Shown: positions 1-64,000 of the stretch, one piece after another
How positions within the stretch are numbered: position 1 is the stretch's first letter
Layout of the letters: each line of letters opens with the position of its first letter
Source of the DNA: Thermococcus sp. JdFR-02
Lineage (GTDB): Archaea > Methanobacteriota_B > Thermococci > Thermococcales > Thermococcaceae
Assembly: GCA_002009975.1 (NCBI GenBank)
Contig: MTLP01000012.1
Span: forward strand, 161,698 to 225,697
Direction: 5' to 3'
Length of the DNA: 64,000 bases
The notes under the pieces: model-generated
The model's input: only the letters and a program-made list of their open reading frames with translations
Told to the model about the DNA's origin: nothing
The model's database searches: none
Position numbers and translations under genes: made by a program

Positions 1-1120
1 CAGCAACAGCTTGAAGCATAGTAACTCCTTTAATGCTAAGATTTGAAACAAAGCTCTCTGTTTCCTTTATATCATTATCAACGATTTTAAAGAGGTTTTC
101 AACATCGTTTTCATTTTTAATGTCTAAATACCAATCGACATGTCTGATAGCAATTCTAGCTTGGAAATCTTTGCTTAAAGCAGTGTAATACATCCCACTG
201 TCCAATGCTCTTTTTGCATCATCTAATGTTTTTTTAGCATCATCGAGGGCTGCTTTTAGGTAAGAATAAGTTGTATAGCTTACATCGCTTTCTTTTAGTT
301 TTTGCTCAACACTTTCATAGTACTTGGTAGTGTTTTCGTGATCCTTTATAGCATCTTCCTTTAGAAAGCTCGTGTCAATTTTAATGCTTTCTGGAGCTGT
401 TGGTTTTTCAATTTTGTGACCTGTAAAGTAAAAGACAGCTTCATATATGTCTTTGACTTCCTTTACTTCTAAGCCCCATCTTTCCTTTGCGTATTCAACG
501 ACATCTACTTTCTCAGTTTTACTTGTTATTTGGATTAAAGGTCCTACCTGTTTTTGCTCGGTGTGTTGAACAACTTGTATTCTTTGACCAGAAGGGATTA
601 AAAAGAGCTTCGCTCCAACGCTATAAGCAGCGGAAGCTTTTTCCAAAATTCCTCCTACTGGACCTATCGTGCCATCTGGATTTATCATTCCGGTCATCAT
701 AACATCTTCCCTAAGTTTCCATCCTTTTAATGCGGCTATAATACCAACGGTCATTGTTCCTCCTGCGGAGGGTCCTCCAATTATTGGTGAATCCGCTCTA
801 ATTTGGATAAAGATGTCATATTTGTCCATATCAACTCCTAAAACTTGCCCTGCAACTTGTGCTGCTAATCTTGCTGAAGCCTGCATATCTAACTCCGCAA
901 GGGGCCAAGTTTCTACATAAACGTGACCACTTCCAGGTGAGACTGTTATTATAAAATCTGTTGCAACACCTATTAGCTCTCCGCTTGATGTCTTTGAAAC
1001 TGCAGGTGCTTTTATTGTAACGGTGTTCCCTTCACTTGGACATTGAGCTAATGTTAGAGGAGACAGAATTAGTACAATGAGCACGAACAAAAATGCCACG
1101 CTTTTTATCTCATTTTTCAC
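1..1120 (-). CDS. Secreted Lon-like S16 family serine protease (partial, runs off window start)
   Basis: Not in the ORF track. Manual translation from GTG at 1120 gives a signal peptide, then APAVS...GSGHVYV...DMQASAR...GGPSAG...MTGMINPDGTIGPVGGILEK (Ser-Lys dyad motifs). Confidence 0.85.
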   Translation of the reverse strand, partial: MKNEIKSVAFLFVLIVLILSPLTLAQCPSEGNTVTIKAPAVSKTSSGELIGVATDFIITVSPGSGHVYVETWPLAELDMQASARLAAQVAGQVLGVDMDKYDIFIQIRADSPIIGGPSAGGTMTVGIIAALKGWKLREDVMMTGMINPDGTIGPVGGILEKASAAYSVGAKLFLIPSGQRIQVVQHTEQKQVGPLIQITSKTEKVDVVEYAKERWGLEVKEVKDIYEAVFYFTGHKIEKPTAPESIKIDTSFLKEDAIKDHENTTKYYESVEQKLKESDVSYTTYSYLKAALDDAKKTLDDAKRALDSGMYYTALSKDFQARIAIRHVDWYLDIKNENDVENLFKIVDNDIKETESFVSNLSIKGVTMLQAVA

Positions 1121-1241
1121 TTTCACCACCAAATTTTCAAAAGGTTTTCTCTTTAATATCCCTTATGGTTCATGAATCTATATTTAGAGTTTTGAACCAA
1201 TATGTTTAATAACACCATGTTGAATTTGGTATGGGAAGGGT

Positions 1242-1784
1242 ATGGGGTTGTACTCATCTTTGATACGTAGAAAGTTCAGGAACATCGCTGGAAAAAGATA
1301 TGAGCATGTTATAAGAGAGTATAGAGAGTTTTTATTAACCAAAGAGGAGATGGTTCTTCCAGAGATTAACTCTATTTTAATGCCTCTTGATAGATTTGTT
1401 AAGGAAATTCCCTTTGATGTCTATGATGTTTTATCCGCATATGATGCACGCGTTCTTTTGGTTTATATTATAGATTCACAGATTTTTCAGATAATTCGTC
1501 AAACTCTTAACAAAGAAGCAAGTGAAGAGTTTAGGAAGAAGGAAGAAGAACAGGGGCTTAAAATTGTTAATAAAATTTCTAATGAATTAGAAAATTATGG
1601 AATAAAGGTTCAGAGAAGGTTGTTCTTTGGAAATAAGAGCGAAGACATTATAAAGCTCGCTAAAGACCAAGATATGCTAGTTATATCAAAGGCTTATGGT
1701 TCTGAGATAACTAAAACTTCTCCTCTTAGTCCCATTGTTTTGAAGATCGTTCAGCATGTTTACATTCCAACTATAGTTTACTAA
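1242..1784 (+). CDS. Universal stress protein-like domain protein
   Basis: ILMPLD...G..SEDIIKLAK..DMLVIS..YG...V.KIVQHV.IPTIV fits the USP fold. Confidence 0.7.
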   Translation: MGLYSSLIRRKFRNIAGKRYEHVIREYREFLLTKEEMVLPEINSILMPLDRFVKEIPFDVYDVLSAYDARVLLVYIIDSQIFQIIRQTLNKEASEEFRKKEEEQGLKIVNKISNELENYGIKVQRRLFFGNKSEDIIKLAKDQDMLVISKAYGSEITKTSPLSPIVLKIVQHVYIPTIVY

Positions 1785-1796
1785 GGAGGGAAATGG

Positions 1797-3071
1797 ATGA
1801 ACATGGAGACAATAGCACTTGCAGTGTTTATCTTTACCTATGCTTTAATTGTTAGTGAAAGAATCCATAGGGCTGTTGCTGCAATGTTTGGAGCATCTAT
1901 AGTTTTATTCTTGAAAATAGTCCCATGGGAACGAGTCTCATACTATCTTGATCTGGATACCATATTTCTGCTTATGGGTATGATGATTATAGTGAACACT
2001 GCAAGGAATAGCGGTCTCTTTGAGTATATAGCAATAAAAACTGCTAAATTTGCAAAGGGGAACCCAATTAGAGTTTTATTGCTTTTTTCTGTTGTAACAG
2101 CTCTTGTAAGTTCAGTTTTGGATAACGTTACTACAGTTCTCCTTTTAACTCCCATGCTCCTCTATATAAGCAAACTTATGGAGCTAAGCCCAATTCCATT
2201 CCTTTTATCGGAAATATTTGCTTCTAATATTGGTGGAACGGCAACTCTAATAGGTGATCCTCCAAACATCATGATTGGATCTGCCGCTAATTTAAGCTTT
2301 AATGAGTTCTTAACCAACATGGGCTTAATTTCACTGCTTGATTTTATCTTAATGCTTGGAGTGATATATATGGTTTATAACAGGGCATTAAACGTTAGTT
2401 CAGATAAAAGAAGGAGAATAATTAATAGTTTGGAAAGCTTAGACGAAAAAGCTGTGATTAAGGATATAGTCCTTTTCAAGAAGTCAGTTGCAACGATCAT
2501 TCTTGTAGTGTCTCTATTTTTCGTCCATGACAAAATTGGTATAGAACCAGCGGTTGTAGCATTATTTGGTGCATCTTTGTTACTCCTTTGGAGTATGGAA
2601 AATCCAGAAGGGATTTTAGAGAGAATAGAGTGGACGGCTTTGTTTTTCTTTGGAGGACTTTTTATAATTGTTGGAGGATTGGAGGAGACTGGAATAATAG
2701 CAGAAGTTGCTAAGTGGGTTATTGGACACATACACAGCCAAGGAGAAGCCTTATTGGTGATAACTTGGTTTTCAGCATTTAGTTCGGCTATAGTTGATAA
2801 TATACCTTTAACTGCGGCAATGATACCATTAATAAAGCACATGGGTAATTCCTTAAATATATATCCCCTTTGGTGGGCTTTAAGTTTGGGAGCTTGTTTA
2901 GGAGGCAATGGAACAGCAATAGGAGCATCTGCAAACGTTGTTGTTATTGGTATTGCAGAGAGGGAAGGTATAAAGATAGGCTTTGGGGATTTTCTGAAAA
3001 TGGGGATGGTGATAATGGTGTTAACGGTTGCGTTGGGTGTGGGAATATTATGGATTAGGTATGTAGGGTGA
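1797..3071 (+). CDS. ArsB/NhaD (IT superfamily) ion transporter
   Basis: Polytopic membrane protein with DNVTT, SNIGGTATLIGDPPNI, DNIP and GGNGTAIGASAN motifs. Confidence 0.9.
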   Translation: MNMETIALAVFIFTYALIVSERIHRAVAAMFGASIVLFLKIVPWERVSYYLDLDTIFLLMGMMIIVNTARNSGLFEYIAIKTAKFAKGNPIRVLLLFSVVTALVSSVLDNVTTVLLLTPMLLYISKLMELSPIPFLLSEIFASNIGGTATLIGDPPNIMIGSAANLSFNEFLTNMGLISLLDFILMLGVIYMVYNRALNVSSDKRRRIINSLESLDEKAVIKDIVLFKKSVATIILVVSLFFVHDKIGIEPAVVALFGASLLLLWSMENPEGILERIEWTALFFFGGLFIIVGGLEETGIIAEVAKWVIGHIHSQGEALLVITWFSAFSSAIVDNIPLTAAMIPLIKHMGNSLNIYPLWWALSLGACLGGNGTAIGASANVVVIGIAEREGIKIGFGDFLKMGMVIMVLTVALGVGILWIRYVG

Positions 3072-3526
3072 GTGTGATGAAAATTTTAGTTCTTATAGAT
3101 GGTTCAAAATGGAGTCAAAAAGCGGCTCTGCATGCGATAACTGTTGCAAAGAAGAAGAACGCCAAGGTTATACTTTTTTCCGTGTTGGATAGAAGAGAAG
3201 CAAAAGCAATGGCATTTAATTTAAGTGCAAGGAGTGAAAGATTTGAAGAGATAAAGAACTATGAGGAGCAAATATGGAGGGAGATGAAAGAAGGTATTAA
3301 TGATTTACTTTCAGATCTTCTTGCTTTTTGCAAGAGGGAAGGTGTTAACTGCTCAACAAAGATTGTGAAAGGAAATGCCAAGGAAGAGATATTGAAAGAA
3401 GCTAACAGTGGAAAATACTCTTTAATTGTTATGGGCGCTTACGGTAAAAGCGGGAAAACGAGAATAGGTAGTCTTTTGGAAGAACTCGCTGGGCTTATAA
3501 AACCTCCTCTTCTAATTGTCCGCTAG
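3068..3526 (+). CDS. Universal stress protein (UspA family)
   Basis: KILVLIDGSKWS...LIVMGAYGKSG...IGS...PLLIVR. Confidence 0.9.
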   Translation: MSVMKILVLIDGSKWSQKAALHAITVAKKKNAKVILFSVLDRREAKAMAFNLSARSERFEEIKNYEEQIWREMKEGINDLLSDLLAFCKREGVNCSTKIVKGNAKEEILKEANSGKYSLIVMGAYGKSGKTRIGSLLEELAGLIKPPLLIVR

Positions 3527-3758
3527 CTAGGACCTCCAAATACTTAATCTCCTTGACTCCACTAATTTTTTCTATCTCTTCTTTAAGCTCTTCCAGTCCT
3601 CTTCTTGATAATGGGATGAAAATCTTTCCCACAACGTCAAAGGGTCCAGTAACTACATAAGCTTCATCAAATCCAAGATCTTCTAACAGCTTTTTCTTTA
3701 TCTCCTTTTCTTTTCCGGCTTCAGTTTTTATTAGGTAAATTGCAATTGGCATTTTCAA
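3495..3758 (-). CDS. Stand-alone Lrp/AsnC ligand-binding (RAM) domain protein
   Basis: AIYLIKTEAGKE...EAYVVTGPFDVV...I.GV; no HTH. Confidence 0.75.
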   Translation of the reverse strand: MKMPIAIYLIKTEAGKEKEIKKKLLEDLGFDEAYVVTGPFDVVGKIFIPLSRRGLEELKEEIEKISGVKEIKYLEVLASGQLEEEVL

Positions 3759-4063
3759 TCCCCTTTCTTTGCTATTGCAACAAAAAAGAGTCCAAGGATC
3801 ACGACCTCTATCAACGTCACACCGACTTCAATGTAGTCTTTCTGAAGAGTTGGTAATAAGGCTGGGATATTTTCGAGAGCTTTTTTTACTATGAAGAAAG
3901 CAAAGGCTAACAAAAGAAACAGTACACTCTTTAAATGGCTCTTCTTATAGGCTATCCATGAGATAAAGCTTAGCATTACTGCAAATGTAATTACTATCAG
4001 GTCTAAAATCAAGTTGAGGTGTTCAATCATTTTTCCTCCCTCCAATTTCGAGCAATAGGGCAA
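3755..4063 (-). CDS. Small 3-TM membrane protein
   Basis: Three hydrophobic segments; overlaps both neighbours; true start probably the internal MIEH. Confidence 0.7.
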   Translation of the reverse strand: MPYCSKLEGGKMIEHLNLILDLIVITFAVMLSFISWIAYKKSHLKSVLFLLLAFAFFIVKKALENIPALLPTLQKDYIEVGVTLIEVVILGLFFVAIAKKGD

Positions 4064-4550
4064 TTAAATTATCAGACAGTTTGTCCCATAAAGATGGACG
4101 ATACTCGCTAATTACCCGAATTATAGTGTTAATATCATATTTTAAAGTATAAATGACATTTTTGCCATCTCTTTCACGTTCTACAATGTTGTTTTCATTG
4201 AGTATTTTCATGTGGTAATTTATAGTGGCTTGAGTCAGATTCAGCTCTTTTGCTATCTCTGTTTGAGTTTTACTCCCAGTAGCAAGCAATAGTAGGATTT
4301 TTCTTTGAGTTTTATTTGAAATTACTCTTAACAGAGCTTCATATTCTCTTTCAAATTCTGCTGGAAAGATATGCCTCTTTCCTCCAACTTTCTTTGATTT
4401 TATTAGTCCATTCTTTTCAAGAACGTTAAGGTGATACTGTAAGTTACCTATGCCAAGGTTTAGTTCCTCAGCTAACTTACGAAACGTTATTCCAGGGTTT
4501 TTTTGTATATACTCTAGTATCCTTTTGCGAGTTTCAGTCATATCCCTCAT
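4023..4550 (-). CDS. Tandem winged-HTH (ArsR-like) transcription regulator
   Basis: Two HTH repeats: NPGITFRKLAEEL...LQYHL..LEK.G and TQTEIAKEL...TINYHMK.L. Confidence 0.85.
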   Translation of the reverse strand: MRDMTETRKRILEYIQKNPGITFRKLAEELNLGIGNLQYHLNVLEKNGLIKSKKVGGKRHIFPAEFEREYEALLRVISNKTQRKILLLLATGSKTQTEIAKELNLTQATINYHMKILNENNIVERERDGKNVIYTLKYDINTIIRVISEYRPSLWDKLSDNLIALLLEIGGRKND

Positions 4551-4671
4551 TCAAAAATCTAGATAATTAACTTAACATGGTTTTGGTACATTAGTCTATA
4601 TGTGAGAAAAGGATATAAACTAAAGCTGAACACTCTGGAATGGCTCTCATTCTTATAAGAGAGGTGAGAAT

Positions 4672-6039
4672 GTGGACATTGATGCACTAATTAAGAAAGC
4701 TGAGGAACTTGCAAGGAAGCATGATGTTGAGTATTATGAAGTGAGGATTGTTAAAGTTAGTGCAACTTCTCTTGAAATGCAGAATTCTCGATTAGAAGAA
4801 CTTTCATCAAACATAGAACTTGGTGTTGGTGTGAGAGTTTTTAATGGTGCATGGGGGTTTTCTTCTGCAAATGATATGAGGAGGGCAGAGCTAGCTATTG
4901 AAACCGCTATGAAAATTGCAAAAGTTATGCGGGGGAATTCTAGGATTTACTTGGGAGATCCTGTGAAAGATAAGGTTTTTATTGAATGTAAAGAGGATTT
5001 TGAGGAAGTTGGAATAGATGAGAAGATAGATGTTGTTAAAGAAATTGATAACCTTTTAGCTGATAAAGGAATCTCAAACAGAAAGGTTTCATATGGAGAC
5101 GGTAAAAAATGGCAATTTTATTTTAATTCTCTTGGAAGCGAGATAGAAACATTAATACCAAGGGTAAAGCTCATCTTCTCCGCAACTGCGAAGGCAAATG
5201 GAGATATGCAGAGTTATTGGAAAATCTTTGGTGGAACGAGAGGATGGGAGGTTATTAAAAAGATAGATTTTGACTATTGGACAAACTTCGTTAAAAATAA
5301 AGCTAAGAATCTTTTGAAAGCTCAGCTTCCTCCCTCTGGAGAGTTTGAAATTATAATGGATCCAGAATTGACGGGTGTTTTTATTCATGAGGCATTGGGA
5401 CACGCAAGTGAGGGAGATGCAATAAAGAACGGTGAGAGTATATTAGAGGGAAAATTGGGGAAGAAAATTGGGGTTGAAGAGTTGACTGTTGTTGATGATC
5501 CCACTTTAGAAGGGAAGTTCGGTTCTTATGTCTATGATGATGAGGGCATAAAAGCTAGAAGAGTTGAGATAATTAAAAATGGCGTTTTGAATGAATATTT
5601 GCTTGATAGAGAAACAGCTGCTTACTTAAATTTGGAACCAAACGGACATGGAAGGGCTCAAAACTATAATTATCAGCCTTTGGTAAGGATGAGCAACACT
5701 TACATTGAGCCTGGGGATTGGTCTTTTGAGGAAATGCTCAATGAAGTTAAGCACGGCTTGTATTTGATTGGGGATAAGGGGGGAGAGGTTGATATAGTCA
5801 ATGGAACTTTTATGTTTGGTGCCAAAGAGGGATATTTAATTGAAAATGGTGAGATTAAAGGTCATATACGAGATGTAGCATTGTCCGGGAAGATTTTGGA
5901 TATTTTGAGGAACATAAGGGCAATTGGAAAAGATTTGAAAATAGATTTCCCCGGTTACTGTGGAAAGGGACAGTGGGTTCCTATTGACGATGGAGGTCCT
6001 CATGTGTTAACGAAGGCTTTAGTTGGGGGTCTAGTTTAA
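4672..6039 (+). CDS. tldD: TldD metalloprotease subunit
   Basis: HEALGH zinc motif, YDDEG, GHGRA, RMSNT and GYCGK.Q.VP...GGP. Confidence 0.92.
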   Translation: MDIDALIKKAEELARKHDVEYYEVRIVKVSATSLEMQNSRLEELSSNIELGVGVRVFNGAWGFSSANDMRRAELAIETAMKIAKVMRGNSRIYLGDPVKDKVFIECKEDFEEVGIDEKIDVVKEIDNLLADKGISNRKVSYGDGKKWQFYFNSLGSEIETLIPRVKLIFSATAKANGDMQSYWKIFGGTRGWEVIKKIDFDYWTNFVKNKAKNLLKAQLPPSGEFEIIMDPELTGVFIHEALGHASEGDAIKNGESILEGKLGKKIGVEELTVVDDPTLEGKFGSYVYDDEGIKARRVEIIKNGVLNEYLLDRETAAYLNLEPNGHGRAQNYNYQPLVRMSNTYIEPGDWSFEEMLNEVKHGLYLIGDKGGEVDIVNGTFMFGAKEGYLIENGEIKGHIRDVALSGKILDILRNIRAIGKDLKIDFPGYCGKGQWVPIDDGGPHVLTKALVGGLV

Positions 6040-6662
6040 TCTTTTGAAGAAGCATTCCAAATTTTAACCTCAAGTACTTCCCAGCTTTTCCACCCTTCTT
6101 CTCCAAAAGCAACTAGGTATATGTAATATGTTCTTCCTTTTTCGGCATTTTTTGCACTTATTCTAATTTTAAATGTCGCATTCTTTTGAGGGAAAATTTC
6201 TACTTCACTGGGAATAATCTCGATTTCAAGTTCCTTTGTTTCTTCGAGTTTTCTCTGAATTGCACGCCATGCATTTCCAAGATTTGGTTCGCCGATGAAT
6301 GCTTTGAGTTTAACCTTCCCGCTGTAATAGCATTTTGTTTCATTAACCACCTCAAATCCTTTCATCCCTTTTACTGTATATTCTTTTGCAAATATCACGC
6401 CCTTTACTGTCACGGTTTTATTTGGTGGTATTATCACTCCTTTAGTCATTAGCTCAATGTTGTGGATGTTAAATTCTCCATAGCTGGGATGAACACAGTT
6501 AGAGATGGTTTTACTGAGATTGGTTTCCATATTGCTCATAGTATGAGTTTCAGATGCTGTGAAGGTCTCATTAACTGGTGCATTTTGGTGAGTTTCCAAT
6601 AAGAAAGTGCTAAGCAATAAAGCGGAGAGTACTAAAATTGTAGCAATAATGGAACTCTTCAT
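6036..6662 (-). CDS. Secreted/membrane-anchored hypothetical protein with a beta-rich domain
   Basis: N-terminal hydrophobic helix, S/T-rich linker, many N-x-S/T sequons. Confidence 0.65.
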   Translation of the reverse strand: MKSSIIATILVLSALLLSTFLLETHQNAPVNETFTASETHTMSNMETNLSKTISNCVHPSYGEFNIHNIELMTKGVIIPPNKTVTVKGVIFAKEYTVKGMKGFEVVNETKCYYSGKVKLKAFIGEPNLGNAWRAIQRKLEETKELEIEIIPSEVEIFPQKNATFKIRISAKNAEKGRTYYIYLVAFGEEGWKSWEVLEVKIWNASSKD

Positions 6663-6805
6663 GATATTTCCCAATAATAATATGAATTTTTGAAATATTT
6701 AAAAATTCTGTTAGTTTCAGGTGATTTAAACATCAATTTTCTTACTTTCTATACTTTTACCAAAAGCATTTAAGTCACACGTATAAATCCCTATGCGGTG
6801 GAAAA

Positions 6806-8113
6806 ATGATAGATGAGCTAATCAAAATCCTCAACCATAAAGATGTTGAGTGGGAGATTTACTGGGAAGTTGGTAGGGGAAGTAGCTTTAAAGTTGAGAA
6901 AGGTGAGCTTGTAAGAGCGCAAAGGAAGTTTCATTCTGGAATAGGACTTAGAATTGGATATAGAGGTAAGCTCGGCTTCTCATACATAACTGGAATTAAT
7001 CATGATAGAAATACCTTAGAGAAGTTCGTTGATAAAACTATAAAGCTGGCAAAGGTTAGTGAAGTTAAATTTTATGGTTTCGCTTCAAAAACTAAGGAAA
7101 ATAAGATAAAAGGTCTTTATGATAAGAGAATAGAGGATTTAAGTTTTGAGGACGCTTTAGATAAAGCTAACTTAATGCTTGCAAAGGAGAGGGAGCTTAA
7201 GGAGAACTTGGGGAAGGATTATACCCTATCAGGAGCCCTAGCTTTTGGAGTTTCTACGGATGGTATACTAAACTCGAATGACGTTGAAAAGAAAGAAAAA
7301 ACGACGGGAATAAGCTTAAACATCTACATAGTTAAAAGACATGAGGATAAGAGCGGGAGCGGAAGTTATTACAAAGGATTTAGAAGAATGCCCGATTTAG
7401 AAGAAGAACTATCTATAGGACTTGATAAAGCATTGAAAGAAGTTGAGTTGAGCTTTAAGGCTAAAAAGCTCGTAGGATACGAGGGTGAAATAATTTTTGA
7501 GCCTCATTCCTTTGCTTCAATTGTTGGGATTTTAATGCACAATTTATACGCTGACAATGTCTATCATGGACGTTCAAGGTTTAGTAGCTTTGGTGTTGAA
7601 GTTGCAAGTGGTGCATTCACTTTAATTGACGATGGAACCTTAGAGAATAAGCTTGGTAGCTATTCCTTTGATGGGGAAGGGAACCCCTCTCAAAGAACTA
7701 TTTTAATTGAAGAGGGTATGCTAAAGAACTTCCTCTTCGATGAGCAGTATGCCAAGCTTATGAATACCAAAAGCACTGGAAATGCAGTTAGGGATTTTAG
7801 AACAACTCCTCACATAGGGCACAGCAATATTATAGTTACCGGAAGAAAAGAGAATTTAGAAGAATTGGATAATGCAGTAGTTGTTAGGAAGGTTTTTGGA
7901 GAACATACTGCAAATCCAATAAGCGGGGATTTTTCTTTAACGATAGAGCTTGGATATGTTATAAAAAACGGCGAGGTTAAGCCCTTTAAGGATAATATGC
8001 TTACAGGAAACATATTTTCTCTGATAAATTCTATCAAAGCAGTTGGTAAAAGAGAGGAGGAAATTGGTGGATTTATCTCACCTAGAGTTATGGCATTGGG
8101 AAAAATCGTATAG
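6806..8113 (+). CDS. pmbA: PmbA/TldE family protein
   Basis: FDGEG, STGNA, HTANPISGDFS; lacks HExxxH. Confidence 0.88.
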   Translation: MIDELIKILNHKDVEWEIYWEVGRGSSFKVEKGELVRAQRKFHSGIGLRIGYRGKLGFSYITGINHDRNTLEKFVDKTIKLAKVSEVKFYGFASKTKENKIKGLYDKRIEDLSFEDALDKANLMLAKERELKENLGKDYTLSGALAFGVSTDGILNSNDVEKKEKTTGISLNIYIVKRHEDKSGSGSYYKGFRRMPDLEEELSIGLDKALKEVELSFKAKKLVGYEGEIIFEPHSFASIVGILMHNLYADNVYHGRSRFSSFGVEVASGAFTLIDDGTLENKLGSYSFDGEGNPSQRTILIEEGMLKNFLFDEQYAKLMNTKSTGNAVRDFRTTPHIGHSNIIVTGRKENLEELDNAVVVRKVFGEHTANPISGDFSLTIELGYVIKNGEVKPFKDNMLTGNIFSLINSIKAVGKREEEIGGFISPRVMALGKIV

Positions 8114-8211
8114 CAGTAACCTTTCTTATGAGGAGTAGACTGGTTTTTAGATATTTGAGTTAAGAAAAACTATTTATATTACAAAGCAAAAAATTATTTC
8201 TGGTGGTAAGC

Positions 8212-8877
8212 ATGGTTAGTAATAATTTAGAGTTGATTTTATCACATCTTTTTCCCGGAGAGACCGTTTTAGTCGAGTATGACTCACTATCATCACCAGA
8301 AGTTTTGCTGTATCTAATATCCAAATACTGCGAGAAGAATAAAATTGGAATTCTGATTGATGATATTGGTGATACCTTGGTTGAGTTCATAACTCGACTA
8401 GAGCTTATGCAATTTCCAATCGATAGATTGGCAAAAACCCCTGTTATAAAAATAGGTGGAAAGAGGGAGATTGGTAGTATAATAGGCACACTGAACACCG
8501 ACAAATATTTGCTGGATTTTAAATACTATGGAACAATCTATGAGGAATGGATTTCTTCTAAAGGTTTTGTTTTTAATCCAGTTTTGGGCTTTCATAAGCT
8601 TCTGTTGGTAAGTGAATATGGTGAAGCGGTTAGATTAGCAAGAAACGTTTCTACATTTGTTGGAAAGAAGAGCAGAACGGCCTTCTACTTTATGAACACT
8701 TCTCTGTTAAATCGGCACCTTTTGGAGGTTCTTTATTTGCTTGAAGAAACAGCAACCACCGTCATTAATTGGAGCAGAAAGGGAAGCTCATATCATTTAA
8801 AAATATTGAAGTCTGCAAATGAGGACATTATTGAGAAGACAATAACGTTAAACTGGAGTGAGATTAAGAAATACTAA
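8212..8877 (+). CDS. DUF257 family protein (KaiC/RecA-like fold)
   Basis: GETVLVEY, IDD.GD, VIKIGG, NPVLG..K and EE.ATTVI; paralog of 49245-49877. Confidence 0.8.
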   Translation: MVSNNLELILSHLFPGETVLVEYDSLSSPEVLLYLISKYCEKNKIGILIDDIGDTLVEFITRLELMQFPIDRLAKTPVIKIGGKREIGSIIGTLNTDKYLLDFKYYGTIYEEWISSKGFVFNPVLGFHKLLLVSEYGEAVRLARNVSTFVGKKSRTAFYFMNTSLLNRHLLEVLYLLEETATTVINWSRKGSSYHLKILKSANEDIIEKTITLNWSEIKKY

Positions 8878-8899
8878 ACATTTAAATATTCTTAATTCT

Positions 8900-8916
8900 T
8901 ATCACTTTTGGTGATA
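8900..8916 (+). promoter_or_regulatory. Thermococcales glycolytic motif (TGM), Tgr/TrmBL1 site
   Basis: Perfect TATCAC-N5-GTGATA between the TATA box (tttaaata, 8881) and the GH13 start codon. Confidence 0.9.
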
Positions 8917-8918
8917 CA

Positions 8919-11024
8919 ATGCGTGGAATAGGAGTTTTAATAATTGCTTTGCTGATTCTTCCTAATGCTTTTGCTTATCAGATTCCTGAAAAGAACGTAA
9001 TTTACCAAATAATGGTGGACAGATTTTATGATGGCAATCAAAGTAACAATGGACCTTTTTATGATCCTACTCATACTAAATATCGCCTCTATTGGGGAGG
9101 TGATTTAGAGGGGATAATCCAAAAGCTTAACTATTTACAGGAGCTTGGTGTTTCAATGATCTGGCTTTCTCCAGTAAATGATAATGTGAACAAAATAATC
9201 TATGGTTCAGCGCCTTATCATGGATACTGGACGAGAGATTACAAAAGAATTGAAGAGCATTTTGGGGATTGGAGAACTTTTAGACGTTTGGTTGAAGAAG
9301 CGGAAGAAAGAGGCATATGTATCATCGTTGATTTTGTTCCAAATCATTCAAATCCAGCAACAGATGGTGAATTAGCTTCTCTTTATAACAATGGTACTTT
9401 CATAACAAATTATTACTACGATAAGCAAAATGCAACACGAAATCAGTACACGGGGAGTTTGGAGAACATTTATCATCACAATGGAAACATAAAGAATTGG
9501 TTTGGCTTTGAGTTAAAATATGCAAACCTTTTTGGATTGGCTGATTTTAACCACTTAAACCCTTGGGTTGATGAATATCTGAAAGAAAGCCTTGATTTAT
9601 TTATTCAAAGCGGAGTTTGCGGCTTTAGAATTGATGCAGTGAAGCACATGGATTTAGGCTGGCTCACTCAGTTCTACGCTTTTGCTTATCAAAAAGAACC
9701 CCTATTCATTTATGGGGAGTATTACAAACTCGACACATCAAAAAGTGATGACATGTTTTATTTCTACCAATACTCAAACATTTCACCTCTATTAAGCATT
9801 CCAATAAGGAATGATATAGTTAGGACTTTTGCTTATGGGGGAAGCTTAAAAGATCTGTCGAGAAAGATAGAAAATTATTACTCACACCTCGTTTATCCAA
9901 ACAAGGCTGTGAATTTCTTAGATAATCACGACTTGCCAAGATATTTAAGCGAAAGCAAAAACAAAGACAGATATCACATGGCTTTAAGCTTAGTCATGAC
10001 TTTGCCAGGAATTCCAGTGATTTATTATGGAGATGAGAGCTATTTGGTGAGCAAAGACGGTAAAGGGGATCCCTACAACAGACCTATGATGCACTTTAAT
10101 TCTTCAACCGAGGCTTTTAGAATAATTAAAACTTTAGCAAAGCTCAGAAAAGAGAACAACGCTCTAGCTTATGGTGATTTAAGAACGCTTTATGCCAATT
10201 ATAACACTTGGGTCTTTGAGAGAACCTTTGGAAGCGAGAAGATTTTAGTGGTTGTAAATAAGGTTGATGACAAAAACCTTGAGATTCCTTTAAACTGGAG
10301 CAATGGTATTTATAGAGACATTCTCTATGGTATTGAGATGAACGTTAAAGATGGAAAAGCCAAAATTTTTGTTCCAAAGGACAAAATACTTGTTTTCAGT
10401 TTTAAAGATGAAGAGGAGAAACCTTTGATAGGTTCGGTAACTCCTTATTTAGGACAACCGGGACAGAAAATAGTTCTTGGTGGCGTTGCATTTGGAAAAA
10501 ATGGAAAAGTGATCGTTGAGAGTGAATACGAGAAGAAAAAAGCCAAGATTATAGAATGGAACGATGAAATGATAGTCTTTGAAATGCCGCAAATTAGAAC
10601 TCAAAAAGCTTGGGTGAAGGTTTATATTGACAATGGAAAGGAGAGCAACGAAGTTAAGGTTAGATATTTGAGTGGCGAACAGATTACTTCTTTAATTGTT
10701 TTAAATGCGAGCAACTTAACGGGACAGCTTTGGATTAAGGGAGATATTCCAGAGCTTGCGGAACCAATACCTCTTTTAAAATCAAAAAACTATTACTTCC
10801 AAGTTGTAAGCTTACCTAAAGATGCAGTTTTTGAAATTCAGCTTTACAAGGGGTTGCCTTGGGAAAAGCTCGAGCCTCTAAACGTTACACTATATGGAAA
10901 GAGTAATAGTACAGTGATTTTGAGCGAAGAACCTATTACAAGGGAAACAAATGTGAAAGCTATTTGTGGGGTTGGCATGGTTTTGGTTATCTCTTTAATG
11001 ATTTTGCTATTTCGGAGGGACTAA
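8919..11024 (+). CDS. Secreted GH13 cyclomaltodextrin glucanotransferase/alpha-amylase with C-terminal sorting tail
   Basis: Signal peptide; YQIMVDRF, GGDLEG, YHGYW, DFVPNH, RIDAVKH, GEY and DNHD motifs; IPT-like domain; ICGVG+TM+RR tail. Confidence 0.9.
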   Translation: MRGIGVLIIALLILPNAFAYQIPEKNVIYQIMVDRFYDGNQSNNGPFYDPTHTKYRLYWGGDLEGIIQKLNYLQELGVSMIWLSPVNDNVNKIIYGSAPYHGYWTRDYKRIEEHFGDWRTFRRLVEEAEERGICIIVDFVPNHSNPATDGELASLYNNGTFITNYYYDKQNATRNQYTGSLENIYHHNGNIKNWFGFELKYANLFGLADFNHLNPWVDEYLKESLDLFIQSGVCGFRIDAVKHMDLGWLTQFYAFAYQKEPLFIYGEYYKLDTSKSDDMFYFYQYSNISPLLSIPIRNDIVRTFAYGGSLKDLSRKIENYYSHLVYPNKAVNFLDNHDLPRYLSESKNKDRYHMALSLVMTLPGIPVIYYGDESYLVSKDGKGDPYNRPMMHFNSSTEAFRIIKTLAKLRKENNALAYGDLRTLYANYNTWVFERTFGSEKILVVVNKVDDKNLEIPLNWSNGIYRDILYGIEMNVKDGKAKIFVPKDKILVFSFKDEEEKPLIGSVTPYLGQPGQKIVLGGVAFGKNGKVIVESEYEKKKAKIIEWNDEMIVFEMPQIRTQKAWVKVYIDNGKESNEVKVRYLSGEQITSLIVLNASNLTGQLWIKGDIPELAEPIPLLKSKNYYFQVVSLPKDAVFEIQLYKGLPWEKLEPLNVTLYGKSNSTVILSEEPITRETNVKAICGVGMVLVISLMILLFRRD

Positions 11025-11167
11025 TCCTCTTTTTTATAACTTGTCAAAACTAAGGTGATAATATTCTTTTGCTTTTTTCAATACTCTTGATAATTAAAGT
11101 TCAGGTATTTAAAGACGACACAACCTTTTTTAGTTATCAAAAAAGAAATCTTTTAGGTGTGATAACA

Positions 11168-11932
11168 ATGAAAAAACATGAATGGGAAGAATTTTTCGAC
11201 AGAGAGGCAGGGCACTACTTGAAAGAGCCGTTTACTAAATACACAAAAGAGGAAGTGGAGTTTTTATTAAATGAGTTTCAGCTGCCAGAAGGAGCCAAAA
11301 TATTGGATGTTGGCTGTGGTGTCGGAAGGCATTCGATAGAACTCGCAAAAAGAGGATACAGAGTAACAGGGATAGACCTTTCCCAGGGAATGCTTGAAGA
11401 AGCAAGAAAACGAGCTCAAAGGGAAGGTGTTGAAGTGGAGTTCATAAAAGCAGATGCTACAAAGTTTAAGCGTGAGGAGGAATTTGACGCTGCCATATGC
11501 CTCTGTGAAGGTGCTTTTTCGTTAATCGGTTCAAGTGACGACCCAATAGAGCACGACTTAGCGATACTCAAGAACATTTATAAATCCTTAAAGCCCGGTG
11601 GGAAATTTATTTTGACTGCCCTAAGTGCCCTTTCAAGAATTAAAGGAGCATCAAACGAGGACATAGCTAAAGGAACTTTCGATCCAAACACCATGACGTT
11701 CTTTGAAGAAATTGAGGCACCGGATGGCACAAAAATCCCGATTAAAGAACGCGTCTACGTCCCTACAGAGCTTTACTTAATGTTCAAAATGGTTGGGTTT
11801 GAAGTAAAAGCCATCTGGGGAGGTACTGCTGGTAGATGGGGAAAGAGGAAGATAGATTTCGATGATATCGAAATAATGGTAATAGCTGAGAAGCCTAAAA
11901 GGAGGAATTTAAGTGAAGGATGTTCATATTAG
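11168..11932 (+). CDS. Class I SAM-dependent methyltransferase
   Basis: ILDVGCGVGRH, LKPGG; GGTG RBS before ATG 11168. Confidence 0.9.
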   Translation: MKKHEWEEFFDREAGHYLKEPFTKYTKEEVEFLLNEFQLPEGAKILDVGCGVGRHSIELAKRGYRVTGIDLSQGMLEEARKRAQREGVEVEFIKADATKFKREEEFDAAICLCEGAFSLIGSSDDPIEHDLAILKNIYKSLKPGGKFILTALSALSRIKGASNEDIAKGTFDPNTMTFFEEIEAPDGTKIPIKERVYVPTELYLMFKMVGFEVKAIWGGTAGRWGKRKIDFDDIEIMVIAEKPKRRNLSEGCSY

Positions 11933-12365
11933 AAAAGCCCAAGAATCAGATTTGCACGAAATTAAAAATCTTATGTTAGAGCTCATCGAAAGCCTTGAAA
12001 GTGAAGAGGGAATAGACGAAAATGCCATACTTAAGAACTGCAGAAAAATCCTAAAGGCTCCAAATGCACATTTGCTGGTTGCGGAGTTAGATGGAGAGAT
12101 AGTAGGAGTGTTGCATTTAAACGTTCGTAGAACGCTTCTCCATTCCGCACCTTCTGGGTTGATTGATGAGCTCGTTGTATCCGAGAGACACAGAGGAAAG
12201 GGAATAGGAAGAAAACTGATAGAGGCTGCTGTGGAATTATGTAAGGGATTAAAATGCGCTGAAATTGAAGTGAGCACTGAGATTAGTAACCTCAAAGCTA
12301 GGGAGTTTTATAAAAGCATGGGCTTTGAAGAGATTGGAGTCCTTCTTGAGATGGATTTAGATTAA
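11913..12365 (+). CDS. GNAT acetyltransferase
   Basis: V...RGKGIGRKL and N..AREFYKSMGF. Confidence 0.92.
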   Translation: MKDVHIRKAQESDLHEIKNLMLELIESLESEEGIDENAILKNCRKILKAPNAHLLVAELDGEIVGVLHLNVRRTLLHSAPSGLIDELVVSERHRGKGIGRKLIEAAVELCKGLKCAEIEVSTEISNLKAREFYKSMGFEEIGVLLEMDLD

Positions 12366-12551
12366 TCATCCTTCCCAAATGCTTTTCCATTCGAATTCAT
12401 CTTTCTCTTCTTTTTCTTCAGTTTCTAATATTATCTCTGGTTCTTTTTCTCTTTCTTTCCACATGGTAGCGGCTAACCAAAGAAGGGCAAATGGACCAGT
12501 AAGGATCAGAAGGAAAATAAAGAACAATGCTTTTTTCGTTTTTTCGTTCAT
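12366..12551 (-). CDS. Small single-TM protein with acidic tail
   Basis: 61 aa; TM helix followed by an E-rich tail. Confidence 0.55.
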   Translation of the reverse strand: MNEKTKKALFFIFLLILTGPFALLWLAATMWKEREKEPEIILETEEKEEKDEFEWKSIWEG

Positions 12552-12787
12552 ATTTTAAATTTAGACTTTTAGATATATGAAATTAATCCTTCACTTTTCT
12601 TGTGTTATGAAAACATCGAAAATTTTTCACATTTATTCAAATGTATTTTGTCATAATACAGCTTTAAAGTTTAAACATTAAAATCAAGATTTAAAAAACT
12701 TTATTAACCAGAAATGTGTAACATGTGAGTGCAAAACCTGTCCCGCTTTTCTTTTCTGCGAGATGGTTTTGCTTTGGTGGTGATAGC

Positions 12788-13198
12788 GTGAAGAAATTAA
12801 TAATAATGTTGGGATTTTGGTTAATAAGCTTACCTTTAGTGCTATGTCAAGAAAGTGAAGATTACTTAACGGGTCTCAGTGCAAGCGGACCATTCATCGG
12901 TGTTGCAGTGATAATTGCCCTTTTCTTACTGCTCTGGGTTCTTCGAAAGTTCCTGCTTAAGCTCATTCTCGTGTCCATTGTGGCGGTGATCTTTGGAGGG
13001 ATTGGTTTACTTCTAGGTTCATTTTTCCTTCCAGCTTTTCAGATCCCATTAGGAGGGGCATTCCTTATCTTTGGTCTCTGGGTATCGCTGAAGCTTCTGA
13101 AAGCTCAGAAAGGAGAGATTGTAGTTACGAGAAGTTCCTTAGGAGACAGGGACAGCGATGTGGACTTCTTCTGGGGGGATGATGAATGGGAAGATTAA
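12788..13198 (+). CDS. Membrane protein with acidic C-terminus
   Basis: GGTGA RBS, GTG start, signal peptide plus 3 TM. Confidence 0.65.
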   Translation: MKKLIIMLGFWLISLPLVLCQESEDYLTGLSASGPFIGVAVIIALFLLLWVLRKFLLKLILVSIVAVIFGGIGLLLGSFFLPAFQIPLGGAFLIFGLWVSLKLLKAQKGEIVVTRSSLGDRDSDVDFFWGDDEWED

Positions 13199-13270
13199 GG
13201 GAGCTTTCAAGAGCCTTCGGCGTGAAGGTCAAAGGTGATGATTGGTTAATCAGTTTTTGAGGTGATTAGG

Positions 13271-13666
13271 ATGGGAAAGTTCTCTACATTTGTGGTGATA
13301 ATCATCCTGCTTGGTGCAGGAGGATGGTACCTAAATTACCATCTCAAGCTTTCGAACTACGATCAAGAATTGCTATTCAATGATGAGAAAACTGTTCAGG
13401 GGGTAGTATACTACACATCAGACGTAATCCCTGCGGGAACTTACAGAATTGAGATTGACACAGAGGGAAGTGTCAATGATGTGGAAATATTAGATGCTAA
13501 CTCGGGCAATGTTATTCACACGCCTCTTATGGTTGTCAAGTCTGACTTCATATACACCTCAGACGTGCCTTTTAGAGTTAGAGTGGAGTTTCATCCAGAG
13601 GGAGATAGTTATATCAAATACCGCACTTCGGTGAAGGTCTATAGGCTGACTAAGAAAGAAAAATAG
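13271..13666 (+). CDS. Membrane-anchored hypothetical protein
   Basis: GGTGA RBS, N-terminal TM, beta-rich domain. Confidence 0.65.
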   Translation: MGKFSTFVVIIILLGAGGWYLNYHLKLSNYDQELLFNDEKTVQGVVYYTSDVIPAGTYRIEIDTEGSVNDVEILDANSGNVIHTPLMVVKSDFIYTSDVPFRVRVEFHPEGDSYIKYRTSVKVYRLTKKEK

Positions 13667-13705
13667 TTTAATACTTTCACTTCCTCTATCTTTTTTGGTG
13701 ATATA

Positions 13706-14485
13706 ATGAACTTTGAGCGAAAAGTCCTTATTGGAATGGTTCACCTCAAGCCCTTACCTGGTTCTTATCTTTATGATGGAAATTTTGAAAATGTTATTGA
13801 ACATGCTCTAAGTGAGGCAAAAAAGCTGGAAAAAGCTGGTTTTGATGCTATAATGGTTGAGAACTTCAATGATGTGCCTTTTCCAAAGACCGTTGAGCCT
13901 ACAACCATTGCTTCTCTAAGTGTTGTTGCAAAAGTCATTAGAGAGGAAATCTCCCTTCCACTTGGTATTAACGTTTTAAGAAACGATGCAATAGCTGCTT
14001 ACTCAATAGCCTACGCTGTAAAAGCAGATTTCATAAGAGTGAATGTTTTGAGTGGAGTAGCTTATACTGATCAGGGGATAATTGAGGGTGTGGCTTATGA
14101 ATTAGCAAAGCTTAGAAAAGCATTACCGAGCAAGATAAAGGTTTTTGCAGATGTTCACGTTAAGCATGCGTATCATTTCGGCAATTTCGAGGAAGCAATA
14201 AATGACACAATCGAAAGAGGTTTAGCAGATGCAATAATTGTTAGCGGAAAAAGAACGGGTGGAGAAGTAGATTTGGAAAAGCTCAAAAAGGCTAAGCAAA
14301 TTTCAAGTGTGCCAGTTTTAGTTGGTTCTGGAACAACTTATGAGAACTTGCCAAAGCTTTGGAACTATGCTGATGGCTTTATAGTTGGGACATGGATTAA
14401 GAAAGATGGAAAAACAAAAAATGACATAGATTTGGAGAGGGCTAAGAAGTTGGTTGAGCTTGCTGAGAGCCTTCGCCTTGAGTAG
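13706..14485 (+). CDS. BtpA/SgcQ family TIM-barrel protein
   Basis: IGMVHL.PLPG, ENF.D.PF, GINVLRND, DVHVKH, DGFIVGT. Confidence 0.92.
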   Translation: MNFERKVLIGMVHLKPLPGSYLYDGNFENVIEHALSEAKKLEKAGFDAIMVENFNDVPFPKTVEPTTIASLSVVAKVIREEISLPLGINVLRNDAIAAYSIAYAVKADFIRVNVLSGVAYTDQGIIEGVAYELAKLRKALPSKIKVFADVHVKHAYHFGNFEEAINDTIERGLADAIIVSGKRTGGEVDLEKLKKAKQISSVPVLVGSGTTYENLPKLWNYADGFIVGTWIKKDGKTKNDIDLERAKKLVELAESLRLE

Positions 14486-14840
14486 ACTCTCTCTGTTCTT
14501 GACTTTCTCTGCTTCTATATCCAAAGTAGAAGCCTATTATTGTTGAAAAAACACCTAAAAAGTAATTCCTAAGTTCTGAAGGTATGGTTAGGTATTGACT
14601 TCCTACGACGATTACTATGAAAGCTGTAGCCAATGCTGCGGTTATTGCCCTCCTCATTTCGCTTTTGTTAAGGTTCTTGTTATTGCTCCATCCGAGGAAG
14701 AGGACAACTAAGAACACTAGAATTGGTAGGGCTATGAGTGTTAGTCTTATATCCACGTATACGCCGCTGAAAAGCAGTATTGCAACAACCAAAATTGCAA
14801 ATATTGCAACCGCATTTGAATAAGTGGATTTTTCTTCCAT
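14442..14840 (-). CDS. Hypothetical 4-TM membrane protein
   Basis: EMRRAI and IIGFYFG motifs; hydrophobic segments. Confidence 0.7.
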   Translation of the reverse strand: MEEKSTYSNAVAIFAILVVAILLFSGVYVDIRLTLIALPILVFLVVLFLGWSNNKNLNKSEMRRAITAALATAFIVIVVGSQYLTIPSELRNYFLGVFSTIIGFYFGYRSRESQEQRESTQGEGSQQAQPTS

Positions 14841-14909
14841 AAAATCACCTAAAAGATTATATTCACAAGTTGTAAATAAGGATTTAGTAACAAAGTTGGG
14901 GGCGGAGAG

Positions 14910-16259
14910 ATGGGCAAATACTTTGGAACAAGTGGTATAAGAGAAATCGTTAATGAAAAGCTTACTCCAGAATTGGCTTTAAAGGTTGGAAAAGCCCTTG
15001 GAACTTATTTGGGAGAGGGAAAAGTTGTCGTTGGTATGGACACAAGGACAAGCGGAGAAATGCTTAAGGGTGCTTTGATTAGTGGGCTTTTAAGCACGGG
15101 TATAGACGTCATCGATATTGGTCTTTCTCCAACTCCTTTAACAGGCTTTGCTATTAAGCTCTATGAAGCAAACGCTGGCGTGACAATTACAGCTTCACAT
15201 AATCCCCCGGAGTATAATGGAATTAAGGTTTGGCAGGAAAATGGAATGGCTTACACAAGCGAAATGGAAAACGAGCTTGAGAGAATTATTGAAGAAGGGA
15301 AATTTAGAAAGGCTTCTTGGAGAGAGATTGGAAAGTTAGGCTTTGCAGATCCTTCTAAAGCCTACATAGAAAAAGCCCTTGAGATGGTTGCTCTTGAAAG
15401 CTCTTACAAAGTTGTTGTTGATTGCGGAAATGGTGCTGGTTCTCTGATAAGTCCATATCTCCAAAGAGAGCTTGGTAACAAAGTTGTAAGTTTGAATTCT
15501 CACATAAGCGGTTATTTTGTTAGAGAACTTGAACCAAATGCTAAAAGCCTTGAAGAATTGGCAAAAGCTGTGAAAGTTCTAAAAGCGGATGTTGGAATTG
15601 CCCACGATGGCGATGCCGACAGAATTGGCGTTGTTGATGATCAAGGTAATTTCGTTGAATATGAAGTAATGTTGAGCTTGATAAGTGGCTACATGCTCAA
15701 GAAGTTTGGAAAAGGGAAGATAATTACAACTGTTGATGCTGGTTTTGCTTTGGATAACTACGTTAAGCCCTTAGGTGGAGAAGTTGTTAGGGTGAAAGTT
15801 GGGGATGTTGCTGTTGCTGAGGGAATAATTAAGGAAAAGGCTGTTTTTGGAGGAGAGCCAAGTGGAACTTGGATAATGCCCCAATGGAACCTAACTCCTG
15901 ATGGAATTTTCGCTGGAGCTTTGGTTTTGGAAATGATTGACAAATTTGGCTCTTTAAGTGAGTTAGCAAAGGAAATTCCAAGATATGTAACGTTAAGGGC
16001 AAAGATACCATGTTCAAATGAGAAAAAAAGAAAAGCTATGGAAATAATAGCAAGGGAAGCACTAAAGAGCTTTGAATACAAGCGTTTAATTGATATTGAT
16101 GGTGTGAGAATAGAGAACGATGAGTGGTGGATTCTCTTTAGACCAAGCGGAACAGAACCCATAATGAGGATTACTTTGGAAGCACATACAAAAGAGAAAG
16201 CTGAGGAACTGATGAAGAAGGCGAAGGAGTTAGTGGAGAGAGCTATTAGAAAAGCTTAG
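14910..16259 (+). CDS. glmM: Phosphoglucosamine mutase / phosphohexomutase
   Basis: FGTSGIR, TASHNP, DGDADR, GEPSG, RPSGTEP; exact substrate cannot be fixed from sequence. Confidence 0.8.
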
Positions 16260-16719
16260 ATTCTCCCTTAGCTCTTTCTTTAATCTTTTCAGCAAATCTT
16301 CTCGCTTTTTCGATGTCTTTCTCATTTGGTCTTCCTTTGTTTATGCCTCCAATCTTTGCCAGCCAGCCGTTTGTGTCCCAGCCTCTGCATGAGAACTCGC
16401 CAACAATTTCAAAGCCTTTTTCTTTGAGCTTTTTCCTTAAAGCTCGATGGTTGTACCAAGGGATATTCACTCCAGCTGTTGAAAAGATAAATGCTTTCTT
16501 TCCTTTCATTCTTGGAAGATTGTCCACGAGTTTGAGAAGTGCCCAATGGTGTCTCCACCAATAAATCCCAGAACCAAAGCCTATTAAGTCATATTCTAAA
16601 AGTTCATCTCTAACAGCCCAAGGTTTAACGAGCTTGGCATTTAGCACCTCTGCTATTGCTTTGGCTATCTTTTCCGTGTTCTTATGGTGAATTGAGACAT
16701 ATACAATTATTGTCTTCAT
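16246..16719 (-). CDS. Flavodoxin family protein
   Basis: [33 protein letters not shown]. Confidence 0.88.
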
Positions 16720-17282
16720 TTCAGAGCCTCTTCTATCTTTTTTAGACTATCCATAATATTGTCTTTATCAAATTCCAAATAAACGCCTTTAATCCTGCTT
16801 TTCAGCAATTCAAAGAGAAGCCCTTCTCCATTGATGAGCTTGAAGTCTTTAGCGATTTCCTTTGCCAGCTTAAATCTCTCTTCCTTACTTAAGCGCTTAA
16901 ACTCCTCCATCCTCTCATAGGGGTATTTATTTGGATCACTTGAGCTTGTGTGGAATACGCCGCAGGTTGGAGAGCCTTTAACACCTATAAAAATAACTTT
17001 TGAGGGTTTTTCTTCTTTTATAACACGTTCAATAAACTCAACCACTCTTTCTACTGCTTCTCTCATTCCCAAACGCTCATAAACTTCTTTAATTGCAGGC
17101 GCTCTTGGAAAGCCAAGCAAGAGAAATTCAGGGCAAGGATAGGCTAGAATCCGAACATTATTTAAATATTTGGCTAAGAACCTCGTTAATGCTTTACTCG
17201 TTTTGTACTCCTTTTCTTTTGGACCTCTATAGACAAAGTAAGGAGACAACAGACAGGGTGAAATTACAATGAGAGTCATCAT
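16716..17282 (-). CDS. DUF523 (2-thiouracil desulfidase-like) protein
   Basis: SPCLL, PCPE...G.PR and KGSPTCG conserved cysteines. Confidence 0.75.
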   Translation of the reverse strand: MMTLIVISPCLLSPYFVYRGPKEKEYKTSKALTRFLAKYLNNVRILAYPCPEFLLLGFPRAPAIKEVYERLGMREAVERVVEFIERVIKEEKPSKVIFIGVKGSPTCGVFHTSSSDPNKYPYERMEEFKRLSKEERFKLAKEIAKDFKLINGEGLLFELLKSRIKGVYLEFDKDNIMDSLKKIEEALK

Positions 17283-17388
17283 ACTCACCATAAAGAGTTA
17301 GCAGGAAAATGCTTAATATATTTGTCTTAATTATTATGCAAAAAGATTTTTAAAATTTGAAGTTGTAATAATTATGGTGATGCTAATT

Positions 17389-18885
17389 ATGAAATTTCAC
17401 ATTATCTCATCACTTCTAGTTTTGTTATTAATTACGAATCTTGCAAGTGCTGTTTATGTTGAGATGTGGTATTATGATTTGAATAAAGGATCAGAGTGGC
17501 CAGATAGAGAGATTACAAAAATAGTTGTGCTTGGGGACTATGCAATTCCAATAGCATGCAAGTTCCTTTTTGGTTTGGATAAAGTTTGGATATTTAATGA
17601 GAGTGGTCTTGTTGCTGAGTTCAAGCTAAAGAGACCAATTGAAGTCAGGAATGGTGCTGATTGTAATAATGTTGATTTTAAATATGAAAATAGCACTCTT
17701 CTGATAATTTATAGAAACAAAACTTGGGATAGAATTCCCATAAATTTAACACTTTCAAATGAAAATATTCCCACTTCCACCCTAACTTATGGTGGCTCAG
17801 AAATAATTGAAATCCCCACTCAAAAGCCGAGTGGATATGTTAAATTGACAAAACCAAACAACAGTGAGATCTATATTAAACTTCCCTACCCAGTTGGAGC
17901 CGCTGCTTTGTCTTCTCATGGAATTTTCATTGGGACTAAAGGGTACAGCTACTTTAATAGGGAAGGAACATGGGGGGAAGAAGGACCCTTTTATAAGCTT
18001 ATTGCAATTTTCTACTTCTATAAAGATGTTCCAGGAGGTTATCTAACTGTTCACTCAAATACCAATGGGAAAGTCATTGTTGACGGAAAAGAAGTGGGAG
18101 AAACACCGGTAACAATCCCTTTGCAGGTGGGAAAACATAAGGTTAAGGTTATATCCTTTGGAGTCTCCAGGGAATATGAAATACAAATTACGGAAAATGC
18201 TGGAAAAACATTGGATGTTATTTTTCCAACAGGTTATTTGGAAATTACCTTACCTATAAACGGCTGGATTAAAGTTGATGGTATAACGGTTGGTGAAGCA
18301 TCATATTGGAAGCATTATTACTTTAGAACAGTGCTTCCTGTTGGAACCCATACTGTAACAATTTACTGCCTTGGTTGTCCTAATGAGGAATTTAACAATT
18401 TAAAAGCTAATTTTAAAGTAGAAATTAGGGAGAATGAAACAACGAAGCTTAATATTACAGCGGAAATGCTTGGTATTGCTGGTTATTTAAGTGTGAAATC
18501 AAACGTCAAAGCAAGAGTATATCTTGATCCAAGAAAAACTCAAGAAGCTGGGATAACTCCTATTGAAATTCCGCTGATAGGAAATTACTACTATCAAATC
18601 ATTGTTGTTCCTGTTGATGCCCCTGAAATAGAGAAAAAGTTTGACGTTATATTAAAACCAGGTGAAAGAAAAGAGATTTATGTTTTCTTTAACATCACCG
18701 ATGTAAACCCTCAGAAAGTTCAGGAAGAATTTCATGATAAAGAATCCCCTGAAATGTCAAAAACTTTTTCACATGCTTCAGTTAATGTCCCTAATAAAGA
18801 AACAAGTTTAAAACTTCCTATAATTCTAGCTGTGATCATTATTATTGAATTTGTAGTTTACTTGGCATTAAAAAGGAGGTATTGA
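17389..18885 (+). CDS. PEGA-domain cell-surface protein
   Basis: Signal peptide; repeats such as GYLTVHSN...VDGKEVGETP...G.H; C-terminal TM+KRR. Confidence 0.85.
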   Translation: MKFHIISSLLVLLLITNLASAVYVEMWYYDLNKGSEWPDREITKIVVLGDYAIPIACKFLFGLDKVWIFNESGLVAEFKLKRPIEVRNGADCNNVDFKYENSTLLIIYRNKTWDRIPINLTLSNENIPTSTLTYGGSEIIEIPTQKPSGYVKLTKPNNSEIYIKLPYPVGAAALSSHGIFIGTKGYSYFNREGTWGEEGPFYKLIAIFYFYKDVPGGYLTVHSNTNGKVIVDGKEVGETPVTIPLQVGKHKVKVISFGVSREYEIQITENAGKTLDVIFPTGYLEITLPINGWIKVDGITVGEASYWKHYYFRTVLPVGTHTVTIYCLGCPNEEFNNLKANFKVEIRENETTKLNITAEMLGIAGYLSVKSNVKARVYLDPRKTQEAGITPIEIPLIGNYYYQIIVVPVDAPEIEKKFDVILKPGERKEIYVFFNITDVNPQKVQEEFHDKESPEMSKTFSHASVNVPNKETSLKLPIILAVIIIIEFVVYLALKRRY

Positions 18886-18886
18886 G

Positions 18887-20900
18887 ATGAGAAAACTTCT
18901 CATAGTTCTTACAATCTCACTATTTTTTGGAAATTTTGTAGGGGCTGTTTACATTGAACAATGGGGTTATGAGTTAGAAGGTAGTTGGGGTGCTGTTTTT
19001 AATGGAGTGAATATAGTGACAGTCAATAATTATTATATCCCATCAGGGGATACTATCAAATTCTATTTTTTAATGAAAGTGGTTTAGTACGCAAAGAACT
19101 TAGGCAAGTCTCCAAAATAGTTATATGCAATAATTCTCTGCTAGTGAACTTTTATAAGTATGTTTCACTTTTTACCTTTGAAAACGAGATTAAAGAGAAA
19201 AGGCTTGCAAGTGGTAGGTACATCCCTTACATTGGATGTGCTGATGGAAAACCCATAATTGGAACAGAGAATGGTAGAATTAAGATTTACAATAACAAGG
19301 AGAAGCTTTTGTTGGAAAAGGAATTTGGAAATGTGTTAAAGATCGCTACGAATCCGAGAGATGATATTATCACAATTGTGGAGTATCAACGGGAGAATGG
19401 GAGTTATAATTATTGTTTGACCTCGTTCTTAACTAATGGGGGTAAAATTTTTGAGAAATGCATAGATGAGAGGATTTGGAATGTAAAAGTTACCAAAGTC
19501 ACGTTGCTGTAGTTATCTGGGAGAGTTATCCCAAAGAAGAGTACTTTAAAATTGTGGTTTATTCCACTAATGGGTCATTGTTATGGGAAAGGAAGTTCAT
19601 AAATACTCACATTAGGTTTGAAGCATTGAACGATAACCTTTACTTGAGTGATTTAAAGAATGATAGGCTGTTAATATTTGATTTAACCGGAAAGTTATTG
19701 GCAAACTTAACTTTTCCAAGAATAAAGGTATCTGGTGTAAGACTTCCAAGCTTTATAATAACTGAGGACTATATCTTGATGATTAGGAACAACACTGTGG
19801 ATATATATTTTGAAAATGGGACATTCTGGAGAAGTATTAACTCAAGATTTCAAATATTTGGGGGTGATGTTCAGGGGAAATATATTTTGATTTATGGAGG
19901 TTCAAGATTAATCAAGCTTCCGCTTGAAAAACCTGAGGGATTTGTACACATTATCTCACTTATAAATTCAAGTGAGACTCTAATCGAATTTCCATATCCC
20001 GTTAGTGCAGTTAAAATGCTTGATAGAAAGCTTTTGGTTAGGACAACGGGTTATTATTATGTCAAGGAAGATTCCGCAGGTTATGGTGAGATTTATATGA
20101 GAGGTGGCTTTTTCTATCTGCTCAGAGATGTCCCAGGAGGATATTTGAACATAAACTCAAACATTAATAAAACAGAAATATTTGTTAATGGCAAGTGGAA
20201 AGGAGTTGCTCCAATAGAGCTTCCATTAATAGAGGGAAAGCATAATATAACAGCGATAGCATTTAGTTTGGTGAAATCTTCGTTAGTTGAAATTAAAGAG
20301 GGTGAAGAAAAGAACTTAGCTTTTGATTTTCCTTATGGAGAGCTTGAAATAGATTCTCAAGTCTATGGTTGGGTTAAAATAGACACCAAAGTTTTTGGAA
20401 AAGTTCCGGGGAAATTTAAACTTCCTCCTGGAGTTTACAATCTAACCCTTTACTGTTTCGGTTGTCCTAAGGAGGTTCTTTATTTAGAAAAGAACTTGAA
20501 ATATACAATTAAAATTGAAGAAAACAAGACAACAAAAATTGTGGTTAATAAGGACATTCTTAAGAAATCAATCGGGTACCTTGAAATAAAGGCAGAGAAC
20601 GTATTGATTGATGGAGAGGAGATTAAGCATATTATAAAGCTTCCCTTAGTTGTTGGAGAACATGAAGTTCTTATTAATGGGAAGAAAACAAGATTAATAA
20701 TAGAGGAAGGTAGGATAATAGTTCTAGAACCTCAAAAAGAGGAAATATCAACTAAAACATCTTCCCAGACTTTTTCTTTAACATCAACATTATCTTTAGA
20801 AGAACCACTCAGTGATAAAGCAATCATTTACGTTGAGTTAACTTTGATTATACTCCTTGGAATTTTGATAGCTAAAGAACTTATTAAAGATAGCCGATGA
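18887..20900 (+). pseudogene. PEGA-domain surface protein paralog split by two frameshifts
   Basis: Three ORFs in successive -1 frames (shifts near 19046-19071 and 19495) join into one protein paralogous to 17389-18885 (AVY.E.W.Y.L, FNESGLV, PYPV.A, DVPGGYL, YC.GCP). Confidence 0.8.
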
Positions 20901-20920
20901 TCTTTTGCTATTAAAATCTG

Positions 20921-21502
20921 TTATAAATTTGATTGCAGAGTCTTTTCTAATATTTCCTCTACTTTTTTTCTAAGTTCCTCTAGAGTCCCCTCGTTAATTA
21001 TAACAAAATCTGTCAAGTCTTTAAGCTTGCTAGTTTGATAAAGCTCCTCTTCTGCTTTATCCATTTTTAAAAAGTCTTCAAAAGAGCTGATAACTTTATC
21101 TTTACTCGCGTTTCTCTTCTTCAGGCGCTCATATCTAATCTCCGCCCTCGCATCAACATAGATAACTACTCCTCCTCTCTTCTTAATTGCTTCAATTTCT
21201 CCCTTCGAGCGAACTCCATCGATTACAACATGCTCACAATGTCTCATTTTATCTAAAGTCAATCTAATCAAGATATCCTCTCCATATGTATCTTTCAGAT
21301 ATTTTCCATAATCAATGAGCTTATCCCTTGTTGGTTCGGCTTTTTCGGGCAATTCTGGTATCCAGGAATAGGGTTCAATGTTGTGGGTTAACAAGTCTAT
21401 TAGTGGATCACTGCAAGAAATTCTACAAAACCCTTTTTCCTCCAAAAACTTAGCTATTGTGGTCTTTCCAGCCGCTATTTTTCCTATGACTCCAATTAGC
21501 AC
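20921..21502 (-). CDS. P-loop nucleotide kinase (dephospho-CoA kinase-like)
   Basis: GKIAAGKTT, VIDGVR, R..R LID, INEGTLEEL. Confidence 0.8.
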   Translation of the reverse strand: MLIGVIGKIAAGKTTIAKFLEEKGFCRISCSDPLIDLLTHNIEPYSWIPELPEKAEPTRDKLIDYGKYLKDTYGEDILIRLTLDKMRHCEHVVIDGVRSKGEIEAIKKRGGVVIYVDARAEIRYERLKKRNASKDKVISSFEDFLKMDKAEEELYQTSKLKDLTDFVIINEGTLEELRKKVEEILEKTLQSNL

Positions 21503-21514
21503 CCTATCACTCTC

Positions 21515-22348
21515 CTATTCTAAAACTTCGAATTCTCTGAGTAGCAAATGGAGATTCCTTTCCGCATAAGTTCTGCTCTCTATCGGTACCAATATTATCG
21601 AATCGTAAAGCATAGCATAGTCTTTTAAAGTTGTTAAGAATTTAAAAACGCTTGCAAAGGTGTTTTCTAGGATGAGATATTCTAGTCCATCTAGCAAAAT
21701 AACCTTTGGCAGGTTCTTGCTTTTCATGAAGTCTACCAATGTTTGCATTAAATAGGCTAAATTCGTCGGATATACTGCATCTTTGTTTTCAATTTTTGTA
21801 ATCCATAGGATAGGTGTTTCTTTAAGCTCTAATGTTTCTCTAATTATCTCTGGGGGATCTCTTGAGATTATAAGTCCAGAACGATCTTTTAATAAACTTG
21901 TAAAATACTCACAGCAAGTGTCTTTATTAGGACATAAATAAACTCCTGGATCTAGGATGACTTCAGTTTTGGTTTTTATCTCTTCTTTAACAATTGGAAC
22001 TGGCTTATATTTTTTTGCTAATCCAAACAAAAGTTTGAGCCATCCAAAGCCGATTATCGCTATTGATAAGACATATATTGCTTTAATCAGCCTTCCATCT
22101 ACCTCTGTTTTTAATAAGGTTCCATTTATGCTAAACTCTGTTACAATGTCAAAAAACCTTCCAATTAACGCAATTACAAGTCCAATAGTTGCTAAATCAT
22201 AGAATTCCCTTAAATTGGGAAACCTTTCATGGATTATGTTTCTGTATTGTATTGTTATATAGGTAATTATGAAAATAACTATGAAATTTAGGATGTCAAA
22301 GAACAATGATATTTTGTCAGGAATACTAATGATCATATCTATCCCCAT
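21515..22348 (-). CDS. Membrane protein with C-terminal DUF835 domain
   Basis: 3 N-terminal TM; ISRDPP, WITK, PTNL, LLDGLEYLILEN.F. Confidence 0.85.
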   Translation of the reverse strand: MGIDMIISIPDKISLFFDILNFIVIFIITYITIQYRNIIHERFPNLREFYDLATIGLVIALIGRFFDIVTEFSINGTLLKTEVDGRLIKAIYVLSIAIIGFGWLKLLFGLAKKYKPVPIVKEEIKTKTEVILDPGVYLCPNKDTCCEYFTSLLKDRSGLIISRDPPEIIRETLELKETPILWITKIENKDAVYPTNLAYLMQTLVDFMKSKNLPKVILLDGLEYLILENTFASVFKFLTTLKDYAMLYDSIILVPIESRTYAERNLHLLLREFEVLE

Positions 22349-22354
22349 TTAATA

Positions 22355-23191
22355 CTATTCGCTTGGATTAAATACTTTATGTTCCATTTTGCCTCTCTTC
22401 CAATTCCTATAAATCAACCTTGCGGCATCACTAGGTTCCATTAAACCATCTTTTACTTGCTTTAAAATGAATTCTAACAATGCTTCTCTATCAATTATCA
22501 TTGGTATCTGAAAGCCGAATAGATGTTTAATTTCAAAGAACCCGATGTGAAAAAATCTCATTGGATTTAAAAGTGCAACTTCATTGAAAAATTTCAAATC
22601 AAAGGGAAAATCAGCGAGCACAAGTTTAATATTCTTTTCTTTGGCAATTTTGGTTAGTTTTTCTTCGTCTGGGAAAAAGACTTCCCTTGGCTTTCCTCCT
22701 ATACTTTCATACTCCCACTTTGGAAAAGTATATTTAATTCCAACTTTCATGGATTCTAATCCAAAGTGCTCAGCAAAACCGAGTAAAGCCTTTGCATTAA
22801 AGCTTAGAAACACTAAAGCTCTTCCATTGTTTTTAAGCTTTGGCAAGTTTCTTGGTGGATACTTAAGCTCAGATCCAATGAAAGGCGTTAAAAACTCTAA
22901 AAATGTTCCTTTTATCTTCTTTAAGTTTTTCTCTAGAATTCTACGCTTTATTAACAAATCCAGCTTTGAATGGACTGTTATTAATTTTATTCCAAGTCTC
23001 TCCCTAAGTTTGCCCACTATTAATCCATTTCCAATTACTGCACTCTTATCTGGTCTGTCTTGGGCTATTATAAAAAGCCTATCACTTTTTTTGTCATAAA
23101 TAAGTTCTTCAATTGTAAAAGGTACACTTTCAAAGCCATACTCCCTTCTAATTTCCTCGATTAAAGCTGTTATCTCATCAATCGTGAACAT
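22355..23191 (-). CDS. Conserved archaeal protein with KH-like N-terminus
   Basis: DRPDKSAVIGNG..VGKLRERLG; C-terminal GLMEPSDAA. Confidence 0.6.
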   Translation of the reverse strand: MFTIDEITALIEEIRREYGFESVPFTIEELIYDKKSDRLFIIAQDRPDKSAVIGNGLIVGKLRERLGIKLITVHSKLDLLIKRRILEKNLKKIKGTFLEFLTPFIGSELKYPPRNLPKLKNNGRALVFLSFNAKALLGFAEHFGLESMKVGIKYTFPKWEYESIGGKPREVFFPDEEKLTKIAKEKNIKLVLADFPFDLKFFNEVALLNPMRFFHIGFFEIKHLFGFQIPMIIDREALLEFILKQVKDGLMEPSDAARLIYRNWKRGKMEHKVFNPSE

Positions 23192-23192
23192 A

Positions 23193-23468
23193 TTAACCTA
23201 CCTTATATTTTCCTATGCATTCGTAAATTTCCTGGGCAATTTTTAGGGCTTCACCTTTATCATCAGTATCTTTAACGATTATTTTTCCACTTGGAAAGAG
23301 GCTTATATCGTAGGTCTTTTTGACTAAAGCTAAAAATCTGGTCACTTTTTTGATTTGATAGCCTTTTTCAGCTAAACATTCGCAGAGCTCTTCCAAATCA
23401 ATGTCGTATCTTTCCTCGGGAGTTATGTTTATGGCTTTCATACTTGTGCATGGTTTTGCAATAAGCAT
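23193..23468 (-). CDS. Small protein, possible single TBP-like fold
   Basis: GGTGA RBS; KPC; ISLFPSGKIIVK...EA..IA. Confidence 0.65.
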   Translation of the reverse strand: MLIAKPCTSMKAINITPEERYDIDLEELCECLAEKGYQIKKVTRFLALVKKTYDISLFPSGKIIVKDTDDKGEALKIAQEIYECIGKYKVG

Positions 23469-23516
23469 AAGGATCACCCCTGATAAAATTAGAATGTCAA
23501 GATAAAAAGATTTGTG

Positions 23517-24164
23517 TCAAATACTTCGGCTCTTCTTTAAGATAAGCTTCATCAAAGCTCCCCGTTTTTCTAATGTGTATTCTTCAAAGTTGCTCCTCGC
23601 TGCTGCTTGGGATATCCTTCCTTTCCATTCTCCATGCTTCAACCCATGAAGTCTGAACCCAATTCCCCAAGGAAAGTAATTTAAACCAACGCCCTTCAAA
23701 AACTCCTTGAGTTCTTCTCTACCTGCATCTGTGATGAAGTCGTAAATCCACGCTTTTCCTCCTGTCTTTAGAACTCTGTACATCTCATTAAACGCTTTCA
23801 ATGGCATGCTGAAGTGATGGAGCGCACCAACACTTATTATAAGGTCAAAATACTTCTTTGGAAACTTTAGATCATAAGCGCTCATAACTTCAAATTTCAC
23901 ATTCTCAACACCAGCTTTCTCAGCATTTTTTCTTGCAAGTTTTATCATGGTTTTTGAAATGTCAACACCCCAAACCTCCAAATTGGGATTTCTCTTCGCT
24001 ATTTCAATTGGCACATAACCAGGGCCAGTGCCTACATCGAGGATCTTTCCTTCCTCTTTAACTTCTGAAAGGACATCCTTGGCTATCACTTCATCGAGAC
24101 CTTTTCTTCTCTTTGCCATAAGATTGTAGATATAAGCTCCAGGTGCTGGAATTCCTTCTATCAT
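23517..24164 (-). CDS. Class I SAM-dependent methyltransferase
   Basis: ILDVGTGPG, FDLIIS, RVLKTGG. Confidence 0.9.
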   Translation of the reverse strand: MIEGIPAPGAYIYNLMAKRRKGLDEVIAKDVLSEVKEEGKILDVGTGPGYVPIEIAKRNPNLEVWGVDISKTMIKLARKNAEKAGVENVKFEVMSAYDLKFPKKYFDLIISVGALHHFSMPLKAFNEMYRVLKTGGKAWIYDFITDAGREELKEFLKGVGLNYFPWGIGFRLHGLKHGEWKGRISQAAARSNFEEYTLEKRGALMKLILKKSRSI

Positions 24165-24207
24165 TATTAATCCCCTTAAAGACTTTAAAGGAAAGTATAT
24201 AAGATTG

Positions 24208-24228
24208 TTGTAACTAAGTGAGTTACAA
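24208..24228. promoter_or_regulatory. Palindromic operator in the methyltransferase/trmB divergent promoter
   Basis: TTGTAACT-N5-AGTTACAA perfect 8-bp inverted repeat just downstream of tatataag (24196). Confidence 0.7.
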
Positions 24229-24236
24229 AATTAAAG

Positions 24237-25049
24237 GTGAGACTAGTGGTTGATGAGGAAATTATTGAGAAGCTTAAGCTTCTTGGTCTTAGAGAGTATG
24301 AGGCAAGGATTTATGCGACTTTGGTTGTTTTGGGACCCTCAAAAGCAAGTGAAATAGCCAAGGAGAGTGAAGTTCCAAGACCGAGGGTTTATGATGTCTT
24401 AAAAGAACTTCACAAAAAAGGTTTCGTAGACATAAGCGAAGGAAATCCTACATACTTTAGAGCAGTGGAACCTGAAAAAGTAATCGCTTCATTGAGGGAT
24501 AAATACTTGAAATCCTCCGAAGAGGTCATAATTAAGTTGAAAAGCTATCAGAAGGGGCAAAGAGAAGAGTGGCTACCTGTTTGGTCTCTCCAAGGAGAGT
24601 GGAACATAAAAAGCAAAGTTGAAGATTTAGCGGACAGAGCTGAGAAAGAGTTCATAACAGCCTTTGTGGAGGGGAAGCTAGCCTTGAAATTTAAGAAAGC
24701 CTTTGAAAAGGTAAAGCATAGAGGATTAGATGTAAAGATTCTCCTTCTCGAGAAAAACAAACGCTATCTTAATGCATTAAACCGATTTGGAGAGGCGAGG
24801 TGCATACAGCTTGAAAAGATTTTAGATAGAGAATCAGAAGACTTTAGGGAAGTACTCGCAGAAGCGTTGTTCTCAAATAAGACACCCTACAATGTAAAGG
24901 GAATTTTTGTTAGAGATGGAGAGGAATCCATTTTGATCTATGAGGAAGGGGGAATCCTTAAAGGCTTGATTATAACGATTCCGTTCATTCCAATGTTCCA
25001 GAGAAAAATGATGCTTCATTTCTTTGAAAAAAGCAAAGAAAAGAACTAA
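24237..25049 (+). CDS. TrmB family transcription regulator
   Basis: LGLREYEARIY..L...ASEIA..S.VPRPRVYDVL. Confidence 0.92.
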   Translation: MRLVVDEEIIEKLKLLGLREYEARIYATLVVLGPSKASEIAKESEVPRPRVYDVLKELHKKGFVDISEGNPTYFRAVEPEKVIASLRDKYLKSSEEVIIKLKSYQKGQREEWLPVWSLQGEWNIKSKVEDLADRAEKEFITAFVEGKLALKFKKAFEKVKHRGLDVKILLLEKNKRYLNALNRFGEARCIQLEKILDRESEDFREVLAEALFSNKTPYNVKGIFVRDGEESILIYEEGGILKGLIITIPFIPMFQRKMMLHFFEKSKEKN

Positions 25050-26236
25050 CGCAAGCTTTTGACGAGCTCTTCCAAGACACCTAAGAACGTCTCAACTTCT
25101 TCAATGCTGTTGTAGACATGGAATGAAGCCCTAACTGTCCCATTGATTTTGAGCCTCTTCATGACTGGTAAAGCACAGTGATGACCGCTCCTCACCATTA
25201 TGTTATGCTCGTCCAATATAGCGGCAACATCGTGTGGATGTAAGGGGGGAACGTTAAAGCTCACAACTCCAGCATGCTTTTTAAGATTTCTTGGACCATA
25301 CCATGGAATTTCAAGCTCATCTAAGCCCTCAGTTGTCCTCTTTACAAGCTTGTGTTCTTGCTCTTCAATTTTATCAAGCCCAATCTTTTGGATGTATTTT
25401 ATTCCAGCAGCTAAGCCTATTGCACCCCCTATGTTTGGAGTTCCAGCCTCATATCTTTCAGGCGGTGCGGTTAGTTTATACTCATCTAGACTTACATCTT
25501 CAATAGTTCCTCCACCAATTAATGGTGGCTCAAAAACATCGAAGAACTCTTCATTCACGTAAAGGACGCCTATTCCAGTTGGTCCTAAGGGACCTTTGTG
25601 ACCAGAGAAAGCTAAAAAGTCAGCGTGGAGTTTTTTAACATCAACTTCCATGTGTCCAATGCTTTGAGCGGCATCTACAACAAAAATTGCTCCCTCTTCC
25701 TTTACCATCTTACCAATTTCTTCAACTTCGTGGATAACACCTAATGCATTTGAGACGTGCTGAATTGCGACAAGCTTAGCTCCTCTAATTTTCTTCTCTG
25801 CATCTGCTAAATCTAAATTGCCTTCATCATCTCCTTCAATAATCTCAAGCTTTGCACCGTATTTTTTAGCAACTCTTTGCCAAGGCAATAGGTCGGAGTG
25901 ATGCTCGTAGGGAGTTGTGACTATTTTATCACCCTTTTTGAATTCTAAGCCCAGAGCAACTAAGTTTAAGCTCTCACTTGTGTTTTTTGTAAAAACTATC
26001 TCTTCAAATTTAGCTCCAATGAAGTCGGCAACAACTTTTCTTGCATTTTCATATTCATGTGTTGCTTTTTGGGATAAGCGGTGGATTCCACGGTGAACGT
26101 TAGCCCTATATTTGAGATAATACTCATCCATAGCCTCAATTACAGGGATTGGTGTTAAGCTCGTTGCTGTGTTGTCAAAATAAATCACTTCTTGAGTTAA
26201 GGGAATATCCTTTCTAATATCATCTGGGACTCTCAT
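25046..26236 (-). CDS. sufS: Cysteine desulfurase, SufS (group II)
   Basis: YFDNTATS, HRG.H, EHHS, SGHK (PLP lysine), EAGTP, RSGHHCA. Confidence 0.92.
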   Translation of the reverse strand: MRVPDDIRKDIPLTQEVIYFDNTATSLTPIPVIEAMDEYYLKYRANVHRGIHRLSQKATHEYENARKVVADFIGAKFEEIVFTKNTSESLNLVALGLEFKKGDKIVTTPYEHHSDLLPWQRVAKKYGAKLEIIEGDDEGNLDLADAEKKIRGAKLVAIQHVSNALGVIHEVEEIGKMVKEEGAIFVVDAAQSIGHMEVDVKKLHADFLAFSGHKGPLGPTGIGVLYVNEEFFDVFEPPLIGGGTIEDVSLDEYKLTAPPERYEAGTPNIGGAIGLAAGIKYIQKIGLDKIEEQEHKLVKRTTEGLDELEIPWYGPRNLKKHAGVVSFNVPPLHPHDVAAILDEHNIMVRSGHHCALPVMKRLKINGTVRASFHVYNSIEEVETFLGVLEELVKSLR

Positions 26237-26310
26237 GCAGACCACCTATGAAAAGTTATTCAAGAGGGTATAAAGAATTTGCTATGCTACCCAAAAATGA
26301 GTAATTGGAT

Positions 26311-27486
26311 TTATTCCTTCTTTTTTGCGACTTTCTCAGCATAGAGGAATAGCATGCTTAGTAGAACAAACAAGATTAGACTTACAAAATATGGAAGAGT
26401 TGGCTTTATACTTGCCAAAAATCCAGCAGCAAAAGGTGTGAATAAGTTTATTATTTTTCTGTAGCTTGCTAATGCTGAATGGAACTCGCTCACTTTTTCA
26501 TCTGGAATTAGAGAGAAAACCCAAGAGCGATAGAAGGGGAAGGATAAGCTATCACCAAAGCGCCCTATGAAATAGGCAACTAAAACAAAGGCAAAAGGTA
26601 ATGAAAGGCTCATAATTAGGGCATAAAAAGATATCAGAAACATTCCAACGCTTATTGTCTTAAATCCTCTTTCTTTGGGAATTCTTTCACTGACATATGT
26701 TGCTAAAATCGTTGCTAGCGAAATTACACCTTCAACGAGCATGACTTCAAAGAGCGTTTTATTCAGCTTAAAGATTACATAATTTAAAAGCACAATCTCT
26801 GGAGCTAAAGCCCAGGCTAACGAAAATAGTGCCTCGATTAGAAGGAGAAGCTTGAATTCATCATTGATTTTAAAGTTAAACTCTTGTGAACTTATTCTTT
26901 CTTCCTTTCCCACTTTTGGCAAGAACTTCCATAAATAAGCAATTGTAAAGAGAGAGAAAAGCCCAAAGGCGATGAAGGCTTTTCTATAATGTTCTAAACT
27001 CGTCCAGACATAGCCAAAGAGATAGCCCAAAATTAGAAAGCCGATTAATTGACTGATTTCAGGTAAGCGAAGATGCCAAGCAAAAAGTTCCTCTCTCTTT
27101 TCTTTGGGATAGATTATTTGTTCATAGGCTTGGTAAAGGGGATAGAACATTGTTGAGATTTTCTCTAAGGTATATCCCAAGAAAAGCATTAAAGGAGCAA
27201 TTGCACCTTTTGCGAAGCCGTAGAGAATGTAGGCAATTCCATCAATTGCATCTATCAAAATCAACCCTGTTTTGAGGGGATATTCATTGAAAAAGCGCCC
27301 TATTGAATATGTCAGCGGAATTGAAATGAGATTAACAGCTGTAAAGAACGCCCCAACTTCTAAGACCGAATAACCTGAGTACATCATGTAAAGCGGGAGA
27401 AGATACCACACTATAAGCTGGGGGGCGATGATTGTATGATAGAGAATGTAGGCTTTTGCATCTCTGGGAACTTCGTTCCATTGCAT
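26311..27486 (-). CDS. MFS transporter
   Basis: About 12 TM in two halves, about 390 aa. Confidence 0.8.
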   Translation of the reverse strand: MQWNEVPRDAKAYILYHTIIAPQLIVWYLLPLYMMYSGYSVLEVGAFFTAVNLISIPLTYSIGRFFNEYPLKTGLILIDAIDGIAYILYGFAKGAIAPLMLFLGYTLEKISTMFYPLYQAYEQIIYPKEKREELFAWHLRLPEISQLIGFLILGYLFGYVWTSLEHYRKAFIAFGLFSLFTIAYLWKFLPKVGKEERISSQEFNFKINDEFKLLLLIEALFSLAWALAPEIVLLNYVIFKLNKTLFEVMLVEGVISLATILATYVSERIPKERGFKTISVGMFLISFYALIMSLSLPFAFVLVAYFIGRFGDSLSFPFYRSWVFSLIPDEKVSEFHSALASYRKIINLFTPFAAGFLASIKPTLPYFVSLILFVLLSMLFLYAEKVAKKKE

Positions 27487-27861
27487 TGAAATCACACCTT
27501 TCATGTTTGTTTAGAGTTTGATAAGCCTTAAAGTTTTAGATATTCTGCTGTATGGGATGTTTGAATTATTTAAAAGAATAACCATAAAGTCAAGGGGGCA
27601 GTACTTGTAAAAGGGGATTACATTCATTTTGTCAATATATGTTTGCTGAAAATGACATTGATCAGTTTCATGCGGCGTTATTGCTAGTCTCACTTTCTTC
27701 GAAGTTAATTTATCATATTCCCAATAAAAAAGTATGTTTGTTACGACAAAAAGTTTAATAAACATGAAAGGCAATTGTTCTCAGCTACGGTACTTACAAT
27801 TGTTAAGAACCTTTCCAAGCCGACCCAAGATGTACAATGTTCTCATTAGGGAGGTGTAGGG

Positions 27862-28818
27862 ATGACAACAGTTGAATTAAAAGATGTCGTAAAAACGTTT
27901 TCAAGTCCTAAAGGGAAGATTATTGCCGTCAACAATCTAAGTTTTCAAGCAAAAGAAGGCGAAGTTCTTGGTATTCTTGGTCCCAATGGGGCTGGAAAAA
28001 CAACAACTTTAAGGATGATTGCCACAATTTACAAGCCTGACAGAGGCACTATAAGGGTTGAGGGGATAGATGTTTTAGAGAATCCATTAGACGTTAGAAA
28101 ACGGATAGCGTATATGCCTCAGGAGCCGGATCTAATTCCATTTTTATCTGTTGAAGAGCATATAACCTATTATCTCCGTTTTAGAGGGTTTAGTAAAAAA
28201 GAAGCCGAAAAGCGTTGCGAAGAAGCCCTAAGATCATTCAATCTAGAGAAGCACAGAAGTAAAAAGCCTTTTCAACTTAGCACTGGGCTGAAAAGACGAG
28301 TACAATTGGCATCTATTCTATCTGCGGAAGTGCCTGTGATTTTTCTTGACGAACCAACGACAGGATTGGATCCGATGAGTAAGAGAAACACGTGGGAGCT
28401 AATCAAAGACAAAATTGAAGATAGCGGAGCAACTATTCTTCTTACAAGCCACGATCTTTATGAGGTAGAGTATCTTGCGGATCGAGTGATCATCATAAAT
28501 AACGGTCGGCTGATAGCTGAGGGCACGCCGAGAGATTTGAGAAAAAGATTTGGCAAGAGCGTTAAAGTTGTTTTTGAAGATCCGTTGATTTTTGATGCTT
28601 TGAGAGAGGAACTTATGGACGTTGATGGAATCAAGGGCATTTTTCAAGTAAGCGAAAATGCAGTTGAGATAAAGCTGGACTCCCTAGATCGCTCCATTAA
28701 CAACCTTGTTCGGATTCTCGCATCTAAGGAGCTAAAAATCAAGGACATCCTTACAACTGCTGCAAACTTCGAGGATGTGTACCTTGAAATAATAGGAAAT
28801 TCTGGAGGTGACATATGA
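27862..28818 (+). CDS. ABC exporter ATP-binding protein (DrrA-like)
   Basis: GPNGAGKTT, LSTG, LDEPTTGLDP, H-loop. Confidence 0.92.
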   Translation: MTTVELKDVVKTFSSPKGKIIAVNNLSFQAKEGEVLGILGPNGAGKTTTLRMIATIYKPDRGTIRVEGIDVLENPLDVRKRIAYMPQEPDLIPFLSVEEHITYYLRFRGFSKKEAEKRCEEALRSFNLEKHRSKKPFQLSTGLKRRVQLASILSAEVPVIFLDEPTTGLDPMSKRNTWELIKDKIEDSGATILLTSHDLYEVEYLADRVIIINNGRLIAEGTPRDLRKRFGKSVKVVFEDPLIFDALREELMDVDGIKGIFQVSENAVEIKLDSLDRSINNLVRILASKELKIKDILTTAANFEDVYLEIIGNSGGDI

Positions 28819-29609
28819 TGGACTTTAAATCAATGCTATCTTCGCTTAGGGTCGCCATTTCAAGGGAAGTAAAAATTGGCATGGATTTGGAATTTTTCTT
28901 AGGAACACTGTTTGAGCCTCTAATATATGTCATGCTGTTTGGCCCTTTGATGGAAAAGCTCATTGGAAACGTGAATTTTGGAGGAAAGGAGATCTCTTAC
29001 CTTGCTTTCATGTTTCCAGGAGTGCTTACGATAATAGGCATTAACCAGGGATTTCGGGGTGCTGCAACATTCATTCAGGATAAGTTCAGAGGTGGTTTGG
29101 AGACACTTTTTACGCTTCCTGTTCATCGCTCAGCTCTCTTTTTAGCCAAGATTTTGGGTTCATGTTTGAGAGCCTTAATAGCAATGTCGATAATTACACT
29201 CTTAGCGACTTTAATGGCGAAAGGGCTTTCTTTAACATTATTAGGAACTCTGAAAAGCTTTTTGGTCAATATGAGCCTTGTTGTAACCTTAGCAAGCTTC
29301 ATGATATATCTCCTTTCCAAGAGCCAAAATCCAAATCTCCCTCTTGCAATTTCCGGCATATTATTGCTACCCATGATGTTCCTTTCTACGGTGTTCTATC
29401 CTGAAAGCGTCTTCAGCGGTAGCAGATTGCTCTCACTAATAGTCGCAGTTAATCCCATGACCCATGCCGCAAGGTTAGTTAGACCTTTTGTCTACTCAAC
29501 TCCGCTATCAGTTTCAACGTTGCTGATATCCACAGCGTATCTTTCAGCTCTTGCGTTTGTAAGTTTGCTATTAGGTGCCAAGGAATTTGCACGGGCACTA
29601 GAGAGGTAA
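28815..29609 (+). CDS. ABC-2 type exporter permease
   Basis: 6 TM; YLAFMFPG, FLSTVFYP, NPMTHA. Confidence 0.9.
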   Translation: MMDFKSMLSSLRVAISREVKIGMDLEFFLGTLFEPLIYVMLFGPLMEKLIGNVNFGGKEISYLAFMFPGVLTIIGINQGFRGAATFIQDKFRGGLETLFTLPVHRSALFLAKILGSCLRALIAMSIITLLATLMAKGLSLTLLGTLKSFLVNMSLVVTLASFMIYLLSKSQNPNLPLAISGILLLPMMFLSTVFYPESVFSGSRLLSLIVAVNPMTHAARLVRPFVYSTPLSVSTLLISTAYLSALAFVSLLLGAKEFARALER

Positions 29610-29684
29610 TCTTCCCTCTTTTTATTTTTTTGTTTGCTATAAGGGTTGAACTTTATGGATGAACCTTTGAAAAATTAAAAAGCC

Positions 29685-29798
29685 TCAAATAGTCCTGTTT
29701 CTAAAATCTATCGCATCTTTAGCACTCCACTCCTTTACTATTCTCGGATCATCTTTGCTCACTTTCTTCCAAAATTTCAAACTCTCGAAATCAAACAT
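29685..29798 (-). CDS. 37-aa small ORF (micro-protein or gene relic)
   Basis: GGTGA RBS 5 nt before ATG; MFDFESLKFWKKVSKDDPRIVKEWSAKDAIDFRNRTI*; T-rich tract after the stop. Confidence 0.45.
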   Translation of the reverse strand: MFDFESLKFWKKVSKDDPRIVKEWSAKDAIDFRNRTI

Positions 29799-29844
29799 TG
29801 TTCTCACCAAGTACAATTAGTGTGCTCAAAGTAGAACTTATTAG

Positions 29845-29909
29845 TGTTCACAGATGAACAAAAAACTTATAAGTAATCATTTAATTACATGTTATTAAGT
29901 GATAACATG
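29845..29909. promoter_or_regulatory. Inverted repeats around the ArsR-like gene promoter
   Basis: TGTTCA-N4-TGAACA (29845-29860) and CATGTTAT-N6-ATAACATG (29888-29909, overlapping the start codon). Confidence 0.55.
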
Positions 29910-30200
29910 GATATTGAAAAACTTGCTAAAATGCTCGATGGGCTTGGGCATCCGCTCAGACTTAAGATAGTTGGACTGCTTGCAAGAGAAAATAGGGCAA
30001 TGTACCTAAATGAGATAGCAAACGGTCTTGGAATAAACAGGGCATTAGCTAAAGTTCACCTCAAAAAGCTCGAAGCGGCAGGAATTGTCAAGAGTAAGGT
30101 TGTGCTTGATGAGGAGAGGGGAAAAGCTCTGAGGTTTTACGAACTTGTACCTTTTGACCTTCACCTTTCACCTGAGATCTTAGAGGAGGTGGTGGAATGA
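29907..30200 (+). CDS. ArsR family transcription regulator
   Basis: LGHPLRLKI...EIA..LGI.R.L...HLKKLE.AGIV. Confidence 0.9.
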   Translation: MDIEKLAKMLDGLGHPLRLKIVGLLARENRAMYLNEIANGLGINRALAKVHLKKLEAAGIVKSKVVLDEERGKALRFYELVPFDLHLSPEILEEVVE

Positions 30201-30487
30201 GAACCCGAGACGTTGTGATTTTAGCAAGTTGGATAACTGCAATAGTTATTTCAACTGTCATAATCTTGAAAGGCGGGGCGACATACGCAAACATAGGAAT
30301 AGCCCTGTTTCTGTTCTTCATGGCAAGTGGCATATCTTTTGCTGTAGGTTATTCACTGCACGATACCGAGGAGTTAAAGCTGTCTAAAGAGATTTCATCA
30401 CTAACCTCAAAACTTGAGGAAATTGAGAAAAAGATTAACAGCATAGAGGAGAAGGTTGAAAAGGTGGAGAAGTTTTTGGAGGAGTAA
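30197..30487 (+). CDS. 2-TM protein with C-terminal coiled coil
   Basis: ATGA overlap with the ArsR gene; two TM helices and a heptad-like tail. Confidence 0.75.
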   Translation: MRTRDVVILASWITAIVISTVIILKGGATYANIGIALFLFFMASGISFAVGYSLHDTEELKLSKEISSLTSKLEEIEKKINSIEEKVEKVEKFLEE

Positions 30488-30609
30488 TTCTTGGCGAATT
30501 TTTGCTTATTTTCAATTTATTGATCTGGTTTCCAATTACTCGAAGCCTTATTTCTCAGAACAGGGGATTAGAATTCATTTCCTCTTGCTAACAAAGTATT
30601 TAAGGCTTT

Positions 30610-30879
30610 GACAATGCCCTGAGGTTTTTATATGAAAAATGAATTTGAAGTTAAAAATCAGCTCCTCGATTTAGACTTGGGAACTTTACAATACTTCTGA
30701 TTGATGAGGGAAGTTGCATAAATGTCGTTATCTATGGGAAGAGACTCAACAGAAAAATTGTGAAAGTTGCGGAGTACCTTGCGGGAAAATTTGGAAAGAA
30801 ATTATTCCTTCAGGTTTGGATGAAAGATTGGAGAATTTTAGAGGAAGAGAGATTCGAGGAAATAAGCAAGGTCAGATAG
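30610..30879 (+). pseudogene. Degraded GNAT-like gene remnant
   Basis: Frameshifted NALRF/YMKNEFEV (GNAT ALRFYxKxGF-like), then a startless open frame RLGNFTILLIDEG...EEISKVR*. Confidence 0.45.
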
Positions 30880-30993
30880 ATGAAAAAAAGACTTTCATTT
30901 GAGGCATTTTTTGGAACTGGAAAATCTGAAATTTTGAAGGATTCATCTGGACTTTTCTTCAAATTTTCTTTTAGGTATTTTTATTTTGAAAAA

Positions 30994-31815
30994 TCAAAGC
31001 TCTTTTCTAAACACCAAAACATCAGGCTCCTTAAAGTCTGTCCAGTTCTTAAAACCGAGCTCTTTTAGGGACTCAATTAAATTCCGCTTATCTTCAGGGA
31101 GCATTATATCGATACTGTCGTAGCTTATTTTTTCAGCTTCAAAGCTCATTGCAGGTAAGAGAAGTTTTATACCTTTAGTCGAGAGTTTGAAAGGTGTGAA
31201 TGTAGGTTCATTTTCATGTATTAAAGCATAAAAGAATTTATAGCCTTTGTATTCCCTAATCACTGTCTTTTTGTTTAGCCACTTAACACTTTCCTCACAT
31301 TTATGCAGAAACTTCCAACCATAGGGGATGTAACCTTTATAGTCAAGCTCATTTAAAGAGATGATTTCTGAAATTTTTGGCTCTTTTCCCGCTACAAGCG
31401 GTCTTTGAATGTAGTAAAATCGCTCAACGACCTTAAATCCATCTTTCTTTGCCATTGCTATGCTTTCTTTGTTCAGGAAATACGTTGAGAATTCTAAGGC
31501 ATTTATGAGACCCTTCTCTGCTAGCTCTTTCCCTCTGCAAAGCATAAAGTTATGTAAAACCCTCCCAAAGCCGCGTTTTTGATAAGTAGGATGAATTCTA
31601 AGCCCTTCAAGCCAGCCGACTTTGTTGGGCAAGAGTGTAAGCTTTGCTGTCCCGATAACTTTTCCTTCCAGCTCAAGAACATAGAAGTTTCCGTCCTTCA
31701 GCCAGCTTTCAAAAACTCGAGCAAGATAATCCTCACCTTCCCAGGTTAACTTTGCAATTTCCTCGATGAAGGGTTTATCCTTGAGACGGGCTAATCTAAT
31801 TAATGGTTTGGTCAT
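30994..31815 (-). CDS. GNAT acetyltransferase with C-terminal extension
   Basis: WEGEDYL, WLEGLRIHP.YQKRGFG. Confidence 0.88.
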   Translation of the reverse strand: MTKPLIRLARLKDKPFIEEIAKLTWEGEDYLARVFESWLKDGNFYVLELEGKVIGTAKLTLLPNKVGWLEGLRIHPTYQKRGFGRVLHNFMLCRGKELAEKGLINALEFSTYFLNKESIAMAKKDGFKVVERFYYIQRPLVAGKEPKISEIISLNELDYKGYIPYGWKFLHKCEESVKWLNKKTVIREYKGYKFFYALIHENEPTFTPFKLSTKGIKLLLPAMSFEAEKISYDSIDIMLPEDKRNLIESLKELGFKNWTDFKEPDVLVFRKEL

Positions 31816-31870
31816 GAAATCACCTTTTAAATTCTATTTATGGATAATTTCTTAGTGAAGCTTTATAAAT

Positions 31871-32032
31871 TTAGAGTTTGGAAGCACCTTTAAACAAACC
31901 TATAATAGAAAATATTAACCCCCCAAAGCCACATATATACTTTAAGACATCCCCAATAGCTATACCAAACAAAATAACTGCAATCCCAAAGAGAAGATAC
32001 TTAATGCCTTCAATCTCATCTTTAATTTCCAC
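31871..32032 (-). CDS. 53-aa two-TM micro-protein
   Basis: GGAGGTGA RBS and GTG start; MEIKDEIEGIKYLLFGIAVILFGIAIGDVLKYICGFGGLIFSIIGLFKGASKL*. Confidence 0.6.
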   Translation of the reverse strand: MEIKDEIEGIKYLLFGIAVILFGIAIGDVLKYICGFGGLIFSIIGLFKGASKL

Positions 32033-32254
32033 ATCTATCACCTCCAATGAGTTCTAATATTCTAATTGCCCAATAAGTGTAAATGACTGAAACATCAGGA
32101 GTATTTGGGGAGAGACATATTCCCCCATAGGTATCTCTAGAATTGCATATCCAAGTTATTAAACCTTTGATATCTTTTGGTTTTGCTTTCATTACATTTA
32201 GTGTAACTACTGACAAGTATGTTGAATAAAAACACCCAGCAGTTTCAGTCTCAT
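32022..32254 (-). pseudogene. Internally deleted prenyltransferase/squalene-cyclase-repeat gene relic
   Basis: AGGAGGT RBS + MRLKLLGVFI joined out of frame to FYSTYLSVVTL...WI......GG....P......TYWAIRIL. Confidence 0.55.
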
Positions 32255-32497
32255 CTTTGCACCTCCTTCAAGTTTTCATAAACAATATACGTGGTCTCTA
32301 ATATTTAAATTTTTTGATCTAAAATAGTAAGTTTATTCAGAAAAAAATAGTAAATCTTAAAGAGCTTTGTTTTTGAAATAGGGGAAATTTAAAGCAGGAA
32401 AACTCTGAAAAGTAAGCAAATTTTTGATATTCTCACAAATTTAAAAAGATTTACTAAAATAAGTTCTAAGGAACAAGAACTAAAAAGTGATGTTTGA

Positions 32498-33418
32498 CTA
32501 TTCGCCTTCCTTTCCCATCGAAATCACAAATTTTTCGTTTATTTTAAATGAAACAACAACTGTTCTGAATGAGAGATAATCAAGGAGGATATCAAAATAT
32601 TCAGTTTTTCGAAAGCCTACCTTTACCCTTTCGTTTTGGTTCCTGGAGAGCTTTAAAATTTGTTTCTCAATGAAAATCTCCAGACCATTTGGGCTTAAAG
32701 GCTCTATCTTTAAGCTTACGCCCTCTCCGTAATTGAAGATTCCAAGCTCAAATGGATTCTCATAGGCAACTAAATCAAAGGCCTTTTTCTCTTCCATAAC
32801 AGAGATTCCCGCAATTCTTGGCATTGTCCCTTCTTGCCCCGGCTGGCCTCTAAAATAAACTTTCAAGCGCGCATTGCCCATAATATCAGCAAAGGAAATC
32901 TCATAGAATTTCTCACCGTGAAAATTAACCTTCTTTCTGGAAACTTTGAACTCAAAGAGAGGATGAGCCTTGAGGAAGTCTTTGACAAAACTGTCTTTTC
33001 CAAACCTAAAAAGCCAGAGTTGCTTCCTTTTAGAGAGTATCGCTGGATAAAAGTTAAACTTTTTATAAAGGTTTAGGGCGGGAATATTACCGTATTCTGT
33101 CATTAAAAATTGAATATTGTGTCCTTTGCTTTCAGATATTTTGATGCACTCCTCTATGAGCTTTGTTCCAATTCCCTTTCTGTGGTATTCGGGATGCACT
33201 ATTAAATTAACAATTTCCGCATAAGGCGGAAAGGCTACATCAAGAGTTACCTTTCCAACGACTCTATCACCAAACAACGCTATTAGGACTTTTGAGTAGT
33301 TCCTCAAGCCCTTCCAAATATTGATAAGTTTTGGGCTGAATTTCCAGCCTAATGCATTATAAAGTTCCTCAACACCTTCTGCAAACTCCTCTTCAAACTC
33401 AAGGACCTGAGCTCTCAT
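32498..33418 (-). CDS. GNAT acetyltransferase with C-terminal domain
   Basis: VHPEYHRKGIGTKL and N.PALNLYKKFNF. Confidence 0.88.
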   Translation of the reverse strand: MRAQVLEFEEEFAEGVEELYNALGWKFSPKLINIWKGLRNYSKVLIALFGDRVVGKVTLDVAFPPYAEIVNLIVHPEYHRKGIGTKLIEECIKISESKGHNIQFLMTEYGNIPALNLYKKFNFYPAILSKRKQLWLFRFGKDSFVKDFLKAHPLFEFKVSRKKVNFHGEKFYEISFADIMGNARLKVYFRGQPGQEGTMPRIAGISVMEEKKAFDLVAYENPFELGIFNYGEGVSLKIEPLSPNGLEIFIEKQILKLSRNQNERVKVGFRKTEYFDILLDYLSFRTVVVSFKINEKFVISMGKEGE

Positions 33419-33488
33419 TTGTCACTACCTCAATTTTTAGTCCTTAAAGAGGTATTACTAGTTGAGTATATTACACATTTAGTAATAT

Positions 33489-34238
33489 TCAAACTTTTTG
33501 GGCGACAACTATTATCCTTGGGGCGTTTAGTGAAAGCTCTCTCCCATCCCAGTTTCCAAAGACTTTGTAAATTTCAAAGCCTGCTCTTTTGAGGAGTTCT
33601 TTTAGTTCCGTGAATGTATAGACTCTAATTGGATAGGAAACTTCTCTTCTCCTGCCGTTTCTTATGGTTATCCTCCTTACATTCATTCTACCTGTAAAGA
33701 CGTCAAAGCTCGGCATGTCAATCATCAAATCTTCACCCTTCTCAAGCACGGAGCATGGAGAAAGGTGCTTAACTACAAAATCTCTGTTTGGAACATCAAG
33801 GCAAAAGAACCCATTTGGCTTTAAGGCTTTGTAAACGTTTTGTAGTACCGTAAAGTTCTCCTCGTCACTGAAATATCCAAATGATGTGTAGAGAAGTAAA
33901 ACTATGTCAAATTCTTCTTTGAAGTTTGTTTCTCTCATATCTCCTTTCATGAACTTAACGCTCACTCCTTGCTCTTCTGCTTTCTTTCTTGCAATCTCTA
34001 AGAAACCCTCCATTATGTCAACGCCAACTACTTCATGCCCTAACCCTGCCAACTTTATCGCATGCCTCCCAAATCCACAGGTCAAATCGAGGATTCTATT
34101 TGGCTCTTTTAAGTTGAGGACTTTTATCAAGAACTCAACTTCTCTCTGTGTTCTCTCTTCAGTCAGCTTTTCCGAGTAGAAGTGCATGTAGTTATCAACG
34201 TTGAAGACTTTTTCGATGTTAAAGTCTGACAGCTTCAC
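33489..34238 (-). CDS. Class I SAM-dependent methyltransferase
   Basis: ILDLTCGFGRH, DMR, TSFGYF, LKPNG; start uncertain. Confidence 0.9.
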   Translation of the reverse strand: MKLSDFNIEKVFNVDNYMHFYSEKLTEERTQREVEFLIKVLNLKEPNRILDLTCGFGRHAIKLAGLGHEVVGVDIMEGFLEIARKKAEEQGVSVKFMKGDMRETNFKEEFDIVLLLYTSFGYFSDEENFTVLQNVYKALKPNGFFCLDVPNRDFVVKHLSPCSVLEKGEDLMIDMPSFDVFTGRMNVRRITIRNGRRREVSYPIRVYTFTELKELLKRAGFEIYKVFGNWDGRELSLNAPRIIVVAQKV

Positions 34239-34295
34239 ACCTTTTGTTACTTTGATGAAAACTATTTTAAGTATTTTTGGTCGTAGTACCATCTA

Positions 34296-35294
34296 GTGAT
34301 GCCTATGAACAAACTGATGGTTTATGTATGTGGGAATGGAGAAAGAGAGTACTGGGAGCATGCGTACAAAGTTAAGGAGTTAATACTCAAGCTTTCTGAG
34401 TCGCCCATAAGCATGGAAAACGCTTTGCAACTGGTAGATAAGAAATCCTTGGATTACCTCCTCCAAGAGGACATCTTAAAAGAAGAAAGTGGGCAGATTA
34501 AGCTCAACTTCTGCTTTACACCGTGGGAAGACGTTTTGAAACTTAGAGAGATCGGAGTTAAATATGGAGAAGCCTTAGCAGAATATTTAATTAAAAACTT
34601 CAAAGGGGTAGATGATAACCTGAAAAGATTAAACTGTTTGAGATACTCAAAGCTAGAATATGTCCGTTTTGCTGTTGTTGGTTGTTACGCCTTAGATTTG
34701 AAGTTCCTGACCATGCTGGAAAATGAGTGGGGCGAAAGTAGGAAGTTCATTCCTTATGCTCGTGAAATTAGAGATAATTGGAAAGAGATTGCGAAGGACT
34801 TCTATTGGGGTTGTCACTCGGCAAAGTTTGGAAATTATATGTTCTACTCCTTTGGCAATCACACAGGTTCAAGAAATGCTTTTCCCGATTTAGTCTGGTC
34901 TGGAAAAGCAAGGAAAGACGAAGCAGAAGCTTTAGGTAAGGCACTCGAAGAACTTCACAAAAGTGGAAAAATAAGTGAAATTTTGGAAAAATACGGATAT
35001 GTTGGAGTTCCGTTCTTAGATAGAGATGACGGGAAGATAGCGTGGGAAGTTGCTGATAGAGTTGCAAGTGACGTGGAAAAACTCGTAACTGAAGAAAAAT
35101 GGGAAACGCTAAAAGAAGATTTAAGTAAATTAAAAGCGAGTCAGTGGTGTACTTTTGAAGAGCTCTTCATTGAAGCCTGGCACTGGATTTTTGGATGGGC
35201 AAACAACGTTTTAATTAGGAGAGGCTACTTCGCAGAGCCAGAGGAAAGCGAAGATGGAGGAAGGTATATCAAGTGGGTGTCCTTTAGTGCATGA
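34296..35294 (+). CDS. Hypothetical soluble protein
   Basis: 332-codon ORF with normal codon usage; FYWGCHS and FYSFGNH motifs; family not recognised. Confidence 0.75.
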   Translation: MMPMNKLMVYVCGNGEREYWEHAYKVKELILKLSESPISMENALQLVDKKSLDYLLQEDILKEESGQIKLNFCFTPWEDVLKLREIGVKYGEALAEYLIKNFKGVDDNLKRLNCLRYSKLEYVRFAVVGCYALDLKFLTMLENEWGESRKFIPYAREIRDNWKEIAKDFYWGCHSAKFGNYMFYSFGNHTGSRNAFPDLVWSGKARKDEAEALGKALEELHKSGKISEILEKYGYVGVPFLDRDDGKIAWEVADRVASDVEKLVTEEKWETLKEDLSKLKASQWCTFEELFIEAWHWIFGWANNVLIRRGYFAEPEESEDGGRYIKWVSFSA

Positions 35295-35593
35295 GGTTTA
35301 CAACCTTCACAATCCTCTCTGCCAAATAATTAACCAGCATTTGAGTTTTTGAGTCATTTACAGTTTTCCCTTCTTCTCGATATCCCGGCACAATAACGGC
35401 ACGGCAAATTGTTTTGAGTATTATAAATCAAACTTTTTGGTACGCTTTCCAGCTATCCAACCAAGACTCCTCCAATGATGATTAGATATAGATAAGCTAA
35501 AGCCATTAGAGTTTTGATTTTCTCAAGAATATATCTCCAAAAGAGCAGAGCAAGCAACCACATCACAAGCACAGCAATCCATATTCGCTTCAT
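35287..35593 (-). pseudogene. Degraded GT2 glycosyltransferase-like N-terminal remnant
   Basis: MKRIWIAVLV... TM segments, internal stops and a 5-bp duplication (GCCGT x2); removing it restores FAVIVPGYREE. Confidence 0.4.
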
Positions 35594-35606
35594 TCCCTAA
35601 ACCTCT

Positions 35607-36368
35607 TCAAATTAGTGTATCACCGTGCTTCGCTTCTTCAAAATTATAACTCTCCTCCTTTTTAATTCCTATTGTCACAACACTAAAAGTCCCCAAATAG
35701 TGCGTCTCCACTTTAGATCCAGCTTTTCTAAGAATGAACTCCACAATCCATGGTGTCCAGACGTTAATTTTCACTCTGAAGAAGTAGCCCTTCTCAAGAT
35801 TAATAAAAAGCCTCTCTACCTGTCCTTTCACGGTGTTAAGGGAAACATGGAACGAAATAAACGGATCTTCGACGAGCACGTGCTTATAGCCCTCATGGAG
35901 AAGTCTAACCCAGTCTGCATACTCAAGGAATAGGACTCCGTTGGGTTTTAGCACCCTGAAAGCCTCTTGGACAATCTTATCGAAATCATAAACGCTCAAA
36001 TGGGGGAGAGGGTTCCCTAAAAGTGCGACTAAGTCAAAGCTCTCATCAGGAAAATCGAGCTTTTTGGCGTCCATAACTCTAAATTCTGCATTATATCTGA
36101 GTTCTTTCGCAATTTTCTTTGCCTTCTCCACGAGTTCCTCCTGAACATCTATTCCAACAACTTCAAACCTCAGATTTTCGAGGGCGAAGGTCGAGATCCC
36201 CATGCCGCAGCCGATGTCCAGCGCTTTACCGCTTTTTATGGGGAGAAACCTTTCAAGCAGTTCTTTCTGCTTTTTCATTCTTTTCTTACCAACCTCACTT
36301 CTTGGATCGTACATCCAGAGCTTTTCCTTATAGGTTGGCTCAAAGGTGTAACCGAGATTCTTAAACAT
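35607..36368 (-). CDS. Class I SAM-dependent methyltransferase
   Basis: ALDIGCGMG, FDLVALLG, RVLKPNG; paralog of 37708-38445. Confidence 0.9.
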   Translation of the reverse strand: MFKNLGYTFEPTYKEKLWMYDPRSEVGKKRMKKQKELLERFLPIKSGKALDIGCGMGISTFALENLRFEVVGIDVQEELVEKAKKIAKELRYNAEFRVMDAKKLDFPDESFDLVALLGNPLPHLSVYDFDKIVQEAFRVLKPNGVLFLEYADWVRLLHEGYKHVLVEDPFISFHVSLNTVKGQVERLFINLEKGYFFRVKINVWTPWIVEFILRKAGSKVETHYLGTFSVVTIGIKKEESYNFEEAKHGDTLI

Positions 36369-36528
36369 AGCTCCACCCTAGCAATTTTACGCGTGGAAAT
36401 TTTAAATATCTTGCCTTTTTTGAAAGTTTTAGAGAAAAGGATAATGCATTGGGGGATATCATAGGGAGAGCATTTTAATCTTGAGTAGAAAATGGGAAAG
36501 GACATTCATTTTTCCCAAATCAAAACCA

Positions 36529-36945
36529 CTACCTCAACGATCCAATAAAAAGAGGACATTCCCCTTTACCCATGGGGTATACCTTTGCTTCCCATGTTTT
36601 ATTCTCGTATTTATAAAACACTTTTAGTCGTCCGGTCTCGATTTTGGAATGATACTTTGCTATACTTTCAGACCTAATTATCTTAAATCTCCCCGCATTC
36701 TCATCGGGTGAGAGTTCAATAATTAGTGCATTGTTTTCAAATTTCAACCTTTTAAAAGAATAACCCTGTGGAATCCAAACTCTCGCAAGTTCGCTCATGT
36801 TGTAAGGACCTACTATGTAATACTTACTTCTCTTTTCTCTGCTGAAGATTCTACTGATGATACCGCGTTTTTTGAGCGGAACTGCAATTATTCCTTCACA
36901 TGTAGGGTAGATTCTCTCTCCATTTATTTCCACGACAGGTACCAA
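36529..36945 (-). pseudogene. N-terminally truncated paralog of 36975-37607
   Basis: Shares PY.M.EL...P.GY.FK...EN...KV.Y...W...CP; no RBS or signal peptide; in-frame stop just upstream. Confidence 0.55.
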
Positions 36946-36974
36946 GTCATCTAACTGGGAGATCTAATTTGCCT

Positions 36975-37607
36975 TTATGGAATTGATGGTAAGATAACAG
37001 CAGGACATTTGGGCCCTTTATCTCCAATCACGCCATCCCACATTTTATCCTCACTCACATAAATCACTTTTATCCGATTATGTCTCAGATCATCGATTAT
37101 TCCAGCTAAAGATTCATATTTCACAATTTTTGGTTTTGTTTGATTGCCTTTTTCCAGAGCTATAACTAAACTTTTATTTTCGAGATAGATATCTTTGAAC
37201 TGATATCCATTTGGAGTGTAAATTTCAACGAGTTCTTTCATATCATAGGGCGAAGCACAATAGCTCATTGTCACGAAATCACTTACTCCAAAATATGCTT
37301 CGAACATTTTCCCATTGATAGATACGTAAACATCAGGTACATCCCAGGGGCTCTTTCCAAAGAGCTTAATTATCCTTTGAAAGGCACGGTTCCTGATAAT
37401 CTCGTCACTCCTCTCTTTAACCTCAAACTCGAAGATTATTTTATCTCCTTCAATTTCATATCCCTTGTACTCAAGCTCTCCTGGATAGTAAACGTTCACT
37501 GCAAAGTTTGCAGTTCTCTCTTTCACATAGGGAGAGATATAAAGCATGGACGTCAAGGAAATCAAAAGGAAAAGGAGAATGGGGAGGAAAAGCCTTTTCA
37601 ACTCCAT
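36975..37607 (-). CDS. Membrane-anchored hypothetical protein
   Basis: GGAGGTG RBS, N-terminal TM. Confidence 0.75.
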   Translation of the reverse strand: MELKRLFLPILLFLLISLTSMLYISPYVKERTANFAVNVYYPGELEYKGYEIEGDKIIFEFEVKERSDEIIRNRAFQRIIKLFGKSPWDVPDVYVSINGKMFEAYFGVSDFVTMSYCASPYDMKELVEIYTPNGYQFKDIYLENKSLVIALEKGNQTKPKIVKYESLAGIIDDLRHNRIKVIYVSEDKMWDGVIGDKGPKCPAVILPSIP

Positions 37608-37707
37608 GACACCTCCATATTGCCAAGTTCTGAGAATATACGTAACTCCAGGTCAAAACCAGCAAACTAAGTAACAAAACGCTCAACAATTTCAGTCTCC
37701 ATTGGCG

Positions 37708-38445
37708 TCACCGATGGAAGTTAATAGAACTTATTGCTCTCTTTAAATTCTTCCCAATGACTAACTCTTTATCCTTAAACTCAACCTCAAACCCATTCTT
37801 CTCAAGAACATACTTTAAAATCCACGGCGACCAGATGTAAAATTTGTCCTTTGAAAAGACGCCTTTCTCAAAATCGATGAGCAATCTCTCCAAATAACCT
37901 TCGTAAACATTCACGTCTATGTTTATTCTAACCAAGCCCTCAGCCTCAAGTCCCGGCTGGTTGAAACCTCTGATGAGTGTCCAGAGAAAGTCGCTTTCTT
38001 GAATCACAATCCAGCCTTGAGGCTTCAGAACTCGTTTAACTTCTTGCAGAATCTTATCAAAATCCCAGATGCTAAAATGTGCCAACGGATATCCAAGCAA
38101 TGCAACAAGGTCAAAGGTGTTTTCTTTGAAGTTTAGATTTTTAGCATCCATGACATAAAATTTTGCCTTTGAACCTCGCTTTTTTGCTAATTCTTTGGCT
38201 CGCTCAACAGCTTTTTCTTGGATATCTATCCCGACAACTTCAAAACCAAGTTCCTCCAAGATAAAGCTACTTAATCCAGCGTTACAGCCAATATCCAAGG
38301 CTCTACCATTTTTAATCAGCAAATGCCTGGATAGAAGTCTCACTAAGCGTTTAAACCTCCTCTGCCCTCTTTCGCTTTCTATATCGTATTCATCTTGGGT
38401 CTTTTCGTAGAAAGGTGCATCAGTATAGCCAAGATTCCTGAACAT
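37708..38445 (-). CDS. Class I SAM-dependent methyltransferase
   Basis: ALDIGCNAG, FDLVALLG, RVLKPQG. Confidence 0.9.
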   Translation of the reverse strand: MFRNLGYTDAPFYEKTQDEYDIESERGQRRFKRLVRLLSRHLLIKNGRALDIGCNAGLSSFILEELGFEVVGIDIQEKAVERAKELAKKRGSKAKFYVMDAKNLNFKENTFDLVALLGYPLAHFSIWDFDKILQEVKRVLKPQGWIVIQESDFLWTLIRGFNQPGLEAEGLVRINIDVNVYEGYLERLLIDFEKGVFSKDKFYIWSPWILKYVLEKNGFEVEFKDKELVIGKNLKRAISSINFHR

Positions 38446-38517
38446 AATTTCACCTAAAAATTACCACATTAAAAAGTTTTAAAACTCTTTTGGATTAGTT
38501 AAAAGGGGTGGATTTGA

Positions 38518-39135
38518 GTGGACTTCCTCAAACTCTACTATGATGAAGCCCTCAAAGTGTTTTATGAAGCTGGAGGAAGCAAGGAAGAGTTTTACTGGCT
38601 CATCAGCAGCATGTTAGTTAGATATCCAGCACACAGAGATGAGCTCGAAGTTAGGAGAAAATTGATGGATTTGATAGTTCAAGAGGTTGATGGGAAAGTT
38701 CTTGACGCTGGCTGTGGTCTTGGGATTTTAACGTTTAGGATGGCACTTAAAGATGAAGTTGAGAAAGCCATGGGCATTGACAAGTTTGACGAGCTCATAA
38801 AATTCTGCAATCGTTTGAGAGATAAAATCACTGAGAAAGCTGAGTTTTTACATGGGGATTTCCTAGAGGTTGAGCTTAGAGAAAAATTTAACTGCATTGT
38901 CTTCCTCTACACGCTCCACGATTATGAGCCAAAGCCGTTTTTAGAGAAAGCCCTTGAAGCTTTAGAGGAGGATGGAAGAATAATTGTTGGTGATTTTGAC
39001 ATAAACGGACTTAGAGAGAAAGTTAGAGTGTTTACACGAGAAAACGGCTTGGAAATCGTTAAAGACATTACCGTTGGAAAGGCAAAGACACATGGAGACC
39101 TTTATGAGGGATTTTTAATAACTGTTGGGAGATAG
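38518..39135 (+). CDS. Class I SAM-dependent methyltransferase
   Basis: VLDAGCGLG, GID, GDF. Confidence 0.88.
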   Translation: MDFLKLYYDEALKVFYEAGGSKEEFYWLISSMLVRYPAHRDELEVRRKLMDLIVQEVDGKVLDAGCGLGILTFRMALKDEVEKAMGIDKFDELIKFCNRLRDKITEKAEFLHGDFLEVELREKFNCIVFLYTLHDYEPKPFLEKALEALEEDGRIIVGDFDINGLREKVRVFTRENGLEIVKDITVGKAKTHGDLYEGFLITVGR

Positions 39136-39147
39136 TATAATGTAATC

Positions 39148-40278
39148 TTAGAGATTTTGGCGTCGTTTTAGATCCAACAGCATCGTTGAGGCAACACTAT
39201 TCACAACAGCCTTAAAAACAAATGGCGCCTTAGCTCCAAATCCAAGCAAAAATCCTCCAAAAGAGGGTGCAGGGATTGAGATCAATGTCGAAAAGCTTGT
39301 AATTATCCCGAAAGCTGTTGCTTTGTTCTCTTTGTATAGTTCTTCAATCAAGAGCGGAAGAGCGGCAACGCTTACCATTCTAAAGGCTTTCCATGTAAGG
39401 TAAGCCAAAGCTAAAATTACATAACTCCTTCCAAAACCAAACACTAGAAGGGCTGAAGAAACTACAAACCAGCTCCAGATGAGAGCTTTAAGTGGCGAGA
39501 GCTTATCAACAAAAACACCAGCAAAAGTTCCTCCTATTGCAATGATTAAAGTTTGAAGGGAGATCAAAAAACCGTAATCTAAGATGCTATAACCCTTATC
39601 CCTTAGATAGATTGGAACTATCCAGAGAACTGCTTCCCTTGAAAAGCTGTCTAAAGCAAAAGTAAACATTAAAAATAGTATCGGAAATCTAAAAGCTTTA
39701 ATTTTTGGCAAAATAGGTGGCTTTGTAATTTTCATTGCTCTTTCATCTTTAATAAAGACCAAAAGCAAAAGGGAAATTGTCAATCCCAAAAAGCCTAGAA
39801 GAACAGCAAAGTTGTAAAGCCCTTTCTCATAAAGCCAAGCACCTATTGGCGCCGTTACTGCTGGAGGAATTGAAGGAAGAATCCTTTGGATAAGCATGTA
39901 TGTTAAACCCTTCCTTTTTTCAGTTTGCTCAACAATAAGGAGGGATTTTGCTGGCATTCCAATTCCAGAACCAAAGCTCATAATGGGGTAAACTAAAGCT
40001 GAGAGAACAGAATTTTTGGTAAGCAATAGGAGAGGTGGAAATGTGTAGATGGAATATCCAATAAGTAGGGTTTTCTTGTAACCAAAAAGGTCGGCAATTC
40101 TCCCTCCGATTAAGTTTCCAAAGGCATTAAAGAGAAGAGCTAAGCTAAAGACAAGCCCTATCTTTGCTTTACTCATTCCCAAATCGAGAAAGAAATATTG
40201 GAGATACATAATCCAAAGAGCATTAGAGGAGACAGCAATGATATTTGAAGCCGCTATGAGCTTTAAGTTTTTGTTCAT
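39148..40278 (-). CDS. MFS transporter
   Basis: GGRIADLFGYK motif A; about 12 TM. Confidence 0.88.
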   Translation of the reverse strand: MNKNLKLIAASNIIAVSSNALWIMYLQYFFLDLGMSKAKIGLVFSLALLFNAFGNLIGGRIADLFGYKKTLLIGYSIYTFPPLLLLTKNSVLSALVYPIMSFGSGIGMPAKSLLIVEQTEKRKGLTYMLIQRILPSIPPAVTAPIGAWLYEKGLYNFAVLLGFLGLTISLLLLVFIKDERAMKITKPPILPKIKAFRFPILFLMFTFALDSFSREAVLWIVPIYLRDKGYSILDYGFLISLQTLIIAIGGTFAGVFVDKLSPLKALIWSWFVVSSALLVFGFGRSYVILALAYLTWKAFRMVSVAALPLLIEELYKENKATAFGIITSFSTLISIPAPSFGGFLLGFGAKAPFVFKAVVNSVASTMLLDLKRRQNL

Positions 40279-40449
40279 ACGTTTTACTACCTTGAGAATT
40301 TTTAAAAGACTTATCCTAAATGCACAGCAATTGACTTTTTAGTCATTCTTTATTTTCAGGGTACTTTTGCTATTGAAATCATCTCTGGCTTTGCTCTCTT
40401 TGGAAGTCTTTATATATTCGCGAAGCATAAAAGCAAGTGAGGAGAGGCT

Positions 40450-41142
40450 ATGGAACGAGATGTGAAGATAGTTATATCCTTGATTATCTTAGCTAACCTT
40501 TTAAAGCGCTCACCGTTTTACACCTTCCTCTATTTAGCGGCGATCATAATTTCCTCACGAAAGTTGTGGAAAAGCTTACCGAGACTTTATATAACGGCTT
40601 TAATAGTTGGATTCTTCGCTGAGCTCATAGGGACGCGTGTTTGCCTTCCTTTCGGCTGCTACTACTACAAAAATCTTCAACCTCAAATTTATGGTGTTGC
40701 TTTATCCGTTCCATTAACATGGGGTATTTTCGGATTTTTCTCCTATTTAACGGCTTATCAGTTCTTTAAGAAACAATCACAAAGAATTCTCTTTGCTTCA
40801 TTTTTGATGGTGATTATAGATTTAGCAGTTGATCCTATTATGACTTCATGGGACGCTTGGATTTGGGAAACTATTACAAGTCTAAACTGGTTTGGAATCC
40901 CTTGGATTAACTATTTGGGCTGGTTCTTAACTTCTTTAATATTCTTCACAATCTATGAAAGCACTTCAAAAGTAAAAATCAGTGAAGACCTTTACAAATT
41001 TGGGGCTTTAATTTATTTGCTCGAAATGGCGACATTTGTTGTTTATGCACCGAGCAAAGTTAGAATACCAACCATTTGGGCATTTTTGACCAGTTTAATA
41101 GTTTTAACACTTTCCTATATTCTACAAAGGTGGCAAAGATGA
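40450..41142 (+). CDS. CruF/DUF422-like (carotenoid hydratase family) membrane protein
   Basis: AELIG....PFG.Y.Y, D..VDP, W.W, FGIP..NY.GW. Confidence 0.75.
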   Translation: MERDVKIVISLIILANLLKRSPFYTFLYLAAIIISSRKLWKSLPRLYITALIVGFFAELIGTRVCLPFGCYYYKNLQPQIYGVALSVPLTWGIFGFFSYLTAYQFFKKQSQRILFASFLMVIIDLAVDPIMTSWDAWIWETITSLNWFGIPWINYLGWFLTSLIFFTIYESTSKVKISEDLYKFGALIYLLEMATFVVYAPSKVRIPTIWAFLTSLIVLTLSYILQRWQR

Positions 41143-41816
41143 GAGTTGCACTAATTCCAATGAAAGTGATTCCAAATGGCTTTGAGGCAAACTGGGGAGA
41201 GTTTCAACGAAGATTCAAGGAAGCGATGAAGTTTAGTTCAGATATTTTAGTCTTTCCTGAATACTGCTTAACGGGTTTTAAAGAGTGGGACTTCAGTAAA
41301 GCAAAGCTTTATGAGGAGATAGTTCAAAAGGTTGGCTCTTTAGCAAAAGAATACATGGTTCATGTTATTTTTGGGGTTTTAGAGCCTTACAAAAATTGTG
41401 TTTATAATTCTGCTTTACTTATCAATCGAGAGGGTGAGGTTATTTTAAAGCACCGCAAGTTTCAAGAGCCGATGAAATTTTGTCAAGGGAACACTTTTAA
41501 AGTTGCAAGAACGGAATTTGGGAAGATTGGGATTATTATTTGTGGTGATTTATACAATAAGAAGATTGCAAAATATGTAAGGAAGAAAAAGCCAGACTTT
41601 CTCTTTGTTCCTATGGACAGGTCTCCAAGCGGAGATTTTGATTTAGAGGAAGAAATTAAGTGCATGAGCGGGAGGGTTAAGCTCTTGGGGGTCAAAACAT
41701 TCATAGTGAACACATACAAGCATGGAGATAGCTTCGGCGGTGCTTGGGTCTTTGATGAGAAAGGAGAGCTTTTGGCACAAAGTTTTAGGGATGAATTGCT
41801 TATCTTCGAAATTTAA
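41139..41816 (+). CDS. Carbon-nitrogen hydrolase (nitrilase superfamily)
   Basis: FPE, YNSA, RK and ICGD give the E-K-C triad. Confidence 0.9.
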   Translation: MRVALIPMKVIPNGFEANWGEFQRRFKEAMKFSSDILVFPEYCLTGFKEWDFSKAKLYEEIVQKVGSLAKEYMVHVIFGVLEPYKNCVYNSALLINREGEVILKHRKFQEPMKFCQGNTFKVARTEFGKIGIIICGDLYNKKIAKYVRKKKPDFLFVPMDRSPSGDFDLEEEIKCMSGRVKLLGVKTFIVNTYKHGDSFGGAWVFDEKGELLAQSFRDELLIFEI

Positions 41817-41828
41817 AAAGAAGAGAAG

Positions 41829-42938
41829 TCAAATCGACTTTATTGAGTATAAAAAGAGCAGGAGGAATGCAAGGGCTGAAAGATAGGCAAAGGAATGGTG
41901 TATGTTAAGATGAAGCTTTGAGTGATATCTTCTCATTTTTATGTACATAAGCGTGGGTAGAACTCCCGCATAAATGACTCCGCCGAAAGTTCCTGCTAGC
42001 CAAAGGGCATTCACAAAGCTGTTTAATCCTAAAAAGTAAATCAAGAGCGGAGGTGCAACGGTTAGAAGCCAGGCTTTTCTTTTGCTAATTCCAACGTAAT
42101 CTCTCCAATTGTCCATCTGTGCTAAACCAATTCCAATATAGCTTGTTATTATTGCCAGCAATGGGAGCAGAGTTCCAACTATTAGTCCCAATCTTCCATA
42201 GAACTCAACTAATCCTTGAGTTGCCAGCTCTGGGGTGTTCAGACCAAAAACTGCTACAAATGAGAACGCAAAAATACTGTATGCCATCATTGGAATTATA
42301 TAACCTATAAGGACAGCTTTTGATGTTGTTTTGACATCATTTAAGCCTCTCAGCATCTCCGGAACTACCATATGGCTCACATAAGCAAAGATAGAGACGC
42401 CAATGGCTTTTGAAATTCCAGAGATGTTAAGATAGCCAATATTTTCACTTTTTAGATGTGGAAAAATTAAAGCAATGACGATAATTAAAGCGCCCATGAG
42501 GAAGAAGTTTAAAAATAGCTCCGCCTTTCCAGAAACCTTTAATCCTTGAAGGATTATAAAACTTGCAATGATCCAAAAGAGAATCGAGCCAATGCTTTTA
42601 TTAATTCCAAATAGAGAGTTTAAAGCCTCTCCACTTCCAGAGATATAGGCTATTAATGCTCCGTAACTTAAAGTTGAGATGCTCAAAAACATTAAAACTC
42701 CACCTGTTTTTCCCAAATAAATCTCTGCAAGCTTCGATAACTGTTTTCCCTGATTTTGAGCAGCAATTTCAAGCACAAATAAAGCAGTTATTAAAGTTAA
42801 GATTCCTGTGATTATTATAGCAAAAACTCCAAGTATTGGTCCAGCTTCTTTTATTGCATAAGGCAAACCTAAAATTCCAGCACCTATTTGAGTCCCGATA
42901 AGAACTGCACTTGCTTCAGCTAGGCTTAACCTCTTCAT
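41829..42938 (-). CDS. Aromatic amino acid (HAAAP-like) permease
   Basis: GTQIGAGILGLPY, YGALIAY, TSYIG. Confidence 0.82.
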   Translation of the reverse strand: MKRLSLAEASAVLIGTQIGAGILGLPYAIKEAGPILGVFAIIITGILTLITALFVLEIAAQNQGKQLSKLAEIYLGKTGGVLMFLSISTLSYGALIAYISGSGEALNSLFGINKSIGSILFWIIASFIILQGLKVSGKAELFLNFFLMGALIIVIALIFPHLKSENIGYLNISGISKAIGVSIFAYVSHMVVPEMLRGLNDVKTTSKAVLIGYIIPMMAYSIFAFSFVAVFGLNTPELATQGLVEFYGRLGLIVGTLLPLLAIITSYIGIGLAQMDNWRDYVGISKRKAWLLTVAPPLLIYFLGLNSFVNALWLAGTFGGVIYAGVLPTLMYIKMRRYHSKLHLNIHHSFAYLSALAFLLLFLYSIKSI

Positions 42939-43109
42939 TTTATCACCGATTCTTGAAGCTTTTTTCAGTGATTTAAGCTTTACTTTTGTAAAGATTGGGC
43001 TTTAATGTCTAAAAACAATGCATTGATGTATTCATGAATGTATTCATTGTTCTATTTGTAGAACAAATTTTTATAAATTATGGAACAAATTTTTGGGGTG
43101 GTGGTAAAG

Positions 43110-43697
43110 ATGAAGGCAAGGGAAGTTGCTTTAATCGGACTGTTGCTTTCACTTTCTCTGGTTTTGCAAATATCTCCTTTAAAAGTTCCGACACAGTGGG
43201 GAATGAGCATCGACTTAGTTGCAATTCCAATAGTGATAATCTATCTTATCTTGGGCTTTTGGGGTTCTTTAATAGCTTTAATCTTGCTCTTTGTTGGACT
43301 AAGCATTGTTGCAAGTTCATCTTGGCTTGGGGCAAGCATGAAGTTCTTTGCAACTTTAAGTGTCTTGTTAGGCTTGGAAATTGCAAAAAGGGTCACAAAA
43401 TTTGATATAACCAAGCATACAGAAAAAGAATTGATAGTTTTTATACTTTTGGCTTACATTGTAGGTATTGCCATTAGAGTTCCTTTAATGACAGCAATGA
43501 ACTATTACTACGCTCTACCAATTTGGCTTGGCATACCAAGGGAGCAAGTTATTCCAAAAATTGAAGAATGGTTTCATATGCCCTTTTGGTTAGTAATTGG
43601 AATTCCAAATGCAATTCAAAGTGCAGTTGACGTTGTTGGTGGAGTTTTAATTAGCCTGCCAGTTTTAAAGGCGTTACCTCACATTTTCAAGTCTTAA
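43110..43697 (+). CDS. ECF transporter S-component
   Basis: About 195 aa, 5-6 TM, WGMSIDLVAIP. Confidence 0.7.
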   Translation: MKAREVALIGLLLSLSLVLQISPLKVPTQWGMSIDLVAIPIVIIYLILGFWGSLIALILLFVGLSIVASSSWLGASMKFFATLSVLLGLEIAKRVTKFDITKHTEKELIVFILLAYIVGIAIRVPLMTAMNYYYALPIWLGIPREQVIPKIEEWFHMPFWLVIGIPNAIQSAVDVVGGVLISLPVLKALPHIFKS

Positions 43698-43713
43698 TTC
43701 TGCTTTATTCATT

Positions 43714-45288
43714 TTAGCTAATTTTTTCTGGCCTTAAGCCTCTGTCAATTAAATATTGATTCCATTTTTTAGCATATTCTAAGAAATATTCATCTCCAGT
43801 TTTTTCATAGAGCCATTTTAAAAGCTGGATGTGTAATCTATGATAACCTTCACTTGCTTTTCCATGAATGTTTGAATATTTGCTCCAATCTCCAGTATCA
43901 AAGATTGGTAAAGCTTTTTTAGTGCTCTCGACGCCATCTTGGAACAAATTCCAAGCATATTTATCTCCTGTTACTTCCCAATAATAGTAGATGCCCTGTA
44001 GAGCTATTATATGACCATTCAAAACAAGTTCGTTTGGATTGTAGTTATATTCGAGATACCAAGAACCGTACTTTGTTTTTGAAACAAAGCCGTTGTTGTC
44101 TAATGGAAGTTTAAAAGAATTTATTAAGAGTTTTGCTATCTCCAAGTAGGTTTTGTTTCCAGTTATCTGGTATGCTTTTGCATAAAGTCCAGCCCCCATT
44201 CCTTGAGCATAACCAGAAACCCATGGGATTGAGGAGTTCTCAAAATGAAAATAATTCAAAAACAAAGCATATTTTGTTCCGTTGAAGTCTCCATAGTGGA
44301 TGTACTCTTTTAGCTCATCAAGAATTTGAAGTGCTTTTCTATTTTTACCTCTTTGGAAATAAAGCTCTGCCCAGTGTATGCTTGTGACTGGATATAAATT
44401 AAATCCTCTTCCCTTATAATAAATAAAGGGCAGCTCGCTCTTAAACTCGTCATCTATTAAAAAGGTCGAATAATAAGGAGAACTCTCTGAGAAAAGTATT
44501 GGATAGAAGTCTTTCTTTGGAGATGTATAGTAGGAGTAGTAAGCGTTGTTAGCCTTTAAAGTCATGAGTAAAGCTTTAAAGTCGGTTTCATCTAGATCTT
44601 TCCATCTTCCAAGCTCTGCAAAGGCTCTCACAATGTAAAAAGAGTCTCTATAGGACTGTAAGTAATCATAGTTGCCGGTATCTTTGTACTCTTTTAGGAG
44701 CTTTACTCTAACTTCGTGATTTTTAGCCAACTCCCTCTCAAGAGCTTTATACATGCTATCACTTACTCTCATTGCTCTAAGTAAGAGGACAACTTCATTA
44801 TCTAAAAAAACAGCATTTGGAACGTCCTTTCCAACCACACCGGATTTCTCACTTATTTTAATCCTAAAGCTTTCTTCTTCTTTGTATATCTCAAGGTTTA
44901 TCAGCAATTTATCACCTTCTACATCAAAGCTTTTAAACAGGAACTCCCTGACCTTTATTTTCCTGTCATATTGGTTAACTATTTCACCTTCAATAGCAAA
45001 ACTGATGCTCTTCTTTCCACTTTGAACATTTTTAATTTCGCCAATTTTTATGGGTATCCCAAATTCTTCTATCGTTTGGTTGATGACTTCTACTTCGTTT
45101 TCCCCTAATTTTAGCTCGGCGATTCTAAACTTCAACTCTTTAATCTCAAAAATCGCATTTTTTTCCTCGATTCTAAAATAGATTTCAAGTGATGCGACTT
45201 TTTGAGAATTGAGTTGATTAGAGTGGGACACACACCCGGAGAAGATAACAACGATTGTTAAAATACTAATTATCTTTACCCATTTCAT
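43714..45288 (-). CDS. Lipoprotein with D-glucuronyl C5-epimerase C-terminal-like domain
   Basis: Lipobox FSGC; WVSGYAQG, WY.EY, VLNGHI, FDTG.WS.Y, YH.LHI.LL. Confidence 0.8.
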   Translation of the reverse strand: MKWVKIISILTIVVIFSGCVSHSNQLNSQKVASLEIYFRIEEKNAIFEIKELKFRIAELKLGENEVEVINQTIEEFGIPIKIGEIKNVQSGKKSISFAIEGEIVNQYDRKIKVREFLFKSFDVEGDKLLINLEIYKEEESFRIKISEKSGVVGKDVPNAVFLDNEVVLLLRAMRVSDSMYKALERELAKNHEVRVKLLKEYKDTGNYDYLQSYRDSFYIVRAFAELGRWKDLDETDFKALLMTLKANNAYYSYYTSPKKDFYPILFSESSPYYSTFLIDDEFKSELPFIYYKGRGFNLYPVTSIHWAELYFQRGKNRKALQILDELKEYIHYGDFNGTKYALFLNYFHFENSSIPWVSGYAQGMGAGLYAKAYQITGNKTYLEIAKLLINSFKLPLDNNGFVSKTKYGSWYLEYNYNPNELVLNGHIIALQGIYYYWEVTGDKYAWNLFQDGVESTKKALPIFDTGDWSKYSNIHGKASEGYHRLHIQLLKWLYEKTGDEYFLEYAKKWNQYLIDRGLRPEKIS

Positions 45289-45332
45289 ACTACTCCCCAT
45301 AGAAAAATTGGAGAAGAGAATATAAACTTTTC

Positions 45333-46744
<1,412 letters not shown>

Positions 46745-46773
46745 TTAAGTCTTTTTTAACAAAAATATGTTGA

Positions 46774-47526
46774 TCATCCAAATAGGCTGTCGAGTAGCAT
46801 CATAACTATGAATCCCCAGATTAGACCGAAGGTTGCCCTTCTCTCATGACCATGCATATGGCTCTCTGGAATAATCTCTTCACTTATAACGAATATCATA
46901 GCCCCAGCAGCAAAGGCTAAGCCATAGGGTAAAATATTCTTCGATGTAGTGGTTAATAATAGCCCGATTATCCCAGCAATAGGCTCAACTAATCCTGTTA
47001 ATGTTGCATAAGCAAAAGCTCTTCTTTTTGAGTAGCCTTGAATTAGTAAGGGTAAAGCAACTGCAAGACCCTCTGGCATGTTTTGAAGCCCAATGCCAAT
47101 TGCCAATGCCATTGCTTTTCCTATTTGTTCGCTTCCAAAGGCTATACCTACGCTTAATCCCTCTGGAAGGTTGTGAATTGTAACTGCTAAAATGAAAAGC
47201 CAAATCTTTCTTAATGCTTTCTTTTTCTCTATTGGACCTTCATAACCTTTAATAAAATGTATATGTGGGGTAAATTTCTCAACTAACTCGAATATGTAAG
47301 CACCAGCCAGAAATCCAATTAGTGTAGCCCAAATTCCTCCTATCTCTATTCCGGGTAGCAGTAAACTAAAAAAACTCGCAGCAAGCATTATTCCAGCTGA
47401 AAACCCCATAGACACATCTATTGTTTTTTGAGAAACTCTTTTAACGATGAATATTGGCAGTGCACCTACTCCAGTAGCTAATCCAGCACCCAAACTTGCT
47501 ATTATTCCAATTGCAATAATGTCCAT
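46774..47526 (-). CDS. ZIP (ZupT/GufA) metal transporter
   Basis: HNLPEG, QNMPEG, VEP, EIIPESH. Confidence 0.9.
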   Translation of the reverse strand: MDIIAIGIIASLGAGLATGVGALPIFIVKRVSQKTIDVSMGFSAGIMLAASFFSLLLPGIEIGGIWATLIGFLAGAYIFELVEKFTPHIHFIKGYEGPIEKKKALRKIWLFILAVTIHNLPEGLSVGIAFGSEQIGKAMALAIGIGLQNMPEGLAVALPLLIQGYSKRRAFAYATLTGLVEPIAGIIGLLLTTTSKNILPYGLAFAAGAMIFVISEEIIPESHMHGHERRATFGLIWGFIVMMLLDSLFG

Positions 47527-47617
47527 TTTAGATTCCCCTAAAAATTTTAGATTAATATTATAAAAGACTTGCGCTAAATTTATAACCAAGTTTTAAGACT
47601 TTATAAAGGGGATTGAA

Positions 47618-48535
47618 ATGAAGACACCATGCGTATTTTGGGTTGAGGAGATACTTCCAGCATTGCGAGCAAAAGTTGCGAAGTATCTCTATGAAAGCGG
47701 TTTTACACAAGTTAAGATTTCTGAGTATTTAGGAATAACTCAAGCCATGGTTAGTAAATATTTGAGCGGAAAGTACAAATCCCTTGATAAAGAACTTGAA
47801 GAAAAAATTGATGAAATAGCTAAAGAAATTGCGAGAATGATAACATATGGAGCCAGCACAGAGGAGATTATAAAGGCTACATATAGAAAATTCTTCGAGC
47901 TATTCGAGAGCGGATTTTTGTGCAAGTATTATATCAAGTATGCTGGTTTAAAAGACGAGAGTGTTTGCTATGAGATATTTAAGCTTGCCCAGCAGACATC
48001 AAAAAGCGAGGTTCTTGAAAATTTAAATCTGGCTTTAAGCGAACTTTTAAAAGATGAAAGATTCTTAGAGCTAATTCCTGAAATAAGGAGCAATATTGCC
48101 TACTCTTTGCCAAATCCAAGAGATATAGGTGATGTTGCAGCTATTCCCGGAAGGATCACTAAGGTCAAAGGAAAAGCTTTTGCTTTACCTCCAGAGTTTG
48201 GAGTTAGCCAGCACATAGCAAAGATTTTGGTAGGGCTTTCTAAGTTTGCTCCAGAAGTTAGGAGTGTTATCAATATAAAGTTTGATGAAAGTATCGAAAA
48301 GGCTTTGAGAGAGGCTAACTTTCTTGTAGAGGAGATAAAGGAGAAGGAGAGGGATGAGGAAAAGACTGTAGAGATTATAGTTGAAAAGTTTGCCAAATTC
48401 TATGAAAAAGAGGGAAAACCATTAGATGCTGTAGTTGATAGGGGAGCGTTCGGTATAGAACCATGTGTCTACATCTTTGGTAAGAACCCCTTGGAAGTTG
48501 TTGAAAAAATTAAAAAGCTGGAGAGCTATTTATGA
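47618..48535 (+). CDS. HTH + ThiN-domain protein (ThiR-like regulator)
   Basis: N-terminal HTH (TQ..I...LGITQAMVSKYL); LIPEIRSN, PGRI, PEFG.S.H, GIEP. Confidence 0.82.
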   Translation: MKTPCVFWVEEILPALRAKVAKYLYESGFTQVKISEYLGITQAMVSKYLSGKYKSLDKELEEKIDEIAKEIARMITYGASTEEIIKATYRKFFELFESGFLCKYYIKYAGLKDESVCYEIFKLAQQTSKSEVLENLNLALSELLKDERFLELIPEIRSNIAYSLPNPRDIGDVAAIPGRITKVKGKAFALPPEFGVSQHIAKILVGLSKFAPEVRSVINIKFDESIEKALREANFLVEEIKEKERDEEKTVEIIVEKFAKFYEKEGKPLDAVVDRGAFGIEPCVYIFGKNPLEVVEKIKKLESYL

Positions 48536-48840
48536 GCAGAAAACTGAAAGAGAGAGCATTGTTTCTTTATATTTTGTTTTTGTTTTATTTGAATTTAACT
48601 CCAGTGATTCCATCTGCTCCGGTGTCTAATGGTGATAAGATAGCCCATTTCGCAGAATTCTACATATTGAGCTTTTTAGGAAGGGAAAAAGTTAGATACT
48701 TGGTTATTTTGCCAATTTTACTTGAATTTCTTCAGCTTTTTATTCCTGGGAGAAACTTTTCAATCTTTGATATGTTAGCAAACTTAATAGGATTTAGCGC
48801 TGGAATACTGGTTTGGAGGTGGCTCTATGAAGGTAGTTAG
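48532..48840 (+). CDS. VanZ family membrane protein
   Basis: DKIAHF, E.LQLFIPGR..S..D..AN..G. Confidence 0.85.
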   Translation: MSRKLKERALFLYILFLFYLNLTPVIPSAPVSNGDKIAHFAEFYILSFLGREKVRYLVILPILLEFLQLFIPGRNFSIFDMLANLIGFSAGILVWRWLYEGS

Positions 48841-49240
48841 CAAAGAGCTTTACCTTAGCACTGGTGGAGAAATAGACCTAGTTGACATTACATACGAGGT
48901 TGAGAGTGTTGTTAGAGAAAGTGGAATAAAAGACGGTCAAGTCTTAGTTTTTGTTCCAGGAGCAACTGGGGCTGTTGTAACGATAGAAAATGAAAGGGGT
49001 CTTTTAGAGGACTTTAAGAAAATGATTGCAAAGCTAATTCCAAGAGGACAGAACTATAGGCATGATTTAATTGATAATAACGCTCATTCTCATTTAAGAG
49101 CAAGCCTTTTGGGACCATCCTTGGTTTTTCCAGTGGTTAATGGAAGACTCGTGAGGGGAACATGGCAGCAGATTTTCTTTGTTGAACTTGACGTTAGACC
49201 AAGAAGGAGAAGAATAATTGTGCAGGTAAGCGGTGTATAG
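48827..49240 (+). CDS. YjbQ/UPF0047 family protein
   Basis: DIT, GATGA...E, H...NAHSH, GTWQ. Confidence 0.9.
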   Translation: MKVVSKELYLSTGGEIDLVDITYEVESVVRESGIKDGQVLVFVPGATGAVVTIENERGLLEDFKKMIAKLIPRGQNYRHDLIDNNAHSHLRASLLGPSLVFPVVNGRLVRGTWQQIFFVELDVRPRRRRIIVQVSGV

Positions 49241-49244
49241 AGAA

Positions 49245-49877
49245 TCAAAGCTTTATTTTTATTCCATCCAGCTCTTTGCTTATGGACTTTAAGATTGAAA
49301 GATTGTAATGTTTTCCTTCTTTTACCACCCTAATTACTGTGGTTGCAAGCTCTTCAATGAGAGGTAGCACGTAGGGTTTGCTCTTGCCTAAGACATCTAT
49401 GTTGATAAAATAGATGGCTATCCTCTCTTTATGTCCAACCCACGAAAGGATGGTATTTGCGGTAGCAAGGGTTTCTCTCTTAGTCTCAGCAATTGTAAAA
49501 ATTTTTTCTATTCCCAAAACTGGATTAATTACAACTCTCTCCTTTTCTTTAAAATATGGTTCTGCTATCTCTTTATATTGTCTTTCTTGAACTGTTGCTT
49601 CTTTTACTTCAATACGACCAAGAATATTGCCAACTTCCAACCTTCCTCCTATTTTTATGACATCAACATTCTCCAGAATACTAACATCCAAATCAGCTAG
49701 CTCCATTTGTGTTTTATACAAATATAATGTGTCCAAAAAGTCGTCTACAAGTACTGGATATCCCTTTTCCTTTGCCCATCTTATTATGTGGTAAACTCCC
49801 AAATACGGGACTCCATGTGAGTCATATTCAACCAGCACAGTTTCTCCAGCTTTAATATTATTCCAAATGTGAGACAT
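49245..49877 (-). CDS. DUF257 family protein
   Basis: GETVLVEY, DD.LD, VIKIGG, NPVLG.EK, EELATTVI; start uncertain. Confidence 0.8.
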   Translation of the reverse strand: MSHIWNNIKAGETVLVEYDSHGVPYLGVYHIIRWAKEKGYPVLVDDFLDTLYLYKTQMELADLDVSILENVDVIKIGGRLEVGNILGRIEVKEATVQERQYKEIAEPYFKEKERVVINPVLGIEKIFTIAETKRETLATANTILSWVGHKERIAIYFINIDVLGKSKPYVLPLIEELATTVIRVVKEGKHYNLSILKSISKELDGIKIKL

Positions 49878-50028
49878 TATCGAGTTACTGCATATCATTA
49901 TAAATCTCCTCTGCATAACTATCAATTATTCGCTTTTAAGATTTTTGATAATTGTACTTTAGTGAACTCTTATTATCATGAATGCATGTAATTTAGGAAC
50001 CTTGTTGATATTTTATCATTGAGTTTTC

Positions 50029-50787
50029 CTAAATACTCAAGTGCATAAAGTCTCTTGCTATGATGTATCCATAATCCCTGACCTTATCTTCAAGTTCCTC
50101 GTGGGTGTAATTGCTGTGGCTTATATGGGTGAAAACAGTTTTCTTAGCATTAACAAGCTGAGCAAATTTTATAGCATCATCAACACCTAAATGCGTCTTT
50201 GGAATGCTGTACTTATGAGTCATTTCACATATTAACAAATTAGCCCCCTCTATTTCGTCTATCAGCTCTTTATTCTCTAAAATCTCTGGACCAGTATCTC
50301 CAGTTATCACTATTTTTCTCTTTTCAATTTCCAAAATAAACCCTCCAGCTATATCTATGGGGTTGTGGATTACTTGAAAATGCTTTACTTTAAAAATCCC
50401 GAAGTTGTACCATTTTCCAAAGTTTAATGGAACATATTTCCACTTTCTTTCTCCTAAGAAAAGCTCTTGTAGATGTTTTGCAACTTCTAGGGCTTTTTCA
50501 TGAGAATAAAATGTAATTTCTTTAAATATCTGCAAATCTGGGAGACCAAATACGTGATCAAAGTGTGCGTGAGTTATGAAAACCTTCCCAATTCTGAGGT
50601 TCAGATGTTCCAGATGATAGTGTAGATCTGGACTGGGGTCAATCAAAGCTCCAATTTGAGGGATGTATAAAGAAAATCGAGTTCTTTTATATTGGGGATA
50701 TTTCCTTGCCCTAATGCAGTTTTCACAGCTGCACAAAGGCTTTGGAGTTCCACTATAGGAGCCAGAACCTAAAATTATAATCCTCAC
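50029..50787 (-). CDS. MBL-fold hydrolase (PhnP-like)
   Basis: P...C.C.NC, THAHFDH, GDT, THISH. Confidence 0.88.
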   Translation of the reverse strand: MRIIILGSGSYSGTPKPLCSCENCIRARKYPQYKRTRFSLYIPQIGALIDPSPDLHYHLEHLNLRIGKVFITHAHFDHVFGLPDLQIFKEITFYSHEKALEVAKHLQELFLGERKWKYVPLNFGKWYNFGIFKVKHFQVIHNPIDIAGGFILEIEKRKIVITGDTGPEILENKELIDEIEGANLLICEMTHKYSIPKTHLGVDDAIKFAQLVNAKKTVFTHISHSNYTHEELEDKVRDYGYIIARDFMHLSI

Positions 50788-51452
50788 TACACACCACCCA
50801 TTAGCTTTTTCCAATATTCATTGTTATTAACTATAATCCACCATTTTCTAAGTTCCTTTCTTTTTTCCTTGTAGTCTGGATGAAATTTCTCAACAACTCT
50901 CCAAAAATCTTTGCTATGATTAAGCTCAATGAGATGGGCTAGCTCATGAGTGACAACGTAATCAATTAGTTCATCTGGTAAAGCTACTAAAGCTAAATTT
51001 AGAGCTAAATTTCCCTTTGAAGAACAACTCCCCCACTTGTTTTTGTGCTTTCTTATAAAGATCTTTTTTGGAGTCTTTCCAATTTTGGTGGTTCTTTCCT
51101 TGATTATTTTTCCAACTTTGTTCCTTAACTCTTTTTTGAGAAATCTTTCAAGGTTTTTAAGTGTAGAGACGAAGATTGTGTTCCCAACTATTTCTGTCCT
51201 TTTCCCCTCTTCAACTTTGTAGAACTTACCAAAAACAGGGAATCCGATATTTGCGTTCCTTTTATGCTTATCAATTTCCTCTAATCTCTTTAAAATCCAA
51301 TCTGATTTTAGTCTTAAAACATTCTCAACGTTCTTTCTTGGTGCCACAATCCTTAAAATTCCCTCGGGAAGTACATAGATTCTAACATATTTAACTGGTC
51401 TAATCACGACTTCATACTTTATGCTTCTTCCGTTTAGAGTAACTTCATTCAT
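50787..51452 (-). CDS. YgjP/DUF45-like zinc-dependent hydrolase
   Basis: WGSCS, YVVTHELAHL...NHS..FW. Confidence 0.88.
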   Translation of the reverse strand: MNEVTLNGRSIKYEVVIRPVKYVRIYVLPEGILRIVAPRKNVENVLRLKSDWILKRLEEIDKHKRNANIGFPVFGKFYKVEEGKRTEIVGNTIFVSTLKNLERFLKKELRNKVGKIIKERTTKIGKTPKKIFIRKHKNKWGSCSSKGNLALNLALVALPDELIDYVVTHELAHLIELNHSKDFWRVVEKFHPDYKEKRKELRKWWIIVNNNEYWKKLMGGV

Positions 51453-51516
51453 AAAATTATTTTATTGTGAGACAAATTTATAAGCTTAGTTGATATTGGA
51501 GCAAGATAGCCAACAG

Positions 51517-52554
51517 TTACTCCCACAGTAGATTTTTTATTAAGGGACGAAGTTTTGGATGAACATATTCTCCGTTCTCAATAATTTTTATTCCATCTCC
51601 AATTACTGTTGGATTTAGGCAGATTCCATCTGTATGGCTTTTTGCTGAACCTACTTTTCCTTTAAAGCTTTTTGCTTGGTTTCCTAAACCCCATTCCACT
51701 GCGCCCCACACTCTTTCGTCTTCTAAAATATTTCCAGTGAGCTTTGCTCCAGGATTGCATCCGTAAGAAATGTGGGCTATTCTAAACATGTTTGGATCAT
51801 TAAAACCTTTTAACCATCTTTCAAATATCTTTGCCTCTATTCCTCCTTCTATTCTCGTAATGGTTCCCTCTTCGATCTCTAATATAATTGGTTCTTTTAA
51901 TATTCCTAACTCTTGCGGGGGCCACACAGAGCCATCAAAAACTATCGTCCCGTTTATGGTTTCTTCTATTGGTGCCCAGTCAACTTGTCCAATAAGCATA
52001 TAGTCTCCAGGTCCTTGGACATCCCCTTCAGTAAAAACAGGTCTTCTTAGGTCGTTTTCAAATTCAACATCTGTTCCTGCAGGAGTTGTAATTCTCATTT
52101 TCCTTGTATTTCTTGTAATTTCTGCTAAAATTTTTTGGAATTTGAGTAGTTGGGGAATATTTACCATTCCTATGGTTCTCACAATCATATCACTTGTCAT
52201 TCCAACTAAACAGATATAACGAACAGTTCCTTGAGCCATTACGCTGTCCCAAGGTGTAGAATAAAGAAGCCAACTCTTATTGAATTCTATCCACACGTCT
52301 GCATTTTTCAAAGCAGCCTCTAAAGGTTTTAGGGGTAAGTAAGGATCAGCAGCTTTTCCAACATGAGGAGGCATTGAGTACCAAAGAACTAGAGGTTTTG
52401 CTTTTAAAATCTTAACAGCTTTTGCGGTTGCTTCAACTACATGCCAATCACTTCCAGTATCTGCAGTTATGACTACATTTTCATTCTCTTTAATTTTTAG
52501 AATATCTTTTGCTAGCTTATATGCTGCTTCTTGGACTTCTAGTGAGAGATTCAT
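51517..52554 (-). CDS. M29/aminopeptidase T-like metallohydrolase
   Basis: TPAGTD, NGTIVFDG, H.SYG.NP.A..TG.ILEDER..G, SHTDG. Confidence 0.72.
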   Translation of the reverse strand: MNLSLEVQEAAYKLAKDILKIKENENVVITADTGSDWHVVEATAKAVKILKAKPLVLWYSMPPHVGKAADPYLPLKPLEAALKNADVWIEFNKSWLLYSTPWDSVMAQGTVRYICLVGMTSDMIVRTIGMVNIPQLLKFQKILAEITRNTRKMRITTPAGTDVEFENDLRRPVFTEGDVQGPGDYMLIGQVDWAPIEETINGTIVFDGSVWPPQELGILKEPIILEIEEGTITRIEGGIEAKIFERWLKGFNDPNMFRIAHISYGCNPGAKLTGNILEDERVWGAVEWGLGNQAKSFKGKVGSAKSHTDGICLNPTVIGDGIKIIENGEYVHPKLRPLIKNLLWE

Positions 52555-52556
52555 TT

Positions 52557-53228
52557 TTAATCACCTACTGAGAAAAGGTTTAGCTCTATGATATCTTCTA
52601 ACACTTTAATTGCAGCCCCAACTGGGTCGACTATTGGAACATTGGCTGATTTTTGGAGTTCTTTAGCAAATCCCGCTAATCCAGTGCATCCAAGTATTAC
52701 AGCATTTGCTCCATCTTTAACGACTTTAGCAACTTCCTTTTTAAGAAGTTCAATGGTATAATCTCTATCGTTATTTATTTCAGGAACAGAGAGGCTTATG
52801 CCTTTAATACTTACAACTTTGTTTTCCATCTCATATCTTGCTACTAATTCGTTGAATAATGGTGGTGCTGTCTTAGAAACCGTCACAATACCGATCTTTT
52901 TTCCAATTGTAGAAGCAATTGCTAAAGAGGCTTGACACGGTCCTATTGTTGGTGTTTTAATCAAAGAGCGTATTACCTCAACTCCTGGATCAAGACAACA
53001 ATTCACTATTATTCCGTCATATTTCTCATGAAGTTCTAAGGCTTTCTTTACAACATGTGGAATTACTCCTACTTCTGCCTCTCTCGTCTCAATAGATTCT
53101 GGGCCGTTATCTAAACTAACTACATCAATCTCAGTGTTTGAAGAAGCAAAGCTTTGATAAATCTTTTTATCGGACTCATTCCATTTGTCTGTTCCGACGG
53201 GATTTATAATTAAAATTCGCTTTTTCAT
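52557..53228 (-). CDS. Hydantoin racemase (Asp/Glu racemase superfamily)
   Basis: INP, GPESIE, NCCLDPG, LGCTG, P.VDP. Confidence 0.88.
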   Translation of the reverse strand: MKKRILIINPVGTDKWNESDKKIYQSFASSNTEIDVVSLDNGPESIETREAEVGVIPHVVKKALELHEKYDGIIVNCCLDPGVEVIRSLIKTPTIGPCQASLAIASTIGKKIGIVTVSKTAPPLFNELVARYEMENKVVSIKGISLSVPEINNDRDYTIELLKKEVAKVVKDGANAVILGCTGLAGFAKELQKSANVPIVDPVGAAIKVLEDIIELNLFSVGD

Positions 53229-53261
53229 AATTCCACCTCGATAATGGTAGAAAAGGAGACG

Positions 53262-54353
53262 TTACTTTTCCCCATGTTTAAGTTCAATTGGCATGTACTC
53301 TATATCCAGTCCGAGATATTTTGGTCCAAATACTTCTAGACCCTTGGGAGTTCTCCATATTTCTGGCGCTGGAAATCCAATAACGGCATATTCTTTTCCT
53401 TCTTGAATGTTTGGATTCGTGACAGGTGCTCCGTCTAATGTTAAAACACTAATTAAATCTGGAATTGTGACATCTACTTCACCATTTCTCCAAGAGATTA
53501 AGTTTTCATTTTTGAACCAAATTTTGTATATTTCTCCTTTGAATTCATCAATTCCCTCAAGCTCAAATTCACCAATGGTAAAACCATTTTCATCTTTCCA
53601 ACCTGACTTCATTGCAACACCTTTAAAGAGTAAGAATCCATTTCCAGCTGTTATAAGTGCATTAATTACGTCTTCCCCTTTTTCTTTTGCAATTCTCATG
53701 GCTCTTCCTATTTTTAGGGTGTAGCTAATGGCGTTTTTTACAATCGAGTCTTTGATGTCTCTTCCTTTTATTGGATGGGATGTCACCCCTACATTGGTTT
53801 CTATTGTAGCTGCTATGGCTCTAACTATTTTTTCTGCTTGAAAATCGTTCTTAACCTTGGAAATAACTATTTCGTCTCCAAATGGTGTTACAACTGAAAA
53901 TGGCGTCATTTTAAGACCCATTATATAGAATGTGGTGTGTTGTAATTCTGGAACTGATCTTCCAGCAGGATCTCCGTCAATTATTGGGATTCCAAGTTTG
54001 GCAGCTGTTGCCAAGGCTACCGCTGTATTAGCACCACCAAGTTCAGTAGAAATCACGCCATAAAACTTTTCTCCTATATATTCTTCAAGCAGTCTAAATG
54101 ACCTTGCAGCTTCTCCATCTTCATAAACGGACTCTATCTTTCCTCTAGTTAAGGAACCAACAAAGTATGGTGTTGCAACTGTTTTGTTATCTGGTATCTC
54201 ATCCAAACTTGCTAAAAGGAATTTTCTTCCTTTCTTTACCTCTTTTTTAATTAGTTCCCATCCTTCTTTTGGATCTCCCCCACCACCAGTTCCTAAAACT
54301 GTACATCCATCAATTATATCTCTTAAATCTAATTCGTTTAGTTCTCGAACCAT
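53262..54353 (-). CDS. DUF917 family protein
   Basis: G..VLGTGGGG, ELGGAN, DGD..GR.VPE, F.NENL, PDLI. Confidence 0.85.
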   Translation of the reverse strand: MVRELNELDLRDIIDGCTVLGTGGGGDPKEGWELIKKEVKKGRKFLLASLDEIPDNKTVATPYFVGSLTRGKIESVYEDGEAARSFRLLEEYIGEKFYGVISTELGGANTAVALATAAKLGIPIIDGDPAGRSVPELQHTTFYIMGLKMTPFSVVTPFGDEIVISKVKNDFQAEKIVRAIAATIETNVGVTSHPIKGRDIKDSIVKNAISYTLKIGRAMRIAKEKGEDVINALITAGNGFLLFKGVAMKSGWKDENGFTIGEFELEGIDEFKGEIYKIWFKNENLISWRNGEVDVTIPDLISVLTLDGAPVTNPNIQEGKEYAVIGFPAPEIWRTPKGLEVFGPKYLGLDIEYMPIELKHGEK

Positions 54354-54357
54354 TTTT

Positions 54358-55041
54358 TCACCTCCCAGCAAATAGTCCCCGTTTTCCATGTCTTAGAATA
54401 AAAGATAAGGAGCGTGCAACAGAATAAGTAATTAACAATGGTTCTAAAACTGGGATCTGGTATTCTTTCCAAATCTCCTTCTTTAGCCTTTCAGCAATGC
54501 TGCTAAATCCGGTACATCCTAAAACTACTACATCAGCTCCATCTTCTATTGCCTTTACACATGCTTCTTTTGTCACGTTATAAAGCTTTTCCTCTCCAGA
54601 CATGATCTCTTTTACAGAGAATTTTACTTTTCTTACCGAAATCAGTTTTTCAAAAAGACCATATTCTCTAGTTTGCATTCTAGTCCAAGATATTACATTA
54701 TCTCCCGGTCCTATAACAGAAAAATCACCTAGCATAGCTGCAATGTGCATGGTAGTTTCCCCAGCTCCAAAAACTGGAATATCAAGGTTTTCTCTAAGCT
54801 CAAAGAGACATGGATCTGCAAAACAATTTATCACAATTGCTCGAGCGGTTTTGGGTATCAATTCTTTTAAGTTTTTCAGAATTTCTGCACATCCCCAAGT
54901 TTTTTGATAGAAGCTCTCTATAGTCTCTGGACCTTCTTTTAAAGAAACTACTTTGAACTTGTCTGTTGGATAGTATTTTAAGAGATAATTTTCAACATTC
55001 TTTTCAAAATATCCTTTTATTGGGTCTAAAATCACTATCAT
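54358..55041 (-). CDS. Hydantoin racemase (Asp/Glu racemase superfamily)
   Basis: GPETIE, NCFADP, GADVVVLGCTG. Confidence 0.85.
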   Translation of the reverse strand: MIVILDPIKGYFEKNVENYLLKYYPTDKFKVVSLKEGPETIESFYQKTWGCAEILKNLKELIPKTARAIVINCFADPCLFELRENLDIPVFGAGETTMHIAAMLGDFSVIGPGDNVISWTRMQTREYGLFEKLISVRKVKFSVKEIMSGEEKLYNVTKEACVKAIEDGADVVVLGCTGFSSIAERLKKEIWKEYQIPVLEPLLITYSVARSLSFILRHGKRGLFAGR

Positions 55042-56001
55042 CTAAATCTCCCCCGCAAAATGACATCTAACAAGATGTCCTTCCTTAACTTCAATTAGCA
55101 AGGGTTCCTTTCTTTTGCAAATCTCCTGTGCATAGGGACATCGTGTATGAAAAGGGCAACCAGCAGGTGGATTTAAGGGACTTGGAATTTCTCCTTTAAT
55201 TACGATTCTTCTCCGTTTACTTTTTTGCTTTGGATCTGGCACAGGTATTGATTGTAAGAGCATTCTAGTATAGGGATGGAGAGGATTATCAAAAACTTGT
55301 TCAATTGTTCCAAGCTCTACAATCTTTCCAAGATACATTACTCCGACTCTATTGCTTAAATATCTAACAAGACCAAGATCATGTGAGATGAATAAATAAG
55401 TCAATTTCTTTTCTTTTTGTATTTTCTCAAGCAAATTTAGTACTTGAGCTTGAACAGAAACATCTAAAGCTGAAGTAGGTTCATCTAAAACCAAGAACTC
55501 GGGTTCTAATGCTAAAGCTCTAGCAATAGCAACCCTTTGACATTGACCTCCACTTAATTCATCAGGATACTTACTTGCATGCTCCTCACTTAAGCCAACA
55601 CTTTCTAAAAGCTCTAAAACTCTATCTTCAATGTTTTTGTAGTTATACTCTTTTAAAGGCTCTGCAATTATGTCGAACACTGTCATTCTTGGGTTTAAAG
55701 AGGAATAGGGATCTTGATAAATCATTTGCATTTTAGGCTTTATTTTTTTAAGTTCTTCTTCTGAAAGTGCTGTAATCTCTATGTCATTGAAGAAAACTTT
55801 TCCATCTGTTGGTTCATAAAGTCTTAATATTGTCCTTCCAGTTGTAGATTTTCCACTTCCACTTTCTCCGACTAAAGCGAAAGTTTCTCCATCGTTTATT
55901 ATAAATGATACATCATCAACGGCTTTTAGATAAAGCGTCTTTTTTCTAATAAAGCCTTTAGTTATTGGAAAATATTTCTTCAAATGCTCAACTTTAATCA
56001 T
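55042..56001 (-). CDS. dppF: Di/oligopeptide ABC transporter ATPase (DppF/OppF-like)
   Basis: GESGSGKST, LSGGQ, DEPTSALD, HPYT, C-terminal Cys cluster. Confidence 0.9.
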   Translation of the reverse strand: MIKVEHLKKYFPITKGFIRKKTLYLKAVDDVSFIINDGETFALVGESGSGKSTTGRTILRLYEPTDGKVFFNDIEITALSEEELKKIKPKMQMIYQDPYSSLNPRMTVFDIIAEPLKEYNYKNIEDRVLELLESVGLSEEHASKYPDELSGGQCQRVAIARALALEPEFLVLDEPTSALDVSVQAQVLNLLEKIQKEKKLTYLFISHDLGLVRYLSNRVGVMYLGKIVELGTIEQVFDNPLHPYTRMLLQSIPVPDPKQKSKRRRIVIKGEIPSPLNPPAGCPFHTRCPYAQEICKRKEPLLIEVKEGHLVRCHFAGEI

Positions 56002-56965
56002 CAGGATTCCCTCCATAAAGATGACACGCAACAAAATGGCTTTCTTTATATTCTACAAGTGCTGGCTTCTTTAGTTTACAGCTATCTCTTACAAACTCAC
56101 ACCTTGGATTGAACCTACATCCACGTGGAGGACTTATTAAGCTCGGAACTTGACCTCTTAGTGGTTTAAGATGCTTTTTGTACCTTGGATCTGGAATTAC
56201 TGAAAGTAAGCCTTGAGTGTAAGGATGTAGGGGATTTTCGAAGAGTTCTTCTGTATCTGCGATTTCTACAATATTCCCAGCATACATGACCCCAACTCTA
56301 TCACAACTCTCTGCAACAACTCCTAGATCATGGGTAATTAGCAAAACGGAGAATCCAAGCTCCTCTTTTAAGTTTAAAATTAAATCTAAAATCTGTTTTT
56401 GAATTGTGACATCTAAAGCCGTTGTAGGTTCATCTGCAATTAAAAGAGAAGGATTTGAAGATAATGCCATTGCAATCATTACTCTTTGCCTCATGCCGCC
56501 ACTTAGTTCGTGTGGATAAGAATTTAAGATTCTATCAACATCAGGCAATCCAACTTCTCTTAAAAGTTCTTTAGCTTTTTTATAAGCTTCCTCTGTATCT
56601 ATTTTATTATGCGTGGTTATTATGTCTATCATCTGTTCTTTGATCTTAAAAAGGGGATTTAAGGAAGTCATGGGGTCTTGAAAAATTATTGAGATTTCTT
56701 TCCCCCTTATTTTTCTCATTTCTTCTTCTGATTTTTTAAGCAAATCTTTACCTTTGAAGATTATTTTTCCTGAAATTTCTGCATTTGAAGGTAAAAGCCT
56801 AAGAATACTCATGGCAGTTACACTCTTTCCACAGCCTGTTTCTCCAACTAAACCAAATACTTCTCCCTCATATATCTTTAAATTAACTCCATTTAATACC
56901 TTCACGAGTCCCCAGAGGGTTCTAAAGTTAACGTAGAGGTTTTCTATTGACAAAAGTTCCTTCAT
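55994..56965 (-). CDS. dppD: Di/oligopeptide ABC transporter ATPase (DppD/OppD-like)
   Basis: [34 protein letters not shown]. Confidence 0.9.
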
Positions 56966-57816
56966 AGGAACTTCCTCCTTAATCTTGGGTCCATAATTTC
57001 CCTTAAGGCATCACCAAGCAGATTAAAAGCCATAACTGTGATGAATATAGCCAGACCAGGAAAAACTGGATACCACGGATAGTTAAGGAAGTATTCCTTT
57101 CCTTCGCTTACCATTAAACCCCAATCGGGTGTTGGAGGTTGAACGCCCAAACCAAGAAAGCTTAAAGCTGCAGCTTCAAGTATTGCTGAACCAATGTCCA
57201 TTGTAGCCTGAATTATTAGTGGAGAAATGGAGTTTGGAAGTACATGTCTGAATATAATTTTCCATTCGCTTATCCCCATTCCTTTTGCAGCTTCAACATA
57301 AGGTCTTTCTTTTATTGAAATTGCCATTCCTCTAACAAGTCTTGTATACCATGGCCACCAACTTATAGATAGAGCAAGAATTGCATTAATAAGGCCTCTT
57401 CCAAGAGTAGTGGCAATTAGTAAAGCTAAAAGCAAGGGTGGGAAGGCTAGAAATATGTCTGTTATTCTCATTATTATTAAATCAATTTTTCCACCATAAT
57501 AACCAGCTATTAACCCTAGGGGGAGTCCTATTAATATTGCTAATAAGACTACTGAAAAGCCTATAAGTAAAGAAGTTCTTGAACCATAGATTACTCTGCT
57601 AAGTATATCTCTTCCTAAGTGATCAGTTCCAAAAAAGTGCTTAGAGCTTGGTGGTTGTAATCTCTCTTTAAGATTTGGTTCTCCCTTTGCTTGCTCGGGG
57701 TAAGGGGCTAAGAGTGGTGCAAATATTGCAATGAATAAAAGGATTAAAATAATCATCAAGCCTACAACCGAAAGCTTATTTCTAAAGAGTATCTTAATGA
57801 ACTCTTTTTTCCTCAT
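56962..57816 (-). CDS. dppC: Di/oligopeptide ABC permease (DppC-like)
   Basis: GTDHLGRD, EAA motif, LSFLGLG.QPP.PDWG. Confidence 0.9.
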   Translation of the reverse strand: MRKKEFIKILFRNKLSVVGLMIILILLFIAIFAPLLAPYPEQAKGEPNLKERLQPPSSKHFFGTDHLGRDILSRVIYGSRTSLLIGFSVVLLAILIGLPLGLIAGYYGGKIDLIIMRITDIFLAFPPLLLALLIATTLGRGLINAILALSISWWPWYTRLVRGMAISIKERPYVEAAKGMGISEWKIIFRHVLPNSISPLIIQATMDIGSAILEAAALSFLGLGVQPPTPDWGLMVSEGKEYFLNYPWYPVFPGLAIFITVMAFNLLGDALREIMDPRLRRKFL

Positions 57817-57825
57817 TTTTCTCCC

Positions 57826-58845
57826 TCACAACTGAATTCTTGGGTCAAGGCAAACTTGAATCAAATCAACAATCAAGTTTATGAAAACATAGGCAGTTGC
57901 AGCAACAATCGTAACACCTAAAACTGCTGGATAATCCATACTAAGAATGGAGTATGCCGCATATCTTCCTAAACCGGGCCAATTAAAGATTAATTCTACC
58001 AAAAATGCTCCAATTAGTGTATATGCAAAGGATAAACCTATTGTAATTAAAGCTGGTGCAATTGCATTTTTTAATGCATATTTGAAGTAAATCCTCTTTT
58101 TTGGTAATCCATAAGCCCAAGCGGTTCTAATATAATTCTCTTGCAAAACTTCAATCATCATCGATCTCACTTGTCTTGTTATCAGCCCAATTGGGTACAT
58201 GGCAAGTGTTATCGCTGGGAGTATCATATGCTTAAGTACATCAACAAATACTACAAAGTTCCCAGTTACAAGTGAATCAAATAAGTAAAACCCAGTAATC
58301 ACCTTTAGTGGATGTTCAAGCATTGTTATTGTGTCCACTCTTCCTGCAAGAGGAAGTAGATGTAAATATTTGAAAAATATTAATTGTAACACGATTCCAA
58401 ACCAAAAAGTTGGTAGAGATACTCCACTTATTGCTAATACTCTACTTAAGTTGTCCAACCATGAATCCTTTTTAACAGCGGAATAAACTCCGAGAGGGAT
58501 ACCAATTAAGATTGCAATGAACTCAGCAAATAGAATCAATTCAAAGGTTGCAGAAAAAGCAGATTTTAAATCTTGAGCTACTGGATTGTGAGTTCGTATT
58601 GATATCCCTAAATCTCCATGGAGAAGACCAACAAGGTAGTAATAATATTGTTTTATCAATGGCTCATTCAAATGTAGCTCCTCTCTAGCTTTCTCAATAG
58701 CTTCTACCGTTGGATGTGCACCCACCCATAATGCTGCAGGATCAGAAGGGATAACTCTGGAAATAAAAAATACAATTGTAACAACACCAAAAATCACAAG
58801 TATTGAAAGCATGAGTCTGTAAGCGATGTATTCTTTGAGCTTCAT
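57826..58845 (-). CDS. dppB: Di/oligopeptide ABC permease (DppB-like)
   Basis: GDLG.S, S.P.FW, E.IF.WPGLG, DPRI. Confidence 0.9.
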   Translation of the reverse strand: MKLKEYIAYRLMLSILVIFGVVTIVFFISRVIPSDPAALWVGAHPTVEAIEKAREELHLNEPLIKQYYYYLVGLLHGDLGISIRTHNPVAQDLKSAFSATFELILFAEFIAILIGIPLGVYSAVKKDSWLDNLSRVLAISGVSLPTFWFGIVLQLIFFKYLHLLPLAGRVDTITMLEHPLKVITGFYLFDSLVTGNFVVFVDVLKHMILPAITLAMYPIGLITRQVRSMMIEVLQENYIRTAWAYGLPKKRIYFKYALKNAIAPALITIGLSFAYTLIGAFLVELIFNWPGLGRYAAYSILSMDYPAVLGVTIVAATAYVFINLIVDLIQVCLDPRIQL

Positions 58846-58883
58846 TTTTATACCCCCTGATTAAATAAAAAATAAAGATAAGG

Positions 58884-60491
58884 CTAAGATCTCTTGTGTA
58901 GGTCGTAGAAGAACACTACTTGTGGATATCCTGGGTTAGATTCAAATCCGACTATACTTTTGTGGATGACATACACATCGTCGGGGTTATAGAAGAAAAT
59001 TGCCGCTGCATCTTCGACTAGTATTTCTTCTGCTTTTTTGTATAATTCTTTAGCTTTTTCTACATCAGTACCTTCAAATGTTACAGCTTCATCAATCAGT
59101 TTATCAAACTCTGGATTACAGTAATAGCATAGGTTAAAGTTTATTGTTTCTTCACAGTGAAACATGTTAAAGAGGAAATCGTATGGTGTTGGATAGGTTG
59201 GCCACCAGTAGAAGATAAGGATATCTTGAGCTTTTTGTGGATCACTTTTAGCTAAAGCCCATTGTTGCTCCCAGTTCATTGGTCTAATTTCCAACTCAAT
59301 TCCTAATTTTGACCATTCTGCCTTGAGAAGCTCAGCAACTTTTTTCTCAGCTTGATCGCCTTGAGTATACGTTAACACAAGCTTAAATCCACCATTAGGA
59401 TATCCTGCTTCTGCTAAAAGTTCCTTAGCTTTGTCAATATTGTGCTCATAAGTTTTCATGTCCTCAAAATAACCCAACATTCCTTTTGGAATTGGACCCT
59501 TTGCTATTGAGCCGTAGCCATGTAAAACATATTCTACAATCTGATCATATGGAACAGCATAACTTAGTGCTTGTCTAACAAGTTTGTTGTCTAAAGGTGG
59601 TTTTTTCGTATTTAGCATTCCATACAATTCTTGATAAGAAGGAGTTTGCTTAACGATAACATTTGGATCTTTCTGAAGTTTTGGTAAGTCATCCAATGGT
59701 AAGTCTCTTGTAATGTGTATTTCCCCACTAACAACCATTTGTTCTCTTAAAGATGAATCTGGGACAATCTTTATTATTGCAACATCAAATTGATCCTCTT
59801 TCCAGCCTCCCCAATACTCGTCAAACTTTTTAAGGACGACTTCAGTTTTTGGATCATATTTCTCTATCATATAGGGTCCAGTTCCTGCATCATGACCTTG
59901 ATTGAGGTAGTCTGCTATGGCATTATCATCACCAATTTTTGAAAGTTCTTTGCTATCCATTATATAAGCACCATAAGCTGAAGAGGCTATTAACGGTAAG
60001 TTTGCTGGATATTTCAGCTTAAACTTTATAGTATAGTCATCTAAAATCTCAATTTTTTCAATAGGATCCCATATAAAAGCTGGTCCTTGTCCCATTCTTA
60101 TTGTTCTTTCAATTGACCATTTAACATCTGCAGCTGTCATTTCATTTCCACTATGAAACTTTACTCCTTTTCTTAAATGAAAAGTCCATTCAGTCCCATC
60201 TTCATTGCTTTCCCATGAAGTTGCAAGCCATGGCTTTAATCCCTGTGGAGTATATTTAACTAAGCACTCATAGACATTGGCGAGTGTAACTATTGAATTA
60301 GAAAACTCTGTACTAGGATCTAAGGTTATCATCTCACTTCCATATCCGTATATTACAACATTAGTGGTCTTTTTTTGTTCTGTTGTTTCAGAAGAAGGAG
60401 TGGATGTCTTTTCTCCACTTATACAACCACTTGCTACAATACCTAATACAATTATTAAAGACAAAGCCAAGCCAACTAATATTTTTTTCAT
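58884..60491 (-). CDS. dppA: Family 5 peptide-binding lipoprotein (DppA-like)
   Basis: Lipobox ASGC; LDP, LRKGVKFH.G, GTGPY, VRQAL. Confidence 0.9.
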   Translation of the reverse strand: MKKILVGLALSLIIVLGIVASGCISGEKTSTPSSETTEQKKTTNVVIYGYGSEMITLDPSTEFSNSIVTLANVYECLVKYTPQGLKPWLATSWESNEDGTEWTFHLRKGVKFHSGNEMTAADVKWSIERTIRMGQGPAFIWDPIEKIEILDDYTIKFKLKYPANLPLIASSAYGAYIMDSKELSKIGDDNAIADYLNQGHDAGTGPYMIEKYDPKTEVVLKKFDEYWGGWKEDQFDVAIIKIVPDSSLREQMVVSGEIHITRDLPLDDLPKLQKDPNVIVKQTPSYQELYGMLNTKKPPLDNKLVRQALSYAVPYDQIVEYVLHGYGSIAKGPIPKGMLGYFEDMKTYEHNIDKAKELLAEAGYPNGGFKLVLTYTQGDQAEKKVAELLKAEWSKLGIELEIRPMNWEQQWALAKSDPQKAQDILIFYWWPTYPTPYDFLFNMFHCEETINFNLCYYCNPEFDKLIDEAVTFEGTDVEKAKELYKKAEEILVEDAAAIFFYNPDDVYVIHKSIVGFESNPGYPQVVFFYDLHKRS

Positions 60492-60834
60492 TTTTACATT
60501 CCTCCACTACTTATCTATAGTTGCAGCCAAATTTTTACATATTGTAAGGTATGTTGTCATTTTTTGTCAGATTGACAGCTTTATGAGACATCTAGTTTAA
60601 GTTCTTGTATTTTTTACATACTTGTATCATGTATATGTAGTGAATTTTTCAAACTTGTATATGTACATTTAACATATTTAATAATATCTGTTCAAATTCT
60701 TCACAAGTATATGATAAATTTGTTCATCTATAGGGGTTTAATATTAAACACCATGAGGATTTACAGATTTGTCATTTTTGAACGACTAAAAACATTAAAG
60801 AATTAAAAATGGTAGTAATGCATAATTATGTACT
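60492..60834. promoter_or_regulatory. AT-rich control region of the ABC operon with repeated motifs
   Basis: TGTCA-GAT-TGACA palindrome (60565-60577), three CTTGTAT copies, two TGTCATTTTT copies. Confidence 0.45.
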
Positions 60835-61374
60835 CTAAACATGCTTGTATTTCATTGGTTTTGTAAAGAGTTTTGGACTAGAGACCGCTGGAAGAACTTT
60901 GTATTCTGCGATTATTTTCCGCCCTATTAAAAAGTCTTCAATTGTTTTCTTGAGTTCTTTAAAATCTTTATCAAAGAACTTTATCACGATATCATACTCT
61001 CCAATGTATTCATCGACTTCAAATACCTTTGGATTATTCACGGCTTCTTGAATAAACGCTTTGATCTCTTCCTTTTTTGAACTTTCTTTAAATTTTATTA
61101 TAACATCTGCAGAGGCTAGACCAAATTCCTCAAAGATTAGAAGACCAATAACTTGAAGATAGCCTTTTTCTTGTAGTGCAAGTCTTCTTCTCCTTGCTGT
61201 TGGAGTAGAAACTCCAACAATCCTAGCTAATTCTGTATCTGGAAGTCTCCCATTTTCCCTTAATGCCAAATATATCATTACATCTATGTCATCAAGTTCC
61301 CCTTTGCTTATCTGCTTCCAAAACTCAATTTCCTTCCTATCCCATTTCTTATCTTGCAAATTAATTTTGTTCAT
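60835..61374 (-). CDS. Lrp/AsnC family transcription regulator
   Basis: LDDID..I...LRENGR....ELA..VGVS..T.RRR, GEYD; GGAGGG RBS. Confidence 0.9.
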   Translation of the reverse strand: MNKINLQDKKWDRKEIEFWKQISKGELDDIDVMIYLALRENGRLPDTELARIVGVSTPTARRRRLALQEKGYLQVIGLLIFEEFGLASADVIIKFKESSKKEEIKAFIQEAVNNPKVFEVDEYIGEYDIVIKFFDKDFKELKKTIEDFLIGRKIIAEYKVLPAVSSPKLFTKPMKYKHV

Positions 61375-61471
61375 ATTGTTCCCTCCTTTAAATACTAATG
61401 ATAAGAATAATAACAACAGATATATAAGGTTTTAAATACAGCTATGAAACATCTGAACTCTTGTTTAAATT

Positions 61472-61675
61472 TCAATCTGTGCCTGCTATAGTTATTGCTA
61501 TCAAGACTATTTTCCATCCAATTTGAGTTCCATGTTCATTAAAGTATGGCAAAATTCTTACTCCTACATGTCTGTATTTCTCTTTAAAGTTTTCACGCAA
61601 TTTTTCAGCTATTTTCTGTAATTCCTCCTTTTCAATACTTACATTGTTTATTATAAACTCTACAATCTTTTTCAT
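61472..61675 (-). CDS. 67-aa hypothetical protein coupled to the AlbB-like gene
   Basis: ATGA overlap and GAGGAG RBS. Confidence 0.6.
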   Translation of the reverse strand: MKKIVEFIINNVSIEKEELQKIAEKLRENFKEKYRHVGVRILPYFNEHGTQIGWKIVLIAITIAGTD

Positions 61676-61974
61676 TTTCTCTCCTCTTTTATTATTTTGG
61701 CTAGCTCTCGAGATAACTCGTCTAAGAAGTTAACAAAAGCTTCTTCATCGTACATAACTAAATCTTTCTTCTCCTCAATTAATTCCTGTAATTTTAGAAT
61801 TTGCTCATTAGCCTTTCCTTCTTTTTCCATGATATCTATTAGTCTTGAGGCGGCATCAACTAATCTGAGAGGACCATAGAGTATTGGCTCATCAACACAA
61901 CCTCTGGCACTCGTAATTAAAAATGCTAAAAGCTTAAAGTGATCATCTGTTAAAATGTTCTCCAAACTTTTCAA
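61672..61974 (-). CDS. AlbB-like (DUF6092) small helical partner of cyclodipeptide oxidase
   Basis: LLAFLITSARGCVDEPILYGPLRLVDAASR matches the AlbB pattern L.SS.RG...EP..YG..R..D.A.R (recalled); strong AAGGAGGTGG RBS inside the upstream gene. Confidence 0.78.
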   Translation of the reverse strand: MKSLENILTDDHFKLLAFLITSARGCVDEPILYGPLRLVDAASRLIDIMEKEGKANEQILKLQELIEEKKDLVMYDEEAFVNFLDELSRELAKIIKEERK

Positions 61975-62479
61975 TGTGAACCACCTCCTTCAAAGGTCTT
62001 CTTTTTGGAGGTTTGGGCATAAATTTGGGATAACCTACGCTAATGATCAGCACAGGCTCAACATGGTCTGGAACATCTAAAAGCTCCTTCAATGCAAGTT
62101 TGTTAAATGAAACTACTGGACATGAACCTATACCTAATGCATAAGCTGTTAACATCATATTTTGTGCAGCCATTGAAATATCCATCAAAGCAGTCTTTAC
62201 TCCCAATTTTCCACCTCTTTTTGCCCGTTCATGATTTATACAGAGAATTATTAAAGCAGAAGGATTTCCAAAGAGTCCAGGGGATATTAATTTTATTTTT
62301 TCTATTGTGCCTTTATTTTTAACTAAAATAAATTCCCAAGGTTGAATGTTACTCCCACTTGGCGCCCAAACTCCAGCTTCAAGAATTTTCTTCAAGTCTT
62401 GCATCGGAATGTCCTTGTCTTCAAATTTCCTTATACTTCTTCTTCCTCTAATAGCTTCAAATATTTCCACCACACCCAC
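61943..62479 (-). CDS. Nitroreductase-fold flavoprotein, AlbA (cyclodipeptide oxidase A)-like
   Basis: RRSIRKF, WAPSGSN.QPW, SPGL.G.P, GIGSCPV.SF, RR...EVV; overlaps the AlbB-like gene by 32 nt. Confidence 0.82.
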   Translation of the reverse strand: MGVVEIFEAIRGRRSIRKFEDKDIPMQDLKKILEAGVWAPSGSNIQPWEFILVKNKGTIEKIKLISPGLFGNPSALIILCINHERAKRGGKLGVKTALMDISMAAQNMMLTAYALGIGSCPVVSFNKLALKELLDVPDHVEPVLIISVGYPKFMPKPPKRRPLKEVVHIEKFGEHFNR

Positions 62480-62480
62480 C

Positions 62481-63188
62481 TCAAATTCTTTTTTTAGAGT
62501 GGGGCTCTCTAAAGCTTAGTTTGCTATGAGGTAACCCCAACCTTACTAAATCTTCCGCTATCTTTAGAGCAACTAAACCTGGTTCAATTACTGGAATACC
62601 GAGTCTTTGTTGAAGTTCTTTGCCTATACCAATAAGACTACCACAACTTAATATTATCAACTCGGCTCCATCTTCTTCTATAGCCTTCTCAGATTCTTCC
62701 AAAAGCTGTTTCTTTATTTTTTCCATATCTTTTACAATATCCAAAACCAAGAACTTTGTTATTCTTATTGAGGCAAGCTTGCTTTCTAAACCGTAAATTT
62801 TAATTGCATCATACGTCTTTCCTTTTGAATTTTCATCTCCAACCCCTACAATTGAAAACTTTCTTGCAAGCATGGAAGCTACATGAAGGCTTGCTTCCCT
62901 TATTCCTACCACTGGAATTTTAAGCTTCTCTTTTATTGCAAATAATCCTGGGTCACTAAAACAATATATGATCACGGCATCATAGCCTTCTTTCTCAGCT
63001 TTTTCTGCTTCCTTTAATGTTTCCAATTCAGCCCATGCTATATCATAGTATTGCTCTATTGATTCAGGACCTCTTTTTAGATTTACCACGGTTATTTCAG
63101 TATCTGAGTCTTTGATTTCTTCATAGGCCTTCTTAATCTTCTCATTCCAAACATGAGTGGAAACTGGTACAATTACCTTTATTCTCAT
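62481..63188 (-). CDS. Hydantoin racemase (Asp/Glu racemase superfamily)
   Basis: GPESIE, YCFSDPG, GAELIILSCG, IPVIEP. Confidence 0.85.
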   Translation of the reverse strand: MRIKVIVPVSTHVWNEKIKKAYEEIKDSDTEITVVNLKRGPESIEQYYDIAWAELETLKEAEKAEKEGYDAVIIYCFSDPGLFAIKEKLKIPVVGIREASLHVASMLARKFSIVGVGDENSKGKTYDAIKIYGLESKLASIRITKFLVLDIVKDMEKIKKQLLEESEKAIEEDGAELIILSCGSLIGIGKELQQRLGIPVIEPGLVALKIAEDLVRLGLPHSKLSFREPHSKKRI

Positions 63189-64000
63189 TTTTCACCCTCA
63201 AGCAATGCTACAGCAGCAAATATCTTTGCATCTTCTACCAGATTCTCTATCTTGGCGTATTCATTTACTTGGTGTGCTGTCTCATCTACCGTACTCCAGA
63301 CTGCTGCTGGAATTCCAATTTCTCTAAAGAATGTTGCAAAAGTCCCTCCTCCAATTCCTCCAACTCTAGGTGAGATATTCCTTAGTATTTTGAGAGCCTT
63401 TACGAGCAATTTTACAATCTCAGAATCTGGAGATGTAGGCAAGGGGGCTTTACTCTTTCTAAGTACGTTAATCTCAATCTTAGCACCATACTTCTCTTCA
63501 AAGGTTTTCGCTAACTCATGTATATCTTTAAGAATCTCATCTAAGTCATGCTCTGGAAGAACACGACAATCAAAGTAAATTATATCTTCTCCGGGAATTA
63601 TGTTTATCGCATCAACGTTCTTCTCTTTTTTTGTAGGCTCAAAAGTACTTATGGGCGGATCAAATAGGTCATTTTTATCTGAATATTTTTCATAAAGCAT
63701 ATCATGCAAAGCTGTGGCAAATCTCATTCCAACTAAGTGGGCGTTTATTCCCTTCTCCGGACTCATGGCGTGAGTTTGTTTACCAATCGTTTTTACTTGA
63801 AATGCTAGCCTACTCTTCTCTGCAACTTCAATAAATGAACCATCCGAGTTACCTGCATCAGGGACTAAGACTAGGTCGTTTTTTCTAAACAACTTTGGAT
63901 GGTTTTTGATTAGCCATTTTAATCCGTACTTGCTTCCTGTTTCTTCGTCACTAACAAATGCTAGGATTATTGTTCTTTTTGGTCTTATTCCCAAGTTCAT
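63185..64000 (-). CDS. M20 (DapE/ArgE-like) metallohydrolase (partial, start beyond window)
   Basis: SDEETGS, AEK, G...HA..P..GINA, N.IPG, GGGT, AHQ.NE. Confidence 0.9.
   Translation of the reverse strand: MNLGIRPKRTIILAFVSDEETGSKYGLKWLIKNHPKLFRKNDLVLVPDAGNSDGSFIEVAEKSRLAFQVKTIGKQTHAMSPEKGINAHLVGMRFATALHDMLYEKYSDKNDLFDPPISTFEPTKKEKNVDAINIIPGEDIIYFDCRVLPEHDLDEILKDIHELAKTFEEKYGAKIEINVLRKSKAPLPTSPDSEIVKLLVKALKILRNISPRVGGIGGGTFATFFREIGIPAAVWSTVDETAHQVNEYAKIENLVEDAKIFAAVALLEGEK

Follow-up and report, generated by a model that had tools for sequence, protein, structure and literature searches.

The characterised enzymes closest to the AlbAB-like pair of the locus described here are the cyclodipeptide oxidases AlbAB of Streptomyces noursei and NdasCDO (8uc3, 9exv). 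According to two reports on this family (PMC11055893, PMC11760959), diketopiperazines are the substrates of every characterised AlbAB homologue, and the characterised oxidases are O2-dependent and show no turnover without O2. Clusters with a CDOA/CDOB pair and no CDPS have already been described, with Thermococcus named (Andreas & Giessen 2024, Nat Commun, PMC11055893). These clusters occur in archaea and anaerobes, Thermococcus being counted among the latter, lack the covalent-flavin Cys and are enriched in PF01177 racemases, DUF917, AroM, ABC dipeptide/oligopeptide and OPT transporters and peptidases. From bioinformatics only, the authors proposed that such clusters act on hydantoin/allantoin-like compounds or belong to purine metabolism or to unknown secondary metabolites; they tested no function. 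The same text favours hydantoin/allantoin-like compounds, a preference that counts against diketopiperazines as substrates.

The locus analysed here lies in a 64,000-nucleotide stretch of DNA (the window) from a heat-loving Thermococcus. It shares the features listed above and, since that paper describes such clusters, is a member of an already known kind. A sequence-only reading of the window had known of no such system; the cluster type was in fact in print, although the published account is bioinformatic and tested no function. That text, as far as accessible, does not describe the two alternative partner modules, the probable spread of the locus over two modules in this genome, how often AlbAB adjoins NicX-like/M29 genes, or an altered residue in the binding protein. 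We consider uptake and degradation of compounds resembling cyclic dipeptides to be the best reading of the cluster, with a probability of roughly 0.45.

Classical hyu clusters combine a racemase, a hydantoinase, an L-carbamoylase and a permease. Our locus resembles them in bringing together a hydantoin-racemase-family enzyme, a putative ring-acting enzyme, an M20-type hydrolase and an importer. However, it has no amidohydrolase-type or HyuA/B hydantoinase, uses peptide-type ABC and OPT importers rather than an NCS1 permease, and carries 3-5 racemase paralogues in addition to AlbAB and NicX-like or M29 proteins.

Gene content of the locus

We counted 15 tightly packed ORFs on the minus strand between positions 51517 and 64000 of the window. 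The sequence-only reading had put the number at 16; its gene order, coordinates and shared orientation were all borne out, every listed gene being found. In minus-strand order these encode an M20 deacylase, a racemase, an AlbA-like and an AlbB-like protein, a 67-aa ORF and an Lrp regulator, followed by a five-gene Dpp-type importer, a racemase, a DUF917 protein, a racemase and a NicX-like protein. Intergenic gaps range from -41 to +55 nt, with the exception of 343 nt before the binding-protein gene. The region is covered by contigs from an RNA library, for which DNA carry-over is a possible alternative source.

AlbA is the best solved relative (8uc3_A, E 1e-29) of the FMN subunit (CDOA; 61943..62479), which has a nitroreductase fold (PF00881, E 8e-34), and the small subunit (CDOB; 61672..61974; DUF6092, PF19585, E 2e-30) matches AlbB (8uc3_D, E 8e-8). 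The AlbB-like gene has a TTG start preceded by a GGAGGTG site. It shares 32 nt with the AlbA-like gene, and A/B gene overlap has been described as typical (PMC11760959). With AlbAB and NdasCDO the pair shares the two subunits, the overlapping genes, the FMN-phosphate arginines, the catalytic Tyr37 of AlbB and Ser54 of AlbA, and the Cys-Pro-Val stretch on the flavin face. In our alignment, AlbA-like R13, R17, S43, C120, P121, V122 and R160 correspond to AlbA R24, R28, S54, C135, P136, V137 and R175, and AlbB-like E29, P30, Y33, R37 and M74 to AlbB E33, P34, Y37, R41 and M78, with E29, P30, Y33 and R37 invariant across 13 sequences. Among the residues named in PMC11055893, 5 of 6 in AlbB and 7 of 9 in AlbA are conserved. 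The window pair differs from AlbAB and NdasCDO in being ~30-35% identical (judged by eye over the aligned part only), in having no CDPS partner and in carrying Asp (D100) in place of the flavin-linking Cys115 of AlbA. According to PMC11055893, this Cys may raise the flavin potential. AlbAB and NdasCDO use O2, whereas the host of the window pair is presumably anaerobic; because the covalent flavin link is also lost, the AlbAB-like enzyme may use a non-O2 acceptor or act as a reductase. No electron partner for it is encoded within the cluster, and this, with the O2 need of the characterised oxidases, counts against a diketopiperazine substrate.

Racemase 1 (62481..63188; PF01177, E 5e-45), whose gene shares 4 nt with the M20 gene, has as its best solved relatives 3qvj (2.7e-30), the allantoin racemase 5lfd (1e-28) and the epimerase OpaE of oxepinamide F biosynthesis (9qbx, E 6e-16). 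The nearest of these are allantoin/hydantoin racemases, an observation that weighs against diketopiperazines. Racemase 2 (54358..55041; PF01177, E 4e-33) is 38% identical to racemase 1, and two Cys positions are retained in both and in racemase 3 (52557..53228; PF01177, E 2e-41). The cut-offs for Asp/Glu racemases lie far above the scores of the cluster racemases (for example, 93.1 versus 27.9 bits). Working as a stand-alone enzyme, OpaE goes through an enol intermediate to invert the alpha-carbon of an aminoacyl residue within a cyclised peptide heterocycle (PMC7530659). It is homologous to racemase 1 and may serve as a precedent for epimerising a ring-embedded residue; but as a fungal biosynthetic enzyme distant from racemase 1 it indicates that the chemistry is possible and is not evidence for this cluster.

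The two-domain protein at 53262..54389 (PF06032, E 1e-45; PF20906, E 9e-59) belongs to DUF917, now called S-Me-THD_N/C in Pfam, whose only named relatives are the thiohydantoin and S-methyl-thiohydantoin desulfurases of ergothioneine breakdown. It has the identical two-domain architecture (NF058529, NF058532), but reaches only ~80 bits against cut-offs of 440-450; the DUF917 protein of the partner module described below reaches 313 bits, neither is an equivalog, and the genomic context of the window protein differs from that of the desulfurases. That the named relatives act on thiohydantoins, together with the 313 bits in the partner module, counts against diketopiperazines. The model of the window protein (pLDDT 92.7) has 2o3i as its only PDB match and no likeness in the PDB to any known ring-opening amidase, which counts against them as well. 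We regard the protein as a candidate ring-acting hydrolase. The M20 metallohydrolase (63185..64000), of the DapE/ArgE deacylase type, is truncated at its 5' side by the end of contig C2 at window base 64000; it scores 384 bits to NF010589 (cut-off 333) in a match that begins at profile position 142. For a full-length orthologue in another locus (L031), the best matches among solved structures are DapE-type desuccinylases (E 2e-18). M20 also includes the L-carbamoylases.

The importer has the same families and five-component architecture as E. coli DppABCDF. It comprises a family-5 substrate-binding protein (58884..60491; SBP_bac_5, E 1e-99), DppB-like (57826..58845; BPD_transp_1, E 6e-41) and DppC-like (56962..57816; BPD_transp_1, E 9e-43; OppC_N, E 3e-13) permeases, and DppD-like (55994..56965; ABC_tran, E 4e-32; oligo_HPY, E 1e-22) and DppF-like (55042..56034; ABC_tran, E 4e-34; oligo_HPY, E 7e-23) ATPases. 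The N-terminal signal of the binding protein terminates in ...ASGC. E. coli DppA is among its closest solved relatives (E 6e-50), but its scores lie well under all NCBIfam equivalog cut-offs (178 versus 1005 bits for DppA). D408 of E. coli DppA anchors the dipeptide amino terminus (PMC8566422); in this column the window protein has Thr, as do its 5 archaeal orthologue rows, and the genome's other family-5 paralogue has Asp, which hints that the ligand of the archaeal binding proteins may have no free alpha-amino group. The carboxylate anchor R355 also has no counterpart, in a column that is uninformative because the ordinary paralogue likewise lacks Arg there. Five clostridial orthologues encoded in clusters of this kind retain Asp at the D408 equivalent, a further point against diketopiperazines.

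NicX, the Fe(II) 2,5-dihydroxypyridine dioxygenase of Pseudomonas putida (7cn3, PMC7910607), is the best match in sequence and fold, and the only solved sequence relative (E 4e-16), of the metalloprotein encoded at 51517..52554. Its model (pLDDT 95.0) has a TM of 0.76-0.78 to NicX and ~0.66 to M29 aminopeptidases. It had been called an M29-like peptidase; the M29 superfold stands, but assignment to canonical M29 does not, since Pfam and NCBIfam searches gave no family match and NicX is its only solved relative. The first Fe ligand of NicX, His265, faces a His and Glu177 is kept, whereas His105 and His189 both face Tyr and two of the three residues of the NicX substrate network are absent. The metal site is altered relative to M29 as well, with Glu where the paralogues have His; no alignment to NicX Ser302 was obtained. 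A C-terminal His-x-Asp (H307 and D309) is invariant across 28 sequences. A dioxygenase role is doubtful because the host is presumably anoxic.

Recurrence of the gene grouping and the partner module

AlbAB lies beside one of two module types, with permuted gene order, in all 10 of the relatives' loci examined. One type consists of Dpp/racemase/DUF917/racemase/NicX-like genes and the other of racemase/DUF917/DUF1177/AroM/M29/OPT/NicX-like genes. Order-wide, DUF917 was present in 14 of 15 genomes with DUF6092 and in 6 of 84 without (Fisher p 1e-11, a value inflated by the relatedness of the genomes), and the grouping is not due to chance. AlbAB itself occurs in only 15 of the 99 genomes of the order. 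Among 37 loci that were 10 kb or longer and came from many archaeal and bacterial phyla, 23 had DUF917, 20 a NicX-like or M29 gene and 17 a family-5 binding protein or OPT; a NicX-like or M29 gene directly flanks AlbAB in 17/59 loci. The synteny that the sequence-only reading had suggested looking for in Thermococcales and anaerobic bacteria is thus present in the 10 relatives and in the cross-phylum loci, other archaea included. AlbAB stands in other contexts, without any module gene, in 12 of the 37 large loci, and this counts against a diketopiperazine substrate.

In this genome the cluster probably resumes on contig C5, across an assembly gap, as a second module with racemase, DUF917, DUF1177, AroM, M29, OPT and NicX-like genes. 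The sequence past base 64000 most likely holds further genes of this kind and no synthase. Searches of the genome, rated 99.99% complete, found no CDPS (PF16715), no hydantoinase A/B and no NRPS condensation domain (PF00668). A purine origin of the substrate is unlikely in this organism because its genome yielded no uricase, and no allantoinase above the cut-off.

Candidate substrates and route

The window is probably one half of a two-module locus that would convert peptide-derived small cyclic amides to amino acids, with 2,5-diketopiperazines (cyclic dipeptides) as the most likely substrates on sequence grounds. The compound would be taken up by the lipid-anchored family-5 binding protein and ABC importer, and likewise by the OPT transporter of the partner module; the import-and-breakdown direction first suggested for the locus is supported by the binding-protein-dependent importer of the window, by the OPT importer of its probable upstream continuation and by the lack of CDPS, NRPS condensation domain and hydantoinase A/B hits in the genome. 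Several two-cysteine racemases of the hydantoin-racemase family would interconvert stereoisomers at the ring alpha-carbons, and the DUF917 protein and NicX-like metalloenzyme may open or process the ring. The M20 deacylase, with M29 and DUF1177 of the partner module, would then free amino acids or 2-oxo acids. As an add-on in part of the lineage, the AlbAB-like flavoenzyme may carry out a redox step at the ring C-alpha/C-beta bond, the whole unit being under the putative control of the Lrp-type regulator. We infer every step of this route from gene content, conservation and context.

The main rival is a hydantoin-type substrate. In such a non-classical utilisation of 5-substituted hydantoins or ureido compounds (N-carbamoyl amino acids, thiohydantoins), the racemases would be hydantoin racemases, DUF917 would act on the ring, M20 would be a carbamoyl-/acyl-amino-acid hydrolase and the AlbAB-like enzyme would act on the 5-substituent. 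The solved relatives of racemase 1, the deacylase-type M20 and the DUF917 kinship to thiohydantoin desulfurases, weak in the window and strong in the partner module, all suit this proposal, which is also the one offered in print (PMC11055893). Nevertheless we judge it unlikely: the genome search gave no hydantoinase A/B, uricase or allantoinase above cut-off, both importers are of peptide-type families, both DUF917 proteins fall under the desulfurase cut-offs and all characterised AlbAB homologues act on diketopiperazines. The M29-type aminopeptidase homologues would also be hard to fit. These, like M20, the M29-like protein and the Dpp-type and OPT importers, are peptide-associated, as would be expected if the cluster salvaged peptidase-recalcitrant linear peptides (D-residues, blocked N-termini), the peptidases freeing residues, the racemases using free amino acids as substrates, and AlbAB-like and DUF917 proteins having a peripheral role. 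PF01177 does include Asp/Glu racemases (weak matches), and the clostridial binding proteins retain the Asp that anchors the amino terminus. However, the racemases fall far under the Asp/Glu-racemase cut-offs, the anchoring Asp is missing from the archaeal binding proteins, and it would be left unexplained why AlbAB and DUF917 are linked to the modules again and again across phyla, making this distinctly improbable.

Lower still we rate a mainly protective cluster, in which the AlbAB-like and NicX-like proteins would handle oxidised or dehydro cyclic dipeptides from neighbours or consume O2 on exposure. It would accord with the O2 dependence of characterised homologues of both proteins in a genus counted among anaerobes, with the accessory distribution of AlbAB, and with Asp in place of a Cys that may raise the flavin potential (PMC11055893). 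Yet the NicX-like protein lacks most of the NicX substrate-network residues, and three racemases, two importers and several hydrolases would seem to exceed the needs of detoxification. The production or tailoring of an unknown peptide-derived secondary metabolite, an option raised in PMC11055893 and in keeping with AlbAB as a Streptomyces tailoring enzyme, appears very improbable in a hydrolase-rich cluster whose transporters are both of importer types, with no exporter in the cluster and neither a CDPS nor an NRPS condensation domain found in the genome.

The small ORF and the regulator

The 67-aa ORF (61472..61675), a putative gene, has a good GAGGAG ribosome-binding site and overlaps the AlbB-like gene by 4 nt. 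It had no Pfam or NCBIfam match, and tblastn against 69 related loci and the remainder of the genome gave nothing below E 0.05. The Lrp/AsnC-family regulator (60835..61416; HTH_AsnC-type, E 2e-10) has an AsnC ligand domain that is only weakly matched. Translation probably begins at an ATG located 42 nt downstream from the TTG given as its start, and directly upstream of that TTG lies a TTATATAT box that may be the promoter. In relatives, orthologues of this regulator adjoin AlbB.

Gene content of the cluster and its likely continuation

All 15 ORFs in the interval 51517-64000 lie on the minus strand, and the contig that carries them, C2 (G000:C2:161698-225697), terminates at window base 64000. 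The sequence-only reading had listed 16 co-oriented genes here; its strand, its gene order and the rest of its observation are correct, and the count alone has to be lowered. Adjacent genes overlap or are at most 55 nt apart, the exception being the 343 nt that precede the binding-protein gene. At the contig end stands an M20 hydrolase gene (63185-64000), whose product passes the cut-off of NF010589 (PRK13983; 384 bits against 333) though just 271 residues are present and the match starts at profile position 142; the best solved relatives of the full-length M20 orthologue are DapE-type desuccinylases. Next along the minus strand are racemase 1 (62481-63188), an AlbA-like protein (61943-62479), an AlbB-like protein of family DUF6092 (61672-61974), a candidate ORF of 67 amino acids (61472-61675) and an Lrp/AsnC regulator (60835-61416). 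A tblastn search of 69 loci and the rest of the genome found no homologue of the 67-aa candidate. A family-5 binding protein, two permeases and two ATPases occupy 55042-60491; all five Dpp components of the importer are present, and both ATPases have the oligo_HPY tail. The cluster closes with racemase 2 (54358-55041), a DUF917 protein (S-Me-THD_N/C; 53262-54389), racemase 3 (52557-53228) and a 345-aa protein that resembles the dioxygenase NicX in fold and sequence (51517-52554). Co-oriented genes for a YgjP-like metallopeptidase and a metallo-beta-lactamase-fold protein lie 64 nt past the cluster (50029-51452). They are absent beside the cluster in most relatives, the YgjP gene being matched only in locus L053 and the metallo-beta-lactamase-fold gene only in locus L060, and the latter has a paralogue on contig C4 that is 67% identical.

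The contig ends in a repeat. C2 and another contig, C30, end at the same codon within M20 paralogues and are almost identical over their last ~90 bases; the two paralogues are 64% identical over the 3' two-thirds and nearly identical at the 5' ends, a pattern that recent gene conversion or a partial duplication may have left. Contigs C5 and C10 share their first ~100 nt, which code for an M20 N-terminus, and the middle ~340 nt of the M20 gene is missing from the assembly. The near-identity of the M20 copies thus breaks the assembly at four contig ends. In sequencing run X1, possibly the source sample, the depth over 63900-64000 is 174 on a contig of 179 nt versus 90 on its neighbours, and this doubling fits a collapsed two-copy repeat. 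The second M20 copy lies between a gene for a 627-aa OPT-like transporter and a methyltransferase gene.

Two relatives, G013 and G033, have the OPT gene of the C10 type followed by the M20 gene of the C30 type (75-77% versus 59-60% identity), and in G013 the gene order is NicX-like, M20, racemase 1, AlbA, AlbB. By elimination and synteny, C5 is the most likely continuation of C2, its first bases following window base 64000 across the gap; C10 is predicted to continue C30 in the same manner. C5:177-7895 encodes, in one direction, a racemase, a DUF917 protein, a DUF1177 protein, AroM, an M29 peptidase, an OPT transporter and a NicX-like protein that is 55% identical to that of the window; it has no AlbAB. 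A second, divergent Lrp gene lies upstream of this module. The C5 module is probably contiguous with the window cluster, in which case the joined locus would comprise ~23 genes. In a complete genome the orthologue of the C10-type OPT gene (locus L038, G011:C1:887070-888944) has one in-frame TGA, which could mark a pseudogene or a sequencing error.

Relatives and conserved residues of the proteins

The best solved relative of the nitroreductase-fold protein is the albonoursin synthase subunit AlbA (8uc3_A, E 1e-29), followed by 9exv_A, and the DUF6092 protein matches AlbB of both solved cyclodipeptide oxidases (CDOs; E 8e-8 and 3e-6). Both also score above the cut-offs of their families, PF00881 and PF19585 respectively, and the initial calls of AlbA-like and AlbB-like proteins were borne out. 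Their genes share a 32-nt overlap; an overlap of some tens of nucleotides is typical of CDO subunit genes (PMC11760959). The portions of PMC11055893 that deal with the mechanism name AlbB Tyr37 as the catalytic base, AlbA Ser54 as catalytic, and AlbA R24, R28 and R175 as the arginines that bind the FMN phosphate. By pairwise alignment, AlbB E33, P34, Y37, R41 and M78 correspond to E29, P30, Y33, R37 and M74 here, with Tyr in the G79 column, and AlbA R24, R28, S54, C135, P136, V137 and R175 correspond to R13, R17, S43, C120, P121, V122 and R160, with Val in the column of G138 (a backbone contact). E29, P30, Y33 and R37 are invariant across 13 aligned AlbB-like sequences. Since these residues and the gene overlap are kept, the pair looks catalytically competent.

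Characterised CDOs use O2 to dehydrogenate 2,5-diketopiperazines at the alpha,beta position and assemble into filaments. CDOs linked to a cyclodipeptide synthase (CDPS) carry a covalent 8-alpha-S-cysteinyl FMN, attached through AlbA Cys115, and have the synthase as a partner in their cluster, whereas the window protein has Asp100 in the column of that cysteine and its cluster contains no CDPS. According to the same portions of PMC11055893, the flavin-linking Cys is kept only in the A subunits of CDPS-linked CDOs, and those outside CDPS clusters all lack covalent flavin, save four with His. Judged by its sequence, the window pair is a member of the class without covalent flavin.

The three window racemases pass the cut-off of PF01177 and are 27-38% identical to each other; none reaches an NCBIfam equivalog. 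The best solved relatives of racemase 1 are a "putative hydantoin racemase" (3qvj, 3e-30) and an allantoin racemase (5lfd, 1e-28). Hydantoin and allantoin racemases use two active-site cysteines in catalysis. Two cysteines of 3qvj have aligned counterparts here, one in ...YCFSDPG... and one in ...LSCGS..., and both positions are present in the three window racemases, the C5 racemase and AroM. Racemase 1 matches the epimerase OpaE as well (9qbx, 6e-16). OpaE inverts the alpha-carbon of a residue within a cyclised peptide heterocycle (PMC7530659), and ring-embedded residues are therefore a documented class of substrate for the racemase fold.

The window DUF917 protein matches PF06032 (E 1e-45) and PF20906 (E 9e-59). 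Neither it nor its C5 paralogue reaches the curated score of the thiohydantoin desulfurase equivalogs NF058529 and NF058532 (cut-offs 450 and 440): the window protein scores 81 and 80 bits, and the paralogue 313 and 276. The activities of DUF917 relatives are taken here from NCBIfam and Pfam names; literature searches on thiohydantoin desulfurase and on ergothioneine-hydantoin desulfurisation returned nothing. A structural model built from 31 sequences (pLDDT 92.7) matches the uncharacterised DUF917 protein 2o3i (TM 0.78-0.79) and nothing else in the PDB at E ≤ 0.001. Because 2o3i is the model's sole match, the PDB comparison gives no structural support for DUF917 as a hydantoinase.

The last gene had been read as an M29-like peptidase, a call that has to be corrected. 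The M29 paralogue on C5 matches PF02073 (2e-17), whereas the window protein does not and falls into none of the Pfam or NCBIfam families; two columns that look like metal ligands are Glu and His in the M29 paralogue, and His and Glu in the window protein. The sole solved relative of the window protein by sequence is the Fe(II) dioxygenase NicX (7cn3, 4e-16). NicX is also the best match of a model built from 28 sequences (pLDDT 95.0; Foldseek E 2e-26, TM 0.76-0.78 to 7cn3 and 7cup), ahead of M29 aminopeptidases (TM ~0.66) and then CgnB. We compared the NicX Fe(II) ligands His265, Ser302, His318 and Asp320. His265 aligns with His, and the pairwise alignment ends at NicX residue 284, short of Ser302; beyond the aligned part, an invariant H307-x-D309 fits His318-x-Asp320 by motif alone. 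Of the substrate-positioning network of NicX, His105-Glu177-His189 (PMC7910607), Glu177 is kept, whereas the columns of His105 and His189 are both Tyr. We place the protein in a NicX-like clade within the M29 superfold, distinct from NicX itself and from canonical M29 peptidases. Since homologues of AlbAB and of NicX use O2 where they have been characterised and the host is presumably anaerobic, the real chemistry of the AlbAB-like and NicX-like proteins may differ from those cases.

The binding protein scores 178 bits against the DppA equivalog (cut-off 1005), and its nearest solved relatives are the uncharacterised 5u4o, HbpA and E. coli DppA. In E. coli DppA, D408 and R355 hold the amino and carboxyl termini of the dipeptide (PMC8566422), whereas the window protein has neither anchor. 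In an alignment of 21 sequences, Thr fills the D408 column in the window protein and in 5 archaeal orthologue rows, of which L032 and L040 represent one contig. Five clostridial orthologues (47-52% identical) and the genome's other family-5 paralogue, on C4, have Asp there, whereas 6 cluster-linked proteins of greater divergence have Asn or Ser and 2 sequences have a gap. The alignment gives a modest hint that the archaeal binding proteins may take a ligand without a free alpha-ammonium group. The R355 column, Thr in the window protein, was dropped as a clue to the ligand because Arg is absent from all 21 sequences, the ordinary C4 paralogue included.

Direction and substrate of the proposed pathway

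The sequence-only reading proposed that the locus imports and degrades diketopiperazines (DKPs) or hydantoins. The direction is supported by importer-type transporters and the absence of synthases; the choice of substrate is not yet supported in this way. The genome, rated 99.99% complete, has no match to the CDPS family PF16715 at E ≤ 1 and no NRPS condensation domain, and the genes recognised beside AlbAB in relatives, by tblastn with the cluster proteins only, include no CDPS. A biosynthetic locus with its synthase past base 64000 is unlikely, since C2 ends in the repeat, C5 is its likely next contig and the genome lacks both kinds of synthase marker; the sequence past 64000 that the earlier reading proposed to inspect probably holds, on C5, more transport and hydrolase genes.

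We favour DKPs as the substrates, with a probability of about 45%, because every characterised AlbAB homologue acts on DKPs, both importers are of a peptide type, the M29-like and M20 hydrolases suit peptide products, and several racemases suit a ring with two stereocentres. Peptides readily cyclise and epimerise at such temperatures. The main rival, which we consider rather unlikely, is that the substrates are hydantoin-type compounds: the nearest solved relatives of the racemases and the sole named relatives of DUF917 act on hydantoin-like rings. A classical hydantoin-utilisation cluster, however, has a HyuA/HyuB-type hydantoinase, and the genome has no match to PF01968 or PF02538. The related idea that the locus serves the organism's own purine or allantoin metabolism is weakened, imported allantoin aside, by a genome with no uricase and no allantoinase above the cut-off (best model match 199 bits against 358, elsewhere on C2).

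On the likeliest reading, the importers would take up a small cyclic amide, the racemases would epimerise it, DUF917 and the NicX-like enzyme would process the ring, and M20, with M29 and DUF1177 of the C5 module, would hydrolyse the products; the AlbAB-like enzyme would add an optional C-alpha/C-beta redox step. A more specific scheme, which we regard as quite improbable, is a redox-assisted ring-opening route in anaerobic hyperthermophiles that runs from AlbAB through the NicX-like enzyme to M20. The AlbAB-like enzyme, without covalent flavin, would dehydrogenate an imported cyclic dipeptide by way of an acceptor other than O2. The adjacent NicX-like metalloenzyme would cleave the dehydro-DKP or its 2,5-dihydroxypyrazine-type tautomer, and the M20 deacylase would split the N-(2-oxoacyl)- or N-acyl-amino acid formed, with 2-oxo acids entering ferredoxin-dependent energy metabolism directly; racemases and DUF917 paralogues would broaden the accepted stereoisomers and ring types. 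The chemical link between AlbAB and the NicX-like protein is speculative: dehydro-DKPs and 2,5-dihydroxypyrazines are tautomers, and the latter are isosteric with the NicX substrate 2,5-dihydroxypyridine.

Clusters of this kind had been described already, so the initial remark that no such reconstituted archaeal pathway was known has to be narrowed. Passages of PMC11055893 report that 88% of catalogued CDO-like clusters lack a synthase and are of unknown function, that peptidases, hydantoin racemases, DUF917, AroM and transporters of the OPT and ABC dipeptide/oligopeptide types are enriched in such clusters, and that CDOs occur in anaerobes, Thermococcus included. They propose hydantoin- or allantoin-related substrates and roles in purine metabolism or unknown secondary metabolites, and call for experiments. 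The window locus is a further case of this published type. The idea of import and catabolism of heat-formed DKPs is absent from those passages, and our searches of the literature on CDOs, DUF917 and DKP degradation gave no report of it. Judged by title and the start of the abstract, none of the matches listed for DKPs and hyperthermophiles concerns catabolism. Genes for DKP breakdown are barely known, and the one relevant match on DKP hydrolysis or degradation, a 2013 study, states in its abstract that little is known about it (PMC3852281).

The redox route, if true, would be the first genetically defined pathway of DKP catabolism and would explain what the majority class of CDO-like enzymes does. 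Confirmation of DKP catabolism would reveal how archaea that ferment peptides retrieve heat-cyclised compounds resistant to peptidases, and would establish the activities of DUF917, DUF1177, AroM and the NicX-like clade. The locus is a good experimental entry: a single hyperthermophile holds two importers, four racemases plus AroM, two DUF917 proteins, two NicX-like proteins, M29, DUF1177, M20, AlbAB and two regulators, and the purification of thermostable proteins should be easy.

Recurrence of the linkage

DUF6092 is found in 15 of 99 genomes of the order (5 of 7 genera) and DUF917 in 20 of 99; 14 have both, 1 has DUF6092 alone, 6 have DUF917 alone and 78 have neither (Fisher p 1e-11, overstated since the genomes are related). 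Twenty-kb regions were taken for 10 of 14 relatives with a match, the remaining four lying on short contigs, and in all 10 AlbAB lies beside module genes. Six loci have the Dpp/racemase/DUF917/racemase/NicX-like module, where AlbAB precedes Lrp-Dpp in some, which is the arrangement of the window, and follows the NicX-like gene in others; three have the OPT-type module; and one (L028, from G081) has parts of both. At 7147-13442 of L028, a divergent Lrp-like gene (48% identity) comes after AlbA-AlbB, with ~4.4 kb between it and the orthologous Lrp and Dpp genes. AlbB-like proteins of 60-84% identity occur in Thermococcales, Desulfurococcales, Ignisphaera, Zestosphaera, Fervidicoccus and Pyrodictiaceae, a spread that suggests exchange among hyperthermophiles.

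A pattern scan with one genome per species gave 59 loci, from archaea (Thermococci, DHVE2, Thermoplasmata, several Thermoproteota, Korarchaeia-like, Caldarchaeales, Bathyarchaeia and Asgard) and bacteria (Chloroflexota, Clostridia, Moorellaceae and Spirochaetales). By tblastn with proteins of the genome under study (E ≤ 1e-6), the 37 loci of at least 10 kb contain AlbA in 36 cases, DUF917 in 23, a NicX-like or M29 gene in 20, a family-5 binding protein or OPT transporter in 17 and a racemase in 13; 12 have no module gene. No other gene adjoins AlbAB as often as a NicX-like or M29 gene, which flanks it directly in 17 of the 59 loci. The synteny comparison suggested at the outset is thus positive: the linkage recurs, with shuffled order, in Thermococcales, other archaea and anaerobic bacteria. 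Chance co-location is rejected on the cross-tabulation within the order and the synteny across phyla.

In five sampled loci without module genes AlbAB has neighbours of other kinds: an amidase resembling formamidase, together with an SSF transporter and a protein of the metallo-beta-lactamase fold; an iron-sulfur flavoprotein (FrhB/FdhB-like) with an aldehyde:ferredoxin oxidoreductase; and transporters of the MFS and citrate types as well as an integrase. The first is seen in a Desulfurococcales genome (L060:7627-12355), where a sodium:solute symporter gene precedes AlbAB and genes for acetamidase/formamidase-family and metallo-beta-lactamase-fold proteins follow it, another "transporter plus amidase" context. 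In an uncultured archaeon (L063:7724-12462) AlbAB is flanked by the aldehyde:ferredoxin oxidoreductase and by the FrhB/FdhB-like flavoprotein, here fused to a TrmB-type HTH; the flavoprotein might serve as electron partner of an AlbAB-like enzyme that works without O2. Five DUF917 paralogues adjoin M29-AlbA-AlbB in a DHVE2 archaeon (L047), and three in a Thermoplasmata locus (L059); this expansion suggests a DUF917 step diversified for several substrates.

Contigs from four sequencing runs, X1, X2, X3 and X6, were compared with the cluster. Those of X6, a metatranscriptome library, cover 50000-63886 at ~98% identity; we set them aside as a sign of transcription because the DNA run of the same marine sediment sample (X3) has a contig over this stretch as well, likewise ~98% identical to the cluster, and because coverage extends to the flanking genes. 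Four studies apart from the possible source have runs that contain at least half of the sampled words, and a marine metagenome (X2) holds an identical or near-identical copy of the cluster.

What the first reader, a model, noticed from the sequence alone, without database searches (positions are those of the whole stretch)
61672..62479. AlbA/AlbB-type cyclodipeptide-oxidase pair in an anaerobic hyperthermophile lineage
Seen: a nitroreductase gene overlaps a 100-aa helical ORF by 32 nt, and the small ORF's strong SD (AAGGAGGTGG) lies inside the upstream LKEVV codons, implying tight coupling. Known (recalled, not aligned): Streptomyces noursei AlbA has SPGVLG.P and GCPV.SF, AlbB has SSGRG..EEP..YG..R..D, and AlbAB form an enzyme filament that desaturates DKPs using O2. 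Both motif sets are present here. Inference: an archaeal two-component flavoenzyme, possibly filamentous, that must use another electron acceptor or work as a reductase.
Basis: partly seen in the sequence, partly recalled or inferred. Interest (0 to 1): 0.85.

Follow-up and report, generated by a model that had tools for sequence, protein, structure and literature searches.

The report
Archaeal AlbA/AlbB-like flavoenzyme gene pair
Two overlapping genes in an oxygen-avoiding, heat-loving archaeon encode a real relative of the bacterial two-part flavin enzyme AlbAB, but this kind of pair in such archaea is already in print and its actual job is still unknown.

Summary
On the minus strand, a 178-aa nitroreductase-fold gene (61943-62479) overlaps a 100-aa gene (61672-61974) by 32 nt, with AAGGAGGTGG 6 nt before its TTG start. 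The small protein is DUF6092/PF19585 (1.7e-30). The best solved relatives are AlbB (7.9e-8) and AlbA (9.8e-30). The catalytic Tyr/Ser pair and the FMN-binding Arg residues are kept. The Cys that binds FMN covalently in AlbA is an Asp here, invariant in 61 of 61 relatives.

The genome has reverse gyrase, no terminal oxidase and no cyclodipeptide synthase. The pair sits in a module found in many phyla: Opp/Dpp importer, three two-Cys racemases, DUF917 and a NicX/M29-like protein. Other Thermococcaceae carry the same genes in other orders.

Andreas & Giessen (2024) already catalogued such non-CDPS "CDO-like" pairs. They named Thermococcus, the same neighbours and the electron-acceptor question. 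This is therefore a new member of a known kind.

My reading: an O2-independent FMN enzyme doing the C=C/C-C redox step of an imported cyclic-amide (hydantoin- or diketopiperazine-type) utilisation pathway. The reductive direction is modestly favoured. Substrate, direction, redox partner and filament formation are untested.

The parts
61943..62479 (-). CDOA-like subunit: nitroreductase-fold FMN protein, 178 aa, GTG start
   Evidence: PF00881 8.1e-34. Best solved hits are AlbA 8uc3_A at 9.8e-30 and NdasCDO-A 9exv_A at 1.5e-28. All 12 NCBIfam hits fall below their cut-offs. R13/R17/R160 align with AlbA R24/R28/R175, S43 with S54, C120-P121-V122 with C135-P136-V137, and D100 with C115.
61672..61974 (-). 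CDOB-like subunit: DUF6092/PF19585, 100 aa, TTG start, overlapping CDOA by 32 nt
   Evidence: PF19585 1.7e-30, 105.6 bits against a cut-off of 28.7. AlbB 8uc3_D 7.9e-8 and 9exv_C 2.6e-6. E29, P30, Y33, R37 and M74 align with AlbB E33, P34, Y37, R41 and M78. E29, Y33, G34 and R37 are invariant in 66 of 66 sequences.
61981..61990 (-). Shine-Dalgarno-like AAGGAGGTGG inside the CDOA codons, 6 nt upstream of the CDOB TTG
   Evidence: Read directly from the sequence. TTG was the start called by my script for CDOB in 10 of the related Thermococci/DHVE2/Thermoplasmata loci, and ATG in most others.
62481..63188 (-). PF01177 hydantoin/allantoin-racemase-like protein (Rac1), one base upstream of CDOA
   Evidence: PF01177 4.9e-45. 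PDB hydantoin racemase 3qvj 2.7e-30 and allantoin racemase 5lfd 9.6e-29. Both Cys motifs are present.
63185..64000 (-). M20 metallohydrolase, N-terminus cut by the contig end, 4-nt overlap with Rac1
   Evidence: NCBIfam PRK13983 at 384 bits against a cut-off of 333, matching profile positions 142-406 of 409. Pfam M20 plus dimerisation domain. The contig ends at the window end. A homologue is found in only 3 of 80 related loci.
60835..61416 (-). Lrp/AsnC-type regulator
   Evidence: HTH_AsnC 1.7e-10 and HTH_24 4.8e-10. It lies next to CDOB in 5 of 80 loci (all Thermococci) and in 3 of 5 Thermococcaceae genomes examined.
55042..60491 (-). Opp/Dpp-type ABC importer: SBP5 58884-60491, permeases 57826-58845 and 56962-57816, ATPases 55994-56965 and 55042-56034
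   Evidence: Pfam SBP_bac_5 1e-99, BPD_transp_1 and ABC_tran plus oligo_HPY. The SBP's nearest named solved relatives are HbpA (heme-binding protein A) and DppA dipeptide-binding proteins. An SBP5 homologue is present in 12 of the 30 related loci of at least 15 kb.
54358..55041 (-). PF01177 racemase-family protein (Rac2)
   Evidence: PF01177 3.6e-33; two Cys motifs.
53262..54389 (-). DUF917 / S-Me-THD-like protein
   Evidence: PF06032 1.3e-45 and PF20906 9e-59. It is only distantly like the thiohydantoin desulfurases (81 bits against a cut-off of 450). It is the most frequent neighbour, in 23 of the 30 loci of at least 15 kb.
52557..53228 (-). PF01177 racemase-family protein (Rac3)
   Evidence: PF01177 1.9e-41; two Cys motifs.
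51517..52554 (-). NicX / M29-aminopeptidase-T-like protein, with no hit in the held Pfam copy
   Evidence: PDB NicX 7cn3 3.6e-16. The Atlas clusters it with PF26233 NicX / 'aminopeptidase T'. E278-D279-E280 and H307-x-D309 are at least 90% conserved in 21 sequences. It is present in 13 of the 30 loci of at least 15 kb.

Best explanation
The two genes encode the A (FMN-binding, nitroreductase-fold) and B (DUF6092) subunits of a non-CDPS 'CDO-like' enzyme of the AlbAB type.

Shown:
- Both proteins are homologous to the solved AlbA and AlbB chains.
- The residues that build the shared active site at the A2-B2 interface are kept. These are the B-subunit Tyr33 with Glu29/Pro30/Arg37/Met74, and the A-subunit Ser43, Arg13/17/160 and Cys120-Pro-Val.
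- The genes are tightly coupled.
- AlbA's FMN-linking Cys is replaced by an invariant Asp.
- The host has no cyclodipeptide synthase and no terminal oxidase.
- The gene module is conserved and permuted: Opp/Dpp importer, two-Cys racemases, DUF917 and a NicX/M29-like metalloprotein.

Inferred:
- The proteins assemble as alternating A2 and B2 dimers, probably a filament, with non-covalent FMN.
- They transfer a hydride between FMN N5 and the C-alpha/C-beta bond of an imported 5-substituted cyclic amide (hydantoin- or diketopiperazine-like).
- They do so without O2.
- They are the one redox step of a catabolic or salvage route whose other steps are racemisation, ring hydrolysis and deacylation to amino acids.

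No dedicated redox-partner gene recurs beside the pair. I therefore expect a general soluble carrier such as NAD(P)(H).

Direction: I modestly favour C=C reduction, on a reduce-then-hydrolyse logic like that of reductive pyrimidine catabolism. I put that at about 0.45, against about 0.3 for dehydrogenation.
For: Family:
- PF19585 1.7e-30 and PF00881 8.1e-34.
- AlbB and AlbA are the top solved hits.
- PF19585 is the family Andreas & Giessen used to define CDOB (PMC11055893, section 14).

Active site:
- The residue mapping comes from the HMMER alignments, set against the residues that paper names (sections 9 and 10).
- B-subunit Y33, E29 and R37 are present in 66 of 66 sequences.
- A-subunit R13, R14, R17, N44, D100 and S124 are present in 61 of 61 sequences, and C120 in 60 of 61.

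Coupling:
- 32-nt overlap with a Shine-Dalgarno site.
- The two genes are adjacent in 78 of 80 loci and overlap in 60 of 69.

Binding: the A2B2 + 2 FMN prediction scored ipSAE 0.35 against a best control of 0.00, which the tool calls 'weak support'.
- The mark was reached by 58 of 80 solved complexes and 2 of 110 mismatched pairs.
- At 0.60 or under it was reached by only 7 of those 80 solved complexes and by both mismatches that passed.
- The runs agree in at least 96% of contacts, and the partner's pLDDT is at least 86.
- Like complexes are solved (8uc3, 9exv), so the pass may come from memory.

No covalent FMN: D100 aligns with AlbA C115 and with NdasCDO C121.

O2-independent setting:
- Reverse gyrase present; COX1 and cytochrome bd give no match; genome 99.99% complete.
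- The related loci come mostly from lineages I know as anaerobic or thermophilic (my recall of their physiology, not a call): Thermococci, Desulfurococcales, DHVE2, Bathyarchaeia, Anaerolineae, Clostridia, Thermotogae, Bipolaricaulota and Atribacterota.

Catabolic module:
- Among the 30 loci of at least 15 kb, homologues are present as follows: DUF917 in 23, NicX-like in 13, PF01177 in 13, SBP5 in 12, Opp permease in 13.
- Among the 47 loci of at least 10 kb, further recurring neighbours are HyuA (9 loci), PucR (8), HyuB (6), DUF1177 (6), AroM (5), OPT (4) and NCS1 (4). No redox protein was among the ten most recurrent clusters, which are the only ones I identified by Pfam.
- The same genes occur in different orders in 4 of the 5 other Thermococcaceae genomes examined; the fifth (L086) has only distant copies and no Opp genes within the 20 kb fetched.

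Not a biosynthetic cluster: the genome has no CDPS.

Direction:
- Covalent flavin attachment is said to modulate or raise the flavin's potential so as to enable a hard oxidation (PMC11055893 section 10; PMC11760959 section 6). That attachment is absent here.
- The hosts lack high-potential acceptors. This is inference.
Against: - No activity, cofactor, assembly or substrate has been measured for any non-CDPS CDO-like pair. The authors themselves say these proteins may not be oxidases or dehydrogenases at all.
- The complex prediction is only weak support.
- A-subunit S43, the partner of the catalytic Tyr, is Ser in only 31 of 61 relatives (Gly in 29, Ala in 1). That part of the AlbAB mechanism is therefore not general in this clade.
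- The direction argument is thermodynamic reasoning, not data. An environmental source of unsaturated cyclic amides is not established.
- The importer is of peptide type in the Thermococci, whereas NCS1 and PucR neighbours in bacteria point to nucleobase-like compounds. One common substrate is therefore not assured.
- M20 is a neighbour in only 3 of 80 loci and the Lrp regulator in only 5 of 80.
- Neighbour counts come from tblastn with this window's proteins only, on loci often cut by contig ends, and the loci are related to one another.
Confidence: 0.55

Rival explanations
1. Same enzyme and same module, but the physiological direction is dehydrogenation. The saturated ring is oxidised at C-alpha/C-beta with a non-O2 acceptor. 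The dehydro product is then hydrolysed to a 2-oxo acid, which feeds the 2-oxoacid:ferredoxin oxidoreductases of peptide fermentation.
For: Every characterised CDO is a dehydrogenase, and the catalytic Tyr (with Ser in this window) is kept. Andreas & Giessen propose alternative terminal acceptors for anaerobes. Racemases could feed the 'wrong' enantiomers to a stereospecific dehydrogenase. 2-Oxo acids are the entry point of Thermococcales amino-acid fermentation (established knowledge, recalled).
Against: The potential-raising covalent Cys-FMN link is absent; an invariant Asp stands in its place. No acceptor or partner gene recurs beside the pair. I know of no quinones or cytochromes in this lineage (recalled), and the genome has no terminal oxidase.
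Confidence: 0.28
2. The pair still uses O2, as AlbAB does. It works only during transient oxygen exposure, either as an oxidase that also scavenges O2 or as an opportunistic activity.
For: Characterised CDOs need O2 and show no turnover anaerobically (PMC11760959 section 6). The nitroreductase fold includes NADH oxidases, for example 1nox at 1.1e-13.
Against: This clade is found mostly in lineages I know as anaerobic (taxa; physiology recalled). It sits in an import and hydrolysis module, not next to oxidative-stress genes. H2O2 production would be costly for such an organism (inference).
Confidence: 0.08
3. It is a tailoring enzyme of a secondary-metabolite cluster, making a dehydro-cyclodipeptide or hydantoin natural product as in albonoursin biosynthesis.
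For: This is the only experimentally known role of AlbAB-type enzymes. Andreas & Giessen keep this possibility open for hydantoin-containing metabolites.
Against: There is no CDPS in a 99.99%-complete genome. The covalent-FMN Cys typical of CDPS-linked CDOs is absent. The neighbours are an importer with a binding protein, racemases and hydrolases, not synthetases or exporters.
Confidence: 0.05
4. The nitroreductase is an ordinary stand-alone NAD(P)H nitro/flavin reductase, and the DUF6092 gene is a functionally unrelated neighbour.
For: Stand-alone nitroreductases score only slightly worse than AlbA (4dn2 2.5e-26 and 3ge5 8.2e-25 against 9.8e-30).
Against: The genes are adjacent in 78 of 80 loci across many phyla and overlap in 60 of 69. 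The B-subunit residues that complete the AlbAB active site are invariant. CDOA is below the cut-off of every NCBIfam nitroreductase equivalog. AlbA alone was insoluble and AlbB alone inactive (figure-legend text in PMC11055893 section 6).
Confidence: 0.03

Closest known systems
AlbAB cyclodipeptide oxidase of Streptomyces noursei (PDB 8uc3) and NdasCDO of Nocardiopsis dassonvillei (PDB 9exv)
   Same: A two-gene A/B architecture, with a nitroreductase-fold A subunit and a DUF6092 B subunit. These are the top solved hits for both proteins. The catalytic B-Tyr, the A-Ser, the FMN phosphate Arg triad, the Cys-Pro-Val si-face strand and the B-subunit Glu/Pro/Arg/Met interface residues are all kept.
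   Different: Asp100 replaces the Cys that links FMN covalently. NdasCDO Glu117 lies in an insertion that is absent here. There is no CDPS in the genome. The host has no terminal oxidase. The setting is a catabolic importer/hydrolase context, not a biosynthetic cluster. In the tblastn counts (HSPs only, mixed phyla), 65 of 78 CDOA matches are 34-68% identical to the window's CDOA. Identity to AlbA itself was not computed.
Non-CDPS 'CDO-like' gene clusters catalogued by Andreas & Giessen, Nat Commun 2024 (PMC11055893)
   Same: This is that class. The paper reports PF19585-defined CDOB with an adjacent CDOA in archaea including Thermococcus. It reports neighbours PF01177, DUF917/PF06032, AroM, ABC di/oligopeptide transporters, OPT and peptidases. 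It notes no conserved Cys115 and raises the open question of the acceptor in anaerobes (passages of sections 6, 10, 12 and 14).
   Different: Nothing in kind. Points added here:
- the invariant Asp at the Cys115 position (61 of 61);
- a NicX/M29-like protein as a core neighbour;
- no redox partner among the most recurrent neighbours;
- patchy presence in the host's family (15 of 97 genomes);
- permuted gene order within that family;
- a mixed-phylum clade of thermophilic archaea.
Their list of 274 operons is in supplementary data I could not open, so I cannot say whether this genome is on it.
Stand-alone nitroreductases (e.g. PDB 4dn2, 3ge5) and NfsA/NfsB
   Same: The same fold and the same FMN-binding Arg residues, with E-values of 2.5e-26 and 8.2e-25.
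   Different: They are homodimers that work without a B subunit. This protein is below every NCBIfam nitroreductase cut-off and is always paired with DUF6092.
Reductive pyrimidine/orotate catabolism (dihydropyrimidine or dihydroorotate dehydrogenase, then dihydropyrimidinase/hydantoinase, then an M20-type carbamoylase). The comparison is by analogy and is recalled, not tested.
   Same: It works like this in my favoured reading: a flavin enzyme reduces a C=C bond conjugated to a cyclic (ure)ide, so that hydrolases can open the ring. Hydantoinase-type and M20-type neighbours are present.
   Different: There is no sequence relationship to those dehydrogenases, and the substrate here is unknown.

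Membership tests
CDO (AlbAB-type two-subunit flavoenzyme), broad sense as defined by Andreas & Giessen 2024 | The B subunit belongs to PF19585/DUF6092 | tested here: met
   105.6 bits against a cut-off of 28.7, covering 84 of 86 profile positions. AlbB chains are the only significant PDB hits.
CDO (AlbAB-type two-subunit flavoenzyme), broad sense as defined by Andreas & Giessen 2024 | The A subunit is a nitroreductase-fold FMN protein encoded directly beside B | tested here: met
   PF00881 8.1e-34. AlbA is the best PDB hit at 9.8e-30. 32-nt overlap. Adjacent in 78 of 80 related loci.
CDO (AlbAB-type two-subunit flavoenzyme), broad sense as defined by Andreas & Giessen 2024 | Catalytic Tyr of B (AlbB Y37), with the conserved Glu, Pro and Arg at the FMN interface | tested here: met
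   Y33, E29, P30 and R37 align with Y37, E33, P34 and R41. Y33, E29 and R37 are present in 66 of 66 relatives.
CDO (AlbAB-type two-subunit flavoenzyme), broad sense as defined by Andreas & Giessen 2024 | A-subunit Ser that hydrogen-bonds the Tyr (AlbA S54), and the FMN phosphate Arg residues | tested here: met
   S43, R13, R17 and R160 are present in this protein. Across relatives, the Ser position is S in 31, G in 29 and A in 1 of 61.
CDO (AlbAB-type two-subunit flavoenzyme), broad sense as defined by Andreas & Giessen 2024 | A2 and B2 dimers bind each other and polymerise into a filament | tested here: inconclusive
   Complex prediction: ipSAE 0.35 against a best control of 0.00, called 'weak support', and possibly from memory of 8uc3/9exv. 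Polymerisation itself cannot be tested with these tools.
CDPS-associated cyclodipeptide oxidases (AlbAB sensu stricto) | Covalent 8-alpha-S-cysteinyl FMN (AlbA C115 / NdasCDO C121) | tested here: not met
   Asp100 aligns with both Cys residues. Asp is present in 61 of 61 relatives.
CDPS-associated cyclodipeptide oxidases (AlbAB sensu stricto) | A cyclodipeptide synthase gene in the cluster or genome | tested here: not met
   PF16715 gives no match in the 99.99%-complete genome. The control rings in B. subtilis.
CDPS-associated cyclodipeptide oxidases (AlbAB sensu stricto) | O2-dependent alpha,beta-dehydrogenation of 2,5-diketopiperazines | not testable with these tools
   Needs an enzyme assay. 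The host lacks terminal oxidases, which argues against O2 as the routine acceptor but does not test the enzyme.
Classical NAD(P)H nitroreductases (NfsA, NfsB and relatives) | Score above the NCBIfam equivalog cut-off | tested here: not met
   PRK10765 59.9 against 223; PRK11053 36.3 against 227; PRK10828 26.4 against 183.

The most novel reading that the evidence does not exclude
Peptide-fermenting hyperthermophiles, and many other anaerobes, carry a previously undescribed salvage pathway for cyclic amides that ordinary peptidases cannot open. Such compounds would be diketopiperazines or 5-substituted hydantoins, including heat-formed dehydro or alkylidene forms. In this pathway an O2-independent, non-covalent-FMN AlbAB-like filament acts as an ene-reductase. 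The invariant Asp in place of the flavin-linking Cys would tune the flavin to low potential. Racemases, DUF917 and a NicX/M29-like hydrolase would then convert the saturated ring to amino acids.
Probability: 0.2. Interest if true: 0.7.

Novelty: new member of a known kind. Interest (0 to 1): 0.35.

Why it matters
The only experimentally understood AlbAB-type enzymes are O2-dependent tailoring oxidases of actinomycete antibiotics. By the published count, 88% of such gene pairs lie outside those clusters, and none of these has a known reaction. A thermostable pair from a strict anaerobe, with non-covalent FMN, is a convenient system for three questions: what the majority class does, what replaces O2, and whether filament formation is general. 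If it turns out to be a reversible C=C reductase or dehydrogenase for cyclic amides, it would also interest biocatalysis, for example in hydantoin and diketopiperazine processing at high temperature. As a genome-scan finding it is correct but not new in kind.

Tried and rejected
1. The 67-aa ORF at 61472-61675 overlaps the CDOB stop by 4 nt, follows a GAGGAG and has a hydrophobic C-terminus. I considered it as a third, membrane-anchoring subunit. tblastn found no homologue in any of the 80 related loci. Only 1 of 96 other genomes of the family matched, and that match (E 7.5e-6) contains 4 stops. Pfam gave no credible hit. I rejected it as part of the system.

2. Expression. Contigs of one metatranscriptomic library (X5) cover 60674-63886 in one piece, with 80 differences. 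The same sample's DNA run (X4) holds the locus on a 23.9-kb contig. The tool states that presence in an RNA library does not show transcription and that DNA carry-over is possible. These are contigs from one study only, so I do not count them as evidence of expression.

3. A dedicated redox partner. I clustered 344 unassigned neighbour ORFs from the 47 loci of at least 10 kb. I identified only the ten most recurrent clusters by Pfam. These were HyuA, HyuB, PucR, DUF1177, AroM, OPT, NCS1, a glycosyltransferase and a MoaE-like protein. None was a ferredoxin, flavodoxin or pyridine-nucleotide oxidoreductase. Rarer partners, or partners encoded elsewhere in the genome, were not excluded.

4. Literature on function. 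Searches for 'DUF6092/PF19585/CDOB/AlbB', 'DUF917', 'thiohydantoin desulfurase' (no papers), 'diketopiperazine + Thermococcus' and 'hydantoin racemase + Thermococc' found no experimental study of the non-CDPS class in the held library.

5. Earlier notes of this scan: none for this place.

6. Going upstream of the M20 gene was impossible, because the contig ends at the window end.

7. The careful tree did not finish within the time limit, so only the quick tree is used.
Full report
**What is in the sequence.**
Two minus-strand ORFs occupy the reported interval.
- One is 61943..62479 (178 aa, GTG start) and the other 61672..61974 (100 aa, TTG start).
- They overlap by 32 nt in different frames.
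- Upstream of the TTG, the minus strand reads AAGGAGGTGG (window 61981-61990), then six bases, then TTG.

**Family assignment.**
- The larger protein is a nitroreductase-fold protein (PF00881 8.1e-34).
- It is below the curated cut-off of every NCBIfam model it touches, including the NfsA- and NfsB-type equivalogs.
- The small protein is a full-length member of PF19585/DUF6092 (1.7e-30, 105.6 bits against a cut-off of 28.7).
- Against all solved structures, the small protein's only significant hits are the two AlbB chains (8uc3_D 7.9e-8, 9exv_C 2.6e-6).
- The large protein's two best hits are the matching AlbA chains (8uc3_A 9.8e-30, 9exv_A 1.5e-28). Stand-alone nitroreductases follow closely (4dn2 2.5e-26).
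- PF19585 is the family that Andreas & Giessen used to define CDOB (PMC11055893, section 14, read).

**Active-site and cofactor residues.**
I mapped the residues named in PMC11055893 (sections 9 and 10) through the HMMER alignments. I then checked them in alignments of 66 CDOB and 61 CDOA sequences taken from related loci.

*B subunit:*
- The catalytic Tyr (AlbB Y37) is Y33 here.
- E33, P34, R41 and M78 of AlbB are E29, P30, R37 and M74 here.
- Y33, E29, G34 and R37 are invariant in 66 of 66 sequences.

*A subunit:*
- The FMN phosphate ligands R24, R28 and R175 of AlbA are R13, R17 and R160 here.
- The Ser that hydrogen-bonds the Tyr (S54) is S43 here. Across relatives that position is Ser in 31, Gly in 29 and Ala in 1 of 61.
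- The si-face strand C135-P136-V137 is C120-P121-V122 here.

*The covalent-FMN position:*
- The Cys that carries the covalent 8-alpha-S-cysteinyl FMN (AlbA C115, NdasCDO C121) aligns with Asp100.
- This Asp is invariant in all 61 relatives.
- The paper says that only CDPS-linked CDOAs keep this Cys.

**Do the two proteins bind?**
- A prediction of A2B2 with two FMN gave ipSAE 0.35 in the median run, against 0.00 for the best of three controls. The tool calls this 'weak support'.
- In its calibration the mark was reached by 58 of 80 solved complexes and 2 of 110 mismatched pairs.
- At 0.60 or under, only 7 of those 80 solved complexes passed, as did both mismatches that passed.
- The runs agree in at least 96% of contacts, and the partner's pLDDT is at least 86.
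- Like complexes are solved, so the pass may reflect memory.
- The stronger argument for a heteromer is comparative. The genes are adjacent in 78 of 80 loci from many phyla. In the two exceptions CDOB starts within 180 bases of the locus start.
- The genes overlap in 60 of 69 loci where both ends could be called.
- The B-subunit residues that complete the AlbAB active site are invariant.

**The organism.**
- The genome (99.99% complete, 44 contigs) encodes a reverse gyrase at 1500 bits, against a cut-off of 471.7.
- It gives no match to haem-copper oxidase subunit I or to cytochrome bd subunit I.
- The named close homologues of the small protein come from Thermococcus, Pyrococcus and Palaeococcus.
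- 'Anaerobic hyperthermophile lineage' is therefore supported.
- The genome has one DUF6092 gene and no cyclodipeptide synthase.

**Surroundings in the window.**
All the genes below lie on the minus strand.

| Window coordinates | Gene product |
|---|---|
| 63185 to beyond 64000 | M20 hydrolase, cut by the contig end |
| 62481-63188 | hydantoin/allantoin-racemase-like protein |
| 61943-62479 | CDOA |
| 61672-61974 | CDOB |
| 61472-61675 | unconserved 67-aa ORF |
| 60835-61416 | Lrp/AsnC regulator |
| 55042-60491 | five-gene Opp/Dpp ABC importer |
| 54358-55041 | second PF01177 racemase |
| 53262-54389 | DUF917 (S-Me-THD-like) |
| 52557-53228 | third PF01177 racemase |
| 51517-52554 | 345-aa protein with no hit in the held Pfam copy |
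| 50787-51452 | YgjP-like metallopeptidase |

- M20, the first racemase, CDOA and CDOB are separated by -4, +1 and -32 nt.
- The 345-aa protein is related to NicX (7cn3, 3.6e-16) and clusters with 'aminopeptidase T / PF26233' proteins.
- All three racemases keep both Cys motifs.
- The NicX-like family keeps an E-D-E and an H-x-D motif. I recall these as typical of M29/NicX metal sites; I did not test this.

**Is this neighbourhood meaningful?**
- Among the 30 related loci of at least 15 kb, tblastn with the window's proteins finds DUF917 in 23, the NicX-like protein in 13, a PF01177 racemase in 13, the binding protein in 12 and Opp permeases in 13. M20 is found in only 2 and Lrp in only 2.
- I clustered the 344 remaining neighbour ORFs from the 47 loci of at least 10 kb and identified the ten most recurrent clusters by Pfam.
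- These added ATP-dependent hydantoinase/oxoprolinase A and B subunits (9 and 6 loci), PucR regulators (8), DUF1177 (6), AroM (5), OPT (4) and NCS1 permeases (4).
- No ferredoxin, flavodoxin or pyridine-nucleotide oxidoreductase was among those ten clusters.
- In five other genomes of the host's family, the same genes appear in other orders in four. Two have Opp-Rac-DUF917-Rac-NicX-CDOA-CDOB. One has CDOA-CDOB-Lrp-Opp-Rac-DUF917-Rac-NicX. One has a further regulator and about 5 kb between the pair and the importer. The fifth (L086) holds only distant copies of the racemase, DUF917 and NicX-like genes and no Opp genes within the 20 kb fetched.
- A gene set that survives reshuffling is good evidence of a functional unit.
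- The module is accessory. PF19585 is found in 15 of 97 genomes of the family, or 13 of 79 high-quality ones, counting the window's own genome.
- In a quick tree of joined A+B sequences, the window falls in a starred (99) clade of 24 rows. That clade mixes Thermococci, DHVE2/Thermoplasmata, Desulfurococcales and Caldarchaeales, and Thermococci interleave with DHVE2 (quick method, midpoint root).
- This suggests exchange among archaea of hot habitats but does not prove it.

**What is already known.**
Andreas & Giessen (Nat Commun 2024) report the following (passages of sections 6, 10 and 12).
- The clusters are enriched in PF01177, DUF917/PF06032, AroM, ABC di/oligopeptide transporters, OPT and peptidases.
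- They name Thermococcus among anaerobes carrying CDOs.
My five literature searches found no experimental work on the non-CDPS class.

**How it most likely works.**

*Shown:* homology, retained active-site residues, loss of the covalent link, gene coupling, module conservation, and an oxygen-free host without a CDPS.

*Inferred:*
- The proteins form AlbAB-like alternating dimers with non-covalent FMN at each A2-B2 interface.
- B-subunit Tyr33 (with A-subunit Ser43 in this organism) handles the proton, while FMN N5 handles the hydride at the C-alpha/C-beta bond of a 5-substituted cyclic amide.
- That substrate is brought in by the Opp-type importer. The racemases, DUF917, the NicX/M29-like protein and, in this genome, M20 convert the ring to amino acids.
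- No partner gene recurs beside the pair, so a general soluble carrier such as NAD(P)(H) is the most economical guess.

*Direction:*
- Both papers say that covalent attachment modulates or raises flavin potential to enable a hard oxidation. Here that attachment is replaced by an invariant acidic residue.
- The hosts lack high-potential acceptors.
- I therefore modestly favour C=C reduction followed by hydrolysis, at about 0.45. This is the logic of reductive pyrimidine and orotate catabolism (recalled).
- Dehydrogenation feeding 2-oxo acids gets about 0.3.
- The Tyr/Ser machinery is compatible with either direction, and nothing here measures it.

**Verdict.**
The specific locus is a new member of a published class, so it would not surprise a specialist. 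The small additions from this work are:
- the invariant Asp at the flavin-linking position;
- the NicX/M29-like core neighbour;
- the lack of a recurrent redox partner;
- the permuted, patchily distributed module in Thermococcaceae.

The open biochemical question, namely what the majority class of AlbAB-like enzymes does without oxygen, is real and is directly testable with this thermostable pair.

Noticed in passing
window 61472-61675 (-): A 67-aa ORF starts with an ATG that overlaps the CDOB stop (ATGA). It follows a GAGGAG and has a hydrophobic C-terminal stretch. No homologue was found in 80 related loci, and only one stop-ridden match in 96 genomes of the family. It is probably spurious or a very young gene.
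   Followed up: yes
window 51517-52554 (-): A 345-aa protein has no hit in the held Pfam or NCBIfam copies but is related to NicX dioxygenase (7cn3, 3.6e-16) and to 'aminopeptidase T'-type clusters. It is one of the most constant neighbours of CDOAB pairs, including in hosts I take to be strict anaerobes, where a dioxygenase role is implausible. E-D-E and H-x-D motifs are conserved.
   Followed up: partly
window about 63856-64000 (contig end): Contigs of three public runs end or change partner at 63886-63929. Summed depth rises in the last bin (20-37, against 9-19 elsewhere), and the window's own contig ends at 64000. This suggests a repeated or paralogous stretch inside the M20 gene that breaks assemblies.
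   Followed up: no
related loci L003-L038 and the window (tree): CDOA+CDOB of Thermococci, DHVE2/Thermoplasmata, Desulfurococcales and Caldarchaeales form one well-supported clade with short internal branches, and Thermococci interleave with DHVE2. CDOB is 52-81% identical across these phyla. This hints at transfer of the module between phyla among archaea of hot habitats.
   Followed up: partly
related loci L043, L060, L063, L067, L069, L076 and others: In Bipolaricaulota, Thermotogae and related bacteria, the CDOAB pair sits next to ATP-dependent hydantoinase/oxoprolinase A and B subunits. In Clostridia it sits next to PucR-type regulators, and in some archaea next to NCS1 permeases. The ring-opening and uptake parts of the module are swapped between lineages while CDOAB stays.
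   Followed up: partly
window 53262-54389 (-): The DUF917 protein's only NCBIfam matches are to thiohydantoin and S-methyl-thiohydantoin desulfurases, far below cut-off (81 and 80 bits against 450 and 440). The family's characterised members, by their NCBIfam names, act on 5-substituted (thio)hydantoin rings, which fits a hydantoin-like substrate for the module.
   Followed up: no
window 49245-50814 (-): Downstream of the module lie a metallo-beta-lactamase-fold protein (50029-50814) and a DUF257 'Pyrococcus protein of unknown function' (49245-49925). Homologues were rare near CDOAB elsewhere: the 261-aa protein appears in 2 of 80 loci.
   Followed up: no
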